Of a stretch of DNA of 64,000 bases, positions 1 to 64,000 are shown one piece after another. Source of the stretch: an uncultured bacterium (GTDB lineage Bacteria > Patescibacteriota > Saccharimonadia > UBA4664); contig CAVRET010000001.1 of the NCBI GenBank assembly GCA_963720265.1, positions 197,916-261,915 on the forward strand, read 5' to 3'. Within the stretch, counting starts at the first letter, position 1; every line of letters begins with the position of its first letter. Position numbers and translations under genes: made by a program. Below the pieces are notes generated by a model that was not told the DNA's origin, searched no databases, and saw only the letters and a list, made by a program, of their open reading frames with translations.

Positions 1-686
1 TGATATGATCCGGCTGCCCGACGAATGAGGGCTTCGGCTGCCGTCTCCGTACCGGCCGCGGCAATGAATATGAGGTTGGCGCGCAATGGCGCTGTTTTGG
101 TCTTGGGTTCTGGCTCCTCCTTGTTTTCTGCATCCGGCTCGCCGGCCGTACCTAAAACGAGCTGCCTGGTCGAGGTTAAAAGCAGATCGCCCAGACCGTT
201 GACAGCCCTGGCGGTGAGCGTGGGCTTGGTGGCCGTTCCGGCTAGAATCAATCTGACAATGAGTGTTTCTGATGTCGGTACGGAGCTCAGCACTTCGAAT
301 AGGCCGGCGAGTGGGTCTGCGATAGTAAAATCGGGCTCGCGTAGGCTGGCTTCGGCCGGGGTAAATTCGAGCGCGGCCATAGTAATTGCGCGGGCCTTCG
401 GCTGGTCACGGTGGTCAAGTTGAGTGAGTTCACCGGCGGGATAGGCAGCATACAGCAGATGCGTCACCTCGGCTTGCCAGTCGGCCGGAGTTGTGATGAT
501 GGTACTCATGCTGCCGGCTTCGGCTGCAAACTCGAGACTGACGGCGTTCCCCGGTTGGCCATCGAGTAATCCAGCTAGTCCTGCCATGAGCGAGCTCGTT
601 GCTTCGAGGTGTTGCTTGGCGCCCAGTGCCTCAAGCGTAGTTGGCGCAGGCCGGAATTGAACGGCGATAAGCTCTGATGCCGTCAC
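1..686 (-). CDS. Hypothetical protein, 3'-truncated by the window edge. It is the fourth gene of the ClpB-like operon.
   Basis: The minus-strand frame stays open from a GTG at 686 to position 1 with no stop. The GTG overlaps the stop of the upstream 82-aa gene by 4 nt (GTGA). The track misses it because no stop lies inside the window. Confidence 0.45.
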   Translation of the reverse strand, partial: MTASELIAVQFRPAPTTLEALGAKQHLEATSSLMAGLAGLLDGQPGNAVSLEFAAEAGSMSTIITTPADWQAEVTHLLYAAYPAGELTQLDHRDQPKARAITMAALEFTPAEASLREPDFTIADPLAGLFEVLSSVPTSETLIVRLILAGTATKPTLTARAVNGLGDLLLTSTRQLVLGTAGEPDAENKEEPEPKTKTAPLRANLIFIAAAGTETAAEALIRRAAGSY

Positions 687-931
687 GCCGCATTCTCCAG
701 ATAATCTAACAGACCGACTTGGCCGGGTTCGCTCCCTACTCCCTGAGATCTCACCGGCGCCAGGTCGATGACGTTGCTTTCGACGCTGGCTGCCACTTGC
801 GGCGCGTCTGACGCTTCGAGCCCGGTATGTGGATCTGGCTCCGATACAATGAACACCCTTACGCTACCGCGCTCTGCGTGCAGGCGCTCGGTTGGCGGTT
901 GCTCCAGGGCTGGCGTTAAGAACTCATTCAT
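683..931 (-). CDS. Hypothetical 82-aa protein, third gene of the ClpB-like operon.
   Basis: ATGA overlap with the ClpB-like gene upstream and GTGA overlap with the gene downstream. No recognisable domain. Confidence 0.4.
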   Translation of the reverse strand: MNEFLTPALEQPPTERLHAERGSVRVFIVSEPDPHTGLEASDAPQVAASVESNVIDLAPVRSQGVGSEPGQVGLLDYLENAA

Positions 932-2673
932 GTGCTAGCTCCACCGGCGGTGAGCCAGGGCTCAGTGCCGGTGATGGTTAGTGGCCCGCGGAGGCGTCCG
1001 TGCAGCAGGGCCTGAGCAATCGGCGCCTCGAAGTGAGTGGCAATGAGGCGGCGGACCGGTCGGGCGCCAAAGAGCGGATCGGCCTCGGCGCCAAGCAGGC
1101 TTGCGAGCGTTGCATCGGGGACGGCAAAGGTGAGGTTGTGTGCGGACAGTCGGTTCTCAAGCGTGGCAAGTTCGCGTTGGGCGAGCGCCACGAGATGTGC
1201 GATGGCTAGCGGCCGAAATACCAGAACGGCGTCGAAGCGGTTGATGAATTCCGGGCGGTAGGTTTCGAGCAAGAGCGGCAAAAGGCGTTCGTGGATAAAT
1301 ACCGGGCTTGTGACATCGGTACCTGTGGCAGCCGATTTAGCAATCAGCGCAGAGCCGGTGTTGGAGGTGGCGAGCACGAGTGTGCTGGTGAAATCTACGG
1401 TGTGGCCGGCCGAATCGGTGAGGCGGCCGTCGTCGAGCAGTTGCAAAAACAGGTCGAAGACTTTGGGATGGGCTTTTTCGATCTCGTCGAGCAGGATGAG
1501 CGAATTGGGGTTGCGCATGACCGGCCCAGTGAGCTGGCCGCCGGCTTCGTAGCCGACGTAACCGGGCGGTGCGCCGATGACCCGGACCGCAGCGTGCTCC
1601 TGTGCATACTCGCTCATGTCCAGGCGAATAAGCGCGTACGGATTGTTGTAGTGGTATTCGGCGAGCGCTTTGGCGGTTTCGGTTTTGCCAACGCCGGAGG
1701 GACCGAGCAAGAGGAATGAGCCGCGCGGCTTAGTAGGGTCGGCGAGACCCAAGCCGGCCCGGGCGAGACCCGCGGCAATGGTGCCCATGGCACTGGGCTG
1801 GCCGATAACGCGGCTGGTTAGCTTGCGTTCAAGCTCAGCCAGGCCTTTGGGCTTTTGATGCAGACCGCTTAGGGGTAAGCGCTCGCGCTCGGATACGACA
1901 GCCTCGATATCATCGGCTGTTACCTCGGTGCCACCTTCCAGCGAGAGCTTAACGCATGTCTCTTCAAGTAAACGGATGGCAGCGTCGGGGTTAGAGCGGC
2001 CGTGGCCGAAGCGGCTGCCGTATTCGACGGCCTTGGCGATCGCTTGCGCCCTGATGGTTTGGTGATACAGCCGTTCCAGGCGGGGGCTGGTTTGGTCGAC
2101 CATGGCAATCAATGCGGCCGGCGTTGGGGTCTGCAGTTCGAGGGCGGTGAAGGTGCGACTAAACACGTAGTCGTCGTGGAGCAGACCGTGGTAGGCCTGG
2201 CTCGTGGTTGTCACAATGAGCCGAACGTTTGGTTGGGAGGCTAGGGCCTGGAGAACCGAGAGGGTAAGTTCGAGCCGCCCGGGGTCGCCGGCAGCCAGGA
2301 GCTGGATATCTTCAATCACCACTACAGCGCTTTGCAAGCGACCGGCGGCGGCCTGGAGCGCATCAAGGCAATCGTGTAGCGGATCACCGGCGGCCAAGAG
2401 TTGCTTAATGGGTTCGGTGGTGAGGCGGTACATTGTTGGTGCTAGTGGCCGATACTGATCCTGGTGCAGCCGCAGTGCCAGGGCCTCAGTGAGGCTGGTT
2501 TTGCCGCTGCCGGGCTCGGCCACCAGGGCAGCGTGCGGGCGGGTGGGATGGAGTAGGATGCGGGCGAGGCGTTCGAGCTCGGCGTCGCGCTCCACGATGT
2601 CCATCAACTTGCCGGCGCGGGCAGCCGAGATGAGGTCGTATAGCTTGAGCGAAATAGTGGTGCCGGTGTTCAT
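928..2673 (-). CDS. ClpA/ClpB-family AAA+ ATPase with two nucleotide-binding domains and no N-domain or coiled-coil M-domain. The D1 Walker B is degenerate.
   Basis: D1 Walker A is AEPGSGKTSLTEAL, but D1 Walker B reads VVVIEDIQ rather than hhhhDE. D2 is canonical: LLLGPSGVGKTETAKALA, LILLDEIEKAHP, ATSNTGS and RPEFINRFD, matching ClpB/ClpC D2 throughout. Confidence 0.8.
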   Translation of the reverse strand: MNTGTTISLKLYDLISAARAGKLMDIVERDAELERLARILLHPTRPHAALVAEPGSGKTSLTEALALRLHQDQYRPLAPTMYRLTTEPIKQLLAAGDPLHDCLDALQAAAGRLQSAVVVIEDIQLLAAGDPGRLELTLSVLQALASQPNVRLIVTTTSQAYHGLLHDDYVFSRTFTALELQTPTPAALIAMVDQTSPRLERLYHQTIRAQAIAKAVEYGSRFGHGRSNPDAAIRLLEETCVKLSLEGGTEVTADDIEAVVSERERLPLSGLHQKPKGLAELERKLTSRVIGQPSAMGTIAAGLARAGLGLADPTKPRGSFLLLGPSGVGKTETAKALAEYHYNNPYALIRLDMSEYAQEHAAVRVIGAPPGYVGYEAGGQLTGPVMRNPNSLILLDEIEKAHPKVFDLFLQLLDDGRLTDSAGHTVDFTSTLVLATSNTGSALIAKSAATGTDVTSPVFIHERLLPLLLETYRPEFINRFDAVLVFRPLAIAHLVALAQRELATLENRLSAHNLTFAVPDATLASLLGAEADPLFGARPVRRLIATHFEAPIAQALLHGRLRGPLTITGTEPWLTAGGAST

Positions 2674-4868
2674 GCCGCGGCCCTTAGTGTGCTAGCTGCT
2701 GGCCGGCGAGCGGGTTGGCGTTTGTGGGAGGTAGTATTGAACGTGATAACGATGTCTTCGCTGTCGTCATTATCGCCGGCCTGAACCTGGTTTTGTGAGG
2801 AACTAAGTTGCTCATGACGAGCAAGCCTTCCAACCCTGCTGGGAATGCGTATTGCAGTTGGGTCTGATTTTGGTTGTGAGCTTGCTTGGGCGCCGCCGAT
2901 GTCTTCCGGGCGAAAACTAAAGTCGGTTAGCCAGTCGTGCGCAGCATCCTGGCTCTGACCGGCGGCATGATCAACCGCAGTGTGTCCAGCCGCATCTTCG
3001 ACTGGCTCGACGCCGACGTACAGGAGGGTTTCTTGTTCGGAGGCGGCCGCTTGGGTAATGGCTTCCTCGGCGGCCGTAGCCTCTGTCTCTACCTTGGCCT
3101 GCGTTAAGCTAATTCCCGTATCAGCTGGCGGAATCATGGCTTCTGTCTCGACCGGCACTTTAGCGACGACGACTTGCGCTATGGTTTCGTGCTGTGCCGG
3201 TGCAATTTGCACCTCAGATACAACGGGCGGGGCGGCCTCCTTGAGCACAGCTTCGTTTAGGTCGGGGTTTTTAACCTGGTGCGCTTCCAGTGCCGCCTCA
3301 ACGGTGGGCGCAGGAACGTCGACGGCCTCCGCCGACACAGCCTCGACACCGTCGATATCCTCATCCTGGACCGCGCCTTCTATGTTGTCGGCCGCAGGCA
3401 AGCTGGTATCTTCATTCGTGAAGGTTCGCTCAGGAGAACTCTGAGAGTCTTGTTTTGGCGTCTCTCCGATAACGGCGGCGGGCTGATCCGGTACGGCATG
3501 TACCTCGGGTGGCTTTACGGGCGGCTCAAGCTTCGGTTGGGGCGGCGCCTCTAGCCTCGGTCCGCTGTTGTCCAGCGCGAGTGAAGGTGCGGGTGTCGGC
3601 GGCTTGGGCGTCATTGTTTCCGCAGGTCGTGCGGCGGTTTTTGCTATATTGACCGCCATAGGTGGCTGCTCGTCAGAGGGACCGGCGTCATGAGGATCTA
3701 CTGCAGGCGCATTATTTTGGGGCTCCCCTACTTTTCCGTACGCTCGTGCCGGAGATGGCTCGCTTAGTGGCAGTGGGGTATACAGCTCAGGCGATACGGC
3801 CTTCGGGCTGGGTGCGGCTGGATTTGGATGGGGTTTGGGCGCCTGCTTGCCCGCATCGGCCGGCCGTGGCAGCTGATAGGCTTCCTGTTCGGGCCGAACC
3901 GGTACCGGCAAGGGGTCTTGAGCAACGGCATGGCCTGCGGCCGGCATGGCCTGATTAGGAACGGTGGGTGCCTTTGGAACCGGTGTGGCCGCGTAGATCG
4001 CTTGGAGCGTAAGCGGTTCAACGTGCTCTCCCATCTCCTGTTCATCACTGTCCTCATGGTTTTTCGCTGGTTCCGGCACCGGCGGTTTAGCTGTCTCGAC
4101 TACGACCGGGGGCGGGAGTTCTGACGGCACGAATTCGTTCGGCGCCGCAGTTGACCCACCGTTAGAGCTGCTTTCCTCGACGAGAGCTTGGATATCGGCC
4201 GATTCTGAGTCCGTCCGGATGTCGTTGTCTGCTTGATCTGCTTGAACGGTAGTAAGGGTATCATTGGCAAGGATAGCATCATGATATTCGTCGCCACCCC
4301 CTTCTACCGGGTCTTCGGTTGGCTCTTTTTCGTTCACCATTTGGCCGGTCATGATAACGAAGCTGTCACGGGTGCGCAGGTATGTGGTGATGGAAATTAT
4401 TTCATTACCCTCTTCGTCCGTTTTGGTGCGAGTTTTAACAACGGGCTCGTCACCCGGCTGCAGGGCCATGATTTCGTCTTGTAGATCCGCGTCGTGGCCG
4501 AGAATTGCATCGAGCTCGAGGTTGATTGTAACGGCTTCGCCGTTTTCCTCAGTGTCATACTTCGAGCCCCAGCTTTGCTCGCCGGCATTGTTAGTCTGGA
4601 GCTTAAAGTGAAGAGAGGCATTCATGGTTGCACCGGCCAACTCCGGCATGGTCTCGACGTGCTCCCGGAGCGTGGTCTCATCGTCTTTACGCTCGAGTTC
4701 ATCAAGAAGATCAGGCACCGGCTCCGGGTTACTGCCAGCCTCCGGCATTGCCCCTATGTCCGCCTCAGGATCGTATCGGCCGGACTCCAGCGGATCGATT
4801 TCGCCAGCGTCGAGTTCAGCCGTCATCTCCTCTTGATAGCCGGTGAGCATTTCAGCGGCTGATCCCAT
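2670..4868 (-). CDS. Acidic, proline-rich, largely low-complexity protein (about 732 aa) with a roughly 170-aa N-terminal domain. First gene of the operon.
   Basis: The start was re-assigned to ATG 4868 (MGSAAEM...), which sits 6 nt after a GAGGGAG Shine-Dalgarno; the track start at 5045 is an upstream extension. Its stop overlaps the ClpB-like start (ATGA). Composition is dominated by E/D/P/A. Confidence 0.6.
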   Translation of the reverse strand: MGSAAEMLTGYQEEMTAELDAGEIDPLESGRYDPEADIGAMPEAGSNPEPVPDLLDELERKDDETTLREHVETMPELAGATMNASLHFKLQTNNAGEQSWGSKYDTEENGEAVTINLELDAILGHDADLQDEIMALQPGDEPVVKTRTKTDEEGNEIISITTYLRTRDSFVIMTGQMVNEKEPTEDPVEGGGDEYHDAILANDTLTTVQADQADNDIRTDSESADIQALVEESSSNGGSTAAPNEFVPSELPPPVVVETAKPPVPEPAKNHEDSDEQEMGEHVEPLTLQAIYAATPVPKAPTVPNQAMPAAGHAVAQDPLPVPVRPEQEAYQLPRPADAGKQAPKPHPNPAAPSPKAVSPELYTPLPLSEPSPARAYGKVGEPQNNAPAVDPHDAGPSDEQPPMAVNIAKTAARPAETMTPKPPTPAPSLALDNSGPRLEAPPQPKLEPPVKPPEVHAVPDQPAAVIGETPKQDSQSSPERTFTNEDTSLPAADNIEGAVQDEDIDGVEAVSAEAVDVPAPTVEAALEAHQVKNPDLNEAVLKEAAPPVVSEVQIAPAQHETIAQVVVAKVPVETEAMIPPADTGISLTQAKVETEATAAEEAITQAAASEQETLLYVGVEPVEDAAGHTAVDHAAGQSQDAAHDWLTDFSFRPEDIGGAQASSQPKSDPTAIRIPSRVGRLARHEQLSSSQNQVQAGDNDDSEDIVITFNTTSHKRQPARRPAASTLRAAA

Positions 4869-5121
4869 AAAAACTCCCTCTTTGCACATGCTTGTCGTTG
4901 CTAAGAGGGGCCTACCATTGGCGTTTCCACTTCTCTTTGCGGCGAAGAGCGCGTGAACACTAACTTCTGCGGCCGCCGGTTTTCTGGCTATAACAGTTGC
5001 GCGACAGTGAGGGAGTTTCACCCTGCTTGCCCGGTTTGGCTGCAAAATTACTCTTATGTTGTGGTCTTACAATAGCAATCCACAAGATGTGGGTCAATGC
5101 TTATGTTTTGAGCAATTTAGG

Positions 5122-5748
5122 TTATGGCTGCGTGGCATGCACGGCGGTAACGGTCCAGCCTGGGCAAGCCTGGGCGGCAAACTTGGTAGTGAGGAAGCTG
5201 GTTTGGCCGGGTGGGAAGACTTTTAGGCTCGTAGAAGTATCGCTGCAGGCGCCTGGATTGTAATTGCCCGGATTCGGCAGCCCTAGCGTTGCATAAGCGG
5301 CCAGACCTGGGTCTAAGGTGAGGCTGGTAACAGGGCTGACCGTGTCGCGGTTGGCGGCCGGCCCGAGCTGCGTGCCAGCGTCATTTACGAGCGAAACACC
5401 CGGGTAGCCGGACATCGTACAGCCCTGCTGGCTGCCGTTGGTGAGCGACAGAGTGTAATATTGCGTGCCGGCTGCGCCGCTGCCGGGCAGTACGTTGGCG
5501 GTTAGCTGGCTGGCCGTGCAGGCGCTGAGCCCGGCCGTGGGCGAAGGCGCTGCTTTGGCCGAAGCAGCGGGCGCGGCTTTTTGGTTCGCAACCGGCGTTG
5601 GGCTTGGTGTAGGCTTGGAGCTACTGCCAAACCCGGATGCCAGCAGCAAGAGTACCGCGGCCACAGCTATAACGCCGGCGATAATCCAACCGGGGCTGGT
5701 CGAGAGATTCGCCTGGTGCGGTGGTGGGGATTTTGGTGGTTCGTCCAT
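5122..5748 (-). CDS. DUF4232-family exported or membrane-anchored protein.
   Basis: Pro/Ala-rich N-terminus with one transmembrane helix, then the typical DUF4232 core (CTASQL...GSGAAGTQYYTLSLTN...C...GYPGVSL). Confidence 0.55.
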   Translation of the reverse strand: MDEPPKSPPPHQANLSTSPGWIIAGVIAVAAVLLLLASGFGSSSKPTPSPTPVANQKAAPAASAKAAPSPTAGLSACTASQLTANVLPGSGAAGTQYYTLSLTNGSQQGCTMSGYPGVSLVNDAGTQLGPAANRDTVSPVTSLTLDPGLAAYATLGLPNPGNYNPGACSDTSTSLKVFPPGQTSFLTTKFAAQACPGWTVTAVHATQP

Positions 5749-5770
5749 TATGGCTCCATTATCCGCTGGA

Positions 5771-7129
5771 TCAACGCGGAATCAAAGTGTAGAACATGGC
5801 CAGTGCCGAAGCTGCCATGGCTGCGAATGCGATCCAGATCATGGTGCGCGACAGCCAGCCGCCGCGGTGGTCGCCCATAATGTGTTGGTTGGCGTTGATA
5901 CGGGCGATGAGGAAAACGAGTGGTACGGCGGCCACGCCGTTGAAAACGGCAGTGAAGATGAGTGCTTTGATCGGGTTGATACCCATGAAATTAATGCTTA
6001 AGCCAAGCAGTGTGGCAACCGCGATAACGCCGTAAAAGCCCTTGGCTTTGCTAAATTTGCGATATAACCCCTGTTTCCAGCCAAAGGCCTCCGATAGCGC
6101 ATAGGCGGCGGACCCGGCCAATACCGGCACGCCCAGGAGGCCTAGGCCGACGACGCCGACGGCAAAGATGTCTTTGGCAACTTGGCCGGAATCGGGAAAT
6201 GATTTCACCAGCGGCTGCAGGGCTTTAGCGGCGTCGGCGGCGGTTGCGATGTTGGTTATCCCATGGCTAAATAGCACCGTGGCCGTAGTAATTATGATGA
6301 ACCACTGCGTAATCTCGGACGCGAACATACCGACGGTGGTATCAACGCGCAAGTCGCGCAGAAATTTGTGAGTCAGCCGGGGGATGCCGCCGCGTTGTGC
6401 CACCATCTTGGCCGCAATCTCCTCCTCCACTTCACCGGAGGCTTGCCAGAAAAACATATAGGGCGAAATGGTGGTGCCAAACACACCCGTGATAATGAAC
6501 AAGAAGGCGAATGTGAATTGAATATGCGGGATAACGGTGGCGCGGAAAATCTCGCCCCACGGCTCATGCACGATAAGTGCGGTCAGCGGGTACGACAAGA
6601 GTGCGAGCGACAGCCACTTAAGTAGCTTGGCGTAGTTTTTGTAGCTAACAAAGATTTCGAGCAACACGATGAGGATCGCGAACCCGACAGCCAGCCAAGG
6701 CGTGGGGACGTTAATTACAAGGTGGGCTGACGCAGCGATAGCTCCGATGTCGGCGCCGAGATTGATGGTATTGGCGGCGGCGACCAGAAAAACCACGAAG
6801 AACAGGAGTTTGCGGCTATAATTGTCCTTTACAACGCCGGCCAATCCCCGGCCGGTGACGGCTCCGATGCGGGCGCAGGCCTCTTGCACGCCGATCAGGA
6901 GCGGCAGCAGGTAAAGTGCGGTCCAAAGCTGGCCGTAGCCGAATTGCGCGCCGGTTTGCGAATAGGTAGCAATGCCGGACGGGTCGTCGTCGGCCGCGCC
7001 GGTGATAAGGCCCGGGCCCAGAATAGTCAGGAACCGGCCAAATTTGAGCTTGTGAATAACGGCCACGCCGGGAATGCCACCATGGACGGGCCCCTTGGTT
7101 GCCGCTTTCTTGCCGTTCGCCATGTGCAA
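5771..7129 (-). CDS. mntH: NRAMP-family divalent metal (Mn2+/Fe2+) transporter MntH.
   Basis: GPGLITGAADDDPSGIATYSQTGAQFGYGQLW signature and about 11 TM segments. Confidence 0.85.
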   Translation of the reverse strand: MHMANGKKAATKGPVHGGIPGVAVIHKLKFGRFLTILGPGLITGAADDDPSGIATYSQTGAQFGYGQLWTALYLLPLLIGVQEACARIGAVTGRGLAGVVKDNYSRKLLFFVVFLVAAANTINLGADIGAIAASAHLVINVPTPWLAVGFAILIVLLEIFVSYKNYAKLLKWLSLALLSYPLTALIVHEPWGEIFRATVIPHIQFTFAFLFIITGVFGTTISPYMFFWQASGEVEEEIAAKMVAQRGGIPRLTHKFLRDLRVDTTVGMFASEITQWFIIITTATVLFSHGITNIATAADAAKALQPLVKSFPDSGQVAKDIFAVGVVGLGLLGVPVLAGSAAYALSEAFGWKQGLYRKFSKAKGFYGVIAVATLLGLSINFMGINPIKALIFTAVFNGVAAVPLVFLIARINANQHIMGDHRGGWLSRTMIWIAFAAMAASALAMFYTLIPR

Positions 7130-7149
7130 ACAGTATCAAAGCATAACCG

Positions 7150-7179
7150 TTAAGCGCAAGCAGCGTATCAGGTTATAAT
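7150..7179 (+). promoter_or_regulatory. Putative sigma70-like promoter of mgtA. It appears to give a leaderless transcript.
   Basis: TTAAGC, 18-nt spacer, TATAAT, then the ATG at 7188 only 8 nt after the -10 box. No Shine-Dalgarno and no long leader. Confidence 0.3.
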
Positions 7180-7187
7180 GCTTATGT

Positions 7188-9620
7188 ATGGCAGTAGCGC
7201 TTGAATATAACGGTCTTTCGAGTCGGGAAGCCCATCGGCGCCTTGAGCACGACGGGCCGAATGTAGTTGTCAGCCAAACCGAACTTACCGGCGTGCGGGC
7301 CTTCGCGCGTCAATTTGCCAACCCCCTGATTGTAATCTTACTTGTGTCGGCGGGGCTGGCGTTTGCACTTGGCGATCACGTTAGTTCGACAATTATTGTT
7401 ATCATCGTGCTGATTTCGGGTGTGCTGCAATTCGTTAATACTTACAAGTCGCAACAAGCGGCTGAGGCGCTGCGCGACCGAGTACGGATTTCGGCCTCGG
7501 TGTTGCGCGACGGCCACACGCAAGAAGTGCCGCTGGCCGACATTGTGAAGGGTGATCTCGTTCAGCTCAAGGCCGGCTCGATTATCCCGGCCGACGGCAA
7601 AGTTCTTACCGGAGAGCATCTCTATACAAATGAGTCGGCACTGACGGGCGAAAGTTTCCCCCAGGCGAAGGAGCCAGGTGGCCCGTTGTATATGGGCTCG
7701 AGTGCGGTTAGTGGCAACGCAGTTATGGAGGTGACAGCCACGGGGACGGCGACGAAATTCAGCCACATTGCGCAGACGCTGGCGGGGCGTGAGGAGCTGA
7801 CTGAGTTTGACCGTGAGATTCGCGATTTTAGTTTGCTGATTGTCAAAATCACGTTTGGACTGGTGGTGTTTATTTTTGCCGTTAATGCGATATTCAAGCA
7901 CGAAATTTTGGATGCGCTGCTGTTTAGCTTGGCGCTGGCGGTGGGGCTGACACCCGAGCTTTTGCCTATGATTATTACGCTCAATCTAACAAAAGGGTCG
8001 CTGGCCATGGCAAAGCGTAACGTGATCGTTAAAAAGCTGGCGTCAATTCAGAATTTTGGCAGTATGGATGTGCTATGCACGGACAAGACCGGCACGCTCA
8101 CCGAAGACCGGATTGTGCTTGTAAAGCATGTGGACGGCAACGGGCATGATTCTGCCAATGTTTTGCTCCTGTCGTATTTGAGCAGCCTGTATACCACAAC
8201 CTACGACAACCCCCTTGATAAAGCCATTCGTAATTATCACAGGCTTGACATCTCGGCGTACCACAAGCTTGATGAAATTCCCTTTGATTTTGAGCGCAAG
8301 CGCGATTCGATCGTGGTGAAGCATGGTGCGCGTCGGTTGCTTATTACCAAGGGTGCGCCGGAAGAGGTCATCAAGATTTGTAGACATTATGAAACCGAGC
8401 ATCATCGGTTTGACGCAGATCGCAGGAAAGCGGTGGCAGCTGAATACGAGGCGCTGAGCCAGGATGGTTTCCGCGTGCTGGCCGTGGCGGCGCGGGAGGT
8501 TGATGAACAAAAGGATTACACGCCGGCCGTTGAGACGGATATGGCGTTTGTGGGCTTTGTGGCGTTTTTGGATCCGGCTAAATCCAGCGTGTCGCAAACG
8601 CTTAAGCGCATGCGTACGTATGGCGTAGGTATCAAGATTATCACCGGCGACAACGGGCTCGTGAGCCGAAAGATTGCCCAGGACATTGGACTTGAAGTTA
8701 CTGGTTTACTTGAAGGCGCTGAAATTGAGGGGCTCAACGATCTTGAGCTGTCGGCTAAACTTGAAGAAACAACGATTTTTGCGCGCGTTAATCCAGAGCA
8801 AAAGATGCGCATCATAAAACTGCTGAAGCGGGCGGGGCATGTGGTCGGCTACATGGGCGACGGCATAAACGATGCGCCGTCGCTGTACACGGCCGACGTC
8901 GGCATTTCGGTCAACAACGCCGTGGATGTGGCTAAGGAAACGGCCGATCTTATCTTGATCCGCAAGAGTTTGGAGGATTTGATCGAGGGCGTAATCGAAG
9001 GTCGTAAGACCTATGCCAATACGCTCAAGTATCTGAAAATGGCGTTGAGTTCGAACTTTGGTAACATGTTTTCCATGGCTGGGGCCTCGATTTTCCTGCC
9101 GTTTCTGCCCATGCTGGCGCCGCAGATTCTGTTTAACAACTTGTTGTATGACGGTTCGCAGTTCGCGATTCCGCTGGACGGCGTTGATCCGGATGACATC
9201 GTGCGACCACACAAGCTAAGCATGAAATCGATCAAGAAGTTTATGTGGGTGTTTGGGCCACTCTCCAGTGTGTTTGACGTAATTACGTTCGTAGTGCTGT
9301 TGGTGGTGTTTGGATATGCGGGCAGTCGGTTTCAGACCGGCTGGTTTATTGAGTCGATTGCGACCCAGGCGTTTGTGGTGTATGTGATCCGGACCAAGCG
9401 GCTGCCGTTTGTGCAGAGCCGGCCGAGCAACTACCTATTGGCGAGTACGGTTGCAGTTGTGGTGATTGGCTGGCTGGTGGCGCTTGGTCCGATAGGGGCG
9501 GCGTTTAAGTTCACTCCCCTATCGGTACAGGCGGATTTGGCGATGCTCGGCATTGTGGCAGTTTACTTGGTGGTGACTGAGTTCGTGAAGCGAGTGTTTT
9601 TCCGCCACGTGGTACTGTAG
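7188..9620 (+). CDS. mgtA: P-type ATPase, Mg2+-importing MgtA/MgtB type (P3B).
   Basis: DKTGTLTEDRI phosphorylation motif, TGES, and GDGINDAPSL hinge. About 10 TM segments, 810 aa. Confidence 0.75.
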   Translation: MAVALEYNGLSSREAHRRLEHDGPNVVVSQTELTGVRAFARQFANPLIVILLVSAGLAFALGDHVSSTIIVIIVLISGVLQFVNTYKSQQAAEALRDRVRISASVLRDGHTQEVPLADIVKGDLVQLKAGSIIPADGKVLTGEHLYTNESALTGESFPQAKEPGGPLYMGSSAVSGNAVMEVTATGTATKFSHIAQTLAGREELTEFDREIRDFSLLIVKITFGLVVFIFAVNAIFKHEILDALLFSLALAVGLTPELLPMIITLNLTKGSLAMAKRNVIVKKLASIQNFGSMDVLCTDKTGTLTEDRIVLVKHVDGNGHDSANVLLLSYLSSLYTTTYDNPLDKAIRNYHRLDISAYHKLDEIPFDFERKRDSIVVKHGARRLLITKGAPEEVIKICRHYETEHHRFDADRRKAVAAEYEALSQDGFRVLAVAAREVDEQKDYTPAVETDMAFVGFVAFLDPAKSSVSQTLKRMRTYGVGIKIITGDNGLVSRKIAQDIGLEVTGLLEGAEIEGLNDLELSAKLEETTIFARVNPEQKMRIIKLLKRAGHVVGYMGDGINDAPSLYTADVGISVNNAVDVAKETADLILIRKSLEDLIEGVIEGRKTYANTLKYLKMALSSNFGNMFSMAGASIFLPFLPMLAPQILFNNLLYDGSQFAIPLDGVDPDDIVRPHKLSMKSIKKFMWVFGPLSSVFDVITFVVLLVVFGYAGSRFQTGWFIESIATQAFVVYVIRTKRLPFVQSRPSNYLLASTVAVVVIGWLVALGPIGAAFKFTPLSVQADLAMLGIVAVYLVVTEFVKRVFFRHVVL

Positions 9621-9718
9621 CCGACCTAGGCTATCTGTTCAAACCTGTCAGCCGGCGGTATGCTTATTGGTACCCGTTCGAACGAGTCGAACTACGAGCT
9701 CGTTGAGAGAGAGGTCTA

Positions 9719-10456
9719 ATGAGTTACTATCGGTGGCTCCGCTTCTGGCGGATGCTCGTGCGACTGAGTGTGGTCGCATTGGGCTGGTGGATCTTGGCTG
9801 GGTGGTTTGCCGGCCAGCTGTATGACGCGTATCTTCGTCCCGAATGGGAACTGATGGCCGCGCATGCGCTCTTCTTCGGGACAAGCGCCGGTGCACTCGT
9901 CATATTCTTTAAGTGGGTGATCAAAGCACCTTCGCTCTGGCAACCGCCGCGCATCTGGCGGGCTAGGGGCAAGCGACGCGACACCATTCAGGAGCAGCGC
10001 GATACATGGAGCCTGCAGCTTAAATACTCGCGTCAACTGCTACAACAGGTCAGGCGCCTACGCGACGAATATGGCGAGACCGCCATTCACCTCGAGCTCG
10101 GCGACCGCGAGACAAGCAAGACGCTCGTGGCATGTCAGGCGCCTTCGAAGCTCGATGCGCTGTGGGGCTTCATAGGCTTCTGCCTCGGTAACAGTCGCGG
10201 CTCGACGGTAGCCATTATTCATTACCAGGGTACTCAGGTAATAGATCGGCGCGATCTCGATCTCGTGCTGTATCCTTACGGCCAGCCGACTGCCATGACA
10301 CCGGTTCGCGCCGACTTGCCGCCGAAGGACGGGCCGCTGACTACTGAGATTCGCGATCGCGTCTCTTTGTGGCTTGAGGGTAAGGCGGGAGCGGATGGCT
10401 CGGTCGCGTACCTTGAGGCATGGCGTCGTAGGCAGCAGAATCCAGAAAATTCATAG
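9719..10456 (+). CDS. Hypothetical membrane protein.
   Basis: Two N-terminal TM helices (WWILAGWFAG, ALVIFFKWVI). No recognised domain. Confidence 0.45.
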   Translation: MSYYRWLRFWRMLVRLSVVALGWWILAGWFAGQLYDAYLRPEWELMAAHALFFGTSAGALVIFFKWVIKAPSLWQPPRIWRARGKRRDTIQEQRDTWSLQLKYSRQLLQQVRRLRDEYGETAIHLELGDRETSKTLVACQAPSKLDALWGFIGFCLGNSRGSTVAIIHYQGTQVIDRRDLDLVLYPYGQPTAMTPVRADLPPKDGPLTTEIRDRVSLWLEGKAGADGSVAYLEAWRRRQQNPENS

Positions 10457-10534
10457 ATCGGGCCGGCCCATGCCCCGCTTCGTGCGCAACTATCCCGAGA
10501 GAGGAGGTGCGTGTGAAGCGGGGTAGTTGTGTAT

Positions 10535-11272
10535 TTAGGTGAGTGCGTTTTCGAGGGCGACGAGAGATTTTTGCCAAGCATCTTTGGCGGCGGCTTGGTT
10601 GTAGGCAAAGCGGTTGGTGTCATTGAAGAAGGCGTGACCGCAATCCGGGTAGACCGTGGCTTCGAAATCAACACCGGCCCGATGCATTTTTTCTTTCAAT
10701 TCCGGCAGGCTTTGCATAAGGTTTTCGTCGCGCTCGCCGTAGAAGGCGCGGACGGGACACTTGATGTTCGCGAGCTCATCGACTGTAAAATCGGCGTGGC
10801 CGTAAAACGGCAACGCTAGCTTTAGTTTGGGCTCGTGTACGGCTAGTGCAAAACTATAAGTACCGCCAAAGCAAAATCCTACTACTGCCACCTTTTGACT
10901 AGTTTCGGGCTTGGCAAAAAGATAATCGAAGCAGTCTCGGACGCGCGCGGTGGTTTTTTGGCCAAATTCTGGATTCATGATCGGCGCCATGAGCTGTCGA
11001 AGTTTGGGCTGAACTTCGTTGCGCTTTTCCGGGTTAAACAGGTCTTCTTGCAGACCGGCGGCGGATGCGACGTCGATCGTGCCGGAAAGCAGATCTGGTG
11101 CCAGAGCCAGGTAGCCCTCGGCCGCGAAGCGGTCGGCTACGCTTTTGATGTGCGGCGCCAGCCCCCAAACTTCATGGATTACGATCAAGCCACCCTTGAT
11201 TTCGCCTTCGGGTCGGGCCTCGTAAGCCGGGACATCGCCCTCGGTTGATTTGATTGTCACGATATTTCCCAT
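10535..11272 (-). CDS. Dienelactone hydrolase family protein.
   Basis: Start re-assigned to ATG 11272 (MGNIVTIKSTEGDVPAYEA), 18 nt after the hemH stop; the longer track ORF would overlap hemH. GFCFGG nucleophile elbow; C-terminal D...H. Confidence 0.75.
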   Translation of the reverse strand: MGNIVTIKSTEGDVPAYEARPEGEIKGGLIVIHEVWGLAPHIKSVADRFAAEGYLALAPDLLSGTIDVASAAGLQEDLFNPEKRNEVQPKLRQLMAPIMNPEFGQKTTARVRDCFDYLFAKPETSQKVAVVGFCFGGTYSFALAVHEPKLKLALPFYGHADFTVDELANIKCPVRAFYGERDENLMQSLPELKEKMHRAGVDFEATVYPDCGHAFFNDTNRFAYNQAAAKDAWQKSLVALENALT

Positions 11273-11289
11273 AGCTTCATTATAGCCTG

Positions 11290-12222
11290 TTAGCTGAGAG
11301 ATTGGTGAGCGAGTGCGGCCAGCGCGTCGATGAATTTGGGATCGGTATTTGGTAGCTCGATGCGATGATACTCGATCCCAAACTGAAGGCATTGTTCGCC
11401 GGCGGCAATGTCGAGATCGTAGAGTATCTCGAGATGATCGGCCAGGAATTGAATAGGTACAATCAGCACCGCATGGTCGCCGCGGCGACGCAAGACGGCC
11501 AGGATGTCTACAAGGTCGGGCTTGAGCCAGGGCTCGGGAGTGTGGCCGGCGGACTGATAGGCACTGTAGTGCTCGGGCAGAGGGGTCGGCAGTTTGGCCA
11601 GGATGGCGTCGGTGGTGGCAGCGAGCTGCTCTAGGTAGCTTGGATCTTTGGCTACGACGCGTTCCGGGAGGCTGTGGGTGGTAAAAACTACGGCTGGTGC
11701 TTTGCCATATTTGACCGTGAACTCAGCTAGGGCGGTTTTTGTACGCGTGGTCAGTAGCTCTATAAAATCGGGTTGCGTTGGCCACGGTCCGACGAGGCGG
11801 GTTTGGTCCGGCACAAAGCCGTGCTGGCTTGCCGCGGCCAGGAAGACCTTGCGGTAGCCGTCCATTATAAATGACGAAAATTGGGGCGATAATATAATAC
11901 CGACGAGCGTTTCGGCGCCGGCTTCCCGGCACTTCCCCACTGCCTGCTCGATGAAGGGCTCGGAATGTTGCATGCCGGCCCGCCCGACGAAGTCTGCGCC
12001 CAGCTCTTTTTGCAGAAGTTTGGCCTGCTGCTCGGTAATGTCGATCAGCGGTGAGCGGCCGACGAGCCGGTAACGTTCTTCAAAGTCGGCAATGGTCTCG
12101 CTGGATGCTTTATCGCCGTAGATGTGGCGCATGTATTCCCGCACATGCTCGGCCGTGGTGGCAGAACCGTAGGTCATAATAACGACGCCGGTTTTTGGCT
12201 TAGCCGCTGACGGGTTGGGCAT
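11290..12222 (-). CDS. hemH: Ferrochelatase, probably coproporphyrin ferrochelatase (CpfC/HemH).
   Basis: N-terminal GVVIMTYGS...V..Y..IY and the TTHSLPERV motif. Sits in a cluster with hemQ. Confidence 0.85.
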   Translation of the reverse strand: MPNPSAAKPKTGVVIMTYGSATTAEHVREYMRHIYGDKASSETIADFEERYRLVGRSPLIDITEQQAKLLQKELGADFVGRAGMQHSEPFIEQAVGKCREAGAETLVGIILSPQFSSFIMDGYRKVFLAAASQHGFVPDQTRLVGPWPTQPDFIELLTTRTKTALAEFTVKYGKAPAVVFTTHSLPERVVAKDPSYLEQLAATTDAILAKLPTPLPEHYSAYQSAGHTPEPWLKPDLVDILAVLRRRGDHAVLIVPIQFLADHLEILYDLDIAAGEQCLQFGIEYHRIELPNTDPKFIDALAALAHQSLS

Positions 12223-13234
12223 GAATAAACTCCACTAAGGCTTTTAGTTTAGCATCATCGGTGTCGGGCAAGACGCCGTGGCCAAAGTTAAAAATGTAGC
12301 CGGTACGGTCTGGCAGGGTGCTGAGGAGCGCATGAGCCTGGTTTTGGATGGTCGTGAAATCGGCTAACATAACGGCCGGATCGAGGTTGCCTTGAAGGGC
12401 CTTGGTTTGGTCAATACGCTTTCGGGCGACGGCCAGATCAATGCGCCAATCGAGACCAAGAACTTCGCAGTCGACGCTGGCAAAATCGGTGAGGAGTCCG
12501 GCCGTGTCGGTGCCGAAATGGAGCCGGGGAACGTTTGCCTCGACAAGATTTTTAAAAATGCTTCCGGTGTATGGCAACACGAACTCGCGGTAGTGGCTGG
12601 GTGCGAGGCAGCCGGCCCAAGAGTCAAATAGTTGTACGGCCTGCGCGCCGGCATCAATTTGCAGCTTAAGGTAACTTGTGACAGCTGCAGTGAGTGTCGA
12701 CATGAGATCGTGCCAGGCAGCCGGATATTCGAGCATAAAGCGCTTGGTGGTAGCCCAGGTGCGGGTGGGCCGGCCTTCGATTAAGTAACTAGCAAGTGTA
12801 AACGGTGCGCCGGAGAAGCCGATGAGCGGCACTGCAAGCCCTGGGCGGAGGAGTTTAATGGTGTCAGCCAGGAACTCCAGGCGGTCCAGTTGAAGTGGCT
12901 CGAGGCGTTTTAGATCATCCGGCCCGACGATGGGTTGGTCAATAACCGGCCCGACGTTTTCCACGATCTTAACGTCAACTCCCATGGCTATCGGCAGGAG
13001 CATGATGTCGGCAAACAAAATTGCGGCATCAACGCCCAGCCGCTCAACCGGCTCGAGGCTGACCTTAGCCGCTAGCTCGGGTGTGCGCGCGATAGTGAGC
13101 ACATCGTGTTTTTCTCGAATCTTGCGGTAGCCGGGCAGGCTGCGGCCGGCCTGGCGCATGAACCAGACCGGGATATGTTCGACCGGCTCCCGGCGGGCGG
13201 CGCGCAGGAAGGCGTCGTTAAAGACGGCCGTCAT
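12200..13234 (-). CDS. hemE: Uroporphyrinogen decarboxylase.
   Basis: PVWFMRQAGRSLPGYRKIR signature. Confidence 0.9.
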   Translation of the reverse strand: MTAVFNDAFLRAARREPVEHIPVWFMRQAGRSLPGYRKIREKHDVLTIARTPELAAKVSLEPVERLGVDAAILFADIMLLPIAMGVDVKIVENVGPVIDQPIVGPDDLKRLEPLQLDRLEFLADTIKLLRPGLAVPLIGFSGAPFTLASYLIEGRPTRTWATTKRFMLEYPAAWHDLMSTLTAAVTSYLKLQIDAGAQAVQLFDSWAGCLAPSHYREFVLPYTGSIFKNLVEANVPRLHFGTDTAGLLTDFASVDCEVLGLDWRIDLAVARKRIDQTKALQGNLDPAVMLADFTTIQNQAHALLSTLPDRTGYIFNFGHGVLPDTDDAKLKALVEFIHAQPVSG

Positions 13235-13237
13235 GCG

Positions 13238-13924
13238 CTATAGCCACTCCACAAACTGGTCGAGCGGCTTGTATAGACAGGTGTAAATCGGGGTGTCGGA
13301 AAGCGTGTAGGGCCGGCCGATGAGGCTGCGCATTTCAATGACGAGATCCTGAAACTGTTCGAGCGTTGGGGTCTCATATGAAACGAGGAATTCTTGATCG
13401 TCCAGCCCGTAGGAATAGAGCAGGCACTGGCGGATTTCGGGATGGGCCAGCCCAGTTTTAATGTGCTGACCCATAACCTGGCGGCGATTGTCGGGCGAGA
13501 GCTGATGCCACTCGTGGGTTTTGGTAAATGGGTACAAAATCAGGTACGGCAGCCGGTCAGTGTAGTTTTGCATGACCTGCTCGGGCTTGCCGGTGCGGCC
13601 GGAATATTGCGACGGCCGGACGATGCCGAAGTAGGTTTGTGCTAGTTTCAGATGCCGACCCAAGCCGGAGCTGAGGAGCTTTGGCAGCTGGTTGGTGAGA
13701 GCCTCGGGATGTTCACTGCGGCACCAAAACATAAAGGTGCTGCCGGCTTTAAAACCGAGTGTGGCATAGGTCTCAATAATAATGCTGTCCAGGTCTTCGA
13801 GCCGGTTTTTGAATTCTTGGCGCAGCTTGGCTTGTTCCGCGGCGGCTTGCTGGTAGAACTCTGAGCGCAGGTTGAAGAACAGGTAATGATGATATGGCTT
13901 GGGGTCTGTCGCCGGTGCGTCCAT
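13238..13924 (-). CDS. hemQ: Coproheme decarboxylase (hydrogen-peroxide-dependent heme synthase), HemQ/ChdC of the chlorite-dismutase family.
   Basis: Cld-family fold signature and position between hemE and hemD. Confidence 0.8.
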   Translation of the reverse strand: MDAPATDPKPYHHYLFFNLRSEFYQQAAAEQAKLRQEFKNRLEDLDSIIIETYATLGFKAGSTFMFWCRSEHPEALTNQLPKLLSSGLGRHLKLAQTYFGIVRPSQYSGRTGKPEQVMQNYTDRLPYLILYPFTKTHEWHQLSPDNRRQVMGQHIKTGLAHPEIRQCLLYSYGLDDQEFLVSYETPTLEQFQDLVIEMRSLIGRPYTLSDTPIYTCLYKPLDQFVEWL

Positions 13925-13984
13925 ACGGGCATTATACCAAGCCGCGCTTAAGATTGGCTTAGGGTTTTTCTACGATTCTCCAGT

Positions 13985-15112
13985 CTAATAGAGTGGCAGC
14001 CCTTCAAATTGCGGGTCGTCCATGCGGGCGACTGCGACTAGTTTGAGCTCGAGACGGGTATGCAGATCAACTGGAATGACGAAGAATTTAACATTACCGT
14101 CGCCGACCCGGACGCCAAACCGGCCGTATTTGAGCTCGACAGGCACGTTCATGAATTGCAAGTGGTCGCCGGCCATAAAACCGACGTATGCGCCTTGCGC
14201 CGGGGTGACCTCCAGCACGGCTATGCGCTGCCATGATTGCACCACTCGTTCGCCCTGGAGTTGGGTGGCTCCCAGCGGCATGGCACCGGCGGCAGTGTCG
14301 CCTGGAACGGTTACGACCGGCATGATGGGCCAATGTTCGTCGCTGGCTAGATTGTGGCTGGTTTTTAGGTCGTCCACAGCTGTCATTATACTCTGAATGG
14401 TTGGCTCGACGGCTTGGACAATGTGCTGAAAACCATAGGCTCTGGCGGCTGCCGTGGTGGTGGGACCGATAGTGAAAACTGGTTGATGCCGCACGGTGAT
14501 GAGTAATGCTGAGTTGATCGTGTGTATGAGGCCGGTGACGGCGGAGGGGCTGGCAAATATCAGACATTGGACTCGGCCTTCGAGGAGGTAACGTTCAAGT
14601 TTGGCGGAGCGTTCGCGGCGCGGGAGTGTGTGGTAAACGTTGATTTCGGTAACAACGGCGCCGCGGGCGCGCAGCGTGGCGGCAGGCTCATCTGCTGGGA
14701 TGTCGGTGCGAGCCACCAGAATGCGCTGGCCGGCAACGGGTATTAGTTGCTCTGCCAGCATGGCAGCAGTGGCGGGCTTGGCAACGAACGCCACGGTTAG
14801 CCCATTGCGCTTGGCGGCTACGGCGCCGGCGGGACCAACGGCGGCCACGCGCGGCGCGGCGCTCAGGTCGGCGCCAGCGGCCTGAGCTAGGGTTTTCAGT
14901 GCTGCGGCGGCTTTTCCACTCGTAACAATGAGCCAGTCGAACGGCGTTAGGTTGTGAAGGGTTGAGGTGATCTCGGGAGTTAGCTGGGTCGGCGTAGTTT
15001 TGATCATAGGGGCCGAGAGCACCGGCCAACCGTGCTGCTTTAGTGCTGCGGCCCAGCGACGATTGCCGGAGGCGTCGCGAGTGAGTACGATGACTCGGTA
15101 ACCTACGGCCAT
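13985..15112 (-). CDS. hemD: Uroporphyrinogen-III synthase (HemD, about 245 aa) fused to a roughly 125-aa C-terminal domain of unknown function.
   Basis: The HemD fold runs through ...QSIMTAVDDL. It is followed by DEHWPIMPVVTVPGD...VELKYGRFGVRVGDGNVKFFVIPVDLHTRLELKLVAVARMDDPQFEGLPLY, which matches nothing I recognise. Confidence 0.7.
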   Translation of the reverse strand: MAVGYRVIVLTRDASGNRRWAAALKQHGWPVLSAPMIKTTPTQLTPEITSTLHNLTPFDWLIVTSGKAAAALKTLAQAAGADLSAAPRVAAVGPAGAVAAKRNGLTVAFVAKPATAAMLAEQLIPVAGQRILVARTDIPADEPAATLRARGAVVTEINVYHTLPRRERSAKLERYLLEGRVQCLIFASPSAVTGLIHTINSALLITVRHQPVFTIGPTTTAAARAYGFQHIVQAVEPTIQSIMTAVDDLKTSHNLASDEHWPIMPVVTVPGDTAAGAMPLGATQLQGERVVQSWQRIAVLEVTPAQGAYVGFMAGDHLQFMNVPVELKYGRFGVRVGDGNVKFFVIPVDLHTRLELKLVAVARMDDPQFEGLPLY

Positions 15113-15119
15113 GTGCGGC

Positions 15120-16022
15120 TTATGTGGGCATCTTGCCGGCGTTGAGCTGGCGGGCTAGAGTTTCAGCTAATTTGATGCCATCCTCAGCCGGGCCGCTGAC
15201 AGAAGCTAGTTCGGCGGACCGGCCGTCACGTTCACCGATTACGGCGTATAGATTAACCTCGGTTTCTTTGAGTTCGGCATAGCAACCGACCGGTAGCTTG
15301 CAGCCTCCCCCAACCACTTTGGCAAAGGCTTGCTCAGCCTGAACGGCAGCCAATGTGGGAGCGTGCCGGAGCTGTTTTATCATGGCCATCAGTTCTTTGT
15401 TCGTGGACTTGAGCTCGGCCGATAGCACGCCTTGTCCCGCGGCTGGCACAAACCAGGAGGGGTCGAGGTATTCGGTAATCACATCGGTTCGGCCGAGGCG
15501 GTCGAGCCCGGCGGCAGCGAGAATAATGGCATCGAAGTCACCGGCTTGCAATTTGCGTAAGCGCGTTTCAACGTTGCCGCGCGCGCTCTCGACCTTAAGG
15601 TCCGGCCGCCGGTGTAGCACCAGGGCCTGGCGGCGCAGGCTATCGGTGCCGACGACCGAATGCGGCGGCAGAGTGGCCAGCGTTTGCCCTGGGGTGCTTA
15701 CAAGCACATCGCGCGGGTCGGCCCGTTCGAGCACTGGCACATGCATCAGCCCTGACGGCACTTCCGGCGGCACATCTTTGAGACTGTGGACGGCCAGATC
15801 AATACTGCCTGCGGCCAGTGCTTCTTCAATTTCGGCTGTAAACCAGGCCTTGCCCACGGTATCGAGTGGGATTGGCGCGGAATTTTTGTCTCCGGTTGTA
15901 ACAATGGTTTTGAGTTTGACTATGATCGTTGGATCCAACTGCCGTAGTGCCGCGGCTACGAGTTCGGCTTGAATAACGGCGAGCCGACTGCCGCGCGTGC
16001 CAATGACGATACGTTTTGCCAT
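15120..16022 (-). CDS. hemC: Hydroxymethylbilane synthase (porphobilinogen deaminase).
   Basis: MAKRIVIGTRGSRLAVIQAE N-terminus; dipyrromethane cofactor Cys region. Confidence 0.9.
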   Translation of the reverse strand: MAKRIVIGTRGSRLAVIQAELVAAALRQLDPTIIVKLKTIVTTGDKNSAPIPLDTVGKAWFTAEIEEALAAGSIDLAVHSLKDVPPEVPSGLMHVPVLERADPRDVLVSTPGQTLATLPPHSVVGTDSLRRQALVLHRRPDLKVESARGNVETRLRKLQAGDFDAIILAAAGLDRLGRTDVITEYLDPSWFVPAAGQGVLSAELKSTNKELMAMIKQLRHAPTLAAVQAEQAFAKVVGGGCKLPVGCYAELKETEVNLYAVIGERDGRSAELASVSGPAEDGIKLAETLARQLNAGKMPT

Positions 16023-16134
16023 GGCGCAATCGTATCACGATTATCTGGCGGTCTTATAACGCGCAGAGCGCCCGTCAACCACACGTTGAGCGGGTGCTCT
16101 GCGTAGACGACGGGCGCTGAACATCGGCCGACTG

Positions 16135-16527
16135 CTACCGCAGAAAAGCACGCATCCGGGCGAGGTCATATTCGTTCAAGAATATTTTGTAGCCTTCGCC
16201 TTGCAGATCGTGGTTTCTGGCGTCGTGGTGAGCTGCAATTGACGCCATGGCCGCACCGATGGCGATTGCACCCTCGGTGTCGCCTACACGGAATTTCTCC
16301 GCCAGAGCAGCGGTATGCTTTTCGATCTCCCGTAGGTCGAGCGTTGCGGCATGTGCCACTATTTCATCCACGATGGCGCCTGCCGCGGCAAAGTCTTTTA
16401 GCGTTATCGCGCGGTCAAACTCCCCGACCATTTCTTGGATGTCACTCAAGACACTTCTCCGTTCGACTGGCCTGTATTTGGGCGCGAATTGTGGGGGCGT
16501 CGTGGCAGACTTGTGCGATCGAGCCAC
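16135..16527 (-). CDS. Hypothetical protein.
   Basis: ORF only; no recognisable domain. Confidence 0.35.
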   Translation of the reverse strand: MARSHKSATTPPQFAPKYRPVERRSVLSDIQEMVGEFDRAITLKDFAAAGAIVDEIVAHAATLDLREIEKHTAALAEKFRVGDTEGAIAIGAAMASIAAHHDARNHDLQGEGYKIFLNEYDLARMRAFLR

Positions 16528-16603
16528 TTGAGGATGGTATACTGATTAGTTCGGACTGAAAAGCATAAGCGAGACCGGCTTGACCCAACCACACCCAACA
16601 AGT

Positions 16604-16867
16604 ATGATAAGTATGAAATTTATGAAATCTCTGCACTCAATTTTGGGTTTTGTGACCGTGAATGAAAAGGGGCAGGTCGTGATCCCGGCCAGTGCTCGCA
16701 CCATGATTGGCCTGGCGCCTGGCGACAAATTGCTCGTTATGCTGCACCCTTCGCACGAGGGCTTGGTACTCGTTAAGCCCGATGGTCTCGAATCGTTTGC
16801 ACGGCAGATGCTGGAGCAGCTCAACGATGCCCGTGGTGGCATGCTTGGAGAGGCCGGCGAATCGTGA
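16604..16867 (+). CDS. AbrB/MazE/SpoVT-type DNA-binding protein. Likely the regulator of the downstream MFS gene.
   Basis: GFVTVNEKGQVVIPASARTMIGLAPGDKLLV swapped-hairpin motif. Its stop overlaps the MFS start. Candidate ATG starts at 16604, 16613 and 16622 (the track uses a TTG at 16580). Confidence 0.6.
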   Translation: MISMKFMKSLHSILGFVTVNEKGQVVIPASARTMIGLAPGDKLLVMLHPSHEGLVLVKPDGLESFARQMLEQLNDARGGMLGEAGES

Positions 16868-18618
16868 GTAGTGTGACCCGGCGGCGGGTCGACGGCCTGG
16901 GCCCGGCACGGTCTGCGGCTACTGCCGCACCTATTCGTCCCGTGCCCGTGCTCCCGGTGCCGTCTCCCGTTCGGCCGCAGCCGAGCCCGGCCGCACCAGC
17001 GCCGCCAAGTCCGCCCCGGCCGGCTGCTCCACCGCGCGTCGTTGCACCACCACCGGCCCAGGGGCGACCGCCTGAGCCTGACCAGGAGCACGTCCCTGAG
17101 CGTAGCCATGAAGAGATTATGGTTATTATTGTGGCGCTCATGCTCGCCATGTTACTGGCTGCGCTTGACCAGACGATTGTTGCCACTGCCTTGCCGCGGA
17201 TTGCGACGGATTTGCATGGCCTCAACAAGCTCTCGTGGGTGGCTACCGCGTATCTGCTTACAAGTGCAGTTGCCACTCCCCTGTATGGCAAAATCAGTGA
17301 CCAGTTTGGCCGTAAGAAGATTTTTCAGTTTGCCATTATTATTTTCTTGGTTGGTTCGGCACTATGTGGGCTGTCGCAGAACATGAATCAGCTCGTCATG
17401 TTTCGGGCGCTGCAAGGGATTGGCGCCGGCGGATTGATGTCGCTTTCTATGACGATCGTTGGCGACATTGTGTCGCCGCGGCAGCGGGGCAAATACCTAG
17501 GCTATTTCGGTGCAGTGTTTGCGATTTCAAGCGTGGCCGGGCCGCTTTTGGGCGGGTTCTTTACCGATTCGTTGTCCTGGCGGTGGGTGTTTTATATTAA
17601 TTTGCCGCTCGGTGTCTTAGCGCTAGCCGCGATTGCCACCCGCTTGCACTTGCCGGTGCACAAAATTGACCACCGGATTGATTATGTGGGCGCGGTACTC
17701 TTGGCGACAGCGGTGGTGCCGATAATCTTGGCGACGGTATGGGGTGGGGTAACCTATCCGTGGGGCTCGCACACGATTATTGGTCTGTACGCGGGCGGTG
17801 CGGTGGCGGCCGTGATTTTCGCCCTGTGGGAGCGGAGGGCGCCGGAGGCGATCATACCGACGCATCTCTTTAAGAACGATATTTTTACCGTGTCAGTAAT
17901 TTTGTCCCTGCTGTCAGGGATTGCGCTGTTCGCGTCGATTTTGTTTATTCCGGAATATCAACAGATTGTGCGCGGATATTCGGCGGTTAAGTCGGGATTG
18001 GCGCTCTTGCCGCTCGTTTTTGGGATGCTGGTGGCGCTGGTGGGCTCGGGACGGTTAATTACGAAGACGGGGCATTACCGGATTTTCCCCATTATTGGTA
18101 CGCTCGTTACGGCCGTGGGCATGTGGCTGTTTAGCCATCTCACGTTGCAGACGACTTCGCTTCAGCTCAGTCTGTGGATGGTGGTAGTGGGGCTTGGCAT
18201 TGGATCGTTCTTGCAGGTGATGACGCTGGCCGTGCAAAATGCGGTGCCGCGCTCGGAGCTCGGCGTGGCCACGGCTTCGGCGACGTTCTTCCGGAGTATT
18301 GGCAGCAGCTTGGGTGGCGCGATCTTTGGTGCGATCTTAACGAACCGCTTGGCCTACCATTTAAAGCAACTTTTGCCTCAGGTGCCCGGCGGCCACACGG
18401 CTGTGAGTGCTGCCAGTATTCAGTCGAGCGCATCGTCGCAGGCGATTGCGCTACTGCCGCATAGCATTGGGCAAGACGTGCTGCAGGCTTTTGTACTGTC
18501 GTTTCATGACATGTTTTTACTGGCGATCCCGGTGTTGGGCTTGGCGTTTATCGCGGCGTTGTTCCTACGCGAAATGCCGCTGCGCGGAAGCGCGCCAGTG
18601 GCTCCAGATTTGGGTTAG
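16864..18618 (+). CDS. MFS transporter of the DHA2 (EmrB/QacA, 14-TMS) family. It may carry an 85-aa Pro/Ala-rich N-terminal extension.
   Basis: LDQTIVATALPRIATDLHG and the GxxSDxxGRK motif. The alternative start is ATG 17119, preceded by GAAGAG. Confidence 0.8.
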   Translation: MSSVTRRRVDGLGPARSAATAAPIRPVPVLPVPSPVRPQPSPAAPAPPSPPRPAAPPRVVAPPPAQGRPPEPDQEHVPERSHEEIMVIIVALMLAMLLAALDQTIVATALPRIATDLHGLNKLSWVATAYLLTSAVATPLYGKISDQFGRKKIFQFAIIIFLVGSALCGLSQNMNQLVMFRALQGIGAGGLMSLSMTIVGDIVSPRQRGKYLGYFGAVFAISSVAGPLLGGFFTDSLSWRWVFYINLPLGVLALAAIATRLHLPVHKIDHRIDYVGAVLLATAVVPIILATVWGGVTYPWGSHTIIGLYAGGAVAAVIFALWERRAPEAIIPTHLFKNDIFTVSVILSLLSGIALFASILFIPEYQQIVRGYSAVKSGLALLPLVFGMLVALVGSGRLITKTGHYRIFPIIGTLVTAVGMWLFSHLTLQTTSLQLSLWMVVVGLGIGSFLQVMTLAVQNAVPRSELGVATASATFFRSIGSSLGGAIFGAILTNRLAYHLKQLLPQVPGGHTAVSAASIQSSASSQAIALLPHSIGQDVLQAFVLSFHDMFLLAIPVLGLAFIAALFLREMPLRGSAPVAPDLG

Positions 18619-18630
18619 CCCGCGGCTTGT

Positions 18631-18852
18631 TTAGCGTGACGTGCGCGTCCGGCCGCCGTAGGCGCCGCCGCCGTAGCCGTTGGTTACCGGTTGATCGCGA
18701 TTGGCCAAACTACTGAGTCCCTTGACGATACTTGACGCGCCAACGACTGCCAGCGTCGCGGCACCCAAAAAGCCCAGGAATTGCCGGCGGTCCATGTCGG
18801 CATTCAGTAAGTCTTGCAGTGGTTTCTGGTTGGTTTTACTATCCACTCTCAT
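18631..18852 (-). CDS. Tiny ORF (54-73 aa) made of a twin-arginine signal peptide and a short Gly/Tyr-rich tail, immediately downstream of tatC.
   Basis: DRRQFLGFLGAATLAVVGASS is a textbook Tat signal (RRxFLG, h-region, AxA-like site). The mature part would be about 35 aa (KGLSSLANRDQPVTNGYGGGAYGGRTRTSR). Alternative start at ATG 18795. Confidence 0.4.
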   Translation of the reverse strand: MRVDSKTNQKPLQDLLNADMDRRQFLGFLGAATLAVVGASSIVKGLSSLANRDQPVTNGYGGGAYGGRTRTSR

Positions 18853-18907
18853 CTCGATTAGTAATGCTTACGCTTAACTTAGCAAACGCGGGCTTGCTTG
18901 GCAACGG

Positions 18908-19819
18908 CTATGATGGGAGCTGGCGCAAATCAAGTACATTGGCTCCCCTCAGGCCGGGAGTCGGCGTGGATGAAGCGGTTCGCAGGTCGACCGTAGCTGG
19001 GCGCAGGGGCTGTCGCAGAGGCCGCGGTTTGGGGGTCGGGATTGTGGTTGGTGTCTGCGAGGTCGGCATCGGGGGTGCTGCTTCGGGCATGGCGGCCGCC
19101 GCTTGTTTGAGATTTGCTCGTGCCCGGCGGTGGTGCGCGGCTACGACTAGCCATAATGAGATTTCGTAGAGCAGTACAACCGGCAGCGCGAGCATGATTT
19201 GCGAAACCGGATCAGGCGCGATCGGCAAAATGAGCGCGGCCGCAAACGCGCCCACAATCATCCACTTACGGAAGCGTTTGAGCGTCTGAGGGGGGATTGG
19301 CCTGATGTGATCAATGAACAGCAACACGAGCGGCAGTTGGAAAATGACGGCAAATACGGCCAGATAATTCATCACGAACGTGAGATACGAGTCGGCTGCG
19401 ATGAGCGGGTGCAAATGTTGGATCGCGATGCCTGATAAAAATCGCAATACTACCGGCAGCGAAACGTAATAGGCAAAGGCCGCGCCGCCGACTGCCAACG
19501 CACACGAAGCTAACACAAACCCGGCCACCTGCCGAGCTGACATTGGCTTTGGCAGAGCGGGTCGCACAAATGCCACTAAGTTGTATATGAGAACCGGAAT
19601 GGCCGGCAACAAGCCCACAAGCAAACAGGCCTGCATTAGGAAATTGAACGCGCCCATCACCTGGCTGTAATACAGCGTGCCGTGGAGCGGCGCTTGCAGC
19701 CAGGTCAGCACCTGATTGCGAATGAGATAGCCGAAGCAGGCGCCGGCAAAGAGAACGGCCGCCGACACCATGAGGCGGCGACGCAGCTCATGCACATGCT
19801 CCATGAACGGCTGGTTCAT
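18908..19819 (-). CDS. tatC: Twin-arginine translocase subunit TatC, with a Pro-rich C-terminal tail.
   Basis: MNQPFMEHVHELRRRL... and six TM segments typical of TatC. Confidence 0.9.
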   Translation of the reverse strand: MNQPFMEHVHELRRRLMVSAAVLFAGACFGYLIRNQVLTWLQAPLHGTLYYSQVMGAFNFLMQACLLVGLLPAIPVLIYNLVAFVRPALPKPMSARQVAGFVLASCALAVGGAAFAYYVSLPVVLRFLSGIAIQHLHPLIAADSYLTFVMNYLAVFAVIFQLPLVLLFIDHIRPIPPQTLKRFRKWMIVGAFAAALILPIAPDPVSQIMLALPVVLLYEISLWLVVAAHHRRARANLKQAAAAMPEAAPPMPTSQTPTTIPTPKPRPLRQPLRPATVDLRTASSTPTPGLRGANVLDLRQLPS

Positions 19820-19837
19820 TCGCGACTCGTTTGCTTG

Positions 19838-20008
19838 TTACGCGGTCTTGTCGGTTTCTTTGACGTCTGAGACTTCGCCGTTGAAGCCCTTGCGCACTTC
19901 ACGGACGCTGAGCCCGATGCTACGCGCCAGTTCGGGCAGCTTCTTGCCGCCGAACAGCACCAGGACGATCACCAAAACGATGAGCAATTCCTCGGTCTTA
20001 CCAAACAT
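19838..20008 (-). CDS. tatA: Twin-arginine translocase subunit TatA (56 aa). Not in the ORF track because it is shorter than 60 aa.
   Basis: My own translation gives MFGKTEELLIVLVIVLVLFGGKKLPELARSIGLSVREVRKGFNGEVSDVKETDKTA: a TM helix, the FG hinge and an amphipathic helix, 19 nt upstream of tatC. Confidence 0.8.
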   Translation of the reverse strand: MFGKTEELLIVLVIVLVLFGGKKLPELARSIGLSVREVRKGFNGEVSDVKETDKTA

Positions 20009-20028
20009 AAACCCCTCACATTTATTGG

Positions 20029-20313
20029 TTGTATGTTACCATAAGCTTAATGGTTAATTCAATGATGCACGTGTTGGTGGTATCAGGCCTGCATTTGGCG
20101 TCAACCTTTAATTCCGGCGCCTATGGGGCCGGCGTGTACAACGGCTCGGCATCCAGTAGTACAAGCAATCCGCTCGTGTCGATTGGACCGCTGTCATTGC
20201 CCGACACCGGCGCAGGCTGGTCAGTGCTGTTGGGGGCGGCGGCGTTGGCAGTGGCCGGTGGCTTAGTGGTGTGGCTACGGGGTCGGCACAGGGCAGTCGA
20301 GCCCACAGCCTAG
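20029..20313 (+). CDS. Very small LPXTG-type sortase substrate (about 87-94 aa; mature portion roughly 30-40 aa).
   Basis: The C-terminus has LPDTG, then a hydrophobic stretch (AGWSVLLGAAALAVAGGLVVWL) and a basic tail (RGRHR), which is the full tripartite sorting signal. A signal-peptide-like N-terminus is present. The likely ATG is at 20050. Confidence 0.45.
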   Translation: MYVTISLMVNSMMHVLVVSGLHLASTFNSGAYGAGVYNGSASSSTSNPLVSIGPLSLPDTGAGWSVLLGAAALAVAGGLVVWLRGRHRAVEPTA

Positions 20314-20400
20314 ATGGAGAGCGGCATGGTTGTGAAAAATTGGCTGGCTTATTATAGTTTTAAGCATAATCACTATTGGGACGGAGAGGTTAGCTAGGCG

Positions 20401-21060
20401 ATGGCGCGCTTACCAACACCGGGCGGAGATGACGGCGATTGGGGTGATATTCTCAACACCTATCTCGAGGTCTCGCACAACGGCGACGGTACTTTGCAGG
20501 GGGCGGCGGTTCAGCAGGCCGGTGGTGTAACTTCGGTTAACGGTAAGAATCCCAGTGGCGGCGCGGTAACGCTGGTAGCGGCTGACGTCGGCGCGGCGAC
20601 GCTCGATAGCACCGCGTCTGACATTCAAGCTCTTGGTTCGCAGGCGGTCGGCTCAATCGGCAAAGCGGCTGATGCCGGTCACGTGCACCCAACTACGGGT
20701 GTAGCGATGCTGAACGGCGCTACGTTTACCGATTATGTGGCCCCGGCTGTGGTGGCGCTGACGTTCGGTGGCTCGATCGCGGTGAACGCGGCGCAGGGTA
20801 ACGTGTTTGCCGTTACGATTACGTCAAGTTCCGGTATGCTGGCCAACCCGTCAAACGCGGTAGATGGGCAATCGATTCGTGTGCGGGTGGTTCAGGACGG
20901 TACCGGTGGCCGCACACTCGCCTACGGCAATGCCTACGATTTTGGCGCGGCCGGGCAGCCTACGCTCAGCACGAGCGCAAATAAGGTGGATATCCTTGGT
21001 TTTGAATATGTGGCGTCGTTATCGAAGTGGTGTTACTTGGGGTCGGGTCTCGGCTTCTAG
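20401..21060 (+). CDS. Hypothetical Gly/Ala-rich protein, possibly related to phage tail-fibre or minor-tail proteins.
   Basis: N-terminal LPTPGGDDGDWGDILNTYLEVSHNGDGTLQ resembles a conserved N-terminal motif I associate with actinophage tail-fibre proteins. This rests on recollection only. Confidence 0.45.
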   Translation: MARLPTPGGDDGDWGDILNTYLEVSHNGDGTLQGAAVQQAGGVTSVNGKNPSGGAVTLVAADVGAATLDSTASDIQALGSQAVGSIGKAADAGHVHPTTGVAMLNGATFTDYVAPAVVALTFGGSIAVNAAQGNVFAVTITSSSGMLANPSNAVDGQSIRVRVVQDGTGGRTLAYGNAYDFGAAGQPTLSTSANKVDILGFEYVASLSKWCYLGSGLGF

Positions 21061-21180
21061 CCTTTTTGCAAAATTTGTTACCTGATGATAGAATCGCCGG
21101 TACGTATAGGGAGGGTGCCGGCGTTTTAGTGCCGGTACTTTTCTTTACTGAACATTCCAAAGCGAAGGTGAGGTGAGACG

Positions 21181-22431
21181 ATGGGCCCCGGTGACTACGA
21201 AGGATCCCCGACTTGCTGCTGGGCAATTCTAGATAGATGGGAGCTGCACCGCGAAGGCGATGTGGAGAATTATCTCGCTCAATTCGGCCTACGGCCGGGC
21301 CAGGCGGTTCCAGAGGAATACAGGGCTGGCCTGGTGTTGGCGCTCGAAGCCGTCGACCTTGAATTCCGGACGCTTTTGGACCTACATCGCGCTAGCGATC
21401 GGCACGAAAAGTCCGGCAAATCTCGTACTTCGACTGAGCCCGACTATGGTTCAGCCACAGGCGGAGGACGGTCTTGGGTACGCCACAGGCGCCGCCGTCC
21501 AGCGGAACGAGTCGGGCGGCCGCGTCGTAGGCATGCGCCGCGTGTCCGGGCTACACCACATCCAGTCAGGCCGATGGCCCAGCCGAGGGTATGGCCGGCA
21601 CCAAGTGCCGGCGGCCCGTCTCGCCGTTCCCGCTGCCGGCACCTGCGACTCCCGAGGCTGCAGTGGCTGCTGGCCGTCGCAGTTGTGTTTCTCGGCGGAT
21701 ACGTCATGGTTGTGTACGGTCCGGCCGGCCGAGCATCGTGGGGTCCGGTGGAAACCAGTGTTCACGGTGTCATGAAGTATGCCTGCGAAAACGTAAATGT
21801 GGAGCAGGAGCCCAACCAGGTCAATTTCGCCTGCAGTCCGGCCGGACAGCAACTGCTGGCAGTGATTGCGCTGGTCATGGGGCACGATAACCAGAATTAC
21901 ACCGACAACCGGACGGACGGACGGCAGGGGCTCGAACCAATTAGCCCTGGCCAGGGAGGTACGATCGAGTGGGCGCTCGACCTCCCAACGTATTACCAGC
22001 CTGATAACGCCGTCCAAAGCGTTCAGGTTGCCGCCCGAGCGATCAACACGATTCTTGGCGGCACTTCGGTGACGGACGCGAAGACCGGCAAGACCGTGGC
22101 GCAGTCAGGGCTCGAGAGTAACGCACAGAACTGTCTCCGCTACACCGGTGAGCCGCTCCTGGTGGCACACCTGATGAAAGTGGTTAGCAAGAACGGCCAG
22201 ACGGCGGAGCAACAAGACCCCAGCTGGCCGGTGGTCTGTGCAGGTTCAATCACTACTGCTAGTGAGCAGGCGGCGGTTGCACGGGACGTGTTCAAGCAAT
22301 GGGATACCGGCGCCCCCGCGGGCCTGGTTGATCAGGTAGTGGCGTTCTTCGAGAACTGGAGCCCGAGCAACCCGGCTATCCAGCAGTTCGTTAAGCAGAA
22401 CAACCTGCAGGGTGTTCTGGCGGAGTCGTGA
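21181..22431 (+). CDS. Hypothetical membrane-anchored extracytoplasmic protein. The start is uncertain.
   Basis: An Arg-rich N-terminal region, then a TM helix (LLAVAVVFLGGYVMVVYG), then a roughly 250-aa extracellular domain with paired Cys. The Arg-rich extension may be untranslated. Confidence 0.4.
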   Translation: MGPGDYEGSPTCCWAILDRWELHREGDVENYLAQFGLRPGQAVPEEYRAGLVLALEAVDLEFRTLLDLHRASDRHEKSGKSRTSTEPDYGSATGGGRSWVRHRRRRPAERVGRPRRRHAPRVRATPHPVRPMAQPRVWPAPSAGGPSRRSRCRHLRLPRLQWLLAVAVVFLGGYVMVVYGPAGRASWGPVETSVHGVMKYACENVNVEQEPNQVNFACSPAGQQLLAVIALVMGHDNQNYTDNRTDGRQGLEPISPGQGGTIEWALDLPTYYQPDNAVQSVQVAARAINTILGGTSVTDAKTGKTVAQSGLESNAQNCLRYTGEPLLVAHLMKVVSKNGQTAEQQDPSWPVVCAGSITTASEQAAVARDVFKQWDTGAPAGLVDQVVAFFENWSPSNPAIQQFVKQNNLQGVLAES

Positions 22432-22443
22432 TAGCGCGATGTG

Positions 22444-22483
22444 GCGGCCCGGCGCTTCAGGGAAACCTGAGGGGCCGGGCCGC
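22444..22483 (+). terminator. GC-rich hairpin (9-bp perfect stem, gcggcccgg/ccgggccgc) 12 nt after the stop of 21181-22431. No U-tract.
   Basis: Read directly from the sequence. Terminators without a U-tract are common in high-GC Gram-positive bacteria. Confidence 0.35.
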
Positions 22484-22494
22484 TCGACCCGTAT

Positions 22495-22534
22495 GGATTA
22501 ATCCGTATAATAGTGCTTAGGGTTAATTAAGCAC
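22495..22534 (+). promoter_or_regulatory. Promoter and operator region of the esterase gene.
   Basis: Perfect 10-bp palindrome GGATTAATCC, then TATAAT (22506-22511), then a 7-bp inverted repeat GTGCTTA-N8-TAAGCAC across the expected transcription start. The TTG start lies at 22541. Confidence 0.3.
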
Positions 22535-22540
22535 ATTCTC

Positions 22541-23941
22541 TTGGATCTCAACCTCTTCAGTCCGACGCTGGCATTTTTGCTATGCGCCGGCATTACCGCT
22601 CTGGCGACATATTTATTTGCGCAATTTGATGCGCGCTGGTACCATCGGTTTTTCCCGTTTGTGGTGTTGGCTGCGTTTGTGCTGGCGGCCGGGTTGCAGT
22701 ATGCGGCCGGCAAGTTGGCGTTTGCAGCTGATGAATTGCCATCAGAGTTGTGGCTTATGCTCACTCCTTTCACCGGTAGCGTGAGCTTGCTGGTTGGCTT
22801 GGTAGTACTGCAGCTGCATAAACAGCCGGGTAAGTACAAGAAGCGCAAGCCGCGCAAGCCAAAAGTCCCGGCAAGGCCGTGGCTGGGCATTGTGCGAACG
22901 TACGTGCCGGCCAGCTTGCTTGTGGTGGGGTCGTTCGCGTTTTCGTTTATCCTGGTCAATAACTACTACCAATACTACCCTAGCCTCTCGAGTCTCGTAG
23001 GCGACAACCGGCTGCTCGCACAAGGCGCCAACCACGTGGATTTGCAATACTCAACGGCTCACGTGGCTGTAGCTCAAAACTCAATTGAAGGCTCGCTTTC
23101 GAGTACGGTTACACAAACGCAAGGCCGGGTTCTGCCGGTAACCATTCCGGGCACGCTATCACATTTTGCCGCCCGGCAGGGCTATGTATACGAGCCGCCG
23201 ATCGCTGTGGCGCGCAGCTACATCCAGCTGCCGGTGTTAGTGCTTTTGGCCGGGGTGCCCGGGAACCCGGGGAATTGGCTGAACGGCGGTAATGTCGCGG
23301 CTACGCTGAACGCGTTTGCCAAACAGCATAACGGCATTGCTCCGTTGGTGTTTATGGTTGATGATACCGGCACATTTACGAACGACACTGAGTGCGTGAA
23401 CAGCCCCCGCGGCAACGTTGAGACCTACCTGACTGAGGACGTGCCGAATTATATTAAAGCTAACTACAATGCGTCCCGTGATCCGTCGCACTGGGCCATT
23501 GGTGGTTTAAGCATGGGCGGCACGTGCGGCGTGATGCTAACACTGAGGCATCCGAATGTATATCACTACTTTCTTGATTTTGGTGGTGACTTGGATATTA
23601 ATATCGGCACCGAATCCGGCACAATTGCCAAATTGTTCGGAGGCTCGAAGGATGAATGGGCGGCGCATCAGCCCCGGCTGCTACTGGCCGCGGCTGATGC
23701 TAAGCACAAATATCAGGGTGTCGGCGGCTATTTTGCGGTCGGCCGCGACGATTCTTTGAGCGTAACCGTTGCGGTGAAGCAATTATATCTGGACTCGCGC
23801 AAGGACAACCTTGATGTGGCGTATGAAGCAACCTCCGGGCAGCATACTTTTGCGGTGTGGCAACAAAACTTCAGCGACGCTTTGCCGTGGTTGTCCAACC
23901 GCCTGGGCGCGACCGAGTGCACGGCGGGCTGCTCGAATTAG
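22541..23941 (+). CDS. Esterase-family alpha/beta hydrolase (antigen-85 / esterase D-like, PF00756-type) with an N-terminal polytopic membrane domain.
   Basis: GGLSMGGTCGVMLTLRHP nucleophile motif, and about four N-terminal TM helices. Confidence 0.7.
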   Translation: MDLNLFSPTLAFLLCAGITALATYLFAQFDARWYHRFFPFVVLAAFVLAAGLQYAAGKLAFAADELPSELWLMLTPFTGSVSLLVGLVVLQLHKQPGKYKKRKPRKPKVPARPWLGIVRTYVPASLLVVGSFAFSFILVNNYYQYYPSLSSLVGDNRLLAQGANHVDLQYSTAHVAVAQNSIEGSLSSTVTQTQGRVLPVTIPGTLSHFAARQGYVYEPPIAVARSYIQLPVLVLLAGVPGNPGNWLNGGNVAATLNAFAKQHNGIAPLVFMVDDTGTFTNDTECVNSPRGNVETYLTEDVPNYIKANYNASRDPSHWAIGGLSMGGTCGVMLTLRHPNVYHYFLDFGGDLDINIGTESGTIAKLFGGSKDEWAAHQPRLLLAAADAKHKYQGVGGYFAVGRDDSLSVTVAVKQLYLDSRKDNLDVAYEATSGQHTFAVWQQNFSDALPWLSNRLGATECTAGCSN

Positions 23942-23956
23942 TCCCATAGTTCTTAG

Positions 23957-24571
23957 TTACTTACAGGTGATGGCGGCTGATTGCGCGTGCGTGATGTTAT
24001 ATATATCAACGTGATAATGCGGCGCCGGGTAGCCGGCGTGGCCTTGTGAGAGCAAGCCGACATCAATGTGGTCGTAACTTCGGCCATAGAGCGGCAGATT
24101 AATATAGCTCTTGCCGTCTTGGATGTCGTTGATGCCAATCATATATTCAAGACCAATCACTTTGCCTTTGTAGACGTTAAACACTGGACCGTGGGGAATA
24201 TCGGACGGGAGCACATATTGCGTGCCGCGGCCGACCGAGCACTGGGAAATAATTGTGGCACCTTGTGGGACCTGGAGTGGGGCGTTGGCAGCAACTGCCA
24301 TCGGCCTGGCAGTGCTGGTGGCCCGGCCATCTCGGTAGCCGAGCCAATAGCTTCCGGCGCCGGTCAGGCCAAGCACCACAACGGCAGCGACAGCGAGCTC
24401 GATTTTGAGCCAGATCGAGCGACGGCGGGGCGGTGCTGTGTTGTCTGCCGGTGCCGGACTGTCCGGTGTTGTGGGCGGATAGGTAATCTCAACGCTCGCC
24501 GGCTCGCGTGTCGGCTGTTCGGGCGTGGCGCTTGGATTCGCTTCGTTGGCCTGGGTAGTTGTTTCAGTCAT
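23957..24571 (-). CDS. Hypothetical membrane-anchored protein.
   Basis: Pro-rich N-terminus, a single TM helix (LAVAAVVVLGLTGAGSYWL), and a roughly 110-aa extracytoplasmic domain. Confidence 0.45.
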   Translation of the reverse strand: MTETTTQANEANPSATPEQPTREPASVEITYPPTTPDSPAPADNTAPPRRRSIWLKIELAVAAVVVLGLTGAGSYWLGYRDGRATSTARPMAVAANAPLQVPQGATIISQCSVGRGTQYVLPSDIPHGPVFNVYKGKVIGLEYMIGINDIQDGKSYINLPLYGRSYDHIDVGLLSQGHAGYPAPHYHVDIYNITHAQSAAITCK

Positions 24572-24648
24572 TTCCTTATAAGCTTAACCGCATTGCAGTA
24601 ACAGCGTCAATTTGTTCCGACTCGGTGGCAGCGGTATGATATTGCATA

Positions 24649-26490
24649 ATGGTTAAGCTTACCGTTCGCAGGCGTATTGTTTTGCTGATGCTCATGGTAT
24701 CGCTGATACCACTCGCGTTGGCCAATGCGATTTGGCTGCTGTCGAGTCAGGCTGAACTGCGTGCTGCAGCGGCGGCCCAGCAAAAACTGTTGGTAAAAAG
24801 CTCGGCTGATGCAGTCGACTATTTTATTGATGATAAGATCGACGCTGCTATTATTCATTCGCAAACCGCAGGCGTGCAGACGTTTCAGCTAGCCGAGGCA
24901 CAGATCGAACTACAGGCCTACCTGAAACAGGACGCTGATCTCACCCAGATATCGCTGGTAGACGCGCAGGGCAAACAGCGGCTCCTGGTGAGCCGAAGTG
25001 GTACGTCTACTGCGGTCACAGACGTGTCGTCTGATCCGGCGTTTCGGGTGGTAACGTTTTTGGGCGGAGAAGATTACATTGGTCCGGTAACGTTTGACGC
25101 CCAGCACAACGCCTACGTTACCATTGCCGTGCCACTGCTCAATTACACCACGACCCAGGCCGGCACATATCTTTCGACATCAGAGCCGGGCGTGATTTTG
25201 GCCCCGTCTCAAATTAAGGGCGCACTGATTATGAATGTAGCCCTGAAGAGCCTGTGGAACTCGGTACTGGCTGATGAGCTGGGCGGTTCAGGCTACGCCT
25301 ACATTGTGGATCATCAGGGCAACCTCGTCGCTTACCCCAATGCGACTTTTGGGGAGAAGCACTCCAATTTGTCGGATGTAGCCGAAGTAAAGGCTGCCTT
25401 GGCGCAAACGCAGGTGCCGGGAGGGGCCGTGTCTGCGCCCGATCCGCATCAGACCGTGTCCGAAACTGGGCAGCAGGTACTAAGTAGCCACTATCCGGTG
25501 GCCCGGACCGATTGGGTGGTAGTGGCCGAGGAGCCGATTAGCAGCGTGTATGCTCCGGTGCGCAATGATGAATTGGTGGCAGCCGGATTCTTTGCGCTGT
25601 CGGCGTTGGTGGGCTTGGGGCTGATCATACTGACCGCGCGGGGTTTGCTGAGGCCGATCCGAGTATTGAGCGAGGGTGCGGACCAGCTGGCTGGCGGCAA
25701 TTTGGGGGCACGGATTAGTCTGCCCCGCCAGGACGAATTTGGGCTGCTGGCGCGGACGTTTAACAACATGGCGGCTAAAATAAGCGCCGATATCGCTCAG
25801 CTGCAGGGTGTGGACCAGCTCAAAAACGAGTTTATAACCATTGCTTCGCATCATTTGCGCACGCCGCTAACGGTTATCAACGGCTATCTTGAGATTATGC
25901 GGGACCAAGATGCGTCCGAGGATACCCGCAAAATGCTTGGCATTATGGCTGACAGCGCCAGAGAGTTGTCCCGGTTTAGTTCCGATATGCTCACGATTTC
26001 AACCATCGAAGCCGGTTATGCCAATCTCGACATTACCGACATTACCGTGCAAAAACTGCTGGCGCCGGTGCGCGCTGTCTATACCGAGCGAGCGCAGCAG
26101 AACGGAATTAACTTGGTATGGTCGGTGGCCGAGCCGCACACGAATATGCGCCTGTCACCCGTGCACATTCGCAGTGTGCTCGCGAATTTGCTGTCAAATG
26201 CGCTTGAGTATACGCCGACGGGCGGCCGGGTTGATCTTGAAATAGCGGTACGGCCGGATTCTTACGTTATGACCGTGCGCGACACCGGGATTGGTATAGA
26301 ACCTGCGCAGATGCAGCAGCTGTTTACCGTGTTTCATCGCGGGACCGGTATGCTGCGCTATGATCACCCGGGCCGCGGAATCGGATTGTATTTGACCCGG
26401 CTGGTGGTGGAGGCGCACCACGGTCGCATCACCGTGCGGAGCCAACGCGGGCATGGGGCGACCTTTATCATTACCTTGCCAAAGTTATGA
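24649..26490 (+). CDS. Sensor histidine kinase (periplasmic Cache-like sensor, HAMP, HisKA, HATPase). No cognate response regulator lies adjacent.
   Basis: HAMP region (LRPIRVLSEGADQLAGGNLGARI), H-box FITIASHHLRTPL, and the G1/G2 boxes DTGIGI...GRGIGL. Confidence 0.85.
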   Translation: MVKLTVRRRIVLLMLMVSLIPLALANAIWLLSSQAELRAAAAAQQKLLVKSSADAVDYFIDDKIDAAIIHSQTAGVQTFQLAEAQIELQAYLKQDADLTQISLVDAQGKQRLLVSRSGTSTAVTDVSSDPAFRVVTFLGGEDYIGPVTFDAQHNAYVTIAVPLLNYTTTQAGTYLSTSEPGVILAPSQIKGALIMNVALKSLWNSVLADELGGSGYAYIVDHQGNLVAYPNATFGEKHSNLSDVAEVKAALAQTQVPGGAVSAPDPHQTVSETGQQVLSSHYPVARTDWVVVAEEPISSVYAPVRNDELVAAGFFALSALVGLGLIILTARGLLRPIRVLSEGADQLAGGNLGARISLPRQDEFGLLARTFNNMAAKISADIAQLQGVDQLKNEFITIASHHLRTPLTVINGYLEIMRDQDASEDTRKMLGIMADSARELSRFSSDMLTISTIEAGYANLDITDITVQKLLAPVRAVYTERAQQNGINLVWSVAEPHTNMRLSPVHIRSVLANLLSNALEYTPTGGRVDLEIAVRPDSYVMTVRDTGIGIEPAQMQQLFTVFHRGTGMLRYDHPGRGIGLYLTRLVVEAHHGRITVRSQRGHGATFIITLPKL

Positions 26491-26551
26491 TTAGCCGGTG
26501 CCTCAACCGGTTGCGCGATCCAAGCCGACATGAAAGAGCAGAACTCTTAGC

Positions 26552-27127
26552 CTACATGCTCCCAGTGCCGTCGGCCCGGCTATCATGGATGACTTGTAAA
26601 ATCTTTTCGTGCAGGTCAGCCGGTTTGTGAACGCATTCGATAGCAAAATTCCCGACCCAGGTGTTCATTGAAATGTCACCATAGCCGAAAAGAGCGCCTT
26701 GCAGGCCTGGTACTTTGTAGTCAACTCCGTGCACGCTGCCATGAAAGACCACATTGACCTCACGGCGGAAGAACGATTTGAGCCGGATGCTCACGGTGCG
26801 CTCCCCTGTCACAATAAAAACGCTGTAATACCACAAGCTCCAGCGGTAAACCCAGTAGGCCAATACGACGAGCAGCGTATAGAGATCAATGCGGACAAAC
26901 AGACCGCTGAGACCGTTAACCTCGTATGAGAAGGGAAAGTCGAGGGGCAAAATAACTACCAGAAGCGCGAGCAGCCCCAGAATTAAGGCTTTGCGCATGA
27001 CCAACGGATGCTGACGGAAGACAAAACGGATGTCTTCGTCCTCGTGTTGGCCGGGAAAGGCCGGGTTCTGGGCGGCCGGCGCGGATTGTTGTTTGATAAC
27101 ATCTCTGGGATCTGGTGGCTGTGGCAT
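26552..27127 (-). CDS. Membrane protein with a bacterial PH-like (YdbS/YdbT, DUF304-like) domain.
   Basis: Two TM helices followed by a PH-like domain. Confidence 0.5.
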   Translation of the reverse strand: MPQPPDPRDVIKQQSAPAAQNPAFPGQHEDEDIRFVFRQHPLVMRKALILGLLALLVVILPLDFPFSYEVNGLSGLFVRIDLYTLLVVLAYWVYRWSLWYYSVFIVTGERTVSIRLKSFFRREVNVVFHGSVHGVDYKVPGLQGALFGYGDISMNTWVGNFAIECVHKPADLHEKILQVIHDSRADGTGSM

Positions 27128-27163
27128 AACGGTTTGGCTTTTGGTTAATAATGGAACTTGGGT

Positions 27164-28120
27164 TCAGGTTTGTCTAGCGACAGTTAGCGCAACATTGTGG
27201 GTCTGAGCACCACCGGCGTTCATGGCAGTGATGGCCAGGGGATACCGGCCTTCGGTGCCGGGTGCAGCTATGCCGGACAGGATGGCCTGGCCGTTGCCAT
27301 TGTCCGTGAGACTGAGGCCGGCTGGGAGTTTGCCGATAACGGATAGGGTTGAGGGCAACGGTGGGTTCATCACGGCAATGACGATGCTGCATGTCGCTCC
27401 CGGCACTGCAGTTACCGCTTGGCTGCCCGTGATTGCGGTCCGCTGGGTTGCTGGCAGGCCTAGGATTCTGCCATGGTGTCTGACATTCAAGTTAAACGAC
27501 TGGCCGCTTTCGGCATTGGCAAAGATCTGGTCGGCTGTACTTGGATAGGGATTCAGCCGGCGCATTGGGCTGAGCAGACTAAATGCGGTTAGTATCAGGT
27601 CTTGCGCTAAGTAGTAAATCGGGAAGATAAAGGCCGTGGGGTCACTGAAGTTTGCAACCATCAGAATAAGAGCTTCGGCCGGCATGTAAAGCGCGTACGT
27701 GACCCACTTTTCTTCATATGGGCGGGCCCAGCTGTGGACGAAGGTGGGAATCGTACCGATAAACTGGACCAATACTGCAATGAACACGGTTAGTACCGGA
27801 TCGTTGGCAATAAACAAGATGCAAACACAGCCGAGCGCACCAATGAGACAACCGGCGTCGAGAGCGCTAACGCTGCGGTCGCCGTTGCGCAAGCCGAGCA
27901 ACACCACCCATTCGGCCTCGAATCCGGTGGCGAGCGCGAAGGCCGCAGCCGGGATCTGGTGGTTGATAAACGATGCCGAAGCGCTGATGAATGACAGCAG
28001 CGACCACACAAACCAGGTGGCGAGGCGCGGTTTGACGTTGCCGTTGGCAATTTCCACGAGGTAGGGAATGGCGGCAACGACGGTAATCAGAATCGCCAGA
28101 ATGATAACGATGTTTTGCAT
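27164..28120 (-). CDS. Polytopic membrane protein with a C-terminal Ig-like / putative-Ig extracellular domain.
   Basis: At least six TM helices. The C-terminal segment is ...PGATCSIVIAVMNPPLPSTLSVIGKLPAGLSLTDNGNGQAILSGIAAPGTEGRYPLAITAMNAGG. Confidence 0.45.
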   Translation of the reverse strand: MQNIVIILAILITVVAAIPYLVEIANGNVKPRLATWFVWSLLSFISASASFINHQIPAAAFALATGFEAEWVVLLGLRNGDRSVSALDAGCLIGALGCVCILFIANDPVLTVFIAVLVQFIGTIPTFVHSWARPYEEKWVTYALYMPAEALILMVANFSDPTAFIFPIYYLAQDLILTAFSLLSPMRRLNPYPSTADQIFANAESGQSFNLNVRHHGRILGLPATQRTAITGSQAVTAVPGATCSIVIAVMNPPLPSTLSVIGKLPAGLSLTDNGNGQAILSGIAAPGTEGRYPLAITAMNAGGAQTHNVALTVARQT

Positions 28121-28212
28121 TAGATATATTGTACAAGACGCTTATGGTTGGGAACGAGAGGCGGGCCAGGGCATGTCGCCTCGGCCCGCCGCCCGCATGT
28201 AACGTTGTTTCC

Positions 28213-28947
28213 TCATGTTTCGGCTGGTACTCGTAGCTCGGCCGGTACGGCCTGGAGCCGTGAGCGGTCGAGAATGGCATCGGCCCGCTTGGGCTGTTCG
28301 TCTTTCATGTATTGACGGTCTTTTAGCCACCAGACGAACCAGTACAGCAGGTGTACATAGTGACGCTTGCGCTTGCGCTGCTCACCCTCACCGACGAGGT
28401 CGCCCCGGAGGCTGCGGTTGATCCCTCGCCACACCGCCTTATAGTGTGGCGTCTGCACCCAGACCTTGAAGTGCGCATAGGTTTTGACCATCTCGTACGG
28501 GAAGCGTCCGACGACCAAGACGATCTCGGCGCCCTCGACAGTCACGATATCGCCGCGTTCTTGGGTCGCCCAGTTCTTGAGCCAGTATCGCATGACGTGG
28601 CCCTTCGAGGCTGGTTCGAAGATCTCTTGCCTGAACTGAGCGAAGTCGTAATTGAGCTTCCAGCCGCGAGCCCACTTGAAGAAGAAGCTGGCGACCCAGC
28701 CTTGGATGCCCTTCTCGTCTCTGAGGTAATTGTCGTCTTCGATGACCGCAACTAGCTCGACGTTCCCGCCTAGTGCTACCACCAGCAGTTGCATGAGTAG
28801 TGCGGCGGCGAATGACTTACCCCCGCCCGCGACACCACTTACATATATGACGGTTGGACCTGTCTTGCCCCTAGCGAGGCGGCCTCGGTAGACGTCGAGG
28901 ATAGGCTTGCAGAGTGCTCTGACGTCTCCGGTTTTGAACTGAGCCAC
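28213..28947 (-). CDS. P-loop kinase of the uridine kinase / phosphoribulokinase family.
   Basis: Walker A GVAGGGKS and the overall PRK/UK layout. Confidence 0.55.
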   Translation of the reverse strand: MAQFKTGDVRALCKPILDVYRGRLARGKTGPTVIYVSGVAGGGKSFAAALLMQLLVVALGGNVELVAVIEDDNYLRDEKGIQGWVASFFFKWARGWKLNYDFAQFRQEIFEPASKGHVMRYWLKNWATQERGDIVTVEGAEIVLVVGRFPYEMVKTYAHFKVWVQTPHYKAVWRGINRSLRGDLVGEGEQRKRKRHYVHLLYWFVWWLKDRQYMKDEQPKRADAILDRSRLQAVPAELRVPAET

Positions 28948-29091
28948 ACAATCACTCCGATCTAGCTCGTGGCACTCACCGACTATGGAATCTGCGAACC
29001 CTAGGGTTCGTTGGAATCCTCCAAATCAAGGAACATATCTGTTATGCTATCATGCGTTATCTGGAAAGCCAAACGTTGTGGCACTGCATGG

Positions 29092-29119
29092 TTGAACTTG
29101 AACACGCTTGTGCTATATT
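29092..29119 (+). promoter_or_regulatory. Sigma70-like promoter that appears to give a leaderless HAD-hydrolase transcript.
   Basis: TTGAAC (29092-97), 16-nt spacer, TATATT (29114-19). The ATG at 29129 is 10 nt after the -10 box and has no Shine-Dalgarno. Confidence 0.35.
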
Positions 29120-29128
29120 AATGTCGAT

Positions 29129-29869
29129 ATGAATTTTAAAAACAAAAATAAAACTAACATTAGGTCAGTTCTGTTTGATATGGACGGCGTGATTGTCGAG
29201 AGTGTGCCGATTCATACGAAAGCAGCCCAGAACGTTCTGCGGAAATATGGTTTGGAGCTGACAGACGAAGAGTACCGCCAGCATTTTGCCGGTCGCACGG
29301 ATGAGGCCGGGTTTGCGTATTATCTTGAACTTCAGGGCGCGGACGAGCTGGATTTGGCGGGGATGCTGCGGGAGAAAGCGGCCGAATATGCGGCGTTGTC
29401 GACCGGCGAGCTTAAGCCGTTTCCTGGTGTGGTCGAGTTTATCCAGTCGCTGGCTGGCAGCGGGGTAACGCTCGCTCTCGTGACTGGCTCGATCCGGCCG
29501 GAGGCGGAACTGGCGCTGACAACGTTTAAGGTTCGCCAGCTGTTTCGTGAGCTGGTGACAGCTGATGATATTGTGCATAGCAAGCCGCACCCAGAGGGGT
29601 ATTTGAGGGGTCTGCGAGCGCTCGATGCCTTGCCGGCTCATACGGTGGTTATAGAAGATGCGCCGGACGGAGTGTATGCCGCGAAGCGGGCTGGGATGCG
29701 ATGCGTGGGTGTGACCAATACATGCAGCTCCAGGGAGCTGGCGGCTGCAACTGTAGTGACGGCGCAGCTTGCACCCGGCTGCCTGGATGAGTTGCTACCG
29801 ATAGAACCGCTGTTTGATATTTGCCCGTCGTTTTGGCAGCCGCCGGTTATCACGCGACAACATGCGTGA
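29129..29869 (+). CDS. HAD-IA family hydrolase (beta-phosphoglucomutase / phosphatase-like).
   Basis: Motif I LFDMDGVIVES, motif II LVTGS, motif IV EDAPDGV. The track's TTG at 29108 is replaced by the in-frame ATG at 29129. Confidence 0.8.
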   Translation: MNFKNKNKTNIRSVLFDMDGVIVESVPIHTKAAQNVLRKYGLELTDEEYRQHFAGRTDEAGFAYYLELQGADELDLAGMLREKAAEYAALSTGELKPFPGVVEFIQSLAGSGVTLALVTGSIRPEAELALTTFKVRQLFRELVTADDIVHSKPHPEGYLRGLRALDALPAHTVVIEDAPDGVYAAKRAGMRCVGVTNTCSSRELAAATVVTAQLAPGCLDELLPIEPLFDICPSFWQPPVITRQHA

Positions 29870-29958
29870 GGGTTGGCTCGGCGTAGGTTTGGGATTGTTA
29901 CTGCTGACAGAATGGTGACCGCTGTTGTACGGTAGGTCTGGAGAGCGGGGTTTTTGTT

Positions 29959-30294
29959 ATGCCTGAAGGGGCGCAGGATGGGGCCGGCGTTAAGCTGATT
30001 GACCCAGTGGAATTTTTTAACTTCATGGCCACTTATAGCGACTATCCAACCAATGGCTACAAGTTGTCGGGGGCTGCCAAACGGAGTGGGTATTCGGCTG
30101 ATTTGGTGCACTTTTTGGCCGGAATGCCGGGACAATTTGCGAATGAAGCTGAAGTTCTGCCGCTGGCCGAAGAGATTGACCAACCGCCGCGCGGCCAGGT
30201 GCTTGCCACCGGGTCTGAGCTGCCTGATGGGTCCCTGGCCGAAGCGCCGACGGCCCAGCTAACGATTGACGACATTACAACCGGCAAGCCTTAA
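29959..30294 (+). CDS. Hypothetical protein (111 aa).
   Basis: ORF only. Confidence 0.35.
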   Translation: MPEGAQDGAGVKLIDPVEFFNFMATYSDYPTNGYKLSGAAKRSGYSADLVHFLAGMPGQFANEAEVLPLAEEIDQPPRGQVLATGSELPDGSLAEAPTAQLTIDDITTGKP

Positions 30295-30420
30295 GACAGA
30301 TCGTGGGTACTGCGGATGCGGCGCGAGTCTGGCTTGCGTGTAGGGTTCGTAACTTTTGATGATTGCTGATTCGGTTTGGTCTGGCCCACGTTTTTAGTGA
30401 GTAGTTGCATACAAGGGGGT

Positions 30421-30453
30421 GGGCCCGGAGGTTGTAACGCCATCTCCGGGCCC
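30421..30453. other. Very stable hairpin (10-bp GC-rich perfect stem GGGCCCGGAG/CTCCGGGCCC, 13-nt loop) inside a roughly 300-nt non-coding gap between convergent genes.
   Basis: Read directly. No U-tract on either strand. The 99-aa ORF across this region looks spurious. Confidence 0.4.
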
Positions 30454-30592
30454 TGGTCTATTACAGCGAGCCTCCCATAGGACGTCCCCCGTCCGTTCGG
30501 TCGGAGCGTTAGCTCCGAGTAGCCATGGAATTGAGTACAACAGAGTTCCTCTCTTCCCTTACTTGGGGTGACGAGGTCTAGATCACCCACTC

Positions 30593-31027
30593 TTATTCAC
30601 CGCTCGCCCACAGGCGTTCAAATAACTCGCGCATGTGCTTGGCAAGAGGGTCGCTGGTTACCGCCCGGGCAACGACGGTGTCGTCACGCTCCGTCAGGAA
30701 CATGACCGTGTTGCCGACGATCGTGAGGTCAACGTATGGCTTGAGAACCCTTTGCGGCAGGTACCGAGATTCTCGATTGAGCAGATGATCGCTCATGCTG
30801 TACACTGGCCCTTGCGAGCTTGAGTACAGGAATCTACTCGGTATGCCGGCTTGGAGTCTGGCGGGATTCCCGGAGCTGTAGGAATACTCCGGGAAGTTGC
30901 GCTCTAACATGTCCATGTCGGAGATGCCATACACTATCTCCGGCAGATTAGGACGCTGGAAAAGAGACCCTACGAGGGCTCGCACCGCATCCGCGCCGCG
31001 AGCTTCTCTTGGGCTGTCTCTCTCCAT
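30593..31027 (-). CDS. Hypothetical protein (144 aa) downstream of clpC.
   Basis: ORF with a plausible start. No domain recognised. Confidence 0.4.
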   Translation of the reverse strand: MERDSPREARGADAVRALVGSLFQRPNLPEIVYGISDMDMLERNFPEYSYSSGNPARLQAGIPSRFLYSSSQGPVYSMSDHLLNRESRYLPQRVLKPYVDLTIVGNTVMFLTERDDTVVARAVTSDPLAKHMRELFERLWASGE

Positions 31028-31069
31028 TTTTGACCTCCACCTGTGTTATAGCCTAGTTTTGGGCATATG

Positions 31070-33853
31070 TCACGGTGCTTTTTTGTCATTTTTTCGTTGC
31101 GACGGCTTTAAGCGCCGGGTGCTTGACACGGGCACGTTTTCGCGAAATGTGGGTTCGCGTGGAGTTGAAACCCGTTTGGACTCATGCTTTGTGTGGAATG
31201 TTACTCCAGTTTGCTCATCGTAGCTTGCTGTAACTTCGAGCCCTTCGGCCAGGTCCCCGCTGAGAACGGCCTTGGCAAGCGGGTTTTCGATTTCGGTGCG
31301 GATACGGCGTCTGAGCTCGCGGGCGCCGTACTCAGGCGCATAGCCAACCTCTGCCAGATGGTCGATTACAGCCGGCGAAATTACTAGCTTTATGTCTTGG
31401 CCGCGGGCTGTGCGCCGGACGCGCTCGAGTTGGAGCTCAACAATATCCCGGATTTGTTTTTGATCGAGCGCCTGAAAGATGATAATTTCATCGATCCGGT
31501 TGATAAATTCCGGCCTAAAGTAGCGCCGGATTTGCTCCATGAGGCGGTCCTTTAGCTTTTCGTACGACATTTTGTCTTCATCATGTTTGCCGAGTTCATC
31601 CTGAATGAGATTTGAACCAAGGTTTGAGGTGGCTATGATAACGGTGTTGGTGAAATCAACGACGCGGCCTTTGCCGTCGGTAAGGCGGCCGTCGTCGAGT
31701 ACTTGGAGCAAAATATTTTGCACATCGGGGTGGGCTTTTTCGATTTCATCGAGCAAAATCAGGCTGTGCGGCCGGCGGCGAATGGCCTCGGTGACCTGAC
31801 CACCTTCTTCGTAACCAACGTAACCGGGAGGCGAGCCAATGAGCCGGGAGACGGCGTGGCGCTCCATGTACTCGCTCATGTCGATACGGGTGACGGCGTT
31901 TTCGTCGCCGAAGACAAGCCAGGCGAGGGCCTTGGCCAGTTCGGTTTTACCCACACCGGTTGGCCCTAGGAAGAGGAAGCTGGCGATCGGCCGGTGGCCC
32001 TCGGTAAGGCGGGCGCGCGAGAGGCGGATAGCATCTGAGACGGCTTGCACGGCTTCATCTTGGCCGATGATGCGCTCGTGCAAACGCTCTTCCAGGCGGA
32101 GCAATTTGTCGCGCTCTTCCTGGGTCAGCTCATGGACTGGGATACCGGTGAGTCGCGACACGACGGCCGCGATATGCTCGGCTGTGACCTCGCGCGATTC
32201 AGAACCACGGGTACGACGCCAATCGGCGGCGCGGTCTTCGCGCTCAGCTGCGAGGTTGGCTAGCTCATGCTCAAGGCGCTTGGCTTTATCGTATTGTTTA
32301 TGATTGGTAGCGTATTCTTGTTCGCGCCGTTTGGCTCCGATTTGCTCGTCCAGCTGTTCAATTTCTTGGCTAAATGTATCGGCGCTAATGCGGACTCTCG
32401 ATGCGGCTTGATCGACGAGGTCGATGGCTTTATCTGGCAAAAACCGGTTGGCGATGTAGCGGTCAGAGAGTTCAACCGCGGCTACAATGGCCTCGTCGGT
32501 AATTTTAACCTTGTGATGGGCTTCGTAGCGGTCGCGCAGGCCGCGCAGAATCTCGATGGCTTGATCAACGGTCGGTTCAGCCACAAACACCGGCTGGAAG
32601 CGGCGTTCGAGCGCAGCATCGCGCTCAATGTGCTTTTGGTATTCATCGAGCGTGGTGGCACCAATCAGGTGGAGCTCGCCTCGGGCCAGGGATGGCTTGA
32701 TGACGTTTGACACGTCGAGCCCTCCCTCAGTGCTGCCAGTGCCTACGATTGAATGTAGTTCGTCAATGAAGAGGATGAGCTCGTCTTGATGGGCGATAAC
32801 TTCGTCGAGCACAGCCTTAAGGCGTTCCTCAAATTCGCCGCGGTATTTGGAGCCGGCTACGATTGAGTTCAGGTTGATTTCGATCACCCGTTTGTCCTGG
32901 AGCACTTGGGGGATCTTGCCACCCTCAATGCGTTGGGCGAGACCCTCGACGATCGCGGTTTTGCCGACGCCCGGCTCGCCGATGAGAGCGGGATTGTTTT
33001 TAGTACGCCGCGAAAGAATTTCAATGGTGGTTTCAATTTCGTCAGCGCGGCCGATAACGGGATCGAGACGGCCTTGCCGCGCGAGCGCAGAAAGGTCGCG
33101 GGAGTATTTGTCGAGCTGAGGTGTCGTACTCCCCGACTCAACCCGGCCCTCGCGCGCGCCTTCGCCGACTACCTTCACGACTTGCTGGCGCACCGATTCG
33201 GGGGTGAGGTCGTATTTGCGCAAGACGTCGCTGGCTAGGCCCTCGTCCTCGCCGACGAGGGCAATGAGCAGATGTTCCGGTCCGACGTAGCTATGCCCCA
33301 TTGACCGTGATATGCGAAATGCTTGTTCGAGAATACTTTTAACGCGCGGCGAGACGCTGACCTGCGCTTGGTCTTCGCGCTTTGGCGAGGGCTGACTTTT
33401 GGGCGCGTTGTCATCGAGGAACCGCCTCACTTCTTCGGGCTTGAGCTTAAATCCACGCAAAACCTCCCGCACCACATCGCTATCCAGGAGTGCGTATAGC
33501 AGATGCTCAGTGTCGACTTCGCGGCGGCCAAATTCGAGCGCTACTTCAGCGGCGCGCTGGATCAGATCTTTGGTGTGCTCAGAGATAAAATCTTCAATAT
33601 TTACGGCCTCGCGGTCGCGGGGAATCGGGTAGCCGAGTTGGGAACTGAGTTCAGGAACGTCGTCGGAGAGTAGGTCAAACAGTCCCGGGCCGCGGAACAA
33701 CGACTCGAACGGTGAATTCATGGATTGCTGCTGGCGCAACCTGGCGTAGTCGATGTTGCAGAGCTCCAGCTCGCGCTCGTGGCCGTCCTGAATGATGCGG
33801 ACGCGGTGAGTAGCCGGCCGGTAGCCGTCAATGTCACAAATGCCGTTTGCCAT
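31070..33853 (-). CDS. clpC: ClpC-like Clp/Hsp100 AAA+ chaperone with an unusual roughly 95-aa N-terminal extension and a basic C-terminal tail.
   Basis: Two Clp_N repeats. D1 has GEPGVGKTAIVEGLAQRI and ILFIDELH. A short UVR-like linker favours ClpC over ClpB. D2 has FLFLGPTGVGKTELAKALA, LILLDEIEKAHPDV and RPEFINRIDEII. Confidence 0.85.
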   Translation of the reverse strand: MANGICDIDGYRPATHRVRIIQDGHERELELCNIDYARLRQQQSMNSPFESLFRGPGLFDLLSDDVPELSSQLGYPIPRDREAVNIEDFISEHTKDLIQRAAEVALEFGRREVDTEHLLYALLDSDVVREVLRGFKLKPEEVRRFLDDNAPKSQPSPKREDQAQVSVSPRVKSILEQAFRISRSMGHSYVGPEHLLIALVGEDEGLASDVLRKYDLTPESVRQQVVKVVGEGAREGRVESGSTTPQLDKYSRDLSALARQGRLDPVIGRADEIETTIEILSRRTKNNPALIGEPGVGKTAIVEGLAQRIEGGKIPQVLQDKRVIEINLNSIVAGSKYRGEFEERLKAVLDEVIAHQDELILFIDELHSIVGTGSTEGGLDVSNVIKPSLARGELHLIGATTLDEYQKHIERDAALERRFQPVFVAEPTVDQAIEILRGLRDRYEAHHKVKITDEAIVAAVELSDRYIANRFLPDKAIDLVDQAASRVRISADTFSQEIEQLDEQIGAKRREQEYATNHKQYDKAKRLEHELANLAAEREDRAADWRRTRGSESREVTAEHIAAVVSRLTGIPVHELTQEERDKLLRLEERLHERIIGQDEAVQAVSDAIRLSRARLTEGHRPIASFLFLGPTGVGKTELAKALAWLVFGDENAVTRIDMSEYMERHAVSRLIGSPPGYVGYEEGGQVTEAIRRRPHSLILLDEIEKAHPDVQNILLQVLDDGRLTDGKGRVVDFTNTVIIATSNLGSNLIQDELGKHDEDKMSYEKLKDRLMEQIRRYFRPEFINRIDEIIIFQALDQKQIRDIVELQLERVRRTARGQDIKLVISPAVIDHLAEVGYAPEYGARELRRRIRTEIENPLAKAVLSGDLAEGLEVTASYDEQTGVTFHTKHESKRVSTPREPTFRENVPVSSTRRLKPSQRKNDKKAP

Positions 33854-33862
33854 GTCTTCCTC

Positions 33863-34468
33863 CTAATATGTGATAAGTTCAGCCCGTTTCAGACGCTCGG
33901 TCCAATTTACCAGTGCCTCCATGAGCGCTCGGATCTGCTCGCGAGTAGGCTCATCGGTGAGCCGGCCGTTAGAATCAAACTTGGTGGCGGCATTGGCGAT
34001 GAGCACCTCTGGCTTGTTCATAACGTACATGTTGAGATAGAACAGAATTTGTCTTAGGTGATACTGCGCCCTAGCGGTACCAATGGGGCTCATGGAGGCG
34101 CCCATAATTGCGGCTGGTTTGTCGTCTCAGGCCGAGTCGCCGTACGGACGAGATACCCAGTCGATGGCGTTTTTGAGCACACCAGGGATGGAATAATTGT
34201 ATTCCGGGGTGGAGAAGAGGACCGCATCCGAGGCCCGGATAGTTCGTTTGAGTTCGTCGACGCTGGCTGGCGGTGATGCCTCGCGGTCTTGGTTGTACGA
34301 CGGAATGTCATAGAGCTCTACAATCTCCAATTCAGTATCGGGTGGTGCGAGTTCTGCGGCCGCACGCAATGCCGTGCGGTTGTATGAACCGCGGCGCAAA
34401 CTTCCCGCGATGCTGACGAAGCGAAGTTTCATAGTTGACTCCTTTTTGTTGGCGGCTCCGCCACCCAC
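33863..34468 (-). pseudogene. NAD(P)H-dependent FMN reductase interrupted by an in-frame TGA. The two pieces are 34127-34468 and 33863-34105, in the same frame.
   Basis: The N-fragment has MKLRFVSIAGSLRRGSYN...TPEYNYSIPGVLKNAIDWVSRPYGDSA, then TGA (plus-strand tca at 34127-29), then DDKPAAIMGASMSPIGTARAQYHLRQIL.... The stop sits where these proteins usually carry a Trp/Leu before the GKP motif. An intact paralog lies at 57688-58293. Confidence 0.55.
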
Positions 34469-34756
34469 ATGAAAGCAACTGCGGGCGGCGGCGTCATGGT
34501 GAATTCTTACAGCATAACCGGCATATGATAAAACGCTGCCCGGAGGCAGGATGGCGCTTTACGTCCGCGCCAATATCGTACCATTGGCGCATGAAACTTC
34601 TGCTTACCTCAGCCGGATTATTCGGGCGGCGGCCAATCTGGTGGGAAAACCGGCGGGCGAGGTGAATGTGGCGATGGTGGACGGTCGGCTGGCTGTCAAC
34701 GGCATTTAAGCATAAGCATTGAGAATTGCTTCTCCCGTGTGTAAGATACAGGCAAG

Positions 34757-37700
34757 GTGAGGCTCGAGAGGCATAAGTTTAAATACGTTGCTGCGGCAGT
34801 AATTCTGGTTGCCGGTTTGTTTCGAACGTATTTTTATATGACGCCGGTAGCCCAAGCATATAGTCCGGTGGCCGGCCAAAGTTACGACATTTGTGATGAA
34901 CAGTCCCAATACTTGGCGAGTCCGTGGAGCTATCATGCTTTGGCTTCGGGGAGCCAAAACTACACGGTGGCACAGTACGAAGCCTTGAGCGGATATGGCA
35001 CCACGCTACCGCCACTCCCCTCCTATATCTCGGGCGAAAGCTCGATGGCCGAGGCAGCGGTGATATTTGCACCCGGCAGTACCGTGGCCGAGCCTGCCTA
35101 CGATTTTCCAAATACGCCTATCATCTATTTCTTTGAGGGCGGGGCTTATGGTCAGATTGGCTTTGACACGGCGAGCGGCGACGAGTTTATTGGCGGATCA
35201 GCCGTCGGCTATCCGGAGCCGACGTTTGATGACGGTGGCAATGCCTCAGGAATCAACGGTCAAAACGGCTCATTTGACTTCAGTGGTGGTGCGAGCACAC
35301 TGGCAGCTACAGCCAACGTTGGCGCGACCTCGGTTACTACGACCGTGGCTATCCCGGGCTATTTGCAGTGGGTGACATTTGCGGACGGCTCAACCTACAG
35401 TATCGCCAACGCCTCGGGAACGACCATTACGCTCAACAATCCCTTGGCCAACTCGGAGTCGACTGGCGGCTCGGTGTGGGCCAACGTCAACCAGCCGATT
35501 GGCAGCGTATCGGTCGGTGCGGCGCAGGGCGCCACGACGGTTACGGTTGCGGGCTCTTCACTTCCATTGCTGCAATACGGCGTCATCCGGATCGGCGACC
35601 ATGCCTATACAATGAGTTCGGTGTCCGGAAATCAATCGAGCTACACCGTGGGTGTCCAGGGTCTTGACATTGCGGCGGACGCGAATACGCCGGTATATTA
35701 CGACGGTCTGTCCGGCGATGTGACGGTATCGTATCTGGATATAAATAATGATCAGCACGTGACGACCGGCACAATTTATACCGGCGCCGACTGGACCATT
35801 ACGCACAATGATATCCATGACGGAAATTCCAATGGGCCGGGCTACGGCGTGGCCATTTACGGCGGTGACCAGGGCACAATCGAGTACAACTGCTTGTCCA
35901 AAATGGGCGACTATGGCGTGAATGTCTTTGGTACCAATAATAAGTTTGACTATAACGAAGTGTATGAATCAAACTACAACCCCGACCCGGGTTGCGGCTG
36001 CTCAGGTGGCGGCAAGTGGTGGGGCACGCTCAACGCTGACATTGTTGATAATGCATTCATCAACGATTCGCCCGGCGGAGGTGGGCCGGTGTGGCTTGAT
36101 AACGGCAATTCCGGAACGCTCATCCAGGGCAACTATTTTGATATGAGCTATGGCTCGGCGATTGCCAGCGAGACTGGGTTTGACCTCGATGTCACCGGCA
36201 ACCTGTTTCTCAACGGCGGCTGGGGTGACGGCACCGGCGCCTGCGGCGGCGATAACTGCGACGGCGCGGTGAATATTAATAGCTCCGGCGGATTTAATGT
36301 CCCCAGTAGCCGGTATGAGAATGAGGTTTTGGTTTCGAGCAATCAGTTTGTGAATAACTGGATGGGTATTGATGTGTGGCAATCCGGCAGCCGGAGTTGT
36401 GAGAATTCGGGTGAAGGTTGGCCGGATGATGCGCCGTATTGCTCCGGCGGCTATCCTAATAGTGCAAGCACGTCAGCCGGCGGGCAGTTTTATTTTTCGC
36501 ATATTACTGACAACAACCGAGGTGGCACGACCGAGGTGGCAGGTAATACATCGTCCGGCAGTTCGACCGTGCTAGTGCAGGGCTCGGAGGCAATCAATGA
36601 CCAGATCGGTTTTGCCGATCCCTTGTCTACTACTACTGCGAGCACCAACGACGTGACGACACTCTCCGGCTCACAGTCAATTAATGCTGCTTCCACGACG
36701 GGCTTTCCGTCCTCGGGCGACTTGCGCGTGGGCACATCGGCGGCCTGGAGTGACGGCGACGGGAGCTGGACTGGTGCTGTTTTGTCATATACCGGGACGA
36801 CGGCGAACAGTTTTACCGGCGTGTCGTTGGTGCGAGGAACGGGCACGCTGTCCGGGCCGATTCTGCAGGTGCAGCCGTATAAGGTGACGGCCGAGACCTG
36901 TTATGCCAACGACTGTGCGGTCTCCATTACGCCGTCTTTGTCGTCAAATGAGTCGGTCGGTACCGAGGTCTCAAATGCAGGTACCTGCCAGCTCTATGCT
37001 ACGGCCGCGGCTTTGCCGTCCGGCCCACTGGCGCCCAACGGCGTTTCGTATTGGGACGGCTGCCAGTGGGGTGCGCAGGACATTTCTGTTACCGACAATG
37101 ATTTTGTTTTCCAGCCGTCGGTGATAGCAAATAGCGCACCGCTTGTGGGCGGGGGCACAACGACCTCGTGCACGGCCAGCAATACCGATTTCTGCGGAGT
37201 CAACTTTATGGCCAACCAAGTCGGCGGTGAAGCGCCGTTTGACTCGCAGATTAGCGCCAACGCCATGATGAGCAGCTCAAGCTATAGCGGCTGCCCGGGC
37301 TGGGATTCGGGCTGCACGTCTGACCCGCTGGCTAATTTGAATGCACTGTCAAATCCGCCGGGTGTTCCAGTTGGCAACGGCGAAGCGCCTGGTAACGATG
37401 TGTGGTCTGATAATACCTATAACGGGCCGTGGAGTTGGTATGCCTATATCTTTGGCAACTGTGCCGGCGGTGGTCTTGTCATGCCGAGTGACCCGGTAAC
37501 GAGTAAGAGCTTGACGCCGTCCTCCTGCAACGTTGATTTCCCGACCTGGCAAGCAGACTGGCAGCAAGACGCGGGTTCCTCGTATAACTCAAGCGGCGCG
37601 AAGGCCGGCGACCTCAACAATGACGGGCAGGTCAATATTTTCGACCTGTCGATCCTGCTGAGCTCGTGGGGTACGACAAATTCAGCGATTGAGGCCAATC

Positions 37701-37765
37701 TTAACCGCAGCGGTCCGGTAGATATATTTGATTTGTCGATATTCTTGAGTAGTTGGGGGACGTAG
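34757..37765 (+). CDS. Large membrane-anchored right-handed beta-helix (pectin-lyase-fold) protein with a C-terminal Pro/Thr/Ser linker and dockerin module. Paralog 1.
   Basis: N-terminal TM helix (YVAAAVILVAGLF). Repeated NNxF/GNYF/DNAF beta-helix rungs. The C-terminus GDLNNDGQVNIFDLSILLSSWG...NLNRSGPVDIFDLSIFLSSWG is a two-segment Ca-binding dockerin repeat. Confidence 0.7.
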   Translation: MRLERHKFKYVAAAVILVAGLFRTYFYMTPVAQAYSPVAGQSYDICDEQSQYLASPWSYHALASGSQNYTVAQYEALSGYGTTLPPLPSYISGESSMAEAAVIFAPGSTVAEPAYDFPNTPIIYFFEGGAYGQIGFDTASGDEFIGGSAVGYPEPTFDDGGNASGINGQNGSFDFSGGASTLAATANVGATSVTTTVAIPGYLQWVTFADGSTYSIANASGTTITLNNPLANSESTGGSVWANVNQPIGSVSVGAAQGATTVTVAGSSLPLLQYGVIRIGDHAYTMSSVSGNQSSYTVGVQGLDIAADANTPVYYDGLSGDVTVSYLDINNDQHVTTGTIYTGADWTITHNDIHDGNSNGPGYGVAIYGGDQGTIEYNCLSKMGDYGVNVFGTNNKFDYNEVYESNYNPDPGCGCSGGGKWWGTLNADIVDNAFINDSPGGGGPVWLDNGNSGTLIQGNYFDMSYGSAIASETGFDLDVTGNLFLNGGWGDGTGACGGDNCDGAVNINSSGGFNVPSSRYENEVLVSSNQFVNNWMGIDVWQSGSRSCENSGEGWPDDAPYCSGGYPNSASTSAGGQFYFSHITDNNRGGTTEVAGNTSSGSSTVLVQGSEAINDQIGFADPLSTTTASTNDVTTLSGSQSINAASTTGFPSSGDLRVGTSAAWSDGDGSWTGAVLSYTGTTANSFTGVSLVRGTGTLSGPILQVQPYKVTAETCYANDCAVSITPSLSSNESVGTEVSNAGTCQLYATAAALPSGPLAPNGVSYWDGCQWGAQDISVTDNDFVFQPSVIANSAPLVGGGTTTSCTASNTDFCGVNFMANQVGGEAPFDSQISANAMMSSSSYSGCPGWDSGCTSDPLANLNALSNPPGVPVGNGEAPGNDVWSDNTYNGPWSWYAYIFGNCAGGGLVMPSDPVTSKSLTPSSCNVDFPTWQADWQQDAGSSYNSSGAKAGDLNNDGQVNIFDLSILLSSWGTTNSAIEANLNRSGPVDIFDLSIFLSSWGT

Positions 37766-37877
37766 TATGGCACGGCAGACGGTTCACCAGCAGCTCGTTT
37801 TGGCCCAGGCCTTACTTGTGGTGATGGACGCGGGCGTCGTACTCGGGCTGGCTACGCACCACTGATCGCATGGGCAG

Positions 37878-38069
37878 CTACGACCGGGGTTTGCTCGTCG
37901 TGTAGATGAGAGCAAGCAGGGCGCATCCGGCTCCGGCGCCGAGCAGTGTGTAGAGCGCCACTTCTTGTTTAATCATGCCGACCCCAAGCCCCAAAACGAC
38001 TGCGCCGACAAAGGTTGCGCCGCTTGCGTATGTGATGCTTGAGGTTTTCTTCGTCCGCTTCGTGGTCAT
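37878..38069 (-). CDS. Possible small 2-TM membrane protein (63 aa) in the gap between the convergent paralogs.
   Basis: Two hydrophobic helices. No other support; it could be spurious. Confidence 0.2.
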   Translation of the reverse strand: MTTKRTKKTSSITYASGATFVGAVVLGLGVGMIKQEVALYTLLGAGAGCALLALIYTTSKPRS

Positions 38070-38108
38070 TCTCGGTGTCCTTAATGTTAATAATGCTCTC
38101 GTGAGCTG

Positions 38109-41100
38109 CTACGTTCCCCAGTTACTCAACAGCATCGAAAGATCAAATATGTTGACCGTGCCGTCATGATTAAGATCGGCGGTGGCGTTATTGGTACCCC
38201 AGGCACTCAACAGAATCGACAGGTCGAAAATATTGACCTGTCCGTCGTTATTAAGATCACCGATTTTGCCTGAGGGACTCGCGCTGGGGGTGGGCGTGGC
38301 GCTGCTTGATGCCTGGGGTGACGGCGTGGCTGAATAGGTGCTACTCGTGTCCTGTTGCCAGTCGGCCTGCCAGTGGGCGAAGTCGACGTTGTAGCACGGA
38401 CTCGGACTCGTTGGTGTTGACTGGTTCGTGGTTGGGTCTTGCGGCAGGGCGTCGCACGGGCCGTAGTTATACGCATTCCAAGTCCAGGGGCCATCGTAGG
38501 TGTTGTCAGACCACAGATTGTTGCTTGGCGCTTCGTTGTTGTTTGCCGGAGCGTCGGGCGGATTTGACAGCGCATTCAAATTAGCCAGCGGGTCAGACGT
38601 GCAGCCCGAATCCCAGGATGGACAAGTGGTAAGTGATGAGTTGCTCATCATCGCATTGCCGTCGATGTTGGTGCCGTACGGAGGATCGCCGCCGTCCTGG
38701 AAGGCCATGAAATTAGTGCCACACTGGTTGGCTGTAGTACAACTGGTGGTGCCGCCGTTATCCGCGGTTTGCGAATTGATATAGGCGGGGTCGATATCGA
38801 AACTATTATCGGTGATCTGGATATTTTTGGGCCGCCATTGGCAGCCGTCGTAGTAAGATATGCTATCGGGTGCGATCGGGCCGGTGGGCGTGGCCACGCT
38901 GGTAGCAAAGAGCGCGCACGTGCCGGCGCTTGTGACCGTAGCGCCGGCGGCAGTAGTGCTCGCAACGGCCGGTGAGACGGTGAGGGCACAGTCATTGGCG
39001 TAGCATGTTTCGGAGGTAACCTTGTAGGGCTGGACCTGGAGTACGGTGCCAGTTAGAGTGCCCGTGCCTCGCACTAACGATACCCCAGTAAAGCTTGTGC
39101 CGGTCGTGCCGGTATAGCTCAGAATAGCACCGGTGAGGCCGCCTCCGCCGCCGGCGGCCGATGTATCGACGCGTAAGTCGCCGGATGATGGGAAACCGCT
39201 GGTGGACGCAGCGTTAATTGACTGTGAGCCGGAGAGTGTCGTTACGTCAGTGGTGCTGTTGGTGGTAGTAGACGTAGGATCGCTAAACCCGATTTGATCA
39301 TCGATGGCCTCAGGTCCTTTCGTCATGACGGTGGTGCTTCCGGCTGAGGCTGTTTGATCCAGCGTTGTCGTACCGCCATGCCCGCTATCGGTTTGGTGCG
39401 AGAAGTAATACTGGCCGCCGGCGGCGGCAGTATCGGTCGTGGGGAAACCGCCCGTGCAATAAGCGGCGTCCACGGGCCAGCCTTCGCCGCTTGACGCACA
39501 GTTGCGCAACCCCGACTCCCAGATCGTGACACCGCCCCAGTCGTTGATGAACTGGTTGCCGGATATGTTTATCTGATTGTTATATCGGCTTAAGGGGATG
39601 CTGAACCCGCCCGAACTGTTTAGTCCAATATCGCCGGCGCAGTTCGAATCGCCACAGCCGCTGCCCGTGCCCCAGTTATCGTCCTCGAACAAGTTGTTCG
39701 TAATATTTAGGTTATAGCCGGTTTCCGACTCGATTGCATCGCCGACGTTTTTGTAAAAGTAGTTGCCCGAGATATTGGTACCGGTATTGCCGTTATCGAG
39801 CCAGATCGCGGGCGTGCCCCCGCCGAGGCCGACTTCCACGAAGGCGTTATCCACAATGTCGGCATTGAGTGTGCCCCACCATTTGTCGCCGGTGCAGCCG
39901 CAGCCTGGATCTCCTTCGTAGCCGGCTTGGTAGACCTCGTTGTAGTCAAAAATCTCGCCTGTTCCTCCCCCGCCGGCGCCTGAGCTGCCCATTTTGGAAA
40001 AACAGTTGTACTCAATGGTAGCTTCGTCTCCTCCGTAGAAGGCGACGCCTTCACCCTCGTTGCGATAGCTGTCATGAATCTTCGAGTGCTCAAGTGTCCA
40101 GCCGGAACCCAGTGTGATAGTGCCGGTAGTATTGTGCAGGTCGTTGTAGATATCCAAGTAATCAACGGTGACTCCGCCGGCCAGGTCGTTGTAGTAGATA
40201 GGCGTGTCGGCGTTGGCCGCAACATCGAGGCCGCCTGAGATTGTGACCGTATATCCGCTTTGACTGCCCGAGACGGCGCCGATCTCGTAGTCCTGGGTGC
40301 CGATGACAATATGTCCCCACTTTACCAGCGGGATGGTGGATGAGCTAAGCGTTACCGTTGTGGCGCCTTGAGCTTTGGTAGCGCCCAGTGTCGCGATTGG
40401 ATCAGAACTATTTGTCCACTCTGCGCTGCCCTGTGCTTCGGGAGTGGTTAATCCAGAATCAAGGGTTACCGATGTTCCTGAGGCGGCGGCGATCCCGTAG
40501 GTGGTGCCGTCGGCAAATGTAATGTTGCCCGCGTAGCTAGAGACGCTTGACGTTAATGTGATAGAGGTTGTGCCAATTCCTGCGGTGGCCGCCAACGTGC
40601 TGCTGTTTCCTGAATACGAATAGGTGTCGTTACCCGCGTCGATGCCGCCGGGGTTGTCCTCGTCGTTAAAGGTGGGTTCGGGATAGCCGGCGGCTGACCC
40701 GCCGATGAATTCATCGCCGCTGATCGTTTGCAGGCCCAGACTAGTGTAAGCTCCGCCTTCGAAATACTGCACGATTGGGGTTTCCGGGAGATTATAGGCC
40801 GGCTCTGACACGACGCTGCCTGGTGCATAAATGACGGCCGCTTCAGTGCTTGAGCTCTCGTCGGCAACATACGACGGCAGCGGCGGCAAGGTTGTGCCAT
40901 ATCCGGTGAGTGCTTCATATTGGGCTACGGTGTAGCTTTGGCTGCCGGAAGGCAGTGCACTATAGCTCCATGGGCTCGTGAGATACTGAGCGGAGTCGTC
41001 GCAAATCATATAGCTTTCGCCTGGTACAGACGAATCGGCCCGGGAATGGGGTCTGAGTATGATACCGACAACCACAAAAGCAATCACTACCGGTGCCATA

Positions 41101-41192
41101 GCGGCCCAAGTGATGGCTTTTTGGCCGGTTATCAAATTCATGCCGCTAAAGCTGGGCCGGGCGAATCTTATCGCTGGCTTTCTCAACAACAT
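38109..41192 (-). CDS. Paralog 2 of the beta-helix/dockerin protein (1027 aa), convergent with paralog 1.
   Basis: The N-terminal 150 aa align almost residue for residue with paralog 1 (ICD..QYL.SPWSY.AL.SGSQ.YTVAQYEAL.GYGTTLPPLPSY...). The C-terminus is a PS-rich linker followed by KIGDLNNDGQVNIFDLSILLSAWG...DLNHDGTVNIFDLSMLLSNWG. Confidence 0.7.
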   Translation of the reverse strand: MLLRKPAIRFARPSFSGMNLITGQKAITWAAMAPVVIAFVVVGIILRPHSRADSSVPGESYMICDDSAQYLTSPWSYSALPSGSQSYTVAQYEALTGYGTTLPPLPSYVADESSSTEAAVIYAPGSVVSEPAYNLPETPIVQYFEGGAYTSLGLQTISGDEFIGGSAAGYPEPTFNDEDNPGGIDAGNDTYSYSGNSSTLAATAGIGTTSITLTSSVSSYAGNITFADGTTYGIAAASGTSVTLDSGLTTPEAQGSAEWTNSSDPIATLGATKAQGATTVTLSSSTIPLVKWGHIVIGTQDYEIGAVSGSQSGYTVTISGGLDVAANADTPIYYNDLAGGVTVDYLDIYNDLHNTTGTITLGSGWTLEHSKIHDSYRNEGEGVAFYGGDEATIEYNCFSKMGSSGAGGGGTGEIFDYNEVYQAGYEGDPGCGCTGDKWWGTLNADIVDNAFVEVGLGGGTPAIWLDNGNTGTNISGNYFYKNVGDAIESETGYNLNITNNLFEDDNWGTGSGCGDSNCAGDIGLNSSGGFSIPLSRYNNQINISGNQFINDWGGVTIWESGLRNCASSGEGWPVDAAYCTGGFPTTDTAAAGGQYYFSHQTDSGHGGTTTLDQTASAGSTTVMTKGPEAIDDQIGFSDPTSTTTNSTTDVTTLSGSQSINAASTSGFPSSGDLRVDTSAAGGGGGLTGAILSYTGTTGTSFTGVSLVRGTGTLTGTVLQVQPYKVTSETCYANDCALTVSPAVASTTAAGATVTSAGTCALFATSVATPTGPIAPDSISYYDGCQWRPKNIQITDNSFDIDPAYINSQTADNGGTTSCTTANQCGTNFMAFQDGGDPPYGTNIDGNAMMSNSSLTTCPSWDSGCTSDPLANLNALSNPPDAPANNNEAPSNNLWSDNTYDGPWTWNAYNYGPCDALPQDPTTNQSTPTSPSPCYNVDFAHWQADWQQDTSSTYSATPSPQASSSATPTPSASPSGKIGDLNNDGQVNIFDLSILLSAWGTNNATADLNHDGTVNIFDLSMLLSNWGT

Positions 41193-41261
41193 CTTGTGAT
41201 AATCATAAGCTCTTTAACAGCTTACCGCTAGTTGCGGGCCTTGATTTCGATCGTTTTGCCG

Positions 41262-43109
41262 TTACGTGCCCCAATGGCTCAGCAGGATTGACAAATCGAA
41301 CACGTTGACCGTGCCGTCGTGATTCAGGTCGGCGGTGGCATTGCTCGTGCCCCAGTCGGTCAACAGAATCGATAGGTCGAAGATATTGACCTGTCCATCA
41401 TCGTTAAGGTCGCCGACTTTGCTCGAAGGTGAACCCGATGGTGTCGGAGTGGGAGTTGGCGTAGCCGTGGGAGAGGCAGTGGAATTGAACGTGCTGCCGG
41501 CGTCCTGCGGCCCAAAATTGTCACCTGAATCTTCAACGTTCGTCAGGCCTGATGTCCATTGCGCCCAGGTCGCGACGTCCAATTGATTAAAGTAGGCGAA
41601 CACCCACGGTCCTTCGTACGTATTGTTTAAGAAGTGGTTGTTCTGGGTATTCGAGATAGCATTGCAGACCGTGTACCCCGGATAAGCAGCCGTAACTGAG
41701 TCTGGAGCAAACAAGCCGTTCATCCCGCAGGCAGTGGATTTGCTGCACTGGCCGCTATAGATTGAGTCACTCGGATTGAATGTGAATTGATTGTTTTGGA
41801 CGGTCACGTTCTGAGTTCGCCACTGACAAAGCTGGTGGTAATCAACAGGTGATGTTTCCGTTAGATTCGAAGGACAGGTATTCGGGCCGGTAGTTTGGAT
41901 CCAGGTGCCAATATTAACACCGCTTGGCGGGGTGAGCGTTCCCGGGTCTTGTCCATCGCCGACATAGCGGTTCGAGTTCTGATAAAGTACAACCCCCGAC
42001 CAGTTATCGTTAAACACGTTGCCCTGGATATTCAGTTCGCCGGCATAGTTACTTGGAACGGTGCTGTCGCCGCCCGACTCGGATATATAAATGGCGCCGG
42101 TTGGGAAGCCCGGATTCGTCGGGCCAGTATAGATGCCGTTGTTAACAAACGTGTTGTCCTCGATATCGGCATTGTAGCTAATCTCGTACATCAGCCCTTC
42201 ACTGCCGTTATTCGAAAAGTAGTTGTTTTGAACGAGAAATCCGGCGTTATCGGTGTCCATCCATAAGCCGGCCGATTCGATATTGTCATGGAAATAATTG
42301 CCGGTTACGGTTACATTGCCATTTTGCCAAAACTTCACACCGCCCTCGATGCCCGACTGCGTTTTTTGGGTGTTATTGAATGACACGTCATTGCCGGTAA
42401 AGGTAATGTTTAGTGCGCCTCCGGTAAACGTGTCTTCGTAAGTCTCATCCACATATGAGTAACCTTGCGCGCCATATTCGCCGTTTTCAGTCAAGCAGTT
42501 GTCCGAAACTACGTTGTCGCCGCCCATCATCATGGCGGCGCCGGGACTGTTATATTGCATGAGGTCGTATTTTTCGGTCCAGCCGTTGTTGCCGTTACCA
42601 TTAACCGAACCGGATGACTGATTAGGAACAAAGTGCTGGATTGTGAGGTACTCAATGGTGACGTTTTGGTCGGACATGTCGTTGTAAGTGCCTACGAACG
42701 CACTGCGGTTAATGTTTTGCCCGTCGAGAATTGCGCCGGGAGCGCCAACATATGTATCGCCGTCGGCCGGCTGGATTTGTGAGAACTCGCCGGCACCTAT
42801 CGTATGCGTGCCAGGCGCGAACCAGTAGGTGGTACTGGCGGTGGAAAAATTAAAGTTGCTGTCATCCCCGGCCGGCACGGTAACAGCACCGCTCGGAGCC
42901 GAGGTGTACGGGTCCTGGTCGCCCGGGAAATTGCTGTCTTCACACCAGCCTACCGGCGGCGAGGTTGGAGCGGCGTTATCCGCGTGGCTGGGTGGCTTGA
43001 TGGTTAGGCCGACGTAGACGGCAAGCAACACGAGAGGAACAGCGGCGACAAATGGCCACGCGTTACGTTTGAGTAGGGTACCGGTGGATATCTTGCTGAC
43101 CCGTGACAT
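41262..43109 (-). CDS. Paralog 3 (615 aa): a different beta-helix N-terminal region with the same PT-linker and dockerin C-terminus.
   Basis: TM anchor. Beta-helix rungs (NNYF, GNVF, NNQF). The C-terminus is TPTPTPTPSGSPSSKVGDLNDDGQVNIFDLSILLTDWG...DLNHDGTVNVFDLSILLSHWG. Confidence 0.7.
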   Translation of the reverse strand: MSRVSKISTGTLLKRNAWPFVAAVPLVLLAVYVGLTIKPPSHADNAAPTSPPVGWCEDSNFPGDQDPYTSAPSGAVTVPAGDDSNFNFSTASTTYWFAPGTHTIGAGEFSQIQPADGDTYVGAPGAILDGQNINRSAFVGTYNDMSDQNVTIEYLTIQHFVPNQSSGSVNGNGNNGWTEKYDLMQYNSPGAAMMMGGDNVVSDNCLTENGEYGAQGYSYVDETYEDTFTGGALNITFTGNDVSFNNTQKTQSGIEGGVKFWQNGNVTVTGNYFHDNIESAGLWMDTDNAGFLVQNNYFSNNGSEGLMYEISYNADIEDNTFVNNGIYTGPTNPGFPTGAIYISESGGDSTVPSNYAGELNIQGNVFNDNWSGVVLYQNSNRYVGDGQDPGTLTPPSGVNIGTWIQTTGPNTCPSNLTETSPVDYHQLCQWRTQNVTVQNNQFTFNPSDSIYSGQCSKSTACGMNGLFAPDSVTAAYPGYTVCNAISNTQNNHFLNNTYEGPWVFAYFNQLDVATWAQWTSGLTNVEDSGDNFGPQDAGSTFNSTASPTATPTPTPTPSGSPSSKVGDLNDDGQVNIFDLSILLTDWGTSNATADLNHDGTVNVFDLSILLSHWGT

Positions 43110-43256
43110 CGGTTCTTGATTGCGTTAATGCTTATGCTAAGCTTAGCATGGCCGGTTTCAGTAGTATATGCTGTGTAACTATATAGTGGCGGCAACCTTT
43201 GCAATAGTTAGCCCCGGATCTTGTCTTGTTAAGCATAACCATGATAGATTTGCGCT

Positions 43257-43718
43257 ATGACAAAGAAAACAAAAACTTCATCAAGAGCATATCTCAAGAA
43301 ACTACGCCGTCCACCGCGTAGCCGCTTGTTTGTACTGGGTGCACTGTGCGTGGTATTGGTGGCCGGCGCCGGGGTTTATTTCGTCTCCTCAAGCCTGGCC
43401 TTTACGCCTTGCAGCAAAAAGTACGACTTTGGGATGGGTAATACCGGTAGTTGCGTGTCAATTATTCAGCGCACATTACGCAATTATGGGATGACGACCG
43501 GTAGTAATTACTTTAAGTACAGCCCGAAGTCGGTTCTTACGGCCTCGTTTGTCGATAGCATCTTCGGCCCCAATACGCACGGCCAGATAGAGAATTTTCA
43601 GCGCTGGCAGGGCATCCAGGTGGATGGCGTCGTGGGTCCGCAGACCTGGGGCCAGCTGTGCTCCCTTCCGTTCTCGGATATTAGCAAGACCGATCGCTAC
43701 AATGCCTGCGGTTACTAG
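43257..43718 (+). CDS. Membrane-anchored protein with a putative peptidoglycan-binding domain (PG_binding_1-like).
   Basis: TM helix, then ...DSIFGPNTHGQIENFQRWQGIQVDGVVGPQTWGQL, which is the PGBD signature. Confidence 0.6.
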   Translation: MTKKTKTSSRAYLKKLRRPPRSRLFVLGALCVVLVAGAGVYFVSSSLAFTPCSKKYDFGMGNTGSCVSIIQRTLRNYGMTTGSNYFKYSPKSVLTASFVDSIFGPNTHGQIENFQRWQGIQVDGVVGPQTWGQLCSLPFSDISKTDRYNACGY

Positions 43719-43758
43719 TACACCGCTCCGAGCCTAGCCGCCATAGCAATCCCAGCTC

Positions 43759-44565
43759 TTAGTGAAAGATCTTATCCCATTCGGTCGTGAAGGTATTTAG
43801 GACGTCGACTGTCAAGCCGGGCGAGCTCGGGAGCGTCGACTCGGGCGTTACGGCTGACGTCGCCGGTATTGTCGCGACCTGCGCCGACTGTTGGGCTGCA
43901 GGATTCGTTTGGGTTGCAGTAATGATGAGACGGCGCAAAGACGTTCCGATCGGCGTGCAGGTAATAAGCGTGAGGGTGGGAGTGGCTGTTGGGTTAAGCA
44001 CTGCCACGTCGGTTGGCTGAACGACCTGACTGTCGGTGACCGTGTATGTGTACAGGTGCGACTGGTAGGTAATGTAGATCTGATTCCCCTGTTTGAGCTT
44101 GTCGAGCAATGTAAAAATAAACTTGTAACGCCCCAATTGCCACCAGTCCTCAGATGAATGGCCGAATATCGCAACGTTTCCAGGCTGCCCTGGTAGCGCC
44201 GTGCTGGGGTAATGGACAACACCGTTCTGCAGGGCATTCAAGATTGCGTTTTCACTAGGGTTCGACTCGTACACGATTGGCGCGTCTACGCCGATGGCCG
44301 GGATTGTTATGTCTGACGCGGACATGGGCGTTGTCGGTGATACACCGATGCCCTTGTCGGCCGCCGGTGTCAGCGGCGCCGCCATGGACGCGCTTCCATG
44401 TTTCATCAGGGCGTAGCGGAGCTGGATATACAGGAGCGGTGAGTTGAGCAGGAGAACGGCTGCGATAAAGGTAACGATGAAGGTTAGGAGCGGCTTAACG
44501 ATCCATTTGGAGTTCCAATTTACCGGCTCAGGATGGAACGATGCCGATTCGTAAACCTGAGGCAT
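43759..44565 (-). CDS. Sortase (class E/F-like) transpeptidase.
   Basis: N-terminal TM anchor. Catalytic His (VAIFGHS), Cys in LTLITCTP (TLxTC) and Arg (RRLIITA). Directly upstream of an LPPTG protein. Confidence 0.75.
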   Translation of the reverse strand: MPQVYESASFHPEPVNWNSKWIVKPLLTFIVTFIAAVLLLNSPLLYIQLRYALMKHGSASMAAPLTPAADKGIGVSPTTPMSASDITIPAIGVDAPIVYESNPSENAILNALQNGVVHYPSTALPGQPGNVAIFGHSSEDWWQLGRYKFIFTLLDKLKQGNQIYITYQSHLYTYTVTDSQVVQPTDVAVLNPTATPTLTLITCTPIGTSLRRLIITATQTNPAAQQSAQVATIPATSAVTPESTLPSSPGLTVDVLNTFTTEWDKIFH

Positions 44566-44567
44566 TC

Positions 44568-45677
44568 CTAACGCTTCTTAGGGGCAACGATCAACTTTCG
44601 GCGCTGAGTAACCCAGATGTGGAACAGACCGATGGTGACCAGCAAGGCTCCTGCCAGGCTGACGGCGATACCAGTTCCACCGGTCGGCGGCAGTAGGGTT
44701 GAGATGTTTGTCGGTGTCGGGTTCGGGGTTGGTGATGATGGTGAGCCGGACACTGAAATGTTGACCGAGCAGCCTGAGGTCACCGCTGTGGTACCGCCGC
44801 CCGACCCTACAATCTGGAGTGTTGCAGTGTAATTGCCGGGGGTGGTGTAGGTGTGGGTGGTGGTCGTGGCGGGGACTGTGACCTGGTTGTTGTCGCCGAA
44901 GATGTACTGGTATGAACTGATTGATTCACCGCTGGCGCTGCCAGCGCCGGTAAATGTAACCGTGAGCGGTGCGGTACCGGAAACGGTGTCAGACCTCAAG
45001 CTGGTGCAGGCCATTGATACCGAGGGCGTGGGGGTCGGGGTGGGGCCTGAGGTCGGCGGCGGCGTTGGGGTCGGGGTTCGCATTGGCGTCGGTGTGGGCG
45101 TTGGAGTAGGCGAGCTGCAACTGCCCATGCCGGCAAATAACGATCCGCCGATGACACGGGTGTCAGCGTGTAAATACGGAATTTCGGCATAGGCCGGCGG
45201 GAAGTAGTAGTCGATCTGGGTGTTTTGGCAGGTTGGCGGTACTGATACGGTAGCCGTGGTTGACCAGTTTGACTTATCGGCTGGAATGGTGACATTAACT
45301 GCTGCATACTCATATTGCGGTACTGCAGTGTTGTCGTCGCTCTTGCGGTCCCAGGTGCTGGGTACCGTGAAGCTCTCAAGCACTAATGTTTCGGCACTAC
45401 ATAGCGGTTTACCGCCGGCGAGAGAGATGTGTCCGCCGCCGGATCTAGTGAAGCTGGTCTGGTATGAGCTGTATGATGTTGGACTCAAGCAGCTGCTGCC
45501 GCCCGACGAGTTGGCTGAGGCAAACAAGGCTACCCCGCCGAGCATCACGACAAAGCCCATTAAGCTAAGTACGGCTCCGAAGTAAGGATGACGGGGACTA
45601 ATAATTAATGCAGATTTGGGTGATTTTTTTTGTTTAGTTTTGCTCATGCTCTCATATATAGCATAAGTGGAATACAT
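44568..45677 (-). CDS. LPXTG-anchored surface protein: a roughly 170-aa N-terminal domain, a PT-linker, a PKD/Ig-like domain and an LPPTG sorting signal.
   Basis: Linker (PT)n. PKD-like segment SGTAPLTVTFTGAGS...YQYIFGDNN...HTYTTPGNYTATLQI. C-terminus LPPTG, a hydrophobic stretch, then RRKLIVAPKKR. Confidence 0.7.
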   Translation of the reverse strand: MYSTYAIYESMSKTKQKKSPKSALIISPRHPYFGAVLSLMGFVVMLGGVALFASANSSGGSSCLSPTSYSSYQTSFTRSGGGHISLAGGKPLCSAETLVLESFTVPSTWDRKSDDNTAVPQYEYAAVNVTIPADKSNWSTTATVSVPPTCQNTQIDYYFPPAYAEIPYLHADTRVIGGSLFAGMGSCSSPTPTPTPTPMRTPTPTPPPTSGPTPTPTPSVSMACTSLRSDTVSGTAPLTVTFTGAGSASGESISSYQYIFGDNNQVTVPATTTTHTYTTPGNYTATLQIVGSGGGTTAVTSGCSVNISVSGSPSSPTPNPTPTNISTLLPPTGGTGIAVSLAGALLVTIGLFHIWVTQRRKLIVAPKKR

Positions 45678-45790
45678 ATGGAAGCCGCACGTTCACTGCT
45701 GTGATAGTGCCAGGCCGCTTGGCGGCACGCCGGTAAAGCCCAGTGAGATGGATATTGACTGGGCGCATATGTATAAATGAGGCGCTTCAC

Positions 45791-46612
45791 CTAGCCGGTG
45801 AATGAGATGTAGCCGCATCCCCCTATCACTAGTGCGCAGCCGATCCATACGAACGCCCAGAGGCCATTCCTGGCAGTGTCGCCCAGGAATACAATGCCGA
45901 CCAGGATCGGCACGATTGTCTCGGATGACGTCATGACGCCGTTTACAATCGTGGCCAGCGTGCGCTGCAGGGCGGCGGTGAAGAGGTACATACCAATCGC
46001 GCCGTCAGCGATGATGACCCAGATTAGAGGGTTTGCAAACACGTTCCAGAACGGATCGGGATAGACCAACACCCGGCCGATAATGGAAACGAACCCAAAA
46101 GCGGCTCCGCTGAGGACCGCGAGCAATATGAAGCCGAGCCGGCTTTTCAATCTGACAGCAATCGCTCCGGCCGCCACGAAGAAGACCGGTGTTGCGAACA
46201 GGCAACGCATTAGCAGCGGGCTGGCAACTGCCGTGCTTTCGCTGTGTGCGGCCACGGCAATACAGGCCAGGCCGATTACTACTACCAGTGCCGCGATGTA
46301 GGTCGCTCGGCTCAGCTTGCGTTTGAAAAACCATTGCTCGAAGAATGCGGTCATGACCACGCAGCTGGCAATAATGGCCTGCACCAAAAAGAGCGGAAGT
46401 TTATTTACGGCGATTAAGGTAAGAATACCGGCCAGCAGATCTAGTGCAAGGCCGGCGACATACGGGATTTGGCGCAATAGGTGGGTGACGGTCTTGAGGC
46501 TGTATGTTCTGATCGCCTCGGCTTCGTCTGAGCTAGCTTTTTGTAACAGCGCGGCCGTGGCATTGCAAAGCGCGCAAGCAAGGGCTGCTGCGACGGCTAA
46601 CTCTGTGCTCAT
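45791..46612 (-). CDS. DMT-superfamily (EamA-like) transporter.
   Basis: About 10 TM segments, in two EamA-like halves. Confidence 0.65.
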   Translation of the reverse strand: MSTELAVAAALACALCNATAALLQKASSDEAEAIRTYSLKTVTHLLRQIPYVAGLALDLLAGILTLIAVNKLPLFLVQAIIASCVVMTAFFEQWFFKRKLSRATYIAALVVVIGLACIAVAAHSESTAVASPLLMRCLFATPVFFVAAGAIAVRLKSRLGFILLAVLSGAAFGFVSIIGRVLVYPDPFWNVFANPLIWVIIADGAIGMYLFTAALQRTLATIVNGVMTSSETIVPILVGIVFLGDTARNGLWAFVWIGCALVIGGCGYISFTG

Positions 46613-46690
46613 TCCCCTACTTTAGCAAATACGGAGTGATTTTATATTGTCGGTTGGTTTCGCAATATGGCAGTTCTACAACTTAAGCTT

Positions 46691-47056
46691 TCAACTACAG
46701 AGCTGTATAATCTGCCGTGCGGCCATCTCGGGCGTGAAGCTGGATTTTATCCAGGTATCGACGGCGCCCAGTTTCGCGGCCCGGAGTTTATTCTCTGTAG
46801 ATAGCATGTTTGAAAAAATAATGACTCGCGTCTTGATATGCGTTTGCCCGAGCTTGGCCATGAACTCCCAACCATCCATGACCGGCATCATCAGGTCAAG
46901 TAGTATGGCATCTGGCTTAAATTCTCGTACTAGCGCTAGTGCATCGGCGCCGTTAGGCGCATGCTTCACTTCCATACCTTCGAGCTCGAATTTCAGTACA
47001 TACACCTCTGCAAGGATCGCGTCGTCTTCCACTACTAATACTTTCAGTGAGCTCAT
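46691..47056 (-). CDS. Single-domain (REC-only, CheY-like) response regulator.
   Basis: LVVEDD...D(54)LMMP...K, and no output domain. ATGA overlap with the upstream histidine kinase. Confidence 0.8.
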   Translation of the reverse strand: MSSLKVLVVEDDAILAEVYVLKFELEGMEVKHAPNGADALALVREFKPDAILLDLMMPVMDGWEFMAKLGQTHIKTRVIIFSNMLSTENKLRAAKLGAVDTWIKSSFTPEMAARQIIQLCS

Positions 47057-48426
47057 TGCGTATGCCCTGTTGGTAAGACAACCGAAAAAACCGTGCCACC
47101 ACCCTTTTTGGACGTGACTGATATGGAGCCGTGATGGAGCTCGATTACACTGCGGGTGAGATAGAGACCAAGGCCCGTTCCCTCGATGCCTTTTGCAATT
47201 GTTGCCCGTGCTCGCCCGTAGCGGTCGAATATGCCGGGTAAGTCGACGTCGTCAATCCCTTCACCGTCGTCGGTCACTTCGATCGTGAGTTCGCCGGATC
47301 CGTTCCGGCCGGGGGTTTTCTTCACCCTCAGCGTAACCTCGCCACGAGGAGCTCCATATTTAAATGCATTGTCGATTAGATTACTGATTGCCATGTGGAG
47401 TTTCATGGGATCGGCTACGATCCAGGTGGGTTTGGAGGGGGCGTCAACTTTGAACGTCTGGCCCGCAGTCGGATGGTGCTCGGATATCACGGCGTTAATG
47501 ATGTCCACGACGTTTATCCGCGTGGGCGAAATCGTCATCCGACCGGAGCTGGCGCGGGCGGCTTCGAGCAATTCCTCGACAATTCGCAGTTGACGTTGAC
47601 TACTCTCCTCAGCCCGTGCCACCAACTTTTTTTGCTGGCCGTTAAGAGTGCCAACGTCTTCGGCTGCGAGCATGGACAATATGGCTTTTATCCCGGCCGC
47701 CGGAGTGCGCAGCTGGTGGGAGGCCAGGGAGACAAATTGTTCTTTGGTTGATTCAAGCTCATGTTCGGCCTTGATAGCAGATAGGAACAGCCAGTATACC
47801 AGCCCACCGAGCATGAGCATGACTACCAGTGTGACGGCGCTGATCCAGGTAGCATACGCGCCGAACCTGGTAGCTGTAGCGCGGTTCGTCTTGAGCTCAC
47901 TGGCTAACTGAGCGTTGGCTTTATCGATGATTGCGCGCAAGCTGCTCATGTACTGTTCGCCGCGGTTCGTCTCAACAATAGCTGAGGCGGCAGGAAGACC
48001 CTGGCTCGCGTATGCTTGAATGGTTTGGTTAAGCTCGTTGAGTTTGTTTTTTGTTAACGGCACGATTGGTTTTAACTCACCGTCGTTGGGTAAGTTCTTA
48101 CCGGCGGCGATTAATGCGGTTGCCTCTCCTGGGAGGGTCTTGACCGCACGATTATACGGAAGCAAATACGAAGGGTCGCCGGTCAGGAGGTACCCTCTCT
48201 GGCCGGTCTCGGCATTTAGAAGCTGTGAGTAGTAAGCGTTTAACGCTTGTTGCTGGGAAGTTATGCCGATTGATACACGCCGATAGGCAAGTACCTGATG
48301 GATACAGAAAATAATGACAACGGTCGCCATTGTGGCAACAGCCATCATAGCGGCTAGTGCGATAAAACTCTTGCGATCTGTATATTTACGCAGATCTCTG
48401 AACGCTAAACCAAATGCAGTCTGCAA
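47053..48426 (-). CDS. Sensor histidine kinase with an extracytoplasmic CHASE3 domain.
   Basis: CHASE3-like segment (NAETGQRGYLLTGDPSYLLPYNRAV...), H-box LASHQLRTP, HATPase G-boxes. Confidence 0.8.
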   Translation of the reverse strand: MQTAFGLAFRDLRKYTDRKSFIALAAMMAVATMATVVIIFCIHQVLAYRRVSIGITSQQQALNAYYSQLLNAETGQRGYLLTGDPSYLLPYNRAVKTLPGEATALIAAGKNLPNDGELKPIVPLTKNKLNELNQTIQAYASQGLPAASAIVETNRGEQYMSSLRAIIDKANAQLASELKTNRATATRFGAYATWISAVTLVVMLMLGGLVYWLFLSAIKAEHELESTKEQFVSLASHQLRTPAAGIKAILSMLAAEDVGTLNGQQKKLVARAEESSQRQLRIVEELLEAARASSGRMTISPTRINVVDIINAVISEHHPTAGQTFKVDAPSKPTWIVADPMKLHMAISNLIDNAFKYGAPRGEVTLRVKKTPGRNGSGELTIEVTDDGEGIDDVDLPGIFDRYGRARATIAKGIEGTGLGLYLTRSVIELHHGSISVTSKKGGGTVFSVVLPTGHTQ

Positions 48427-48752
48427 CGTTGCCCTCCACCGGTGCGGTACTGGTTTTTATACTATACCAGCATGTACGCTGGTTAGCTCAAGTGTGGGTC
48501 AGTTTTGATAAGCGAAGGCTGAGCCGTGACACACGTGCTATTGGAGGCGGGCCGACCAGCGAATCGCGCGGGATTTCTTGGGCGCGTGGGTTGCCGGCCG
48601 GGTTCGTATTTGTCCGTTCAACCATCATGTCTTCTTGACCCTCGTCGGCCGTAATCCGAAATGAATAGTCTTGGTTAAAATCTGAACAACCAACGGTTTT
48701 TGCGGGCATGCGTCGCCACTTTCGCGTATGAGTTTACTATTGAGCAACTAGC

Positions 48753-48902
48753 TTACGGCCGTGCGCGCCGTCCTGTGATGAGGTTGTAAATAAACACGAT
48801 TATTGCTACCACCAGTAGTAAGTTAATCAGTGCACCGCCAATGTGGCCGATAAGCCCAACTAGCCACAATATGAGCAATATTACAATAATTGTATAAAGC
48901 AT
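48753..48902 (-). CDS. Small membrane protein (49 aa) of the lmo0937 family.
   Basis: Start re-assigned to the ATG at 48902, preceded by AAGGAGA 5 nt upstream. MLYTIIVILLILWLVGLIGHIGGALINLLLVVAIIVFIYNLITGRR matches that family. Confidence 0.6.
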   Translation of the reverse strand: MLYTIIVILLILWLVGLIGHIGGALINLLLVVAIIVFIYNLITGRRARP

Positions 48903-49215
48903 ATGTCTCCTTGAGTTGTTCTCGTTTATGTGATCAGGCAAGCTAAATCCTAGCAGAGACACGGCGGACGTCGCGTTGTTGGAATTCCCATGAAACTCGT
49001 AAAGGCCTAGCATAATCTACCTTTCAAGCGGTTTCGTAAGCGTTATTAACCCCGGCAGCAAGGGAAAATATCGAACATGTCGGAGTTCACTAAAGAGGGC
49101 GACAAAATTGCACCAACATAACTTGGCTAGACGAATATGATAATGACGCAATTCGTCGTATTCTGGACAAGGGATAAGACGCTCAAGAAACCACGTTATT
49201 AGGAAGGTCAAAGCC

Positions 49216-50217
49216 ATGCTCGAAGCGCTGAAGGGCAAGCATGATACGCGGCTCATGTGGACAGAAGCCGCACGAGCCTTCGTTTGCATGCTGCCCATGC
49301 TGGTCGCTAGTGGGCTAGGCAAGACGTCGGTTTTGGTGACGTTGGGACAAGGGGCATTTTTTTATAGCACTATCTTTTTGCCAAAAAAGATCGGCGCACG
49401 AATCATGTTGGGTTCGCTCGTTGTTGCATTGGGTCTTGGTTTTTATTTGATCGGCGGCGCGGTTGCGCCAAACCCGTGGGAAGCAGTGACATTTACTTTT
49501 TTCGTCAGCTTCAACCTGAGCTTCTTGAGCGGATGGAAGGTTGGCGGTCCGTTGGCGCTGACGCTCGTGATGATTTATACGGCCGGACTCAACGCCGGAT
49601 CGCCTGAAAAGGCGGCTACGAATTTTGCATTGTTTGCCGGTGTCCTAACGTGGTGTGCCCTTATCTCGCTACTGCCCTTTTGGACGCCCATAGAGCCGCC
49701 GCCGGTCGATGACAAGCAGGGCAACGGACAACTCGCGGAGCAGGGTTTTCGGATGGGTATTGGTACGGCCATCGCGCTGGGGGTTTCTTACGCGGGTGGG
49801 TTCGGCAAAATTGGGTGGGCGCCAAGCGCTGTCGGCAACGTAGTGCGCTACGATGCGCAGTTGTCGCGCAAACGTGCGTGGGCACGCTTTTACGGCACGA
49901 TTGGCGGTGCGGTCCTGGCGGCGGCAGCACTGGCATTAATTACCAGTGCTACGGTCGTCGTATGGATTGGGGCTTTTTTTGCAGTCCTTAATGGCCTGTT
50001 CAAAAAGACGAAGCTTGGCATGATGCCATTGTTTTACACGGCAACTATCCTGTTGCTCTATAGCGCGAACGATTTGTCGAGCGGGCGCGCCAATATCGTG
50101 ACGCGCGTAGTTTTCAATTTGATTGGGATTACGATTGGCATACTCGTAGTGATCTATCCATTCCCAAGAATCTTGAGAATGATTAATCCGAAAAGTCTGC
50201 CTGAACGCACAGATTAA
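49216..50217 (+). CDS. Polytopic membrane protein (hypothetical; aromatic-acid-exporter-like topology).
   Basis: About 9-10 TM segments. No firm family assignment. Confidence 0.45.
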   Translation: MLEALKGKHDTRLMWTEAARAFVCMLPMLVASGLGKTSVLVTLGQGAFFYSTIFLPKKIGARIMLGSLVVALGLGFYLIGGAVAPNPWEAVTFTFFVSFNLSFLSGWKVGGPLALTLVMIYTAGLNAGSPEKAATNFALFAGVLTWCALISLLPFWTPIEPPPVDDKQGNGQLAEQGFRMGIGTAIALGVSYAGGFGKIGWAPSAVGNVVRYDAQLSRKRAWARFYGTIGGAVLAAAALALITSATVVVWIGAFFAVLNGLFKKTKLGMMPLFYTATILLLYSANDLSSGRANIVTRVVFNLIGITIGILVVIYPFPRILRMINPKSLPERTD

Positions 50218-50292
50218 TGATGCGTTCAGACTTAGTTTGGGTAAGTATTGTCATCCAACTTAGAGATTCCACCGGGAAGTCCCCAGGTTGTT

Positions 50293-50844
50293 TTAGAGGC
50301 TTTCAGCGGCCCTCAAGATGACGTCCGCTACTTCTTTGGGCTTAGAAACCATAATCGCATGTGATCCCTCAAGCTCAGTGATCTCGATATCTCCCTGTTG
50401 TGCAGCCGCACGAATGGCATCAGCTCCAGCGGCTACGTCCTTGGTCGCGACAATTGCCCACGTCGGTACATTCTTCCAGGCGGCAGGACCACATACATCT
50501 GAAAACGCCAAGTCGGCGATGGGGCGCTGTGTGACGGCCATCAACTTCACCTGTTGTTCCGGCAAATCAGATGCAAATACCGCCTGCACTTTATTGGCTG
50601 TTATAACAAATTCAACGCCGGGTTCTTCACCTTGGCCCTTAGGGTATGTCGTTTGGACGAGATTCGGACCTAAGATGCTGTCCTTAGACTTGCCACCGAC
50701 GTCATTCAGAGTTTGACCTTCATTTAAGACAAACGTGTTAAGTATAGGCAGCTTCCTGGTGTGGTATGGCGAATTCTGTGGACCGGCGACGCTGGGTTCC
50801 CAGAGGCAACCGCGCCCAATAAAGAGCAGTAAATAGGAAGCGGT
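50293..50844 (-). pseudogene. Alpha/beta-hydrolase remnant: only the C-terminal roughly 180 codons, with no start codon and no nucleophile-elbow region.
   Basis: The frame is open from the stop at 50845-47 down to 50293, but the only start (GTG 50589) gives a 98-aa C-terminal piece (...VPTWAIVATKDVAAGADAIRAAAQ...ITELEGSHAIMVSKPKEVADVILRA), the typical acid/His end of an alpha/beta-fold hydrolase. This is the left edge of the low-GC island. Confidence 0.45.
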
Positions 50845-50988
50845 TTACGGGTAAGTTCTCGGTGTCTTATCTCCTCTGTTCTTCTCTTTCTCTACCGTGA
50901 ATTTCACCCGCGCATCAGGATTTAGCCGACAAAACAATCTCCTCCGTTTATAGAGGGGATTATTTTAGCCTCTAACTTCTTGATTTTC

Positions 50989-51558
50989 TTATGAATGAAT
51001 CTGCTCGACAGGGATGAAACAGTACGGGGTTGGACTGTTTAGGTAGAAATGGACGTCATTCTGAGCAGCTTCCGGTTCTAAGTATCCTCCCCAGTGATTA
51101 TTGTAGAAGTCATATCCGTATGAGCCACCACTTGTGCAGTTGGACTGCCGGAAATTAGTTCCCCAGCCAGCATCTCCGCTGGTCGGACACTCGTCTAGAC
51201 TGGTATCGGCGTAGCTAGAGCTGTTATAGGCATCGCCTACGCAGTCGCCACCCCACGAAGTGCCGCCCAAGAACTCGATCTCGACGTTACTACCGCTGCC
51301 TGTTGCATAGACATTGAACTGACTGTCGGGCTGTGAATAGGCGTCACTTTCCGTCATTACCCATGGCCCGCCATTCCAGGCGTTAAGGCATGTTTGGGGA
51401 GAGATACTAGTAACACAATAGTCGTAACAGTAATTATCGCAGTTTGCTGCGTGCGCGGGAGCGGCTCCAAAAACCAGTGGAGCTCCTATCGTCAGGAGAA
51501 TCGCACCGGCGATTGGTGCGAGCCTGTCCCTCATTTTGTGCAATACGTTGCGAAACAT
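50989..51558 (-). CDS. Secreted Cys-rich protein, paralog A of an unrecognised family.
   Basis: Start at ATG 51558 (MFRNVLHK...) with a GGGAGG Shine-Dalgarno 8 nt upstream. Signal peptide ends ...APAHA. Shares LNAWNGGPW, GGTSWGGDCVGDAYN, GWGTNF and conserved Cys spacing with 51715-52245. Confidence 0.55.
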   Translation of the reverse strand: MFRNVLHKMRDRLAPIAGAILLTIGAPLVFGAAPAHAANCDNYCYDYCVTSISPQTCLNAWNGGPWVMTESDAYSQPDSQFNVYATGSGSNVEIEFLGGTSWGGDCVGDAYNSSSYADTSLDECPTSGDAGWGTNFRQSNCTSGGSYGYDFYNNHWGGYLEPEAAQNDVHFYLNSPTPYCFIPVEQIHS

Positions 51559-51714
51559 ATCTTTACCTCCCACCTTATTACTAGCATCATAATAGAAAGT
51601 TCAAATAGTTTTCAAGTAAAGATCAGCCGTTTACCAAGCTAAAAATCGGACGTGCTTACAGCCAATAAGGCAGGTGTTGGCCCCACCTGATTGGCTGTAG
51701 AGGATTTTATTTAC

Positions 51715-52245
51715 TTAATTCTTCTCACTCGGATCGTAAATGCCGAAACAGTCCGGAGCGCCGGTTAGGGAGAAATTGTCACCGTTTGTACTTCCACTTG
51801 GTGCGAGATATTCTCCCGTGTGGTTATCTTTGAACTCGAGTGCTCCTTCATCACTACAGTTAATTGCCTTGAAGTTGGTTCCCCAGCCTCCACTGTTGCT
51901 ATTGGTAGGGCAAGGATCGAGACTGGTAGCGTAATTGCCTTGCTCGTTATATGCATCACCGACACACTCGCCACTCCACGACCCGCCGCCGACAAACTCA
52001 ATGTAGGTGTTACCATTACTCAAGGTGTGAATACCGAACTCGTCGTTGGGTACTTCCCCCATAGAAGTTTCGAGATTCGTCCATGGCCCACCACCCCAGG
52101 CATTAAGGCAGCCGACACTATTACAGATCTGCGCGCTGCTGTAATCCGCCAATGCAGGACTCGCTCCAAAAACTATTGATGTACCCGCTGGCAGAACAAT
52201 AGCAGTAGCGATTACTGCAATTTTAGTTCCTATTCTACGAAACAT
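51715..52245 (-). CDS. Secreted Cys-rich protein, paralog B (tandem duplicate of paralog A).
   Basis: MFRRIGTK... signal peptide ending ...SPALA. Mature part is LNAWGGGPW...GGGSWSGECVGDAYN...GGWGTNF...; about 40% identity to paralog A by eye. Confidence 0.55.
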   Translation of the reverse strand: MFRRIGTKIAVIATAIVLPAGTSIVFGASPALADYSSAQICNSVGCLNAWGGGPWTNLETSMGEVPNDEFGIHTLSNGNTYIEFVGGGSWSGECVGDAYNEQGNYATSLDPCPTNSNSGGWGTNFKAINCSDEGALEFKDNHTGEYLAPSGSTNGDNFSLTGAPDCFGIYDPSEKN

Positions 52246-52321
52246 AGTACAAGGAATTAGCCTCTGGGATTCGGATGACTTTCTTTCACATAATGCGCTT
52301 CGTGCGCCCGGTGCTGTATCC

Positions 52322-52831
52322 GTGGAGCTTCTTAACGGTCGACCGAAGAAGGTTCAGTATTTTAGTGACGCCTACTCAAGGCTTCATAAGGGAATTATTG
52401 CGCACGCACAGTCCATCGATGCGACAAACGTTCATACACTATCAGATATGGATTTTGTTTTTATCTGCGTGGACGAGGGCAGGATTAAGAGACTTATTTT
52501 TGATACGCTATTGACTGCTAAGGTGCCGTTTGTTGATGTTGGCATGGGCGTACATCTGGTTGACGGGGCGTTGACGGGCAGTATTAGAACGACTCTGGCA
52601 TCGAGTGCAAAATTTGATCACTTGACAGATAGGATATCTCTATCGGATGAGGCAGTAGAGAACGAGTATTCGGCGAACATCCAGATAGCTGAGCTTAATG
52701 CTCTCAACGCCGCTATTGCCGTTATTAAATGGAAGAAATATTTTGGCTACTATCACGATCATGAGCGTGAGCATAACTCTATTTATGATATTAACGTAAA
52801 CAAGGTGATCAATGACGACATTGCGACCTAG
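52322..52831 (+). pseudogene. E1/ThiF/MoeB-like adenylyltransferase, C-terminal half only (169 aa). The Rossmann GxGxxG N-terminal half is missing.
   Basis: ...NGRPKKVQYF..(20)..DMDFVFICVDEGRIKRLIFDTLLTAKVPFVDVGMGVHLVDGALTGSI matches the MoeB/ThiF segment GRPK...DLVLDCTDN...R.LLN.AC...PLVSG...G.EG. The ORF starts with a GTG only 77 nt from the divergent gene, and no in-frame upstream coding exists. Confidence 0.45.
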
Positions 52832-53153
52832 GCTTGTGGGGACGGCTCCTGATGCGCTCCAGGAAGGTATTTTGTATATCTCGAATGAATACGCCACCGC
52901 GCTTCATCTTTGCTGTTGCGGCTGCGGAAACGAGGTGGTCACGCCATTGTCCGCAAGCGGCTGGAAGCTGACTTACGACGGTAAGCTGGCATCACTTTAC
53001 CCGTCCATTGGTAACTGGAGTTTTCCTTGCCGGTCCCATTATTGGATTAGAAATAACGAGGTGATTTGGATACCAGAATGGGCAGAGCCCCGGCGTGGGC
53101 GGGGTTGGCATACGGTAGCCTCCAAGTGGCTCAGGAGCTTATTCCGTCGTTAG
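52812..53153 (+). CDS. Small Cys-rich protein (113 aa, probable zinc-ribbon) translationally coupled to the E1-like fragment. Possibly DUF6527-like (unverified recollection).
   Basis: Overlaps the E1 fragment's 3' end by 20 nt. [15 protein letters not shown]...[10 protein letters not shown] gives a Cys/His cluster. Confidence 0.4.
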
Positions 53154-53421
53154 GCAATGCTTATCATTGACGCGGGTCTATGGCTCGCAGTTGCTTCTCT
53201 GCGATCACGGAACCCGGTCACAAAGAATTCTGCTGAGCCCTTGGCGGCTCGGGCGGTCTCCGGCCATTATCTGAATACTTTTCAAGATATAGATTACTGC
53301 AGTAAAGACCGGTTACGGAACCCGGTCTTTACTCACCATGATTGCTTTGGCTGGGGCGGTATCCCTCAGGTGGAACCAGATCTATCCAAGTTTACTTGAA
53401 CTGCACAAAAAGCTAGAAGAG

Positions 53422-54168
53422 CTAGGCCTTAGGCTTGAGTGAATCTAGTTCGCTTTCTATCCTCTCGCCAAAGTCCATAATTTTTGAGATGTACGGTTCG
53501 TACTGGCTCCCATCGTATAATTTATGCTTCTTAATTGTCAGTAGGTCTTTGAGCATAGGTGACTCTTCCTGATCTGCTTTTTCCGGTAGCAGATTGTAGT
53601 CTAGATCAAAGTAGTCACTTCTTAGGAGCTGTCGGTTATATATGAGTAGCAAGCATGCCTTAACAATACCTTTGCGATCACGTACTTTTCGCTCTGGCGG
53701 GTCAGTGGGTATGTTGCCTAGTCGGGTACGAATTTCGTGGATGTTTAGCCTCATTCTCTCATCTAGACTCGCGTCCTTGACCGAGAATTCAGTGCGCTCA
53801 AATAGCTGTCCACATATGTATATCCAAGAAAGGAAGGATGGCAAGATGGATTGCGGGGACATTGCGTTTGCGAGGCGAGATCGTATGGGTCCACCGTTCA
53901 GCTCGTCCAAATAGATAATTTGAAAGCCCCATTCTCGCTGCGGTGCCTTTTCGGTCAGCTCATCCTTAAACTTTTCATTGTTAGCTATATCAAAGGAGTC
54001 ATCGACAATACAGATAACATCAATGTCGCTTGTCTCTGGGTCGAAATCACTCCGAGTAATCGAGCCCCAGATGTATAGAGCGAGTATTCCATCTGATTTG
54101 TGCAAGTTGTAAAGGTCAAGCAAGCGCTGTTTTGCGTCGTCAATTGTCTGTGTTTGTAGTTCTGTCAT
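53422..54168 (-). CDS. Nucleotidyltransferase-domain protein (minimal Pol-beta-like NTase fold plus a helical C-terminal domain; ANT/Lnu-like architecture).
   Basis: LALYIWGSITRSDFDPETSDIDVICIVDD is the GS...(D/E)hDh NTase motif. The gene has lower GC than the surrounding chromosome. Confidence 0.6.
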   Translation of the reverse strand: MTELQTQTIDDAKQRLLDLYNLHKSDGILALYIWGSITRSDFDPETSDIDVICIVDDSFDIANNEKFKDELTEKAPQREWGFQIIYLDELNGGPIRSRLANAMSPQSILPSFLSWIYICGQLFERTEFSVKDASLDERMRLNIHEIRTRLGNIPTDPPERKVRDRKGIVKACLLLIYNRQLLRSDYFDLDYNLLPEKADQEESPMLKDLLTIKKHKLYDGSQYEPYISKIMDFGERIESELDSLKPKA

Positions 54169-54271
54169 AAAACTATTTTACCAGGCTGGTCAGCAGCCAG
54201 CTAGGAATCGAACCCCACGCAACAGATAAGGAGCTTCAGTGGAAGTATGAAACACGATGTACATAATAAAT

Positions 54272-54304
54272 TCTGGAAATATCCTATCTGGAAATCTGTT
54301 CCAG
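54272..54304 (+). promoter_or_regulatory. Operator-like repeats upstream of the toxin-antitoxin promoter.
   Basis: Direct repeat TCTGGAAAT x2 (54272-80 and 54287-95), and inverted repeat CTGGAA-N5-TTCCAG (54288-54304). Confidence 0.3.
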
Positions 54305-54345
54305 ATACACTGGCTGGGGCGGCAGGGTTCGAACCAGATGCCGCA

Positions 54346-54374
54346 TTGACGTCATGACGGCATGAAGGTAAAAT
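54346..54374 (+). promoter_or_regulatory. Sigma70-like promoter of the RHH-RelE operon, apparently leaderless.
   Basis: TTGACG, 17-nt spacer, TAAAAT, then the ATG at 54381 six nt after the -10 box. The spacer contains the palindrome TGACGTCA. Confidence 0.4.
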
Positions 54375-54380
54375 GGCAAT

Positions 54381-54611
54381 ATGACTACAAAAGCTACACT
54401 CTACTTAGATTCTGATATGTATAAAACGCTCAAGTTGCGTGCAGTTGAGACCGGACAGTCTATATCTGCCTTAATGAACGAGGCCTTACAGGCGCAGCTG
54501 GGTGAGGATTTAGAGGATATTGAAGCCATTCGCTCACGATTGGCTAAGAATGAAATCCCTCTTACATACGAGTCTGCCTTGCTAGAGCTGAAAAGCAATG
54601 GCTCAATATAG
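54381..54611 (+). CDS. Ribbon-helix-helix (CopG-like) antitoxin.
   Basis: N-terminal beta-strand plus two helices. Overlaps the downstream RelE/ParE gene by 14 nt. Confidence 0.65.
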   Translation: MTTKATLYLDSDMYKTLKLRAVETGQSISALMNEALQAQLGEDLEDIEAIRSRLAKNEIPLTYESALLELKSNGSI

Positions 54612-54858
54612 CGTCGAGATCTTGCCGAGTGTTGTTCGAAAAGACCTAGTGAGACTACCAAAAAGCGATGTCCAGAAAATAATGGGTCGCATAAAGGAAC
54701 TCGGCGATAACCCAAGGCCAGCCTGGTCAAAGAAGCTGTCAGGGCGAGAAGAATATAGGGCAAGGCAGGGAAACTACCGGATACTTTATGTTATTGAAGA
54801 TGCGGTTAGGGTTGTTCAAGTAACCAAAGTCGGTCATCGCAGAGAAGTCTATCAATAG
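54598..54858 (+). CDS. RelE/ParE-family type II toxin.
   Basis: ...YRARQGNYRILYVIEDAVRVVQVTKVGHRREVYQ, the RelE/ParE C-terminal signature. Confidence 0.75.
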   Translation: MAQYSVEILPSVVRKDLVRLPKSDVQKIMGRIKELGDNPRPAWSKKLSGREEYRARQGNYRILYVIEDAVRVVQVTKVGHRREVYQ

Positions 54859-54940
54859 TCAGTCTTTGGCTGAGCAGGCCGGTCTAGAACCTCGCTACCA
54901 TTATTTTACGCTCGAAATGAGACATGAGAACATGATGATC

Positions 54941-54957
54941 CGGTAGTTATAACCGGA
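54941..54957. terminator. Short hairpin CCGGT-agttata-ACCGG between the convergent RelE and MMPL genes. It overlaps the MMPL stop codon.
   Basis: Read directly; coordinates are approximate to 1-2 nt. Confidence 0.3.
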
Positions 54958-57256
54958 CGAGCCTTGGCTTGGGCTTGGGTGGTGCCGGGGCTGGGGGTTG
55001 AGGTGGCTCGGGTAGTCTTGAAAGTTTTGATGGCCACCAGTTCCAGCGGCCGAGCAGGACCGCGATCGAAGGTACAAGCAGCGTACGTACGAAGAAGGTA
55101 TCGAGCAGAATACCAAAGGCGATTGAGAAGCCGATTTGTTCGACTTGGGCATTCCCGCCACCGGACAGGCCAAGCACGGTGAAGGTGCCGGCCAGAATGA
55201 GGCCGGCGGATGTCACGGTGTTGCCGGTAATGCCGATGGCCGTAACCACGGCCTGCCGCAAGGAGGGGCCCGTATGGGTTTCTTCGCGGATACGGGTCAT
55301 GACCAGGATGTTGTAGTCTTCACCGAGTGCCATGGAGAAGATAAAGAGCAGGAAGGGCAGAATGAAATTGAGGCCGTCGCTGGATTTATTTAGATGCACG
55401 AAGACAATCATCGCGAACCCGAGCGTTGCCAGGTAAGACAGGCCAACGCTCGCAATGAGGTACCAGGGTGCGACCAAGCTGCGCAGCAGTATCGCGAGTA
55501 GTATACCAATGATCAAGAGTACGATCGGTACAATAAGTTTTAGATCTGATGTGGCCGTGTGACTAATATCGTATACAAACGCATCTTGGCTAAATACGCC
55601 ATTGGCATTGGCGCCGACATTGTTCGCGACCGTTTGGAGTCGAGTGCGTGCCGCCGGAATGGCGTTGGCGGCAGCGGTTGAGCCAGACGGCCCGGCCGAT
55701 AGGATGGCAAAGAACTGAATGGTTTTGCCGTCTGGGCTGATGAATTGGGAGAGCGACCGGTACAGCTGGTAGGTTTGCGGCGGTACGTGGCTATGGGTGG
55801 GCTGGGTCGCGGGGAGTAGATTTGGAGGCCCGAGCTCTTTGTAGAGTGCGGCCACGGTGGTTTGTGGCAACGTGAAGCCGCCAGGATTTAGCGGTCCGCT
55901 GACTGAAGAGAATTCCGGTGCCGTGGCGAGTTGGTCTGAGGCCTCGGCCACTGGAGTAAGGTTATCCCAGATAGGAGTGTCAAAGCGCAACAGCAGGATT
56001 TGCGGATTGTTACTGGTGGCCGGGAAATGGGCCGCGATTATCTTCGATCCGATCGCAGAGTCGGTACCGGCCGGGGCTGCGGCGTTGCCGAACCCACCCG
56101 TTTTGTAGCCGATCAGGCCAAGTGACAATGATCCCAGCAGCACGATGCCTGCGACCAATGTGATTACCGGATGCCGTATCACTCGTTCGGCGATCCGGCC
56201 CCAGAGTCCCAGCTTGAAGGTGCCTTGCCGGACCTTGGACGGCCAAAAAGCGGCCCGGCCGAAGATGGCCAGGAGCGCCGGCAGCAGGGTGAGGGCGGCT
56301 AGTAAAACCACGGCCAGGCCGATGGCCAAGGCCGGCCCGAGGCCTTTGTAGAACCCGAAGCTGGCCAGGAGCAAACTCAACAAAGCGGAGCCAACGGTGG
56401 CGGCTGAGAACGTGATAGCTTCGCCAACTTTGGACAGCGCCTGGACGACCGCATCTTTGGGTTCGAGGCCCCGGCGCAGTTCTTCACGGGTACGAAAGAC
56501 CAGAAACAGGCCGTAGTCGGTGCCAGCACCGAGCAGGAGCACAATAAGCAAGAGTTGGGTAATAGGTGAAACTTGTACGCCGAATCTTGTCGACTCGGCA
56601 ATTATCGGTCCCGCGACTACGAGTGATAAAGCGGCCGGGACGAGCGTAATGAGCGGTGCCAGGGCTGAGCGGTAGACGAGCAATAGCAGTACCACGATAA
56701 AGATGAGGGTGAAGTATTGAGTGTCGTTGCGGGTCGAATTGTTAGACTGATTCGAGTCTGCCGCCTCAGCTAGTGTGCCGGTGAGGTGGAAGCTAAGACC
56801 GGCCGGCGCATCGACAGTGGTGAAGGTATGGCGCACGTCGGACACGATCGTGAGCGCAGTCGGACTGAAGCCGGAGCCGCTTGAGCCCACCAGAATCTCG
56901 CGCACCTGGCCGTCTTTCGAGGTTGCCTGGTCGCGCACAACGCTGACTTTTTGGACGTGCCGTACCGCCTGTTCGAGGCGAGCGATAGCCGCATTGTCGG
57001 CGGCAGTCAGTGGTCCAGAATCCCGTGAGGCCACAATGGTCGAGGTAGCCAAACCGCTGCCGCCTTGAAACGGGGAATCGAGGTCGGATGCTTTTTGGCT
57101 GGCCGAATTTGCGGGCAGAAAGGCCGAATTATCATTCTTTGTAACGCTTGTCAGTGTCGGCAGGGTTTTGACCGCGAGCGGCACGGCGACTATCCAGAGT
57201 ACGAGGATGAGCCAGCGAAACCGGACTGCGAAGCGAGCGATATTTTTAAAGACCAT
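54947..57256 (-). CDS. MMPL-family (RND-superfamily) membrane transporter.
   Basis: 12 TM segments with two large extracytoplasmic loops and MMPL-domain conservation (GxDYxxF region). A Pro-rich C-terminal tail. Confidence 0.8.
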   Translation of the reverse strand: MVFKNIARFAVRFRWLILVLWIVAVPLAVKTLPTLTSVTKNDNSAFLPANSASQKASDLDSPFQGGSGLATSTIVASRDSGPLTAADNAAIARLEQAVRHVQKVSVVRDQATSKDGQVREILVGSSGSGFSPTALTIVSDVRHTFTTVDAPAGLSFHLTGTLAEAADSNQSNNSTRNDTQYFTLIFIVVLLLLVYRSALAPLITLVPAALSLVVAGPIIAESTRFGVQVSPITQLLLIVLLLGAGTDYGLFLVFRTREELRRGLEPKDAVVQALSKVGEAITFSAATVGSALLSLLLASFGFYKGLGPALAIGLAVVLLAALTLLPALLAIFGRAAFWPSKVRQGTFKLGLWGRIAERVIRHPVITLVAGIVLLGSLSLGLIGYKTGGFGNAAAPAGTDSAIGSKIIAAHFPATSNNPQILLLRFDTPIWDNLTPVAEASDQLATAPEFSSVSGPLNPGGFTLPQTTVAALYKELGPPNLLPATQPTHSHVPPQTYQLYRSLSQFISPDGKTIQFFAILSAGPSGSTAAANAIPAARTRLQTVANNVGANANGVFSQDAFVYDISHTATSDLKLIVPIVLLIIGILLAILLRSLVAPWYLIASVGLSYLATLGFAMIVFVHLNKSSDGLNFILPFLLFIFSMALGEDYNILVMTRIREETHTGPSLRQAVVTAIGITGNTVTSAGLILAGTFTVLGLSGGGNAQVEQIGFSIAFGILLDTFFVRTLLVPSIAVLLGRWNWWPSKLSRLPEPPQPPAPAPPKPKPRLVRL

Positions 57257-57286
57257 GGTGCGTATGGTTTCCTTTTACCTGTAGTT

Positions 57287-57685
57287 TCATAGGGCGAGAC
57301 TGAGGCCGGCGATGGCAACGCCAATGACGAGAGAGAGGCCGAGGATTGTAAGTGCTTTACGGCGATCTTTGCGGCGGAATTCAGCGGACGCGACGTCATT
57401 GGTTGTGCCGACGCTGCTTGCGACATTATAGAGTCCCTTCAAGCCGAAGCCGGCGCAAAAATGGAAGGCGTCTTGGAGAAAACCACTGGCGGCGGCGAAG
57501 GCTGGCAAAATGAGCACTAGGCGCCAACCCTTGGGAGCATGGATAGCTATCAGGATCACGAGCAGCGCCAGCGTTACTATGGCTCCGAAGATGCCGCTGG
57601 CACGACGTCTAGCGCGTTCGGCCGGTCCGATATTGCAGACCCCCGGAACATATCTTTGGCTGGGACGGGACGGATTCGTGGCCAT
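57287..57685 (-). CDS. Small hypothetical membrane protein (132 aa).
   Basis: Three predicted TM helices. Lies between the FMN reductase and the MMPL gene. Confidence 0.45.
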   Translation of the reverse strand: MATNPSRPSQRYVPGVCNIGPAERARRRASGIFGAIVTLALLVILIAIHAPKGWRLVLILPAFAAASGFLQDAFHFCAGFGLKGLYNVASSVGTTNDVASAEFRRKDRRKALTILGLSLVIGVAIAGLSLAL

Positions 57686-57687
57686 TG

Positions 57688-58293
57688 TTACCCTCGCATA
57701 CCTTTCAGTGTTTTAGTGAGCTCGATGAGCTCGTCAAAGAAGCTTTCCACGCGGTCGCCGCGTATACCCTCGCGCAGCGGTTTAAAGAGCTCAGGATTTA
57801 CCGGAGTCGGTTCGTTTATTGCGGCCAAATATACGTCGATTGGGATTTGAATGGCGTTGCGGATCGGCAGCATTTGCAGCTCGATTACGACTTGGCGTAA
57901 CTGTTCAATGGCCCTAGCGCCGCCGGCATTGCCGTATCCGACAAACCCAACCGGTTTGTGGTTCCATTGCGGAAATACCCAGTCCAGTGCGTTTTTGAGC
58001 ACGGCTGGATAACCGTGGTTATATTCGGGAGTGACAAAGATGTAGGCGTCGCCTTCGCCAACCTTGGCGGCCCATTTCCCCGCTAGGTCATTAGCATACT
58101 TCCCCTGGCTGCCGGCCGGGGAGATGGGCTCGTCAAAGAACGTCAGCGACCAATCCTTCAGGTCAATGAGCTCGACCTGCAGGTCGTCTCGCTTTTTTAG
58201 TTCGTCGGCTATGTAGCGGGCGGGTTTTTCGCCAAACCGCTTTTGGCGGGTTGACCCGATAATGATTTGAATTTTGATCGAAGGTGCAGCCAT
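57688..58293 (-). CDS. NAD(P)H-dependent FMN reductase (intact).
   Basis: IIGSTRQKRFGEKPARYIA...TPEYNHGYPAVLKNALDWV...GFVGYGNAGGARAIEQLRQV. Confidence 0.8.
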   Translation of the reverse strand: MAAPSIKIQIIIGSTRQKRFGEKPARYIADELKKRDDLQVELIDLKDWSLTFFDEPISPAGSQGKYANDLAGKWAAKVGEGDAYIFVTPEYNHGYPAVLKNALDWVFPQWNHKPVGFVGYGNAGGARAIEQLRQVVIELQMLPIRNAIQIPIDVYLAAINEPTPVNPELFKPLREGIRGDRVESFFDELIELTKTLKGMRG

Positions 58294-58305
58294 TTGTCTC
58301 TCCTC

Positions 58306-58767
58306 TTACGGTTGCGCAGCCGGCGGTTTCGTTTGCTCAAGCAAGGCGGTTAGTTTCTGGGTGATTGTAATGAGTACTTCTGCCTCTTCTGGTGTGAGCG
58401 CGGCTATGAGAGATTCCATGTGCTTGCGGCGCAGAGCGCAGATGCGACCCGTTAGCTCCCGGCCGGATGGGCTCAGCTGCAGTTTGATGATACGGCGATC
58501 GTGCTCGCTTGCGTGGCGCTCGACCAGATCGCGCCTGACAAGCGTATCAATGGTCTGAGTGACCGCACTTTGTGTTAAGAACAGCCGTTTGGCCAGCTCG
58601 CTGGTGGTCTGGGGATTTTCTACAAGTATCAATAAAATCTCAAGCTGGGTGCGGGTTAATTGCAGCCCTTCACCCAGTCGTTCACGAGCCCCCGCCATGG
58701 CTCGACGCATGGCGTCCATGGCTTTTTCCATCCGTGCCAGTTTTTGTTCTGCTGTATCCATAGTCAC
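58306..58767 (-). CDS. MarR-family transcriptional regulator.
   Basis: Winged-HTH (LTRTQLEILLIL...TTSELAKRLFLTQSAVTQTIDTLVRRDLVER). Confidence 0.8.
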   Translation of the reverse strand: MTMDTAEQKLARMEKAMDAMRRAMAGARERLGEGLQLTRTQLEILLILVENPQTTSELAKRLFLTQSAVTQTIDTLVRRDLVERHASEHDRRIIKLQLSPSGRELTGRICALRRKHMESLIAALTPEEAEVLITITQKLTALLEQTKPPAAQP

Positions 58768-58811
58768 TAATTATGTTAGTGACTTAAATATATTTTAGCA
58801 AGCAAAATCGA

Positions 58812-60839
58812 CTAGGCCTCGGTCATCGCTTCCGTAAATTGGCTGTTGTAGAGTGAGGCGTAGAACCCGCCGGCTGCTAGCAGGTGCTTGTGGGTGCCTT
58901 GTTCGACGATATTGCCGTCGCGCATAACAAGGATTAAGTCGGCGTCCCGGATCGTCGAGAGGCGGTGAGCAATGACGAAGCTGGTGCGTCCTTTCATGAG
59001 TTTGTTCATGGCTTTTTGGATTAAGACTTCGGTGCGGGTATCAACCGAGCTGGTGGCTTCGTCCAGGATTAAGATGGGCGGATTTGCCAGCATGGCGCGG
59101 GCGATCGTCAGCAGCTGTTTTTCGCCTTGGGCGACATTATCCGCTTCTTCATCCAGGACCAAGTTGTAGCTGCCAGGCAACGCCCGGATGAAGCCATCGG
59201 CGTGCGCGGCCTCGGCTGCCTCAATGACCTGTTTCTTGGTAGCCCCGACTTTGCCATAGGCGATGTTGGCCTGGATAGTGCCGTTAAAAAGCCAGGTATC
59301 CTGAAGCACCATACCGAAGAGGTGGCGGACATCCGAGCGCTTCATGGTACGGGTATCGACTCCATCGATCTTTATCGCGCCCGAATCTACGTCATAGAAG
59401 CGCATGAGCAGGTTGACCATGGTGGTCTTACCGGCTCCGGTTGGCCCAACGATGGCGATGCGCTGGCCTGGTTTGATGTGGGCGGTAAAGCCTTTAATGA
59501 TGGCAGTGCCGGGTGAATACCCGAAGCGCACGTCGTCGAAGCTGACGCTACCCTGGACATCCTTCAAAACAACGCTCGGTTTCGGGTCGGGTGACTGTTC
59601 AGGCTCGGCCAGGAATTCAAAGACGCGCTCGGCAGAGGCCGCGGCCAGCTGAATGACGTTAGCCACGTTGGCAGCTTGGGCGATCGGCTGATTGAGCTGG
59701 TTGATATACTGCAGGAACGCCTGGATGTCACCGATGTTAACGACGCCGCGGACCGCCAGCCAGGCTCCGCCCACGACGACTCCGACTAGGCCGAGGTTGC
59801 CCACAAACTGCGTGATGGGCTGGAGCAGCCCAGATAGGAACTGGGCCCGCCAAGCATTGCCATAGAGCTTAGCGTTTAGCTTGCGGAAAGTTGAGACGGA
59901 GCGCTGCTCACCGTTGTAGGCCCGCATGACCGTGTGCCCGGAGAACATTTCCTCGATATGTCCGTTGATCCGGCCCAAGGTATCCTGTTGACCCAAGAAG
60001 TAGCCTTGCGAGCGTTTAACGATAAAGATACTGGCGATTAAGCTGATGGGGATCGTGACTAACGCAATGATGGTCAGCTCCCAGCTGATCGTAAACATAA
60101 ACGCTATTACCCCAATGACCATAACGACTGATGTGATGATCTGGGTTAGGCTCTGGTTTAGATTCTGCCCGACCGTATCGACGTCATTGGTGACGCGGCT
60201 CAGAATATCACCGTAGGGGCGCCCGTCAAAGTACTTAAGGGGCAGACGATTAATTTTGGTCGCAATGTCACGTCTCAAGTGATACGTCACGCGCTGGACA
60301 AGATCCGCCATGATCCAGGCTTGGGCGTAAGCAAAGAGGGCGCTGATGAGGTACAGCAGGACTAAGAACAATCCAAGCCGGGCGATGTCTCTGAAGTCAA
60401 ACTGGGGCTTACCCGCCGTCAGGTCGATCTTATCAATCGTGGCTCTTTGGGCAGAAGGGATGTTTTTTGACGCGCTCGCCGGCAGCTTGGACAGGAGCTG
60501 GCCGGCAGTTGTTCCGGGCGGCAAATGGAGACCCGGCGGCAGCTCGGCCCGGATTTTAACGTAGGCCGATTGCTCCACGTAGCCGTCGACAATTAGATTG
60601 GTCATGTCGCCCAAAAGTTTGGGGCCGACGACGGTAAAGACCGTGGCTAAGACGGCAAATACGACGACCACACTTAATCTGGCCCAATAGGGACGCAGGT
60701 AGAGCAGGAGCTGGCGGATTGTACCCTTAAAGTTTTTAGCCCGGTCCGTGCCGAAAGCGACACCAAATCCCCCGCGGCCGCCTCCGCGGAAACCGGCTCC
60801 GGGGCCGGCGCTGGGACTGCGGGGTCCTCCGGCCGTCAT
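58812..60839 (-). CDS. ABC exporter, fused permease and ATPase (type I exporter, MdlB-like), with a Gly/Arg-rich N-terminal extension. Second subunit of a heterodimer.
   Basis: Six TM segments. Walker A GPTGAGKTT, signature LSGGQ-like (QGEKQLLTIARA), Walker B ILILDEATS. Confidence 0.85.
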   Translation of the reverse strand: MTAGGPRSPSAGPGAGFRGGGRGGFGVAFGTDRAKNFKGTIRQLLLYLRPYWARLSVVVVFAVLATVFTVVGPKLLGDMTNLIVDGYVEQSAYVKIRAELPPGLHLPPGTTAGQLLSKLPASASKNIPSAQRATIDKIDLTAGKPQFDFRDIARLGLFLVLLYLISALFAYAQAWIMADLVQRVTYHLRRDIATKINRLPLKYFDGRPYGDILSRVTNDVDTVGQNLNQSLTQIITSVVMVIGVIAFMFTISWELTIIALVTIPISLIASIFIVKRSQGYFLGQQDTLGRINGHIEEMFSGHTVMRAYNGEQRSVSTFRKLNAKLYGNAWRAQFLSGLLQPITQFVGNLGLVGVVVGGAWLAVRGVVNIGDIQAFLQYINQLNQPIAQAANVANVIQLAAASAERVFEFLAEPEQSPDPKPSVVLKDVQGSVSFDDVRFGYSPGTAIIKGFTAHIKPGQRIAIVGPTGAGKTTMVNLLMRFYDVDSGAIKIDGVDTRTMKRSDVRHLFGMVLQDTWLFNGTIQANIAYGKVGATKKQVIEAAEAAHADGFIRALPGSYNLVLDEEADNVAQGEKQLLTIARAMLANPPILILDEATSSVDTRTEVLIQKAMNKLMKGRTSFVIAHRLSTIRDADLILVMRDGNIVEQGTHKHLLAAGGFYASLYNSQFTEAMTEA

Positions 60840-62605
60840 GAGCTTGCTCCATGTGGTTTCGTGTGTGCCATTGTGGTGGTTAGCTCTTGTTCGGAAAGCT
60901 GAGACTCGGCAATTTCTTGGTAGACGCGGCAGGTCCGGAGCAGTTCGTCGTGGCTACCCTGGCCGACTATTTTGCCGCTATCCAGCACCACAATATTGTC
61001 CGCTAGCAGTATCGTGGATATACGCTGGGCAACGATGAGTACTGTTTTGCGTTTGGTGACTCCCTCCAGTTCGAGTCTAAGTTTTTGGTCGGTGGCAAAG
61101 TCGAGAGCCGAGAAAGAGTCATCAAAAATAAAGATTTCAGGATTGTAGGCTATGGCCCGGGCAATGCTTAGACGCTGCTTCTGGCCGCCCGACACATTCG
61201 TGCCGCCTTGGGCGATCGGGCTTTTCATTCGGCCGTCTAATTTGGTAATAAACTCTTTGGCCTGGGCCACAGCGGCGGCTTGATCGAGCTCGCGGGGCGT
61301 AGCTTTTGGGGCACCAAAGGCGATGTTGGACTCTATCGTGCCCGAGAAGAGGGTAGCCCGCTGCGAGACATAGCCAATCTTTTGATGCAGATCCGTTTGC
61401 AAAAGATCGCGGACGTTGACACCGTCCACCAAGACATCACCTGAGGTGGCATCGTAGAATCTTGGAATCAGGTTAACCAGGGTCGATTTGCCGGCACCGG
61501 TACTACCCACAAAGGCAGTAGTCTGACCGGGGCGGGCGATAAATGAAATGTTTTCCAAGACCGGCTTTTCCGAACCGGCATAGGCAAAGCTGACGTTCCT
61601 GAACTCGACAATACCAAGGTCTCCCTCAGCGGCTTTTTTTGGTTTTTTCGGATCTTCAATGCTGGGTTCGGTAGCCAGAACCTCGCCAATACGACCAGCC
61701 GAGACGATGGCTCGTGGGGCGAAGACAAAGATGATGGAGAGCATGAGGAACGCCGTGATGGCTTGAATGGCGTACTGAACAAAAGCCAGGACACTGCCGA
61801 TTTGGAGCGAGCCGGCATTAATTTGATAAGCCCCGATCCAGACAATGGCGATTGAGACCACATTCATTATGAGCAGCATAACCGGCTGGAGAGAGGCGAG
61901 GACGCGATTGACGAAGATGTTAATTGCCGTCAGGTCCCGGTTGACGTCATCAAATTTCTGCTCTTCCTGACCCTGACGGTTGAAGGCCCGGATTACCCGG
62001 ATTCCCGTCAAGAACTCGCGGGTGACGAGGTTCAGGCGGTCGACAATTTTTTGGACAAGTTTGAACCGGGGCAGGACGATAAGGAAGATGGTCAGAACTA
62101 TGGCGATGAGTGCCACGATGGCTGTCACCATGATCCACGTCAGGGAAGGCGCTAAGTGATCGGCTTTGTAGATGGCGCCGATTCCCATAAAGGGGGCCAT
62201 GAATGCGATTCGCAGTACGAGTAGCATGACCTGCTGGATCTGCTGCACATCGTTGGTGGAGCGAGTTATGAGAGAGGCGCTCGAAAAGGAGTTAAACTCC
62301 AGCAGCGAGAAGCCCTCAACCTTAGTAAATATCGCTTCTCTGATGCGCTGCGCAAACCCGGTTGCGATGCGGGTTGCCACGTAGCTGACGCCGACCATGC
62401 AGATGCCACCGATTAGGGCGACCGCAAGCATGATAAGCCCAGTGTGGTAGATATAGCTCGTGTTTTGAACAACGACACCGTTGTCGATAATTTCAGCCAA
62501 GTAGTTGGGTAATGCCAGGGTTGACCACGTTTGTCCAAATACCAGTGCCAGCAGCGCTAGCATTGCTAGAAGGTACGGCTGGAAATAGCGTGCAAGATGG
62601 CGCAA
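60836..62605 (-). CDS. ABC exporter, fused permease and ATPase, first subunit of the heterodimer.
   Basis: Six TM segments. GSTGAGKST, VSGGQKQRLSIARA, IFIFDDSFSALD. 4-nt overlap with the partner gene. Confidence 0.85.
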   Translation of the reverse strand: MRHLARYFQPYLLAMLALLALVFGQTWSTLALPNYLAEIIDNGVVVQNTSYIYHTGLIMLAVALIGGICMVGVSYVATRIATGFAQRIREAIFTKVEGFSLLEFNSFSSASLITRSTNDVQQIQQVMLLVLRIAFMAPFMGIGAIYKADHLAPSLTWIMVTAIVALIAIVLTIFLIVLPRFKLVQKIVDRLNLVTREFLTGIRVIRAFNRQGQEEQKFDDVNRDLTAINIFVNRVLASLQPVMLLIMNVVSIAIVWIGAYQINAGSLQIGSVLAFVQYAIQAITAFLMLSIIFVFAPRAIVSAGRIGEVLATEPSIEDPKKPKKAAEGDLGIVEFRNVSFAYAGSEKPVLENISFIARPGQTTAFVGSTGAGKSTLVNLIPRFYDATSGDVLVDGVNVRDLLQTDLHQKIGYVSQRATLFSGTIESNIAFGAPKATPRELDQAAAVAQAKEFITKLDGRMKSPIAQGGTNVSGGQKQRLSIARAIAYNPEIFIFDDSFSALDFATDQKLRLELEGVTKRKTVLIVAQRISTILLADNIVVLDSGKIVGQGSHDELLRTCRVYQEIAESQLSEQELTTTMAHTKPHGASS

Positions 62606-62618
62606 TTAGGAGCCCACC

Positions 62619-62852
62619 CTACAGTGTTTTCGGCGCGTCAATGGTAGCAGTTTTTATCAGCTCTCCCAGTGAACTGGTGATGAGCGCTGATTTACCGCGC
62701 TCGATCTTCATATAAGTATTTGGATGTATTCCAACTTTTTCCGCCATCTCAACTTGGGTCAGTTCTAGTATTGTGCGAGCTCCCTCAAGTTTTCTTGCAG
62801 TCTCAGTCATTTCAGAAGTAATTATAGCAAACGTGCTTAACCTCACTCCCAA
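62619..62852 (-). CDS. XRE-family helix-turn-helix regulator (small).
   Basis: LTQVEMAEKVGIHPNTYMKIERGK is an HTH_3 motif. Confidence 0.6.
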   Translation of the reverse strand: MGVRLSTFAIITSEMTETARKLEGARTILELTQVEMAEKVGIHPNTYMKIERGKSALITSSLGELIKTATIDAPKTL

Positions 62853-62927
62853 CAGGTCCAGCAGCCAGGTTATTTATGCTGAATCACGATAACGGATGCC
62901 GCGGTCGTTACTACGCAAACGTGGTGT

Positions 62928-63470
62928 CTACCACGACGAGCTGCTACTGGACTGCGATGCAGCCGGCGCGGAAGTAGGGGCCGCTGTAGCAGCCGCCGGT
63001 GCTGACGCGGCCTGTGGGGGCATGGGCTTCGCTAGGTGGAATCCACTCACATCATCGCCTGTTGCGCCGCCCGATGCGTCACCGACGAAGTAATAAAGGG
63101 GTAGCCCGTTGTATGTGTACTGAGTTTTGCCGTTGTCGCTGCGGGTGATGGTTCCTACGCCACTGGGTAGGCTTGTGGTCGAGCCGGAATCGACATATGC
63201 TGGCCACGTTGACAGGCAAGAGCCAGTACAGTTGCTCATTCCATTTGCGTCTTGGCTATAGGCGTAGAGCGCTTTGCCGCTGGGATCGGCGAGGTATTCA
63301 GCTACCGCAGAACTTGTTTTGGTAATAAGGACAGCATTATTGACTGCCGACGCGTTTGTCACTTTTGTCCCGGAGCTGGCCGTAGCCTTTGACATATGCA
63401 TTACGATGAGCGCGCCCCCTGCCACGACTATGACGACGGCTCCAATTATCACCAATAAACGTCTGCTCAT
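62928..63470 (-). CDS. Secreted protein of the conserved Yx(FWY)xxD lipoprotein-like family (COG4315 / PF03640-like).
   Basis: Signal or TM anchor. ...GKALYAYSQDANGMSNCTGSCLSTWPAY...GKTQYTYNGLPLYYFVGD... Confidence 0.6.
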   Translation of the reverse strand: MSRRLLVIIGAVVIVVAGGALIVMHMSKATASSGTKVTNASAVNNAVLITKTSSAVAEYLADPSGKALYAYSQDANGMSNCTGSCLSTWPAYVDSGSTTSLPSGVGTITRSDNGKTQYTYNGLPLYYFVGDASGGATGDDVSGFHLAKPMPPQAASAPAAATAAPTSAPAASQSSSSSSW

Positions 63471-63558
63471 GTCGTAATTTCTCCATTCAACTTATCTGCA
63501 TATAAATATAACGAGCTTCTTGACAATTTGTTACGACTACGGATTCACGTATGATTAA

Positions 63559-64000
63559 TTAATCAGCTTCATTTTTGACGCTGGCAATGGTTTCAGCTAT
63601 GGCCACGCGTTCGGCGTCACTCGACATGGTTTCCGCCTGCCGTAGTGTGCTTTCGCAGTACTCAAAATCCGCGTAGTTTCCGCCCCTATAGTCTGCTGCT
63701 TCGTTTTTGTAGCTTTTCAAGGTTGCATTGATAAGTTGCGGGTTATCGTGCAGTGCCACAAGCTGTTTCACTTCTTGCGCGCGGCGCATCATGAGGACGC
63801 CGCGATAGTTTGGTTCAACGATGACGGCGACGTTTTCCGTCAGCCGTTTGACTGGGTAGAGTAGGTTGCCTGGGTAAGTGTTCTGGGCAATTGACGCAAT
63901 TGCAAGCCCGATCGCGCCGACAACGGCAACACTGGCTACTAGCGCAGCAAAGGGACGGCTCTGTGGTCGCTTGACGGAGGACAGCCGAGGTTCCCTGCCC
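63559..64000 (-). CDS. Hypothetical membrane-anchored protein, 5'-truncated by the window edge.
   Basis: The minus frame stays open from 63559 to the window end. It contains a TM helix (FAALVASVAVVGAIGLAIASIA); the track lists only the internal-Met part. Confidence 0.45.
   Translation of the reverse strand, partial: GREPRLSSVKRPQSRPFAALVASVAVVGAIGLAIASIAQNTYPGNLLYPVKRLTENVAVIVEPNYRGVLMMRRAQEVKQLVALHDNPQLINATLKSYKNEAADYRGGNYADFEYCESTLRQAETMSSDAERVAIAETIASVKNEAD

What the first reader, a model, noticed from the sequence alone, without database searches (positions are those of the whole stretch)
1..4868. Tightly coupled four-gene operon: an acidic disordered protein, a ClpB-like ATPase with a dead D1, and two unknown proteins
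Every consecutive gene pair overlaps by 4 nt (ATGA, ATGA, GTGA), implying stoichiometric co-translation. The AAA+ protein has the complete ClpB/ClpC D2 but lacks both the N-domain and the M-domain. Its D1 Walker B reads IEDI rather than DE, so D1 probably binds but does not hydrolyse ATP. It is paired with a 732-aa E/D/P-rich protein that has a structured roughly 170-aa N-terminal domain. I do not recognise this combination as any known chaperone, secretion or defence module.
Basis: partly seen in the sequence, partly recalled or inferred. Interest (0 to 1): 0.55.

Follow-up and report, generated by a model that had tools for sequence, protein, structure and literature searches.

The report
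B12-riboswitch-controlled Clp/coupling-protein ATPase operon
A conserved operon of ultra-small Patescibacteria (Saccharimonadia) encodes a long acidic disordered protein, a stripped-down ClpA-like unfoldase, a tiny protein and a membrane-less relative of type IV secretion coupling ATPases.

Summary
On the minus strand lie g1 (4868..2670, 732 aa, pI 4.2), g2 (2673..928, 581 aa), g3 (931..683, 82 aa) and g4 (686..<1, cut by the window edge). The overlaps are ATGA/ATGA/GTGA.

- **g2** is a two-ring Clp/Hsp100 ATPase. It has no N-domain, no M-domain and no ClpP loop. D2 is canonical. D1 is degenerate but conserved: Walker B is ED or DD, and there is no pore-loop Tyr.
- **g4** is not unknown. Full length is 726 aa. 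It is a soluble type IV coupling protein (T4CP)-like ATPase with a TrwB fold (TM 0.64) and a DUF8128-like N-domain.
- **g1** has no detectable homologue among 1.8 billion proteins. Its positional orthologues share a ~100-aa N-domain and a C-terminal strand + Arg-rich + Ala-Ala/Val tail.
a cobalamin riboswitch (4969-5043, minus strand) lies in the g1 leader. All 17 distinct loci with upstream DNA have one, including two distant genomes (38-39% identity).
- **Neighbours:** three loci adjoin an AdoCbl-dependent ribonucleotide reductase gene; one of them (L088) also has a CobA adenosyltransferase gene.

The four-gene order is kept widely. One subclade keeps only riboswitch-g1-g2. The biochemical role is inferred, not shown. 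No paper describing it was found.

The parts
5069..5097 (-). Promoter-like site: TTGACC, 17-nt spacer, TG-TATTGT
   Evidence: 9 of 12 matches with an extended -10. One site was found against 0.3 expected. This is a weak consensus match only.
4969..5043 (-). Cobalamin (AdoCbl-II, RF01689) riboswitch aptamer in the g1 leader
   Evidence: 46 bits against a gathering score of 36.5, E 6e-8, full model 1-81. Present in all 17 loci with upstream DNA (window, 14 other loci at or above the RF01689 gathering score, L001 at 35.5 bits, RF01482 in L093). On a 15-sequence alignment the Rfam structure is 96.7% paired and 4 pairs show compensatory changes.
4869..4968 (-). Expression platform. A hairpin CCCUCUU...AAGAGGG plus a U5 run overlaps the RBS (GAGGGAG, 4880-4874). 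The RBS is also complementary over 10-11 nt to aptamer L5/P5 (AAACUCCCUC).
   Evidence: duplex -18.3 kcal/mol against -7.9 +/- 2.5 for shuffles. A leader of about 80-105 nt is kept in 9 loci. L110 has a terminator-like hairpin after the aptamer. The direction of switching is inferred.
2670..4868 (-). g1: 732-aa acidic, Pro/Ala-rich, mostly low-complexity protein
   Evidence: No Pfam, NCBIfam or PADLOC hit. phmmer found only itself at a convincing E-value in 1.84e9 representatives; the one other hit was a 3.6e-4 local match in the Pro-rich region. A positional orthologue lies upstream of g2 in every locus that holds the DNA upstream of g2.
4329..4622 (-). g1 conserved N-terminal domain (about residues 83-180)
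   Evidence: There is pairwise BLAST similarity among orthologues, and an HMM built from 7 orthologues hits the others. The window copy matches weakly (E 0.011) but shares the pattern. No PDB or Pfam match.
2673..2768 (-). g1 C-terminal motif: acidic run, strand DIVITF, Arg-rich tail HKRQPARRPAASTLR, terminal AAA
   Evidence: The pattern D[ILV]x[IV]x[FI] + 4-7 Arg/Lys + [AT][AV]-COOH holds in 11 of 13 Saccharimonadia orthologues; L088 (...QVNRV) and L089 (no clear strand motif) fit only loosely. All 13 end in Ala or Val. L110 ends RRYQKAA. No other ORF of the 58 listed in the window (90 aa or more) ends in AA; the 82-aa g3 also does.
928..2673 (-). g2: 581-aa two-ring Clp/Hsp100 ATPase without N-domain, M-domain or ClpP loop
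   Evidence: About 66 Saccharimonadia clusters at 46-76% identity, all 566-585 aa when full length. 32% identical to the window's ClpG-like paralogue.
2302..2325 (-). g2 D1 Walker B, VVVIEDIQ (ED in place of DE)
   Evidence: hhh[IV]EDIQ throughout the Saccharimonadia family. It is IDD in distant members. Long Clp relatives have IDE[IL]H.
2494..2520 (-). g2 D1 Walker A, AEPGSGKTS
   Evidence: the P-loop Lys and Thr/Ser are kept. The first Gly is Ala in part of the family.
1468..1704 (-). g2 D2 catalytic core: Walker A GPSGVGKTE, pore loop GAPPGYVGY, Walker B LILLDEIEKAH
   Evidence: all canonical and near-invariant. Sensor 1 (SN), Arg finger (RPEFINRFD) and sensor 2 (GARPVRR) are also canonical.
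683..931 (-). g3: 82-aa acidic protein (pI 4.3) ending ...ENAA
   Evidence: A 72-139-aa ORF sits at this position in all four-gene loci. The Saccharimonadia copies end in AA (6 of 6). No family hit.
1..686 (-). g4, N-terminal 228 codons of a 726-aa soluble T4CP-like ATPase (full length = P0122, locus L090)
   Evidence: Pfam TrwB_AAD_bind 26.7, TraG-D_C 24.6 and T4SS-DNA_transf 22.8 bits, all above gathering score. AF2 pLDDT 92. Foldseek: TrwB TM 0.64, E 5e-14. The N-domain model (pLDDT 87) weakly resembles the VirB4 N-terminal domain. No transmembrane segment.

Best explanation
This is a cobalamin-repressed operon, specific to Patescibacteria, for a dedicated two-motor protein-handling module.

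**Shown**
- A cobalamin riboswitch lies in the leader of a translationally coupled operon.
- The operon encodes (i) a fast-evolving acidic, apparently disordered protein with a small N-domain and a conserved basic/Ala-Ala C-terminal tail, (ii) a ClpA-like double-ring ATPase, (iii) a small protein, and (iv) a T4CP-derived ATPase with intact Walker A/B, an all-alpha insertion and no membrane anchor.
- In the ClpA-like ATPase only D2 has a full catalytic and pore-loop set.

**Inferred mechanism**
1. When cobalamin is scarce, the leader allows expression. When B12 is bound, the RBS or a terminator hairpin shuts it off.
2. The g2 hexamer grips the C-terminal Arg-rich/Ala-Ala tail of g1. This would resemble the way ClpX and ClpA read ssrA-type (..LAA) or MuA-type (RRKKAI) C-termini.
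3. g2 threads the ~500-residue acidic chain using D2. D1 serves as a nucleotide-bound assembly ring.
4. g4, where present, takes the unfolded chain or docks it to the organism's Gram-positive-type T4SS, which lacks a coupling protein of its own.
5. g1 is thus deployed at or through the envelope as part of a B12-starvation, host-dependent nutrient-acquisition response.

The general claim (a B12-regulated dedicated ATPase module acting on g1) is much better supported than the export step. The confidence given (0.35) is for the whole mechanism including export. For the general claim alone I would put about 0.8.
For: **Riboswitch**
- Window hit: 46 bits against a gathering score of 36.5.
- Same position and strand in all 17 distinct loci that hold DNA upstream of g1.
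- This includes two distant genomes (L093, L110) whose AAA+ is only 38-39% identical. One of them uses the other riboswitch class, RF01482.
- The structure is kept with compensatory changes.
- The RBS is complementary to aptamer L5/P5. L110 has a terminator-like hairpin.

**Link to B12 use**
- An RTPR-like AdoCbl-dependent reductase is a divergent neighbour in L088, L089 and L101. L088 also has a CobA adenosyltransferase.

**Synteny**
- The four-gene order is present in L001, L003, L087, L093, L095, L097 and L110 as well as the window.
- 18 contigs are shared between the g2 and g4 families.

**g2 as a specialised unfoldase:**

**g1 tail**
- The full motif is kept in 11 of 13 Saccharimonadia orthologues and the Ala/Val terminus in all 13, although the rest of g1 is unalignable.
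- Among 58 window ORFs only g1 ends in AA; the 82-aa g3 (too short for that list) does too.

**g4 as T4CP-derived**
-.
- Its nearest plasmid relative sits in a real T4SS cluster.

**Literature**
- The Saccharibacterial T4SS lacks a recognisable coupling protein (PMC10633639).
- CPR genomes hold thousands of orphan T4CP homologues, 'possibly exapted' (bioRxiv 10.1101/2025.01.22.634366).
Against: - No protein of the operon has a signal peptide or membrane segment.
- No T4SS gene lies in the window or in any fetched locus.
- g4 lacks the N-terminal membrane anchor that defines working T4CPs.
- One Saccharimonadia subclade (L005, L088, L089, L102, L103, L105) keeps riboswitch-g1-g2 without adjacent g3-g4. 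The core function therefore does not need an adjacent g4.
- No B12-binding motif or known B12 family is present in any of the four proteins.
- Recognition of the g1 tail by g2 is an analogy, not a test. The last residues also overlap the g2 Shine-Dalgarno and spacer sequence.
- The direction of riboswitch control (off with B12) is assumed from the family.
- The L5-RBS complementarity is clear only in the window's closer relatives.
Confidence: 0.35

Rival explanations
1. Cytoplasmic cobalamin salvage or trafficking. g2 would be an ATP-driven remodeller that strips or reloads corrinoid on B12 proteins. Candidates are the AdoCbl-dependent reductase or captured host proteins. This would be functionally analogous to the reactivases of AdoCbl enzymes (DdrAB, GdrAB, EutA). 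g1 would act as its adaptor or cofactor acceptor. g4 would be an accessory.
For: - The riboswitch is conserved in 17 of 17 loci.
- The module sits next to RTPR-like RNR genes in three loci, with a CobA gene as well in L088.
- All four products are predicted soluble.
- The g1-g2 pair persists alone in one subclade.
- It is established knowledge that AdoCbl enzymes need ATP-dependent reactivation.
Against: - No Clp-type ATPase is known in B12 trafficking.
- None of the four proteins has a recognisable B12-binding fold or motif.
- It does not explain the long acidic disordered chain or the T4CP-like partner.
- Reactivases are usually co-regulated with their enzyme, not by a B12 riboswitch.
Confidence: 0.2
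2. A B12-independent bypass for deoxynucleotide supply. When the AdoCbl-dependent reductase is idle, g4 (related to DNA-pumping coupling proteins) would drive uptake or processing of foreign or host DNA. g1 would act as an acidic DNA-mimic regulator that g2 removes.
For: - In B12 auxotrophs, B12 riboswitches commonly control B12-independent substitutes (metE, nrd genes; established knowledge).
- g4 has the TrwB/TraD fold of DNA translocases.
- Saccharibacteria are naturally competent and lack de novo nucleotide synthesis (PMC10633639).
- g1 is strongly polyanionic.
Against: - The subclade that lacks adjacent g3-g4 keeps the riboswitch and g1-g2.
- No nuclease, DNA-binding or competence gene is linked to the module.
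- The DNA-mimic idea has no direct support.
- g4 has no membrane anchor.
Confidence: 0.12
3. An ordinary proteostasis paralogue. g2 would be just a trimmed ClpC-type chaperone with a co-chaperone-like partner. The riboswitch and the T4CP-like neighbour would carry no special functional meaning.
For: - D2 is fully canonical and closest to ClpB/ClpC.
- Reduced genomes often trim domains.
Against: - A full-length ClpG/ClpK-like disaggregase is present in the same window.
- The riboswitch and gene order are kept down to 38% identity.
- The D1 pore loop and catalytic Glu are lost in a conserved way.
- The ClpP loop is absent.
Confidence: 0.08
4. An anti-phage defence system or mobile-element cargo. 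It would be built from a ClpB-like ATPase and a HerA/FtsK-superfamily ATPase.
For: - PADLOC gave partial hits of g2 D2 to PDC-M37B and DolB.
- g4 is structurally similar to HerA of SIR2-HerA.
- The flanking genes differ between genomes.
Against: - The PADLOC hits cover only the generic D2 ATPase core.
- No nuclease, effector, integrase or transposase is linked.
- Identity across the class falls in a graded series (76 to 38%), the pattern expected of vertical descent.
- A metabolite riboswitch in front of a defence system would be unprecedented.
Confidence: 0.04

Closest known systems
Class-1 Clp/Hsp100 unfoldases (ClpA, ClpC, ClpB, ClpV)
   Same: - Two AAA+ rings.
- D2 is 40-55% identical to ClpB/ClpC D2, with all catalytic motifs, the GYVG pore loop and the D2-small domain.
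- Overall topology is ClpA-like, with no M-domain.
   Different: - No N-domain.
- No ClpP-docking [IVL]G[FL] loop.
- D1 Walker B is ED or DD, and D1 has no pore-loop Tyr and a single Arg.
- Always encoded right after a private acidic partner and behind a B12 riboswitch.
Type IV coupling proteins (TrwB, VirD4/Cagbeta, TraD, DotL)
   Same: - Nucleotide-binding domain plus all-alpha insertion.
- Pfam TrwB_AAD_bind, TraG-D_C and T4SS-DNA_transf above threshold.
- Foldseek TM 0.64 to TrwB.
- 33% identical to a T4CP inside an actinobacterial T4SS cluster.
   Different: - No N-terminal membrane anchor.
- Carries instead a ~250-300-aa soluble DUF8128-like domain, or none at all in L093 and L110.
- No virB4, relaxase or channel genes nearby.
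- Coupled to a Clp ATPase.
Cobalamin riboswitch regulons (btuB/btuFCD, cob, metE, nrd; PPE2-cobQ1-cobU of Mycobacterium)
   Same: - Rfam-grade Cbl aptamer in the 5' leader, on the same strand, next to the RBS.
- Neighbours include B12-using genes.
   Different: - The regulated genes belong to no known B12 synthesis, transport or substitute-enzyme family.
- There is no membrane component.
Secretion systems that pair an AAA+ ATPase with an FtsK/HerA-type ATPase or use a Clp ATPase (T7SS EccA + EccC; T6SS ClpV)
   Same: - The idea of a dedicated AAA+ remodeller working beside a ring translocase on private substrates that carry C-terminal signals.
   Different: - The ATPase subfamilies are not homologous: EccA is CbbX-like and EccC is FtsK-like.
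- No membrane core is encoded here.
- This is an analogy only.
C-terminal recognition tags of ClpX/ClpA (ssrA ..ALAA; MuA ..RRKKAI) and Arg-rich C-terminal T4SS signals (Agrobacterium VirE2/VirF)
   Same: - The g1 tail combines a basic cluster with a small-hydrophobic C-terminus (RRPAASTLRAAA, RRARTAAV, RKARAKSLAV).
   Different: - The resemblance comes from memory of the literature. No binding test was possible.
- The tail follows a conserved beta-strand motif that those tags lack.

Membership tests
Clp/Hsp100 class 1 (ClpA/B/C) | Two tandem AAA+ modules with a D2 of the AAA_2 type and a D2-small domain | tested here: met
   AAA_2 176 bits, ClpB_D2-small 46.8 bits, AAA_lid_9 37.8 bits. ClpA model aligned over residues 13-562.
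Clp/Hsp100 class 1 (ClpA/B/C) | Clp_N substrate/adaptor-binding N-domain | tested here: not met
   there is no Clp_N hit, and query residue 12 aligns to ClpB residue 158.
ClpB/ClpC subfamily | Coiled-coil M-domain inserted in D1 | tested here: not met
   the alignment jumps from about ClpB 403 to 519.
ClpP-partner unfoldases (ClpA/ClpC/ClpX) | [IVL]G[FL] ClpP-docking loop in the last AAA+ ring | tested here: not met
   the loop region reads SALIAKSAATGTDVTSPVF. No hydrophobic-Gly-hydrophobic tripeptide is found in the family.
Clp/Hsp100 class 1 | Catalytically complete D1 (Walker B hhhhDE, pore-loop aromatic residue) | tested here: not met
   Walker B is ED or DD, and the pore loop reads LLxxGDSLRxC with no Tyr. 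Whether D1 still hydrolyses ATP cannot be tested here.
Type IV coupling protein (T4CP) | RecA-like nucleotide-binding domain with Walker A/B plus the all-alpha domain | tested here: met
   GQTGTGKST and YIDEFQN motifs, a helical insertion at residues 406-535, and TrwB TM 0.64.
Type IV coupling protein (T4CP) | N-terminal transmembrane anchor | tested here: not met
   the maximum 19-residue hydropathy is 1.31 for g4, against 2.44 for a membrane-anchored CPR relative (P0179).
Type IV coupling protein (T4CP) | Encoded with, or acting with, a T4SS channel and/or relaxase | tested here: not met
   No virB4, virB6 or relaxase gene lies in the window or in any module locus. Presence elsewhere in the genome could not be tested.
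Cobalamin riboswitch (Rfam clan CL00101) | Covariance-model score at or above the curated threshold | tested here: met
   46 bits against 36.5. In total 16 of 17 loci are at or above their family's threshold: the window, 14 others for RF01689, and L093 for RF01482 (53.4 against 50). L001 is 1 bit short.
Cobalamin riboswitch (Rfam clan CL00101) | Conserved secondary structure with compensatory changes, located in a 5' leader | tested here: met
   96.7% paired against 26-50% for slid controls, with 4 pairs changed on both sides. The aptamer ends about 80-105 nt before the g1 start codon.
Cobalamin riboswitch (Rfam clan CL00101) | Binds a cobalamin and switches expression | not testable with these tools
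   Needs in-line probing or ITC, and reporter assays.
Known anti-phage systems (PADLOC) | Full-length match of the components to a defence-system model | tested here: not met
   only the g2 D2 core matches PDC-M37B and DolB. g1, g3 and the g4 N-terminus have no hit. Full-length g4 was not scanned.

The most novel reading that the evidence does not exclude
The operon would be a previously unseen type of vitamin-responsive nutrient-piracy device of epibiotic ultra-small bacteria.

- Under B12 starvation (a proxy for 'no host'), a ClpA-like motor and a coupling-protein-derived motor would handle a private ~500-residue acidic disordered protein by its C-terminal tag.
- They would feed it into, or reel it back through, the coupling-protein-less T4SS to obtain cobalamin or to establish host contact.
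- That would make it both a new class of riboswitch-controlled genes and the missing substrate-delivery arm of the Patescibacterial T4SS.
Probability: 0.15. Interest if true: 0.92.

Novelty: categorically new. Interest (0 to 1): 0.78.

Why it matters
- **An unexplained dependence.** Patescibacteria make up a large share of bacterial diversity. They depend on hosts for most metabolites, and how they obtain them is largely unknown.
- **A direct clue to function.** A metabolite riboswitch is one of the few sequence features that tells what a set of unknown genes responds to. Here it marks a conserved, otherwise unannotatable module as part of the B12 response, in organisms whose ribonucleotide reductase is AdoCbl-dependent in at least three of the loci fetched here.
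- **Testable hypotheses.** B12 uptake or sparing in these bacteria becomes testable by experiment.
- **A role for orphan genes.** It gives a candidate role to some of the thousands of 'orphan' T4CP homologues in candidate phyla radiation (CPR) genomes.
- **A natural Clp variant.** The ClpA-like ATPase has a catalytically reduced D1 ring and a dedicated intrinsically disordered client. This is of interest for AAA+ mechanism.

Tried and rejected
- **Looking up the window's g2 by exact sequence.** It is not on record. The source contig was reached only through g4 (L090).
- **Genome-contig scan with g2.** The DEIEKAH-type pattern saturated on generic ClpC genes.
- **Word-index search with the 228-aa g4 fragment.** It returned nothing. 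A three-sequence profile worked.
- **g1 homology.**
  - phmmer over 1.84e9 proteins, Pfam, NCBIfam and PADLOC gave nothing.
  - A profile of the N-domain against PDB and Pfam also gave nothing.
- **Tandem repeats in g1.** None.
- **A Mg/Co-chelatase-like (ChlI/ChlD, CobS/CobT) reading.** It was prompted by the acidic Pro-rich protein and the nearby heme genes. I rejected it because g2 is Clp-type, not BchI/MoxR-type, and there is no vWA domain.
- **ClpP-dependent degradation.** Disfavoured because there is no docking loop.
- **L5-RBS kissing as a general switching mechanism.** Complementarity is significant only in the window's closer relatives.
- **The Southlakia model organism (PMC10633639 supplements).** It has an 860-aa AAA ATPase (SEML1_0700, non-essential) and two DUF8128-type T4CP-like genes (SEML1_0142 essential, SEML1_0293 not). 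They are not arranged as this module, so its Tn-seq data do not test it.

Full report
**1. What is in the sequence**

The feature is on the minus strand. The genes are g1 (ATG 4868 to TGA 2670, 732 aa), g2 (2673-928, 581 aa), g3 (931-683, 82 aa) and g4 (GTG 686, running off the window start). They overlap by ATGA, ATGA and GTGA.

g1 has 18% Asp+Glu, 11.5% Pro, 13.9% Ala and a pI of 4.24. None of the four products has a hydrophobic segment long enough for a membrane helix.

By its closest relatives the source organism is a Candidatus Saccharimonadia bacterium (TM7, Patescibacteria). The identical g2 protein is on a 567,794-bp contig.

**2. The AAA+ protein (g2)**

- The ClpA model aligns over residues 13-562, and the ClpB/ClpC D2 matches at E ~1e-99.
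- The alignment to T. thermophilus ClpB begins at ClpB residue 158 and skips about 403-519. Both the N-domain and the M-domain are missing.
- I aligned 116 relatives. The 78 short, N-less proteins all keep a canonical D2: GPSGVGKTE, GxPPGYVGY, LLDEIEKAH, SN, RPEFINRFD, GARPVKR.
- The same proteins share a distinctive D1:
  - the P-loop is kept;
  - Walker B is hhh[IV]EDIQ instead of IDE[IL]H;
  - the pore loop has no tyrosine (LLxxGDSLRxC);
  - there is one arginine instead of two.
- In two distant members the Walker B is IDD.
- No [IVL]G[FL] ClpP-docking tripeptide exists.
- These are conserved traits of a family with 46-76% identity within Saccharimonadia and 38-43% beyond, at a constant length of about 547-585 aa. 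This is not decay.
- The window also encodes a full-length ClpG/ClpK-like disaggregase (31070-33853, minus strand; 1229 bits to the ClpG model; 32% identical to g2). g2 is therefore a specialised paralogue.
- Whether D1 hydrolyses ATP cannot be decided from sequence.

**3. The fourth gene (g4)**

- A Logan assembly of the same organism (L090) gives the complete protein (P0122, 726 aa).
- It passes the Pfam thresholds for TrwB_AAD_bind, TraG-D_C and T4SS-DNA_transf. Its best NCBIfam hits are TraD and VirD4-like models.
- An AlphaFold2 model built on 114 relatives has pLDDT 92 and pTM 0.87.
- Foldseek places residues ~300-700 on TrwB (E 5e-14, TM 0.64 on the target, rmsd ~5 A). Cagbeta, DotL, VirB4 and HerA follow.
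- The helical block at 406-535, between Walker A (GQTGTGKST) and Walker B (YIDEFQN), corresponds to the all-alpha domain typical of coupling proteins.
- The N-terminal ~250 residues are an alpha/beta domain (model pLDDT 87). The only weak structural match is the VirB4/TrwK N-terminal domain (E 1.6e-3).
- In relatives this region carries precomputed hits to DUF8128 (PF26449).
- More than 2,600 relatives exist, mostly 800-850-aa Patescibacterial proteins. The one checked (P0179) has an N-terminal membrane helix, which g4 lacks.
- The nearest plasmid relative is 33% identical. It sits in a genuine Gram-positive-type T4SS cluster with PrgI, a VirB4-like ATPase, a relaxase-like protein and NlpC/P60.
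- g4 is thus T4CP-derived. It fails two membership features of working T4CPs: the membrane anchor and linkage to a T4SS.

**4. g1 and g3**

- g1 has no family hit. phmmer found only itself at a convincing E-value among 1.84 billion representative proteins; the one other hit was a 3.6e-4 local match in the Pro-rich region.
- Every locus that holds the DNA upstream of a g2-type gene has, immediately upstream, a 520-950-aa protein with 15-21% Asp+Glu.
- These positional orthologues share two short elements:
  - an N-terminal ~100-aa domain (pairwise BLAST links; an HMM from seven of them hits others at 1e-9 to 1e-64; the window copy only at 0.011, but with the same pattern). It has no PDB or Pfam match;
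  - a C-terminal motif made of an acidic run, a strand D[ILV]x[IV]x[FI], then 4-7 Arg/Lys within about 15 residues, and a terminal [AT][AV]. The full motif is present in 11 of 13 Saccharimonadia copies and the terminal Ala/Val in all 13.
- The distant L110 copy ends RRYQKAA.
- Of 58 ORFs in the window, only g1 ends in Ala-Ala.
- g3, which is too short for that list, also ends in Ala-Ala. So do its six Saccharimonadia counterparts.
- The middle ~500 residues are unalignable, Pro/Ala/Glu/Thr-rich and free of tandem repeats. I infer disorder from composition only.

**5. Synteny**

- The four-gene order occurs in the window, L001/L095, L003, L087 and L097, and probably L098 (g4 present, g3 not resolved).
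- It also occurs in two distant genomes, L093 and L110. There the AAA+ is 38-39% identical and g4 lacks the N-domain.
Several are under 12 kb.
- A subclade at 48-55% identity (L005, L088, L089, L102, L103, L105) has only g1-g2 at the locus.
- Flanking genes differ between genomes.

**6. The riboswitch**

- An Rfam scan of the whole window gave a single hit. It is an AdoCbl-II cobalamin aptamer at 4969-5043 on the minus strand (46 bits, threshold 36.5, full-length). It lies between a promoter-like site (5097-5069) and the g1 start.
- The same element sits directly upstream of g1, on the same strand, in every one of the 17 distinct loci for which that DNA is available:
  - the window and 14 other loci have RF01689 at or above threshold;
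  - L001 scores 35.5 bits;
  - L093 has the classical AdoCbl family RF01482.
- On an alignment of 15 copies the Rfam helices are 96.7% paired, against 26-50% when slid. Four pairs show compensatory changes.
- A DUF8128-T4CP locus without the Clp gene (L091) has no riboswitch.
- In the window the RBS is followed by a U-run, can pair with an upstream CCCUCUU, and is also complementary over 10-11 nt to the aptamer L5/P5 strand (-18.3 against -7.9 +/- 2.5 kcal/mol).
- L110 has a terminator-like hairpin after the aptamer.
- These features fit the usual 'off with ligand' design, but they do not prove it.

**7. Link to B12 use**

- In L088, L089 and L101 the divergent neighbour is a 770-aa reductase. 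Its best match is the adenosylcobalamin-dependent ribonucleoside-triphosphate reductase model (260 bits).
- In L088 a CobA-type adenosyltransferase lies next to it.

**8. Interpretation**

What I regard as established:
- the operon is a conserved, vertically inherited, cobalamin-riboswitch-linked module of Patescibacteria;
- it is built from a D2-driven ClpA-like ATPase, its private acidic partner, a small protein and a soluble T4CP-derived ATPase.

What is inferred:
- the g1 tail is a recognition tag for one of the two motors. This is by analogy with ssrA/MuA tags for ClpX and ClpA, and with Arg-rich C-terminal T4SS signals, both taken from my knowledge of the literature;
- the module is expressed when B12 is scarce;
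- it serves B12 or host-nutrient acquisition, possibly by delivering g1 to the T4SS.

Published work reports two relevant points:
- the Saccharibacterial T4SS lacks a recognisable coupling protein (PMC10633639);
- CPR genomes hold 5,713 VirD4-like homologues, of which only 148 lie near virB4, 'possibly exapted' (bioRxiv 10.1101/2025.01.22.634366).

The export step is the weakest link, for three reasons:
- there are no membrane parts or linked T4SS genes;
- g4 has no anchor;
- one subclade manages with g1-g2 alone at the locus.

The rivals are listed with their tests: cytoplasmic cobalamin salvage or reactivation, a DNA/dNTP bypass, plain proteostasis, and defence.

**9. Comparison with the known, and novelty**

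- Each ATPase belongs to a known superfamily, but each fails defining features of the functional families (see the membership table).
- The regulated genes belong to no known class of B12-riboswitch targets.
- Searches of the paper library found nothing describing this module. The terms covered DUF8128, cobalamin riboswitch with Patescibacteria or CPR, Saccharibacteria with cobalamin, and riboswitch with Clp or T4CP.
- The Southlakia model strain does not carry it in this form.
- I therefore rate the system as lying outside known kinds. Its biochemical role remains unproven.

Noticed in passing
window 31070-33853 (-): A full-length 927-aa Clp ATPase with Clp_N, D1, M-region and D2. It matches the stand-alone disaggregase ClpG/ClpK models end to end (1229 and 1169 bits, below their 1900 cut-offs). 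Such a disaggregase is unexpected in a reduced Saccharimonadia genome.
   Followed up: partly
window 11290-16022 (-); L003 14547-15572: A coproporphyrin-type heme biosynthesis cluster: ferrochelatase, uroporphyrinogen decarboxylase, HemQ-like heme synthase, HemD and HemC. It lies about 6-11 kb from the operon. In L003, glutamyl-tRNA reductase (hemA) starts 52 nt after g4. Tetrapyrrole synthesis is unusual for Patescibacteria, and its closeness to a B12-regulated operon may not be accidental.
   Followed up: partly
window 34757-37765 (+), 38109-41192 (-), 41262-43109 (-): Three large paralogous proteins (1002, 1027 and 615 aa) end in LSxWGT. Two of them (38109-41192 and 41262-43109) carry a C-terminal dockerin-type domain; the first (34757-37765) gave no Pfam hit. 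One also has a right-handed beta-helix. They may be surface or adhesion proteins.
   Followed up: no
L091 6762-10541 and 12503-15856: In another Patescibacterium, a membrane-anchored DUF8128-T4CP gene is preceded by a 411-aa acidic, low-complexity protein. That protein has a basic patch and ends ...NKAA. Two such T4CP-like genes flank a sigma-factor gene, and in Southlakia SEML1_0293 likewise lies next to the sigma-factor gene SEML1_0294. Acidic 'AA-ended' proteins may be general clients of this T4CP family. No riboswitch is present there.
   Followed up: partly
window 5771-7129 (-) and 7188-9620 (+): An NRAMP-type divalent-metal transporter and a Mg-type P-type ATPase are divergently arranged just upstream of the riboswitch region. 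The 208-aa protein at 5122-5748 has an N-terminal membrane anchor and no family hit.
   Followed up: no
L087 14827-14932; L097 10953-11051; L098 12004-12102: SAM (S-box) riboswitches lie a few kb downstream of the module. In L087 the riboswitch precedes S-adenosylmethionine synthetase.
   Followed up: no
L090 3320-5799 and L001 6993-9422: A conserved run of four small unknown genes follows g4 in the two closest genomes. One resembles a phosphoribosyltransferase and one a ferredoxin/flavin reductase. The run is not conserved in more distant loci, so it is probably not part of the module.
   Followed up: partly

Follow-up and report, generated by a model that had tools for sequence, protein, structure and literature searches.

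The low-GC DNA at approximately 50,240–54,940 of the analysed window (the whole stretch of 64,000 nucleotides) is a real but ordinary mosaic of accessory genes on a Saccharimonadales-like chromosome. It is probably a patch of flexible genome, formed between the FUSC_2 and MMPL genes by several independent gains and deletions and not by the insertion of one integrating element. The patch can be read as five modules: a hydrolase pseudogene, a tandem pair of lectin-like genes, the 3′ remnant of a Bub operon, a nucleotidyltransferase gene and a toxin–antitoxin (TA) pair. On the left it adjoins the gene of a FUSC_2 membrane protein (49,216–50,217, plus strand; Pfam FUSC_2, 1.2e-12), which has near-normal composition (GC3 0.61) and is followed by a hairpin at 50,192–50,238 (inverted repeat I13). 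On the right lies an MMPL-type transporter gene of normal composition (54,947–57,256, minus strand; GC3 0.66). In the closest genomes compared, the flanking genes showed 60–73% amino-acid identity and the gene order was not shared.

The compositional anomaly of the patch is real and significant. The 50,600–54,900 segment has 47.5% GC compared with 56.2% across the rest of the window, and this is about 5 sd below the 4.3-kb windows taken outside the patch (51.9 to 60.9%, mean 56.3, sd 1.6). The original prediction had described a drop from about 60%; the drop itself was reproduced, but the background figure was slightly high, since the background is about 56% and values of 58–60% are confined to the right flank. 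The two intergenic stretches pointed out as AT-rich, 50,880–51,000 and 51,590–51,720, have indeed 38.8% and 38.2% GC. Codon usage deviated as well: GC3 of the eight ORFs of the patch is 0.44–0.59 versus 0.64 ± 0.04 in 43 background genes (Mann–Whitney p = 1e-7), and their fit to the background synonymous codon usage is poorer (z = −2.3 to −4.1, p = 5e-8). The similarly low GC3 of the modules would also fit a single donor and in this respect counts against several gains. The right edge is sharp and lies between the RelE stop (54,858) and the MMPL stop (54,947). The left edge is diffuse, which also counts against several gains; the maximal low-GC segment is 48,011–54,952, reaching so far to the left because an AT-rich stretch between genes and one small gene of low GC lie at 48.6–49.2 kb.

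The leftmost module is an alpha/beta-hydrolase pseudogene on the minus strand (50,293–50,790, upper boundary approximate), recognized by Pfam Abhydrolase_6, by its in-frame translation and by phmmer against 1.84 billion representatives. It covers positions 125–217 of the 217-position profile and corresponds to the C-terminal ~150 residues, approximately positions 90–240, of relatives that are 240–290 aa long. The N-terminal ~90–115 residues are missing, and the lack of a usable start had already been noticed; the sole ORF start is a GTG at 50,589. An AT-rich spacer (50,842–50,988, 42.9% GC) containing a terminator-like hairpin (50,956–50,941, minus strand; downstream of paralog 1) separates it from the tandem paralogs that had been predicted, both secreted, Cys-rich proteins encoded on the minus strand. 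Paralog 1 (50,989–51,573) is 194 aa long, or 189 aa when counted from the ATG, and carries a signal peptide; a promoter scan placed a promoter-like site at 51,615–51,586. Paralog 2 (51,715–52,245; 176 aa) is followed by a hairpin at 51,657–51,699 after its stop. The two proteins diverged anciently and are 43% identical. No Pfam or NCBIfam family matched them. The AF2 model of paralog 2 (pLDDT 84, pTM 0.76) resembled beta-trefoil lectins and carbohydrate-binding modules (CBMs) in Foldseek (E 2e-5 to 2e-3, TM 0.55–0.60), so that a beta-trefoil, lectin-like fold is predicted for the pair, and such proteins may bind carbohydrates at the cell surface. Orthologs of paralog 2 are 55–67% identical, some of them named Ca. 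Saccharimonadales, and the family (members P0121–P0233) is found in other MAGs of Saccharimonadales, where its surroundings vary.

The predicted nucleotidyltransferase gene is also present (53,422–54,168, minus strand; 44.8% GC). Its 248-aa product contains a pol-beta NTase domain (Pfam NTP_transf_2, 7e-6) and a helical bundle, and its AF2 model (pLDDT 94.6) found ANT/AadA and Hailong HalB in Foldseek (E 2e-5 to 5e-3, TM up to 0.58), by which a two-domain fold like that of ANT(4′)/AAD(9)/AadA is predicted. The homologs (n = 31, 55–72% identity) form a small family seen in Saccharimonadales MAGs, one member being so named, and their genes stand in four different genomic contexts. These genes have about 44% GC even where the host loci have 45%, 47% and 54%, and this constancy fits a gene moving between lineages. 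The spacer between the convergent nucleotidyltransferase and bubE genes (53,154–53,421) contains hairpins at approximately 53,172–53,188 and 53,305–53,333, an 18-nt direct repeat and an 80-codon ORF (53,157–53,399), for which no family match was found.

A divergent intergenic region (54,169–54,380) separates the nucleotidyltransferase gene from the TA pair. Strings in this region that looked like tRNA fragments by eye found no support, with neither a tRNA nor an Rfam match. As predicted, the pair combines a ribbon-helix-helix (RHH) antitoxin of 76 aa (54,381–54,611, plus strand; Pfam RHH_1, 3.9e-5; NCBIfam antitoxin_RelB_like, 4e-6) with a toxin of the RelE/ParE superfamily of 86 aa (54,598–54,858, plus strand; Pfam ParE_toxin, 5.7e-9; TIGR02385 RelE_StbE, weak). 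The genes overlap by 14 nt, and the module is apparently intact. Type II TA modules act as addiction elements that hinder the loss of neighbouring DNA; by analogy, this pair would guard the DNA next to it.

The N-terminally truncated E1/ThiF gene and the Cys-rich gene coupled to it, both recognized in the original prediction, are by homology what is left of the 3′ end of a Type II Bub (6E.2) operon. The first, bubBD′ (52,250–52,831, plus strand), is the C-terminal half of an E2–E1 fusion: it matched NCBIfam NF004805 (PRK06153) at model positions 201–390 of 392 (2.1e-73; 248 bits, cutoff 352). Aligned with DUF6791 + ThiF relatives (alignment A1), to which the C-terminal half of BubBD is 45–67% identical, it keeps only the last ~190 of ~390 positions; the DUF6791 (E2) domain is gone, and so is the GxGGxGS loop for nucleotide binding. 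The start codon of paralog 2 lies within ~10 nt of this remnant. The bubBD′ frame is open over 193 codons, as in none of 20,000 shuffles, which argues for a recent truncation; its first possible start is the GTG at 52,322. The second gene, bubE (52,812–53,153, plus strand; Pfam PF20137, 2.5e-25), overlaps bubBD′ by 20 nt and encodes a DUF6527 Ser-His protease that has a C4 zinc site and a length of 113 aa. The protein keeps the conserved C34/C36/C38/C73, S65 and H76; four relatives have a longer C-terminal tail (alignment A2). The intact operons of relatives are ordered as regulator, BubA (Multi_ubiq Ubl), BubBD (DUF6791 E2 + ThiF E1) and BubE; intact or differently broken relatives keep the Multi_ubiq, DUF6791/ThiF, BubE series with WYL/BrxR or HTH + M78 regulators. 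Neither a Multi_ubiq nor a DUF6791 remnant was found anywhere in the window. With the Ubl, the E2 domain and the ATP-binding loop all missing, the Bub pathway cannot work: adenylation and transfer cannot occur. The function of BubE and Bub biochemistry are treated in a preprint (Ye, Gong, Chambers, Corbett; bioRxiv 10.1101/2024.11.21.623953), which already lists Type II Bub operons in CPR bacteria (Ca. Yanofskybacteria), while a Saccharimonadales-like host is absent from the searched part of the published table.

Both the hydrolase gene and bubBD are 5′-truncated, and since the cut ends of both face the lectin pair, events of replacement or deletion inside the patch are implied. In the simplest history, the lectin cassette would have replaced the divergent 5′ parts of the hydrolase gene and the Bub operon; alternatively, deletions may have removed DNA on both sides of the cassette. 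We infer the order and number of these gains and deletions from the anatomy of the locus alone. The families of the lectin-like proteins and of the nucleotidyltransferase are both at home in Saccharimonadales and have differing neighbours in other MAGs, so that much of the patch would belong to the flexible genome of the lineage itself. The original prediction of a horizontally acquired, partly decayed accessory or defence island holds as far as the decay of two genes is concerned, but PADLOC recognized no defence system in the patch, and the family affinities do not suit a foreign defence island. It is also unlikely that the whole 4.7 kb is one horizontally acquired integrative island, which decayed in place and whose integrase was lost or lies outside the window. 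Such an island would account for the low GC and deviant codon usage running contiguously over all eight ORFs, for the sharp edge at the MMPL stop and for a TA module, which is typical of islands; besides, the Bub operons of relatives adjoin resolvases or recombinases and occur also on plasmids. However, no tRNA, tRNA fragment, att-like repeat or IS was found, the search for flanking direct repeats yielded only chance-level 17-nt matches, and none of the genes from 43.4 to 63.5 kb belongs to an integrase, transposase or other recombinase family; the original prediction, too, had seen neither an integrase nor an IS. Moreover, other Saccharimonadales MAGs carry the lectin-like family and the nucleotidyltransferase family apart from each other and in differing surroundings, and the two genes cut at the ends facing an internal cassette indicate rearrangement within the patch.

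An origin by several gains and deletions has also to be weighed against a native region, in which relaxed selection, AT-biased drift in dispensable DNA and gene-specific amino-acid composition lowered the GC. The lineage affinities of the two families, the presence of two pseudogenes, the gradual left boundary and the further low-GC spots at 48.6–49.2 and 46.6–47.0 kb would all suit this explanation. Nevertheless, we consider it quite improbable: the intact nucleotidyltransferase, TA and lectin ORFs also have GC3 of 0.44–0.54 against the background of 0.64, the nucleotidyltransferase genes keep their GC in loci of differing composition, Bub and TA modules are known to be carried as mobile cargo (DUF6527 genes were found on 54 plasmids), and the still open bubBD′ frame indicates that decay has been brief.

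The intact catalytic residues and cysteines of BubE and the stop-free bubBD′ frame might suggest that bubBD′ + bubE, or bubE on its own, has been retained as a working module, for example, as a Ser-His protease that stands alone and acts on Ubl conjugates produced elsewhere. This is very improbable, as neither bubA nor an E2 is present in the window, no promoter-like site or start codon precedes the GTG at 52,322, the BubE tail is shortened, and the short E1 fragments of other genomes are products of IS insertion or frameshift, with the remaining operon still there, and not a recurrent architecture. BubE is most likely an orphan that has not yet decayed. A chimera of assembly or binning that joined DNA of different organisms, conceivable for a metagenome-type assembly with an abrupt composition change at 54.9 kb, is hardly credible, because an independent Logan contig (run ERR11523669) is 100% identical over 43,422–55,061, spanning the left flank and all internal junctions and reaching 114 nt into the MMPL gene.

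Compared with known systems, the locus shares with Type II Bub (6E.2/DUF6527) the 3′ order of bubBD and an overlapping bubE, and the C4 zinc site and Ser-His dyad of BubE; unlike these systems, it has no BubA (Ubl), regulator, E2 domain or E1 nucleotide-binding loop and is a remnant, not a system. The paralogs resemble beta-trefoil lectins and CBMs (MytiLec/Mitsuba, SSA, CBM92, the N-terminal domain of Tpp80Aa1) in their predicted 12-strand beta-trefoil and their signal peptides, but identity to the solved structures is 10–18%, and the conserved Cys pattern is particular to their own family. The nucleotidyltransferase shares with the antibiotic nucleotidyltransferases ANT(4′), AAD(9) and AadA and with the defence nucleotidyltransferase Hailong HalB a predicted pol-beta NTase domain with a C-terminal helical bundle in ~250 aa; identity to ANT/AadA/HalB is, however, only 12–17%, NCBIfam ANT(4′)-I scores 17 bits where the cutoff is 350, and a HalA-like partner is absent. 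The TA pair follows type II modules in its two small overlapping genes, antitoxin first, in its RHH and ParE_toxin domains and in the promoter-like site just upstream (54,346–54,374, promoter scan), while its scores are modest and below the NCBIfam equivalog cutoffs. The patch as a whole differs from the genomic islands of Patescibacteria (mSystems 2025, PMC12455944) in having neither mobility genes nor definable island boundaries, but, like them, it is an accessory block of deviant composition within a small genome of CPR type. Most individual transfers are reported to occur between Patescibacteria (PMC12455944), and the links of the lectin-like and the nucleotidyltransferase family to Saccharimonadales match this pattern.

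The 2-kb GC profile of the whole window lay mostly at 54–61% and dipped to 47–49% at about 50–55 kb. On a finer scale, the patch at 50.6–54.9 kb had 44–53% GC, and values of 54–63% were measured directly to its right. The GC content was 47.5% at 50600–54900 versus 56.2% in the remaining window, and outside the patch, 1021 overlapping windows of 4.3 kb ranged over 51.9–60.9% (mean 56.3, sd 1.6). The GC drop described in the original prediction was thus borne out, with a background of about 56% rather than 60%, and the two intergenic stretches named as AT-rich measured 38–39% GC. Codon usage, proposed as a check, agreed: GC3 was 0.44–0.59 in the eight patch ORFs versus 0.64 ± 0.04 in 43 background genes (Mann–Whitney p = 1e-7), and the patch ORFs showed a poorer synonymous-codon fit to the background (z = −2.3 to −4.1, p = 5e-8). 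The right edge was sharp, with 88 nt between the stop of the last patch gene, a toxin (54858), and that of the flanking MMPL gene (54947), and the maximal low-GC segment extended over 48011–54952. The left edge was diffuse, blurred by a small low-GC gene of the lmo0937 family and by AT-rich intergenic DNA at 48.6–49.2 kb. This intergenic DNA and gene form a second short low-GC spot (48600–49200, 43–46%); the gene itself (48753–49013), encoding a small membrane protein, had a GC3 of 0.53 and the worst codon fit of the background genes.

A nucleotidyltransferase of 248 aa, recognized already in the original prediction, is encoded at 53422–54168 on the minus strand (NTP_transf_2, 7e-6). Its family is small, comprising 31 proteins at 55–72% identity, at least one of them in Ca. 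Saccharimonadales. The gene neighbours differed across all four loci examined (the other copies lie at 8001–8732 in L124, 1432–2163 in L125 and 2439–3179 in L126, loci on other contigs), and the gene had 43–45% GC in loci of 45%, 47%, 54% and, in the window, 56% GC. Such host-independent GC would be the pattern expected of a gene moving between lineages. A horizontal origin of the patch is therefore supported by its composition, its codon usage and the GC of this gene, and a native region that drifted toward AT is the less likely source of the same deviation. The AlphaFold2 model of the nucleotidyltransferase (pLDDT 94.6) consisted of two domains, an NTase and a helical bundle, for which Foldseek returned ANT(4′), AAD(9) and AadA (E 2e-5 to 9e-4, TM 0.42–0.58); its likeness to HalB of Hailong was weaker. 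Membership in a curated ANT family was not obtained, as the NCBIfam ANT_4p_I score of 17.4 bits fell far short of the cutoff of 350, and a PDB sequence search returned nothing beyond the minimal NTase domain (E 0.019). PADLOC found no system on the patch, only weak PDC-S09 matches at the N-terminus of this protein, and no match to it was found in plasmids.

The patch ends with the predicted toxin–antitoxin pair, both domains of which were found on the plus strand: an RHH antitoxin (54381–54611, RHH_1, 3.9e-5) overlapping by 14 nt a RelE/ParE toxin (54598–54858, ParE_toxin, 5.7e-9), with a promoter-like site directly upstream of the pair. Such modules are known to behave as addiction elements, and by analogy the pair may help the patch persist.

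Two tandem genes for secreted, Cys-rich proteins with signal peptides lie on the minus strand at 50989–51573 (paralog 1) and 51715–52245 (paralog 2). The original prediction of tandem paralogs held; the two proteins are 43% identical to each other, and therefore the duplication is old. They matched no family in Pfam, NCBIfam or PADLOC, and 113 homologs were collected, the closest at 55–67% identity and some of them named Ca. Saccharimonadales. The AlphaFold2 model built with 45 sequences (pLDDT 84, pTM 0.76) showed an all-beta domain of 12 strands, and its top Foldseek matches were all beta-trefoils (E 2e-5 to 2e-3, TM 0.55–0.60); the best PDB matches, Tpp80Aa1, Mitsuba-1, SSA, MytiLec and CBM92, are beta-trefoil lectins or carbohydrate-binding modules. 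The paralogs thus define an unannotated family, predicted to be lectin-like with a beta-trefoil fold; in Saccharimonadales epibionts its members could serve at the cell surface or in binding to a host.

The lectin-like genes are flanked on both sides by broken genes. On the left, a hydrolase remnant occupies 50293 to about 50790 on the minus strand, where the match of a 98-codon ORF with its in-frame upstream extension is C-terminal, confined to positions 125–217 of the 217-position Abhydrolase_6 profile. When 1.84 billion representatives were scanned in full with HMMER, residues ~25–181 of the 182-residue translation aligned to approximately positions 90–240 in relatives of 240–290 aa. Since only this C-terminal part aligned, the gene is without ~90–115 N-terminal residues and any usable start, which upholds the hydrolase remnant without a start codon that had been proposed. 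Kinship to the 311-aa hydrolases encoded near lectin or nucleotidyltransferase genes at two other loci (L082 and L124) was rejected, as no similarity was found.

On the right, a 193-codon open frame (bubBD′, 52250–52831, plus strand; first start GTG at 52322) matched NCBIfam NF004805 (PRK06153) at 2.1e-73, limited to model positions 201–390 of 392. Its homologs at 45–67% identity bear DUF6791 plus ThiF, and in the alignment with these relatives the window sequence starts immediately past the GxGGxGS nucleotide-binding loop. An invariant tyrosine is kept within the NEYSANIQIAELN motif (Y140 in the 193-aa translation) and is a candidate for the counterpart of Y342, the E1 catalytic tyrosine in the crossover loop of E. 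coli ZDHYS365 BubBD. The next gene, bubE (52812–53153, plus strand; DUF6527/BubE, PF20137, 2.5e-25), overlaps bubBD′ by 20 nt, and so the predicted N-terminally truncated E1/ThiF gene with a coupled Cys-rich gene was confirmed. Aligned with its relatives, BubE retains C34, C36, C38 and C73 of the C4 zinc site and S65 and H76 of the Ser–His dyad; compared with four of the relatives, it has a shortened C-terminal tail. Two related loci (L083 and L084) have the order Multi_ubiq, DUF6791/ThiF, BubE, beside a WYL/BrxR or an HTH plus M78 regulator. In Type II Bub systems, BubA is the ubiquitin-like protein (Ubl), BubBD an E2–E1 fusion acting via oxyester intermediates and BubE a Ser–His protease, and CPR bacteria (Ca. 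Yanofskybacteria) are present in the published Type II table (bioRxiv 10.1101/2024.11.21.623953). Judged from these homologies, bubBD′ and bubE are the remnant of a Type II Bub (6E.2) operon.

Tblastn of four Multi_ubiq proteins from related loci against the 64-kb window detected no BubA (the best hit, E 0.025, was an unrelated gene), and the DNA upstream of bubBD′, where BubA would be encoded, is taken up by the lectin-like genes. DUF6791 had no match anywhere in the 64-kb window. Without the Ubl, the E2 domain and the ATP-binding loop, the Bub pathway cannot operate. The bubBD′ frame is stop-free, and none of 20,000 shuffles of the segment stayed open; as the frame is still open, the truncation looks recent. 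A functional minimal BubE module, in which the intact-looking BubE would work alone or with the C-terminal E1 piece, is less likely. C-terminal E1 pieces of ~165–205 aa were considered as a recurrent natural form and rejected, since the examined cases were split genes or partial or alternative-start calls. Among several unrelated metagenomic loci with a broken bubBD, the gene is split by a DDE transposase (DDE_Tnp_1) in L122 (2318–5498) and by a frameshift in L123 (3001–4183), both of which keep the remaining Bub operon, and in L084 (5642–6819) the DUF6791 part was called as a separate gene. The short E1 fragments at other loci arose by breakage, and a C-terminal E1 piece with BubE is therefore not a recurrent functional architecture. 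A PDB sequence search with bubBD′ returned nothing useful, and a scan of viral contigs with BubE gave no match.

The 5′ part is missing from the hydrolase gene at about 50.79 kb and from bubBD at about 52.25 kb, and both truncated ends face the intervening lectin cassette of ~1.45 kb. The start codon of paralog 2 (52245) lies ~10 nt or less from the first clearly Bub-homologous codon (52256), and orthologs conserve its signal-peptide codons; paralog 2 has thus lost its native upstream region. A tblastn extension of Bub homology upstream to 52145–52160 was dismissed as a low-identity tail running antisense through the conserved lectin signal-peptide codons, and the lectin/Bub junction was placed at about 52246–52256. 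The lectin cassette may have replaced the divergent 5′ portions of the hydrolase gene and the Bub operon; alternatively, those portions would have been deleted on either side of it. Replacement by, or deletion beside, the cassette is the simplest reading. Near both junctions there is a perfect 10-nt inverted repeat (TCCCAGAGGC at 50798–50807, GCCTCTGGGA at 52260–52269), which is unexplained; a match that long occurred in 12 of 2000 shuffles, with junction windows chosen post hoc and one arm in conserved Bub coding sequence. A separate 18-nt direct repeat (89% identical, 53202–53219 and 53310–53327, copies 108 nt apart), containing ACGGAACCCGGTC, sits in the spacer of the convergent bubE and nucleotidyltransferase genes, its second copy in the hairpin AAAGACCGG...CCGGTCTTT; a terminator and a small repeat element are two possible identities of this repeat.

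An assembly chimera, which would have joined these pieces artificially, is also less likely. The internal junctions are not assembly artefacts, because a Logan contig from a separate assembly (run ERR11523669) matches window positions 43422–55061 at 100% identity. The window itself derives from a contig of 567,794 bp. The gene calls stored with this Logan contig leave out bubE and the RelE/ParE toxin, so that automated annotation of the patch overlooks the two genes most informative for its interpretation. Exact-protein look-ups of BubE, the MMPL protein and P0124, a member of the lectin-like family, returned no record.

The reading of the patch as a single island mobilised by a since-lost element was not supported. 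Of the features of integrative islands, the deviant composition and codon usage were found, and a recombinase gene and repeats or a tRNA site were not. No Pfam family of integrases, recombinases or transposases occurred among the genes at 43.4–63.5 kb, in agreement with the absence noted originally. ARAGORN called no tRNA or tmRNA gene in the 64 kb by default and only scattered low-score candidates under relaxed settings, none at 54190–54340, and Rfam at a permissive E-value (E ≤ 10) gave nothing in 54100–54420. Two tRNA-fragment att sites that looked T-arm-like by eye, GGAATCGAACCCC (54205–54217) and GGGTTCGAACC (54325–54335), were rejected on these grounds. The proposed search for flanking direct repeats yielded none above chance at the boundaries: a 17-nt repeat (50959/54900, 82% identical) and an 18-nt inverted pair (53194/54830, 89% complementary) were both at chance level, the expectation for such short pairs being about one in 9 kb. 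DNA searches against a phage collection gave no match, and those against plasmids matched only the DUF6527 core (~70% identity), within DUF6527 genes carried by 54 plasmids, most of them mobilizable; mobile DNA is consequently a vehicle for Bub genes in general. The horizontal origin and the decay in the original prediction were therefore supported, while its single mobilised island was not (no att site, tRNA or recombinase).

The nearest relatives were too distant to locate an insertion site. The MMPL protein (54947–57256, minus strand) was 64–67% identical to Candidatus Saccharimonadales MAG proteins and ~50% to actinobacterial ones, the named homologs of the paralogs and the nucleotidyltransferase being likewise from Ca. 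Saccharimonadales, and the FUSC_2 protein of the left flank (49216–50217, plus strand) had relatives at 66–73% amino-acid identity. Best hits are the sole basis of the Saccharimonadales assignment made here. Among the nearest relatives at 55–73% amino-acid identity, no shared neighbours were found for MMPL in genomes or for FUSC_2 in metagenome contigs. A block of DHH, CysS, AI-2E transporter, two GT4 and 311-aa hydrolase genes is common to two Saccharimonadales MAGs (1–9000 in L082, 1–7000 in L124), and the cargo after it differs, a lectin-family gene in L082 (10001–10543) and the nucleotidyltransferase in L124. The position after this block looks like a variable spot in the Saccharimonadales lineage, hence the positions of both families vary beyond the window as well. 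In Patescibacteria, genomic islands have been described, as have transfers that stay mostly within the phylum (PMC12455944).

Several features were recorded elsewhere in the window. An AdoCbl-II riboswitch (4969–5043, minus strand; 46 bits, E 6e-8) is located at the 5′-end of an ORF (2670–5045, minus strand) whose 791-aa product had no Pfam match at 1e-5, and which is followed by a gene for a ClpB-like AAA_2 protein (928–2673). Three large proteins with terminal dockerin type I domains (34757–37765, 38109–41192 and 41262–43109, the last also with a beta-helix) are encoded next to a PG_binding_1 protein, a sortase and a PKD-domain protein in a cell-surface cluster (34757–43109, 43759–44565). 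The window also encodes HemD (uroporphyrinogen-III synthase), an Nramp transporter, TatC, a P-type ATPase and MFS/ABC transporters (13985–15112, 5771–7129, 18908–19819), a set that is rich for a genome of the CPR type.

Considering these results, the best explanation of the patch is a flexible-genome mosaic that arose by repeated gain and deletion. Its working cargo probably comprises the nucleotidyltransferase, the toxin–antitoxin pair and the two lectin-like genes, and what is left of the hydrolase gene and the Bub operon is debris. The low-GC patch is real, correctly described and ordinary; it adds little new and opens no long-standing question. Only the two uncharacterized families of Saccharimonadales MAGs and the intact-looking orphan bubE are mildly novel. 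We consider it quite improbable that the orphan BubE was kept for a new stand-alone role in an epibiotic Saccharimonadales cell, such as cleaving Ubl conjugates produced by a host or phage, or that the beta-trefoil pair is an undescribed Saccharimonadales family of host-attachment lectins, mobile as a cassette. The remnant implies that a Saccharimonadales-like genome once held a Type II Bub operon, since lost, which widens the known CPR occurrences and adds a further case to the Bub operons broken by IS insertion, frameshift or deletion. The predicted beta-trefoil secreted protein and the ANT-like nucleotidyltransferase represent families that may merit attention; it is a speculation that both are relevant to an epibiont on antibiotic-producing actinomycetes.

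Compared with known systems, the nucleotidyltransferase is predicted to share the two-domain fold of ANT-type aminoglycoside nucleotidyltransferases, and the modelled paralogs the fold of beta-trefoil lectins. By its sequence, the terminal gene pair matches the plan of Type II toxin–antitoxin modules, with the RHH antitoxin first and an overlapping toxin of the RelE/ParE fold. [quoted passage not shown] It shares with these operons a BubE carrying the zinc site and the Ser–His dyad, encoded directly downstream of the E1.
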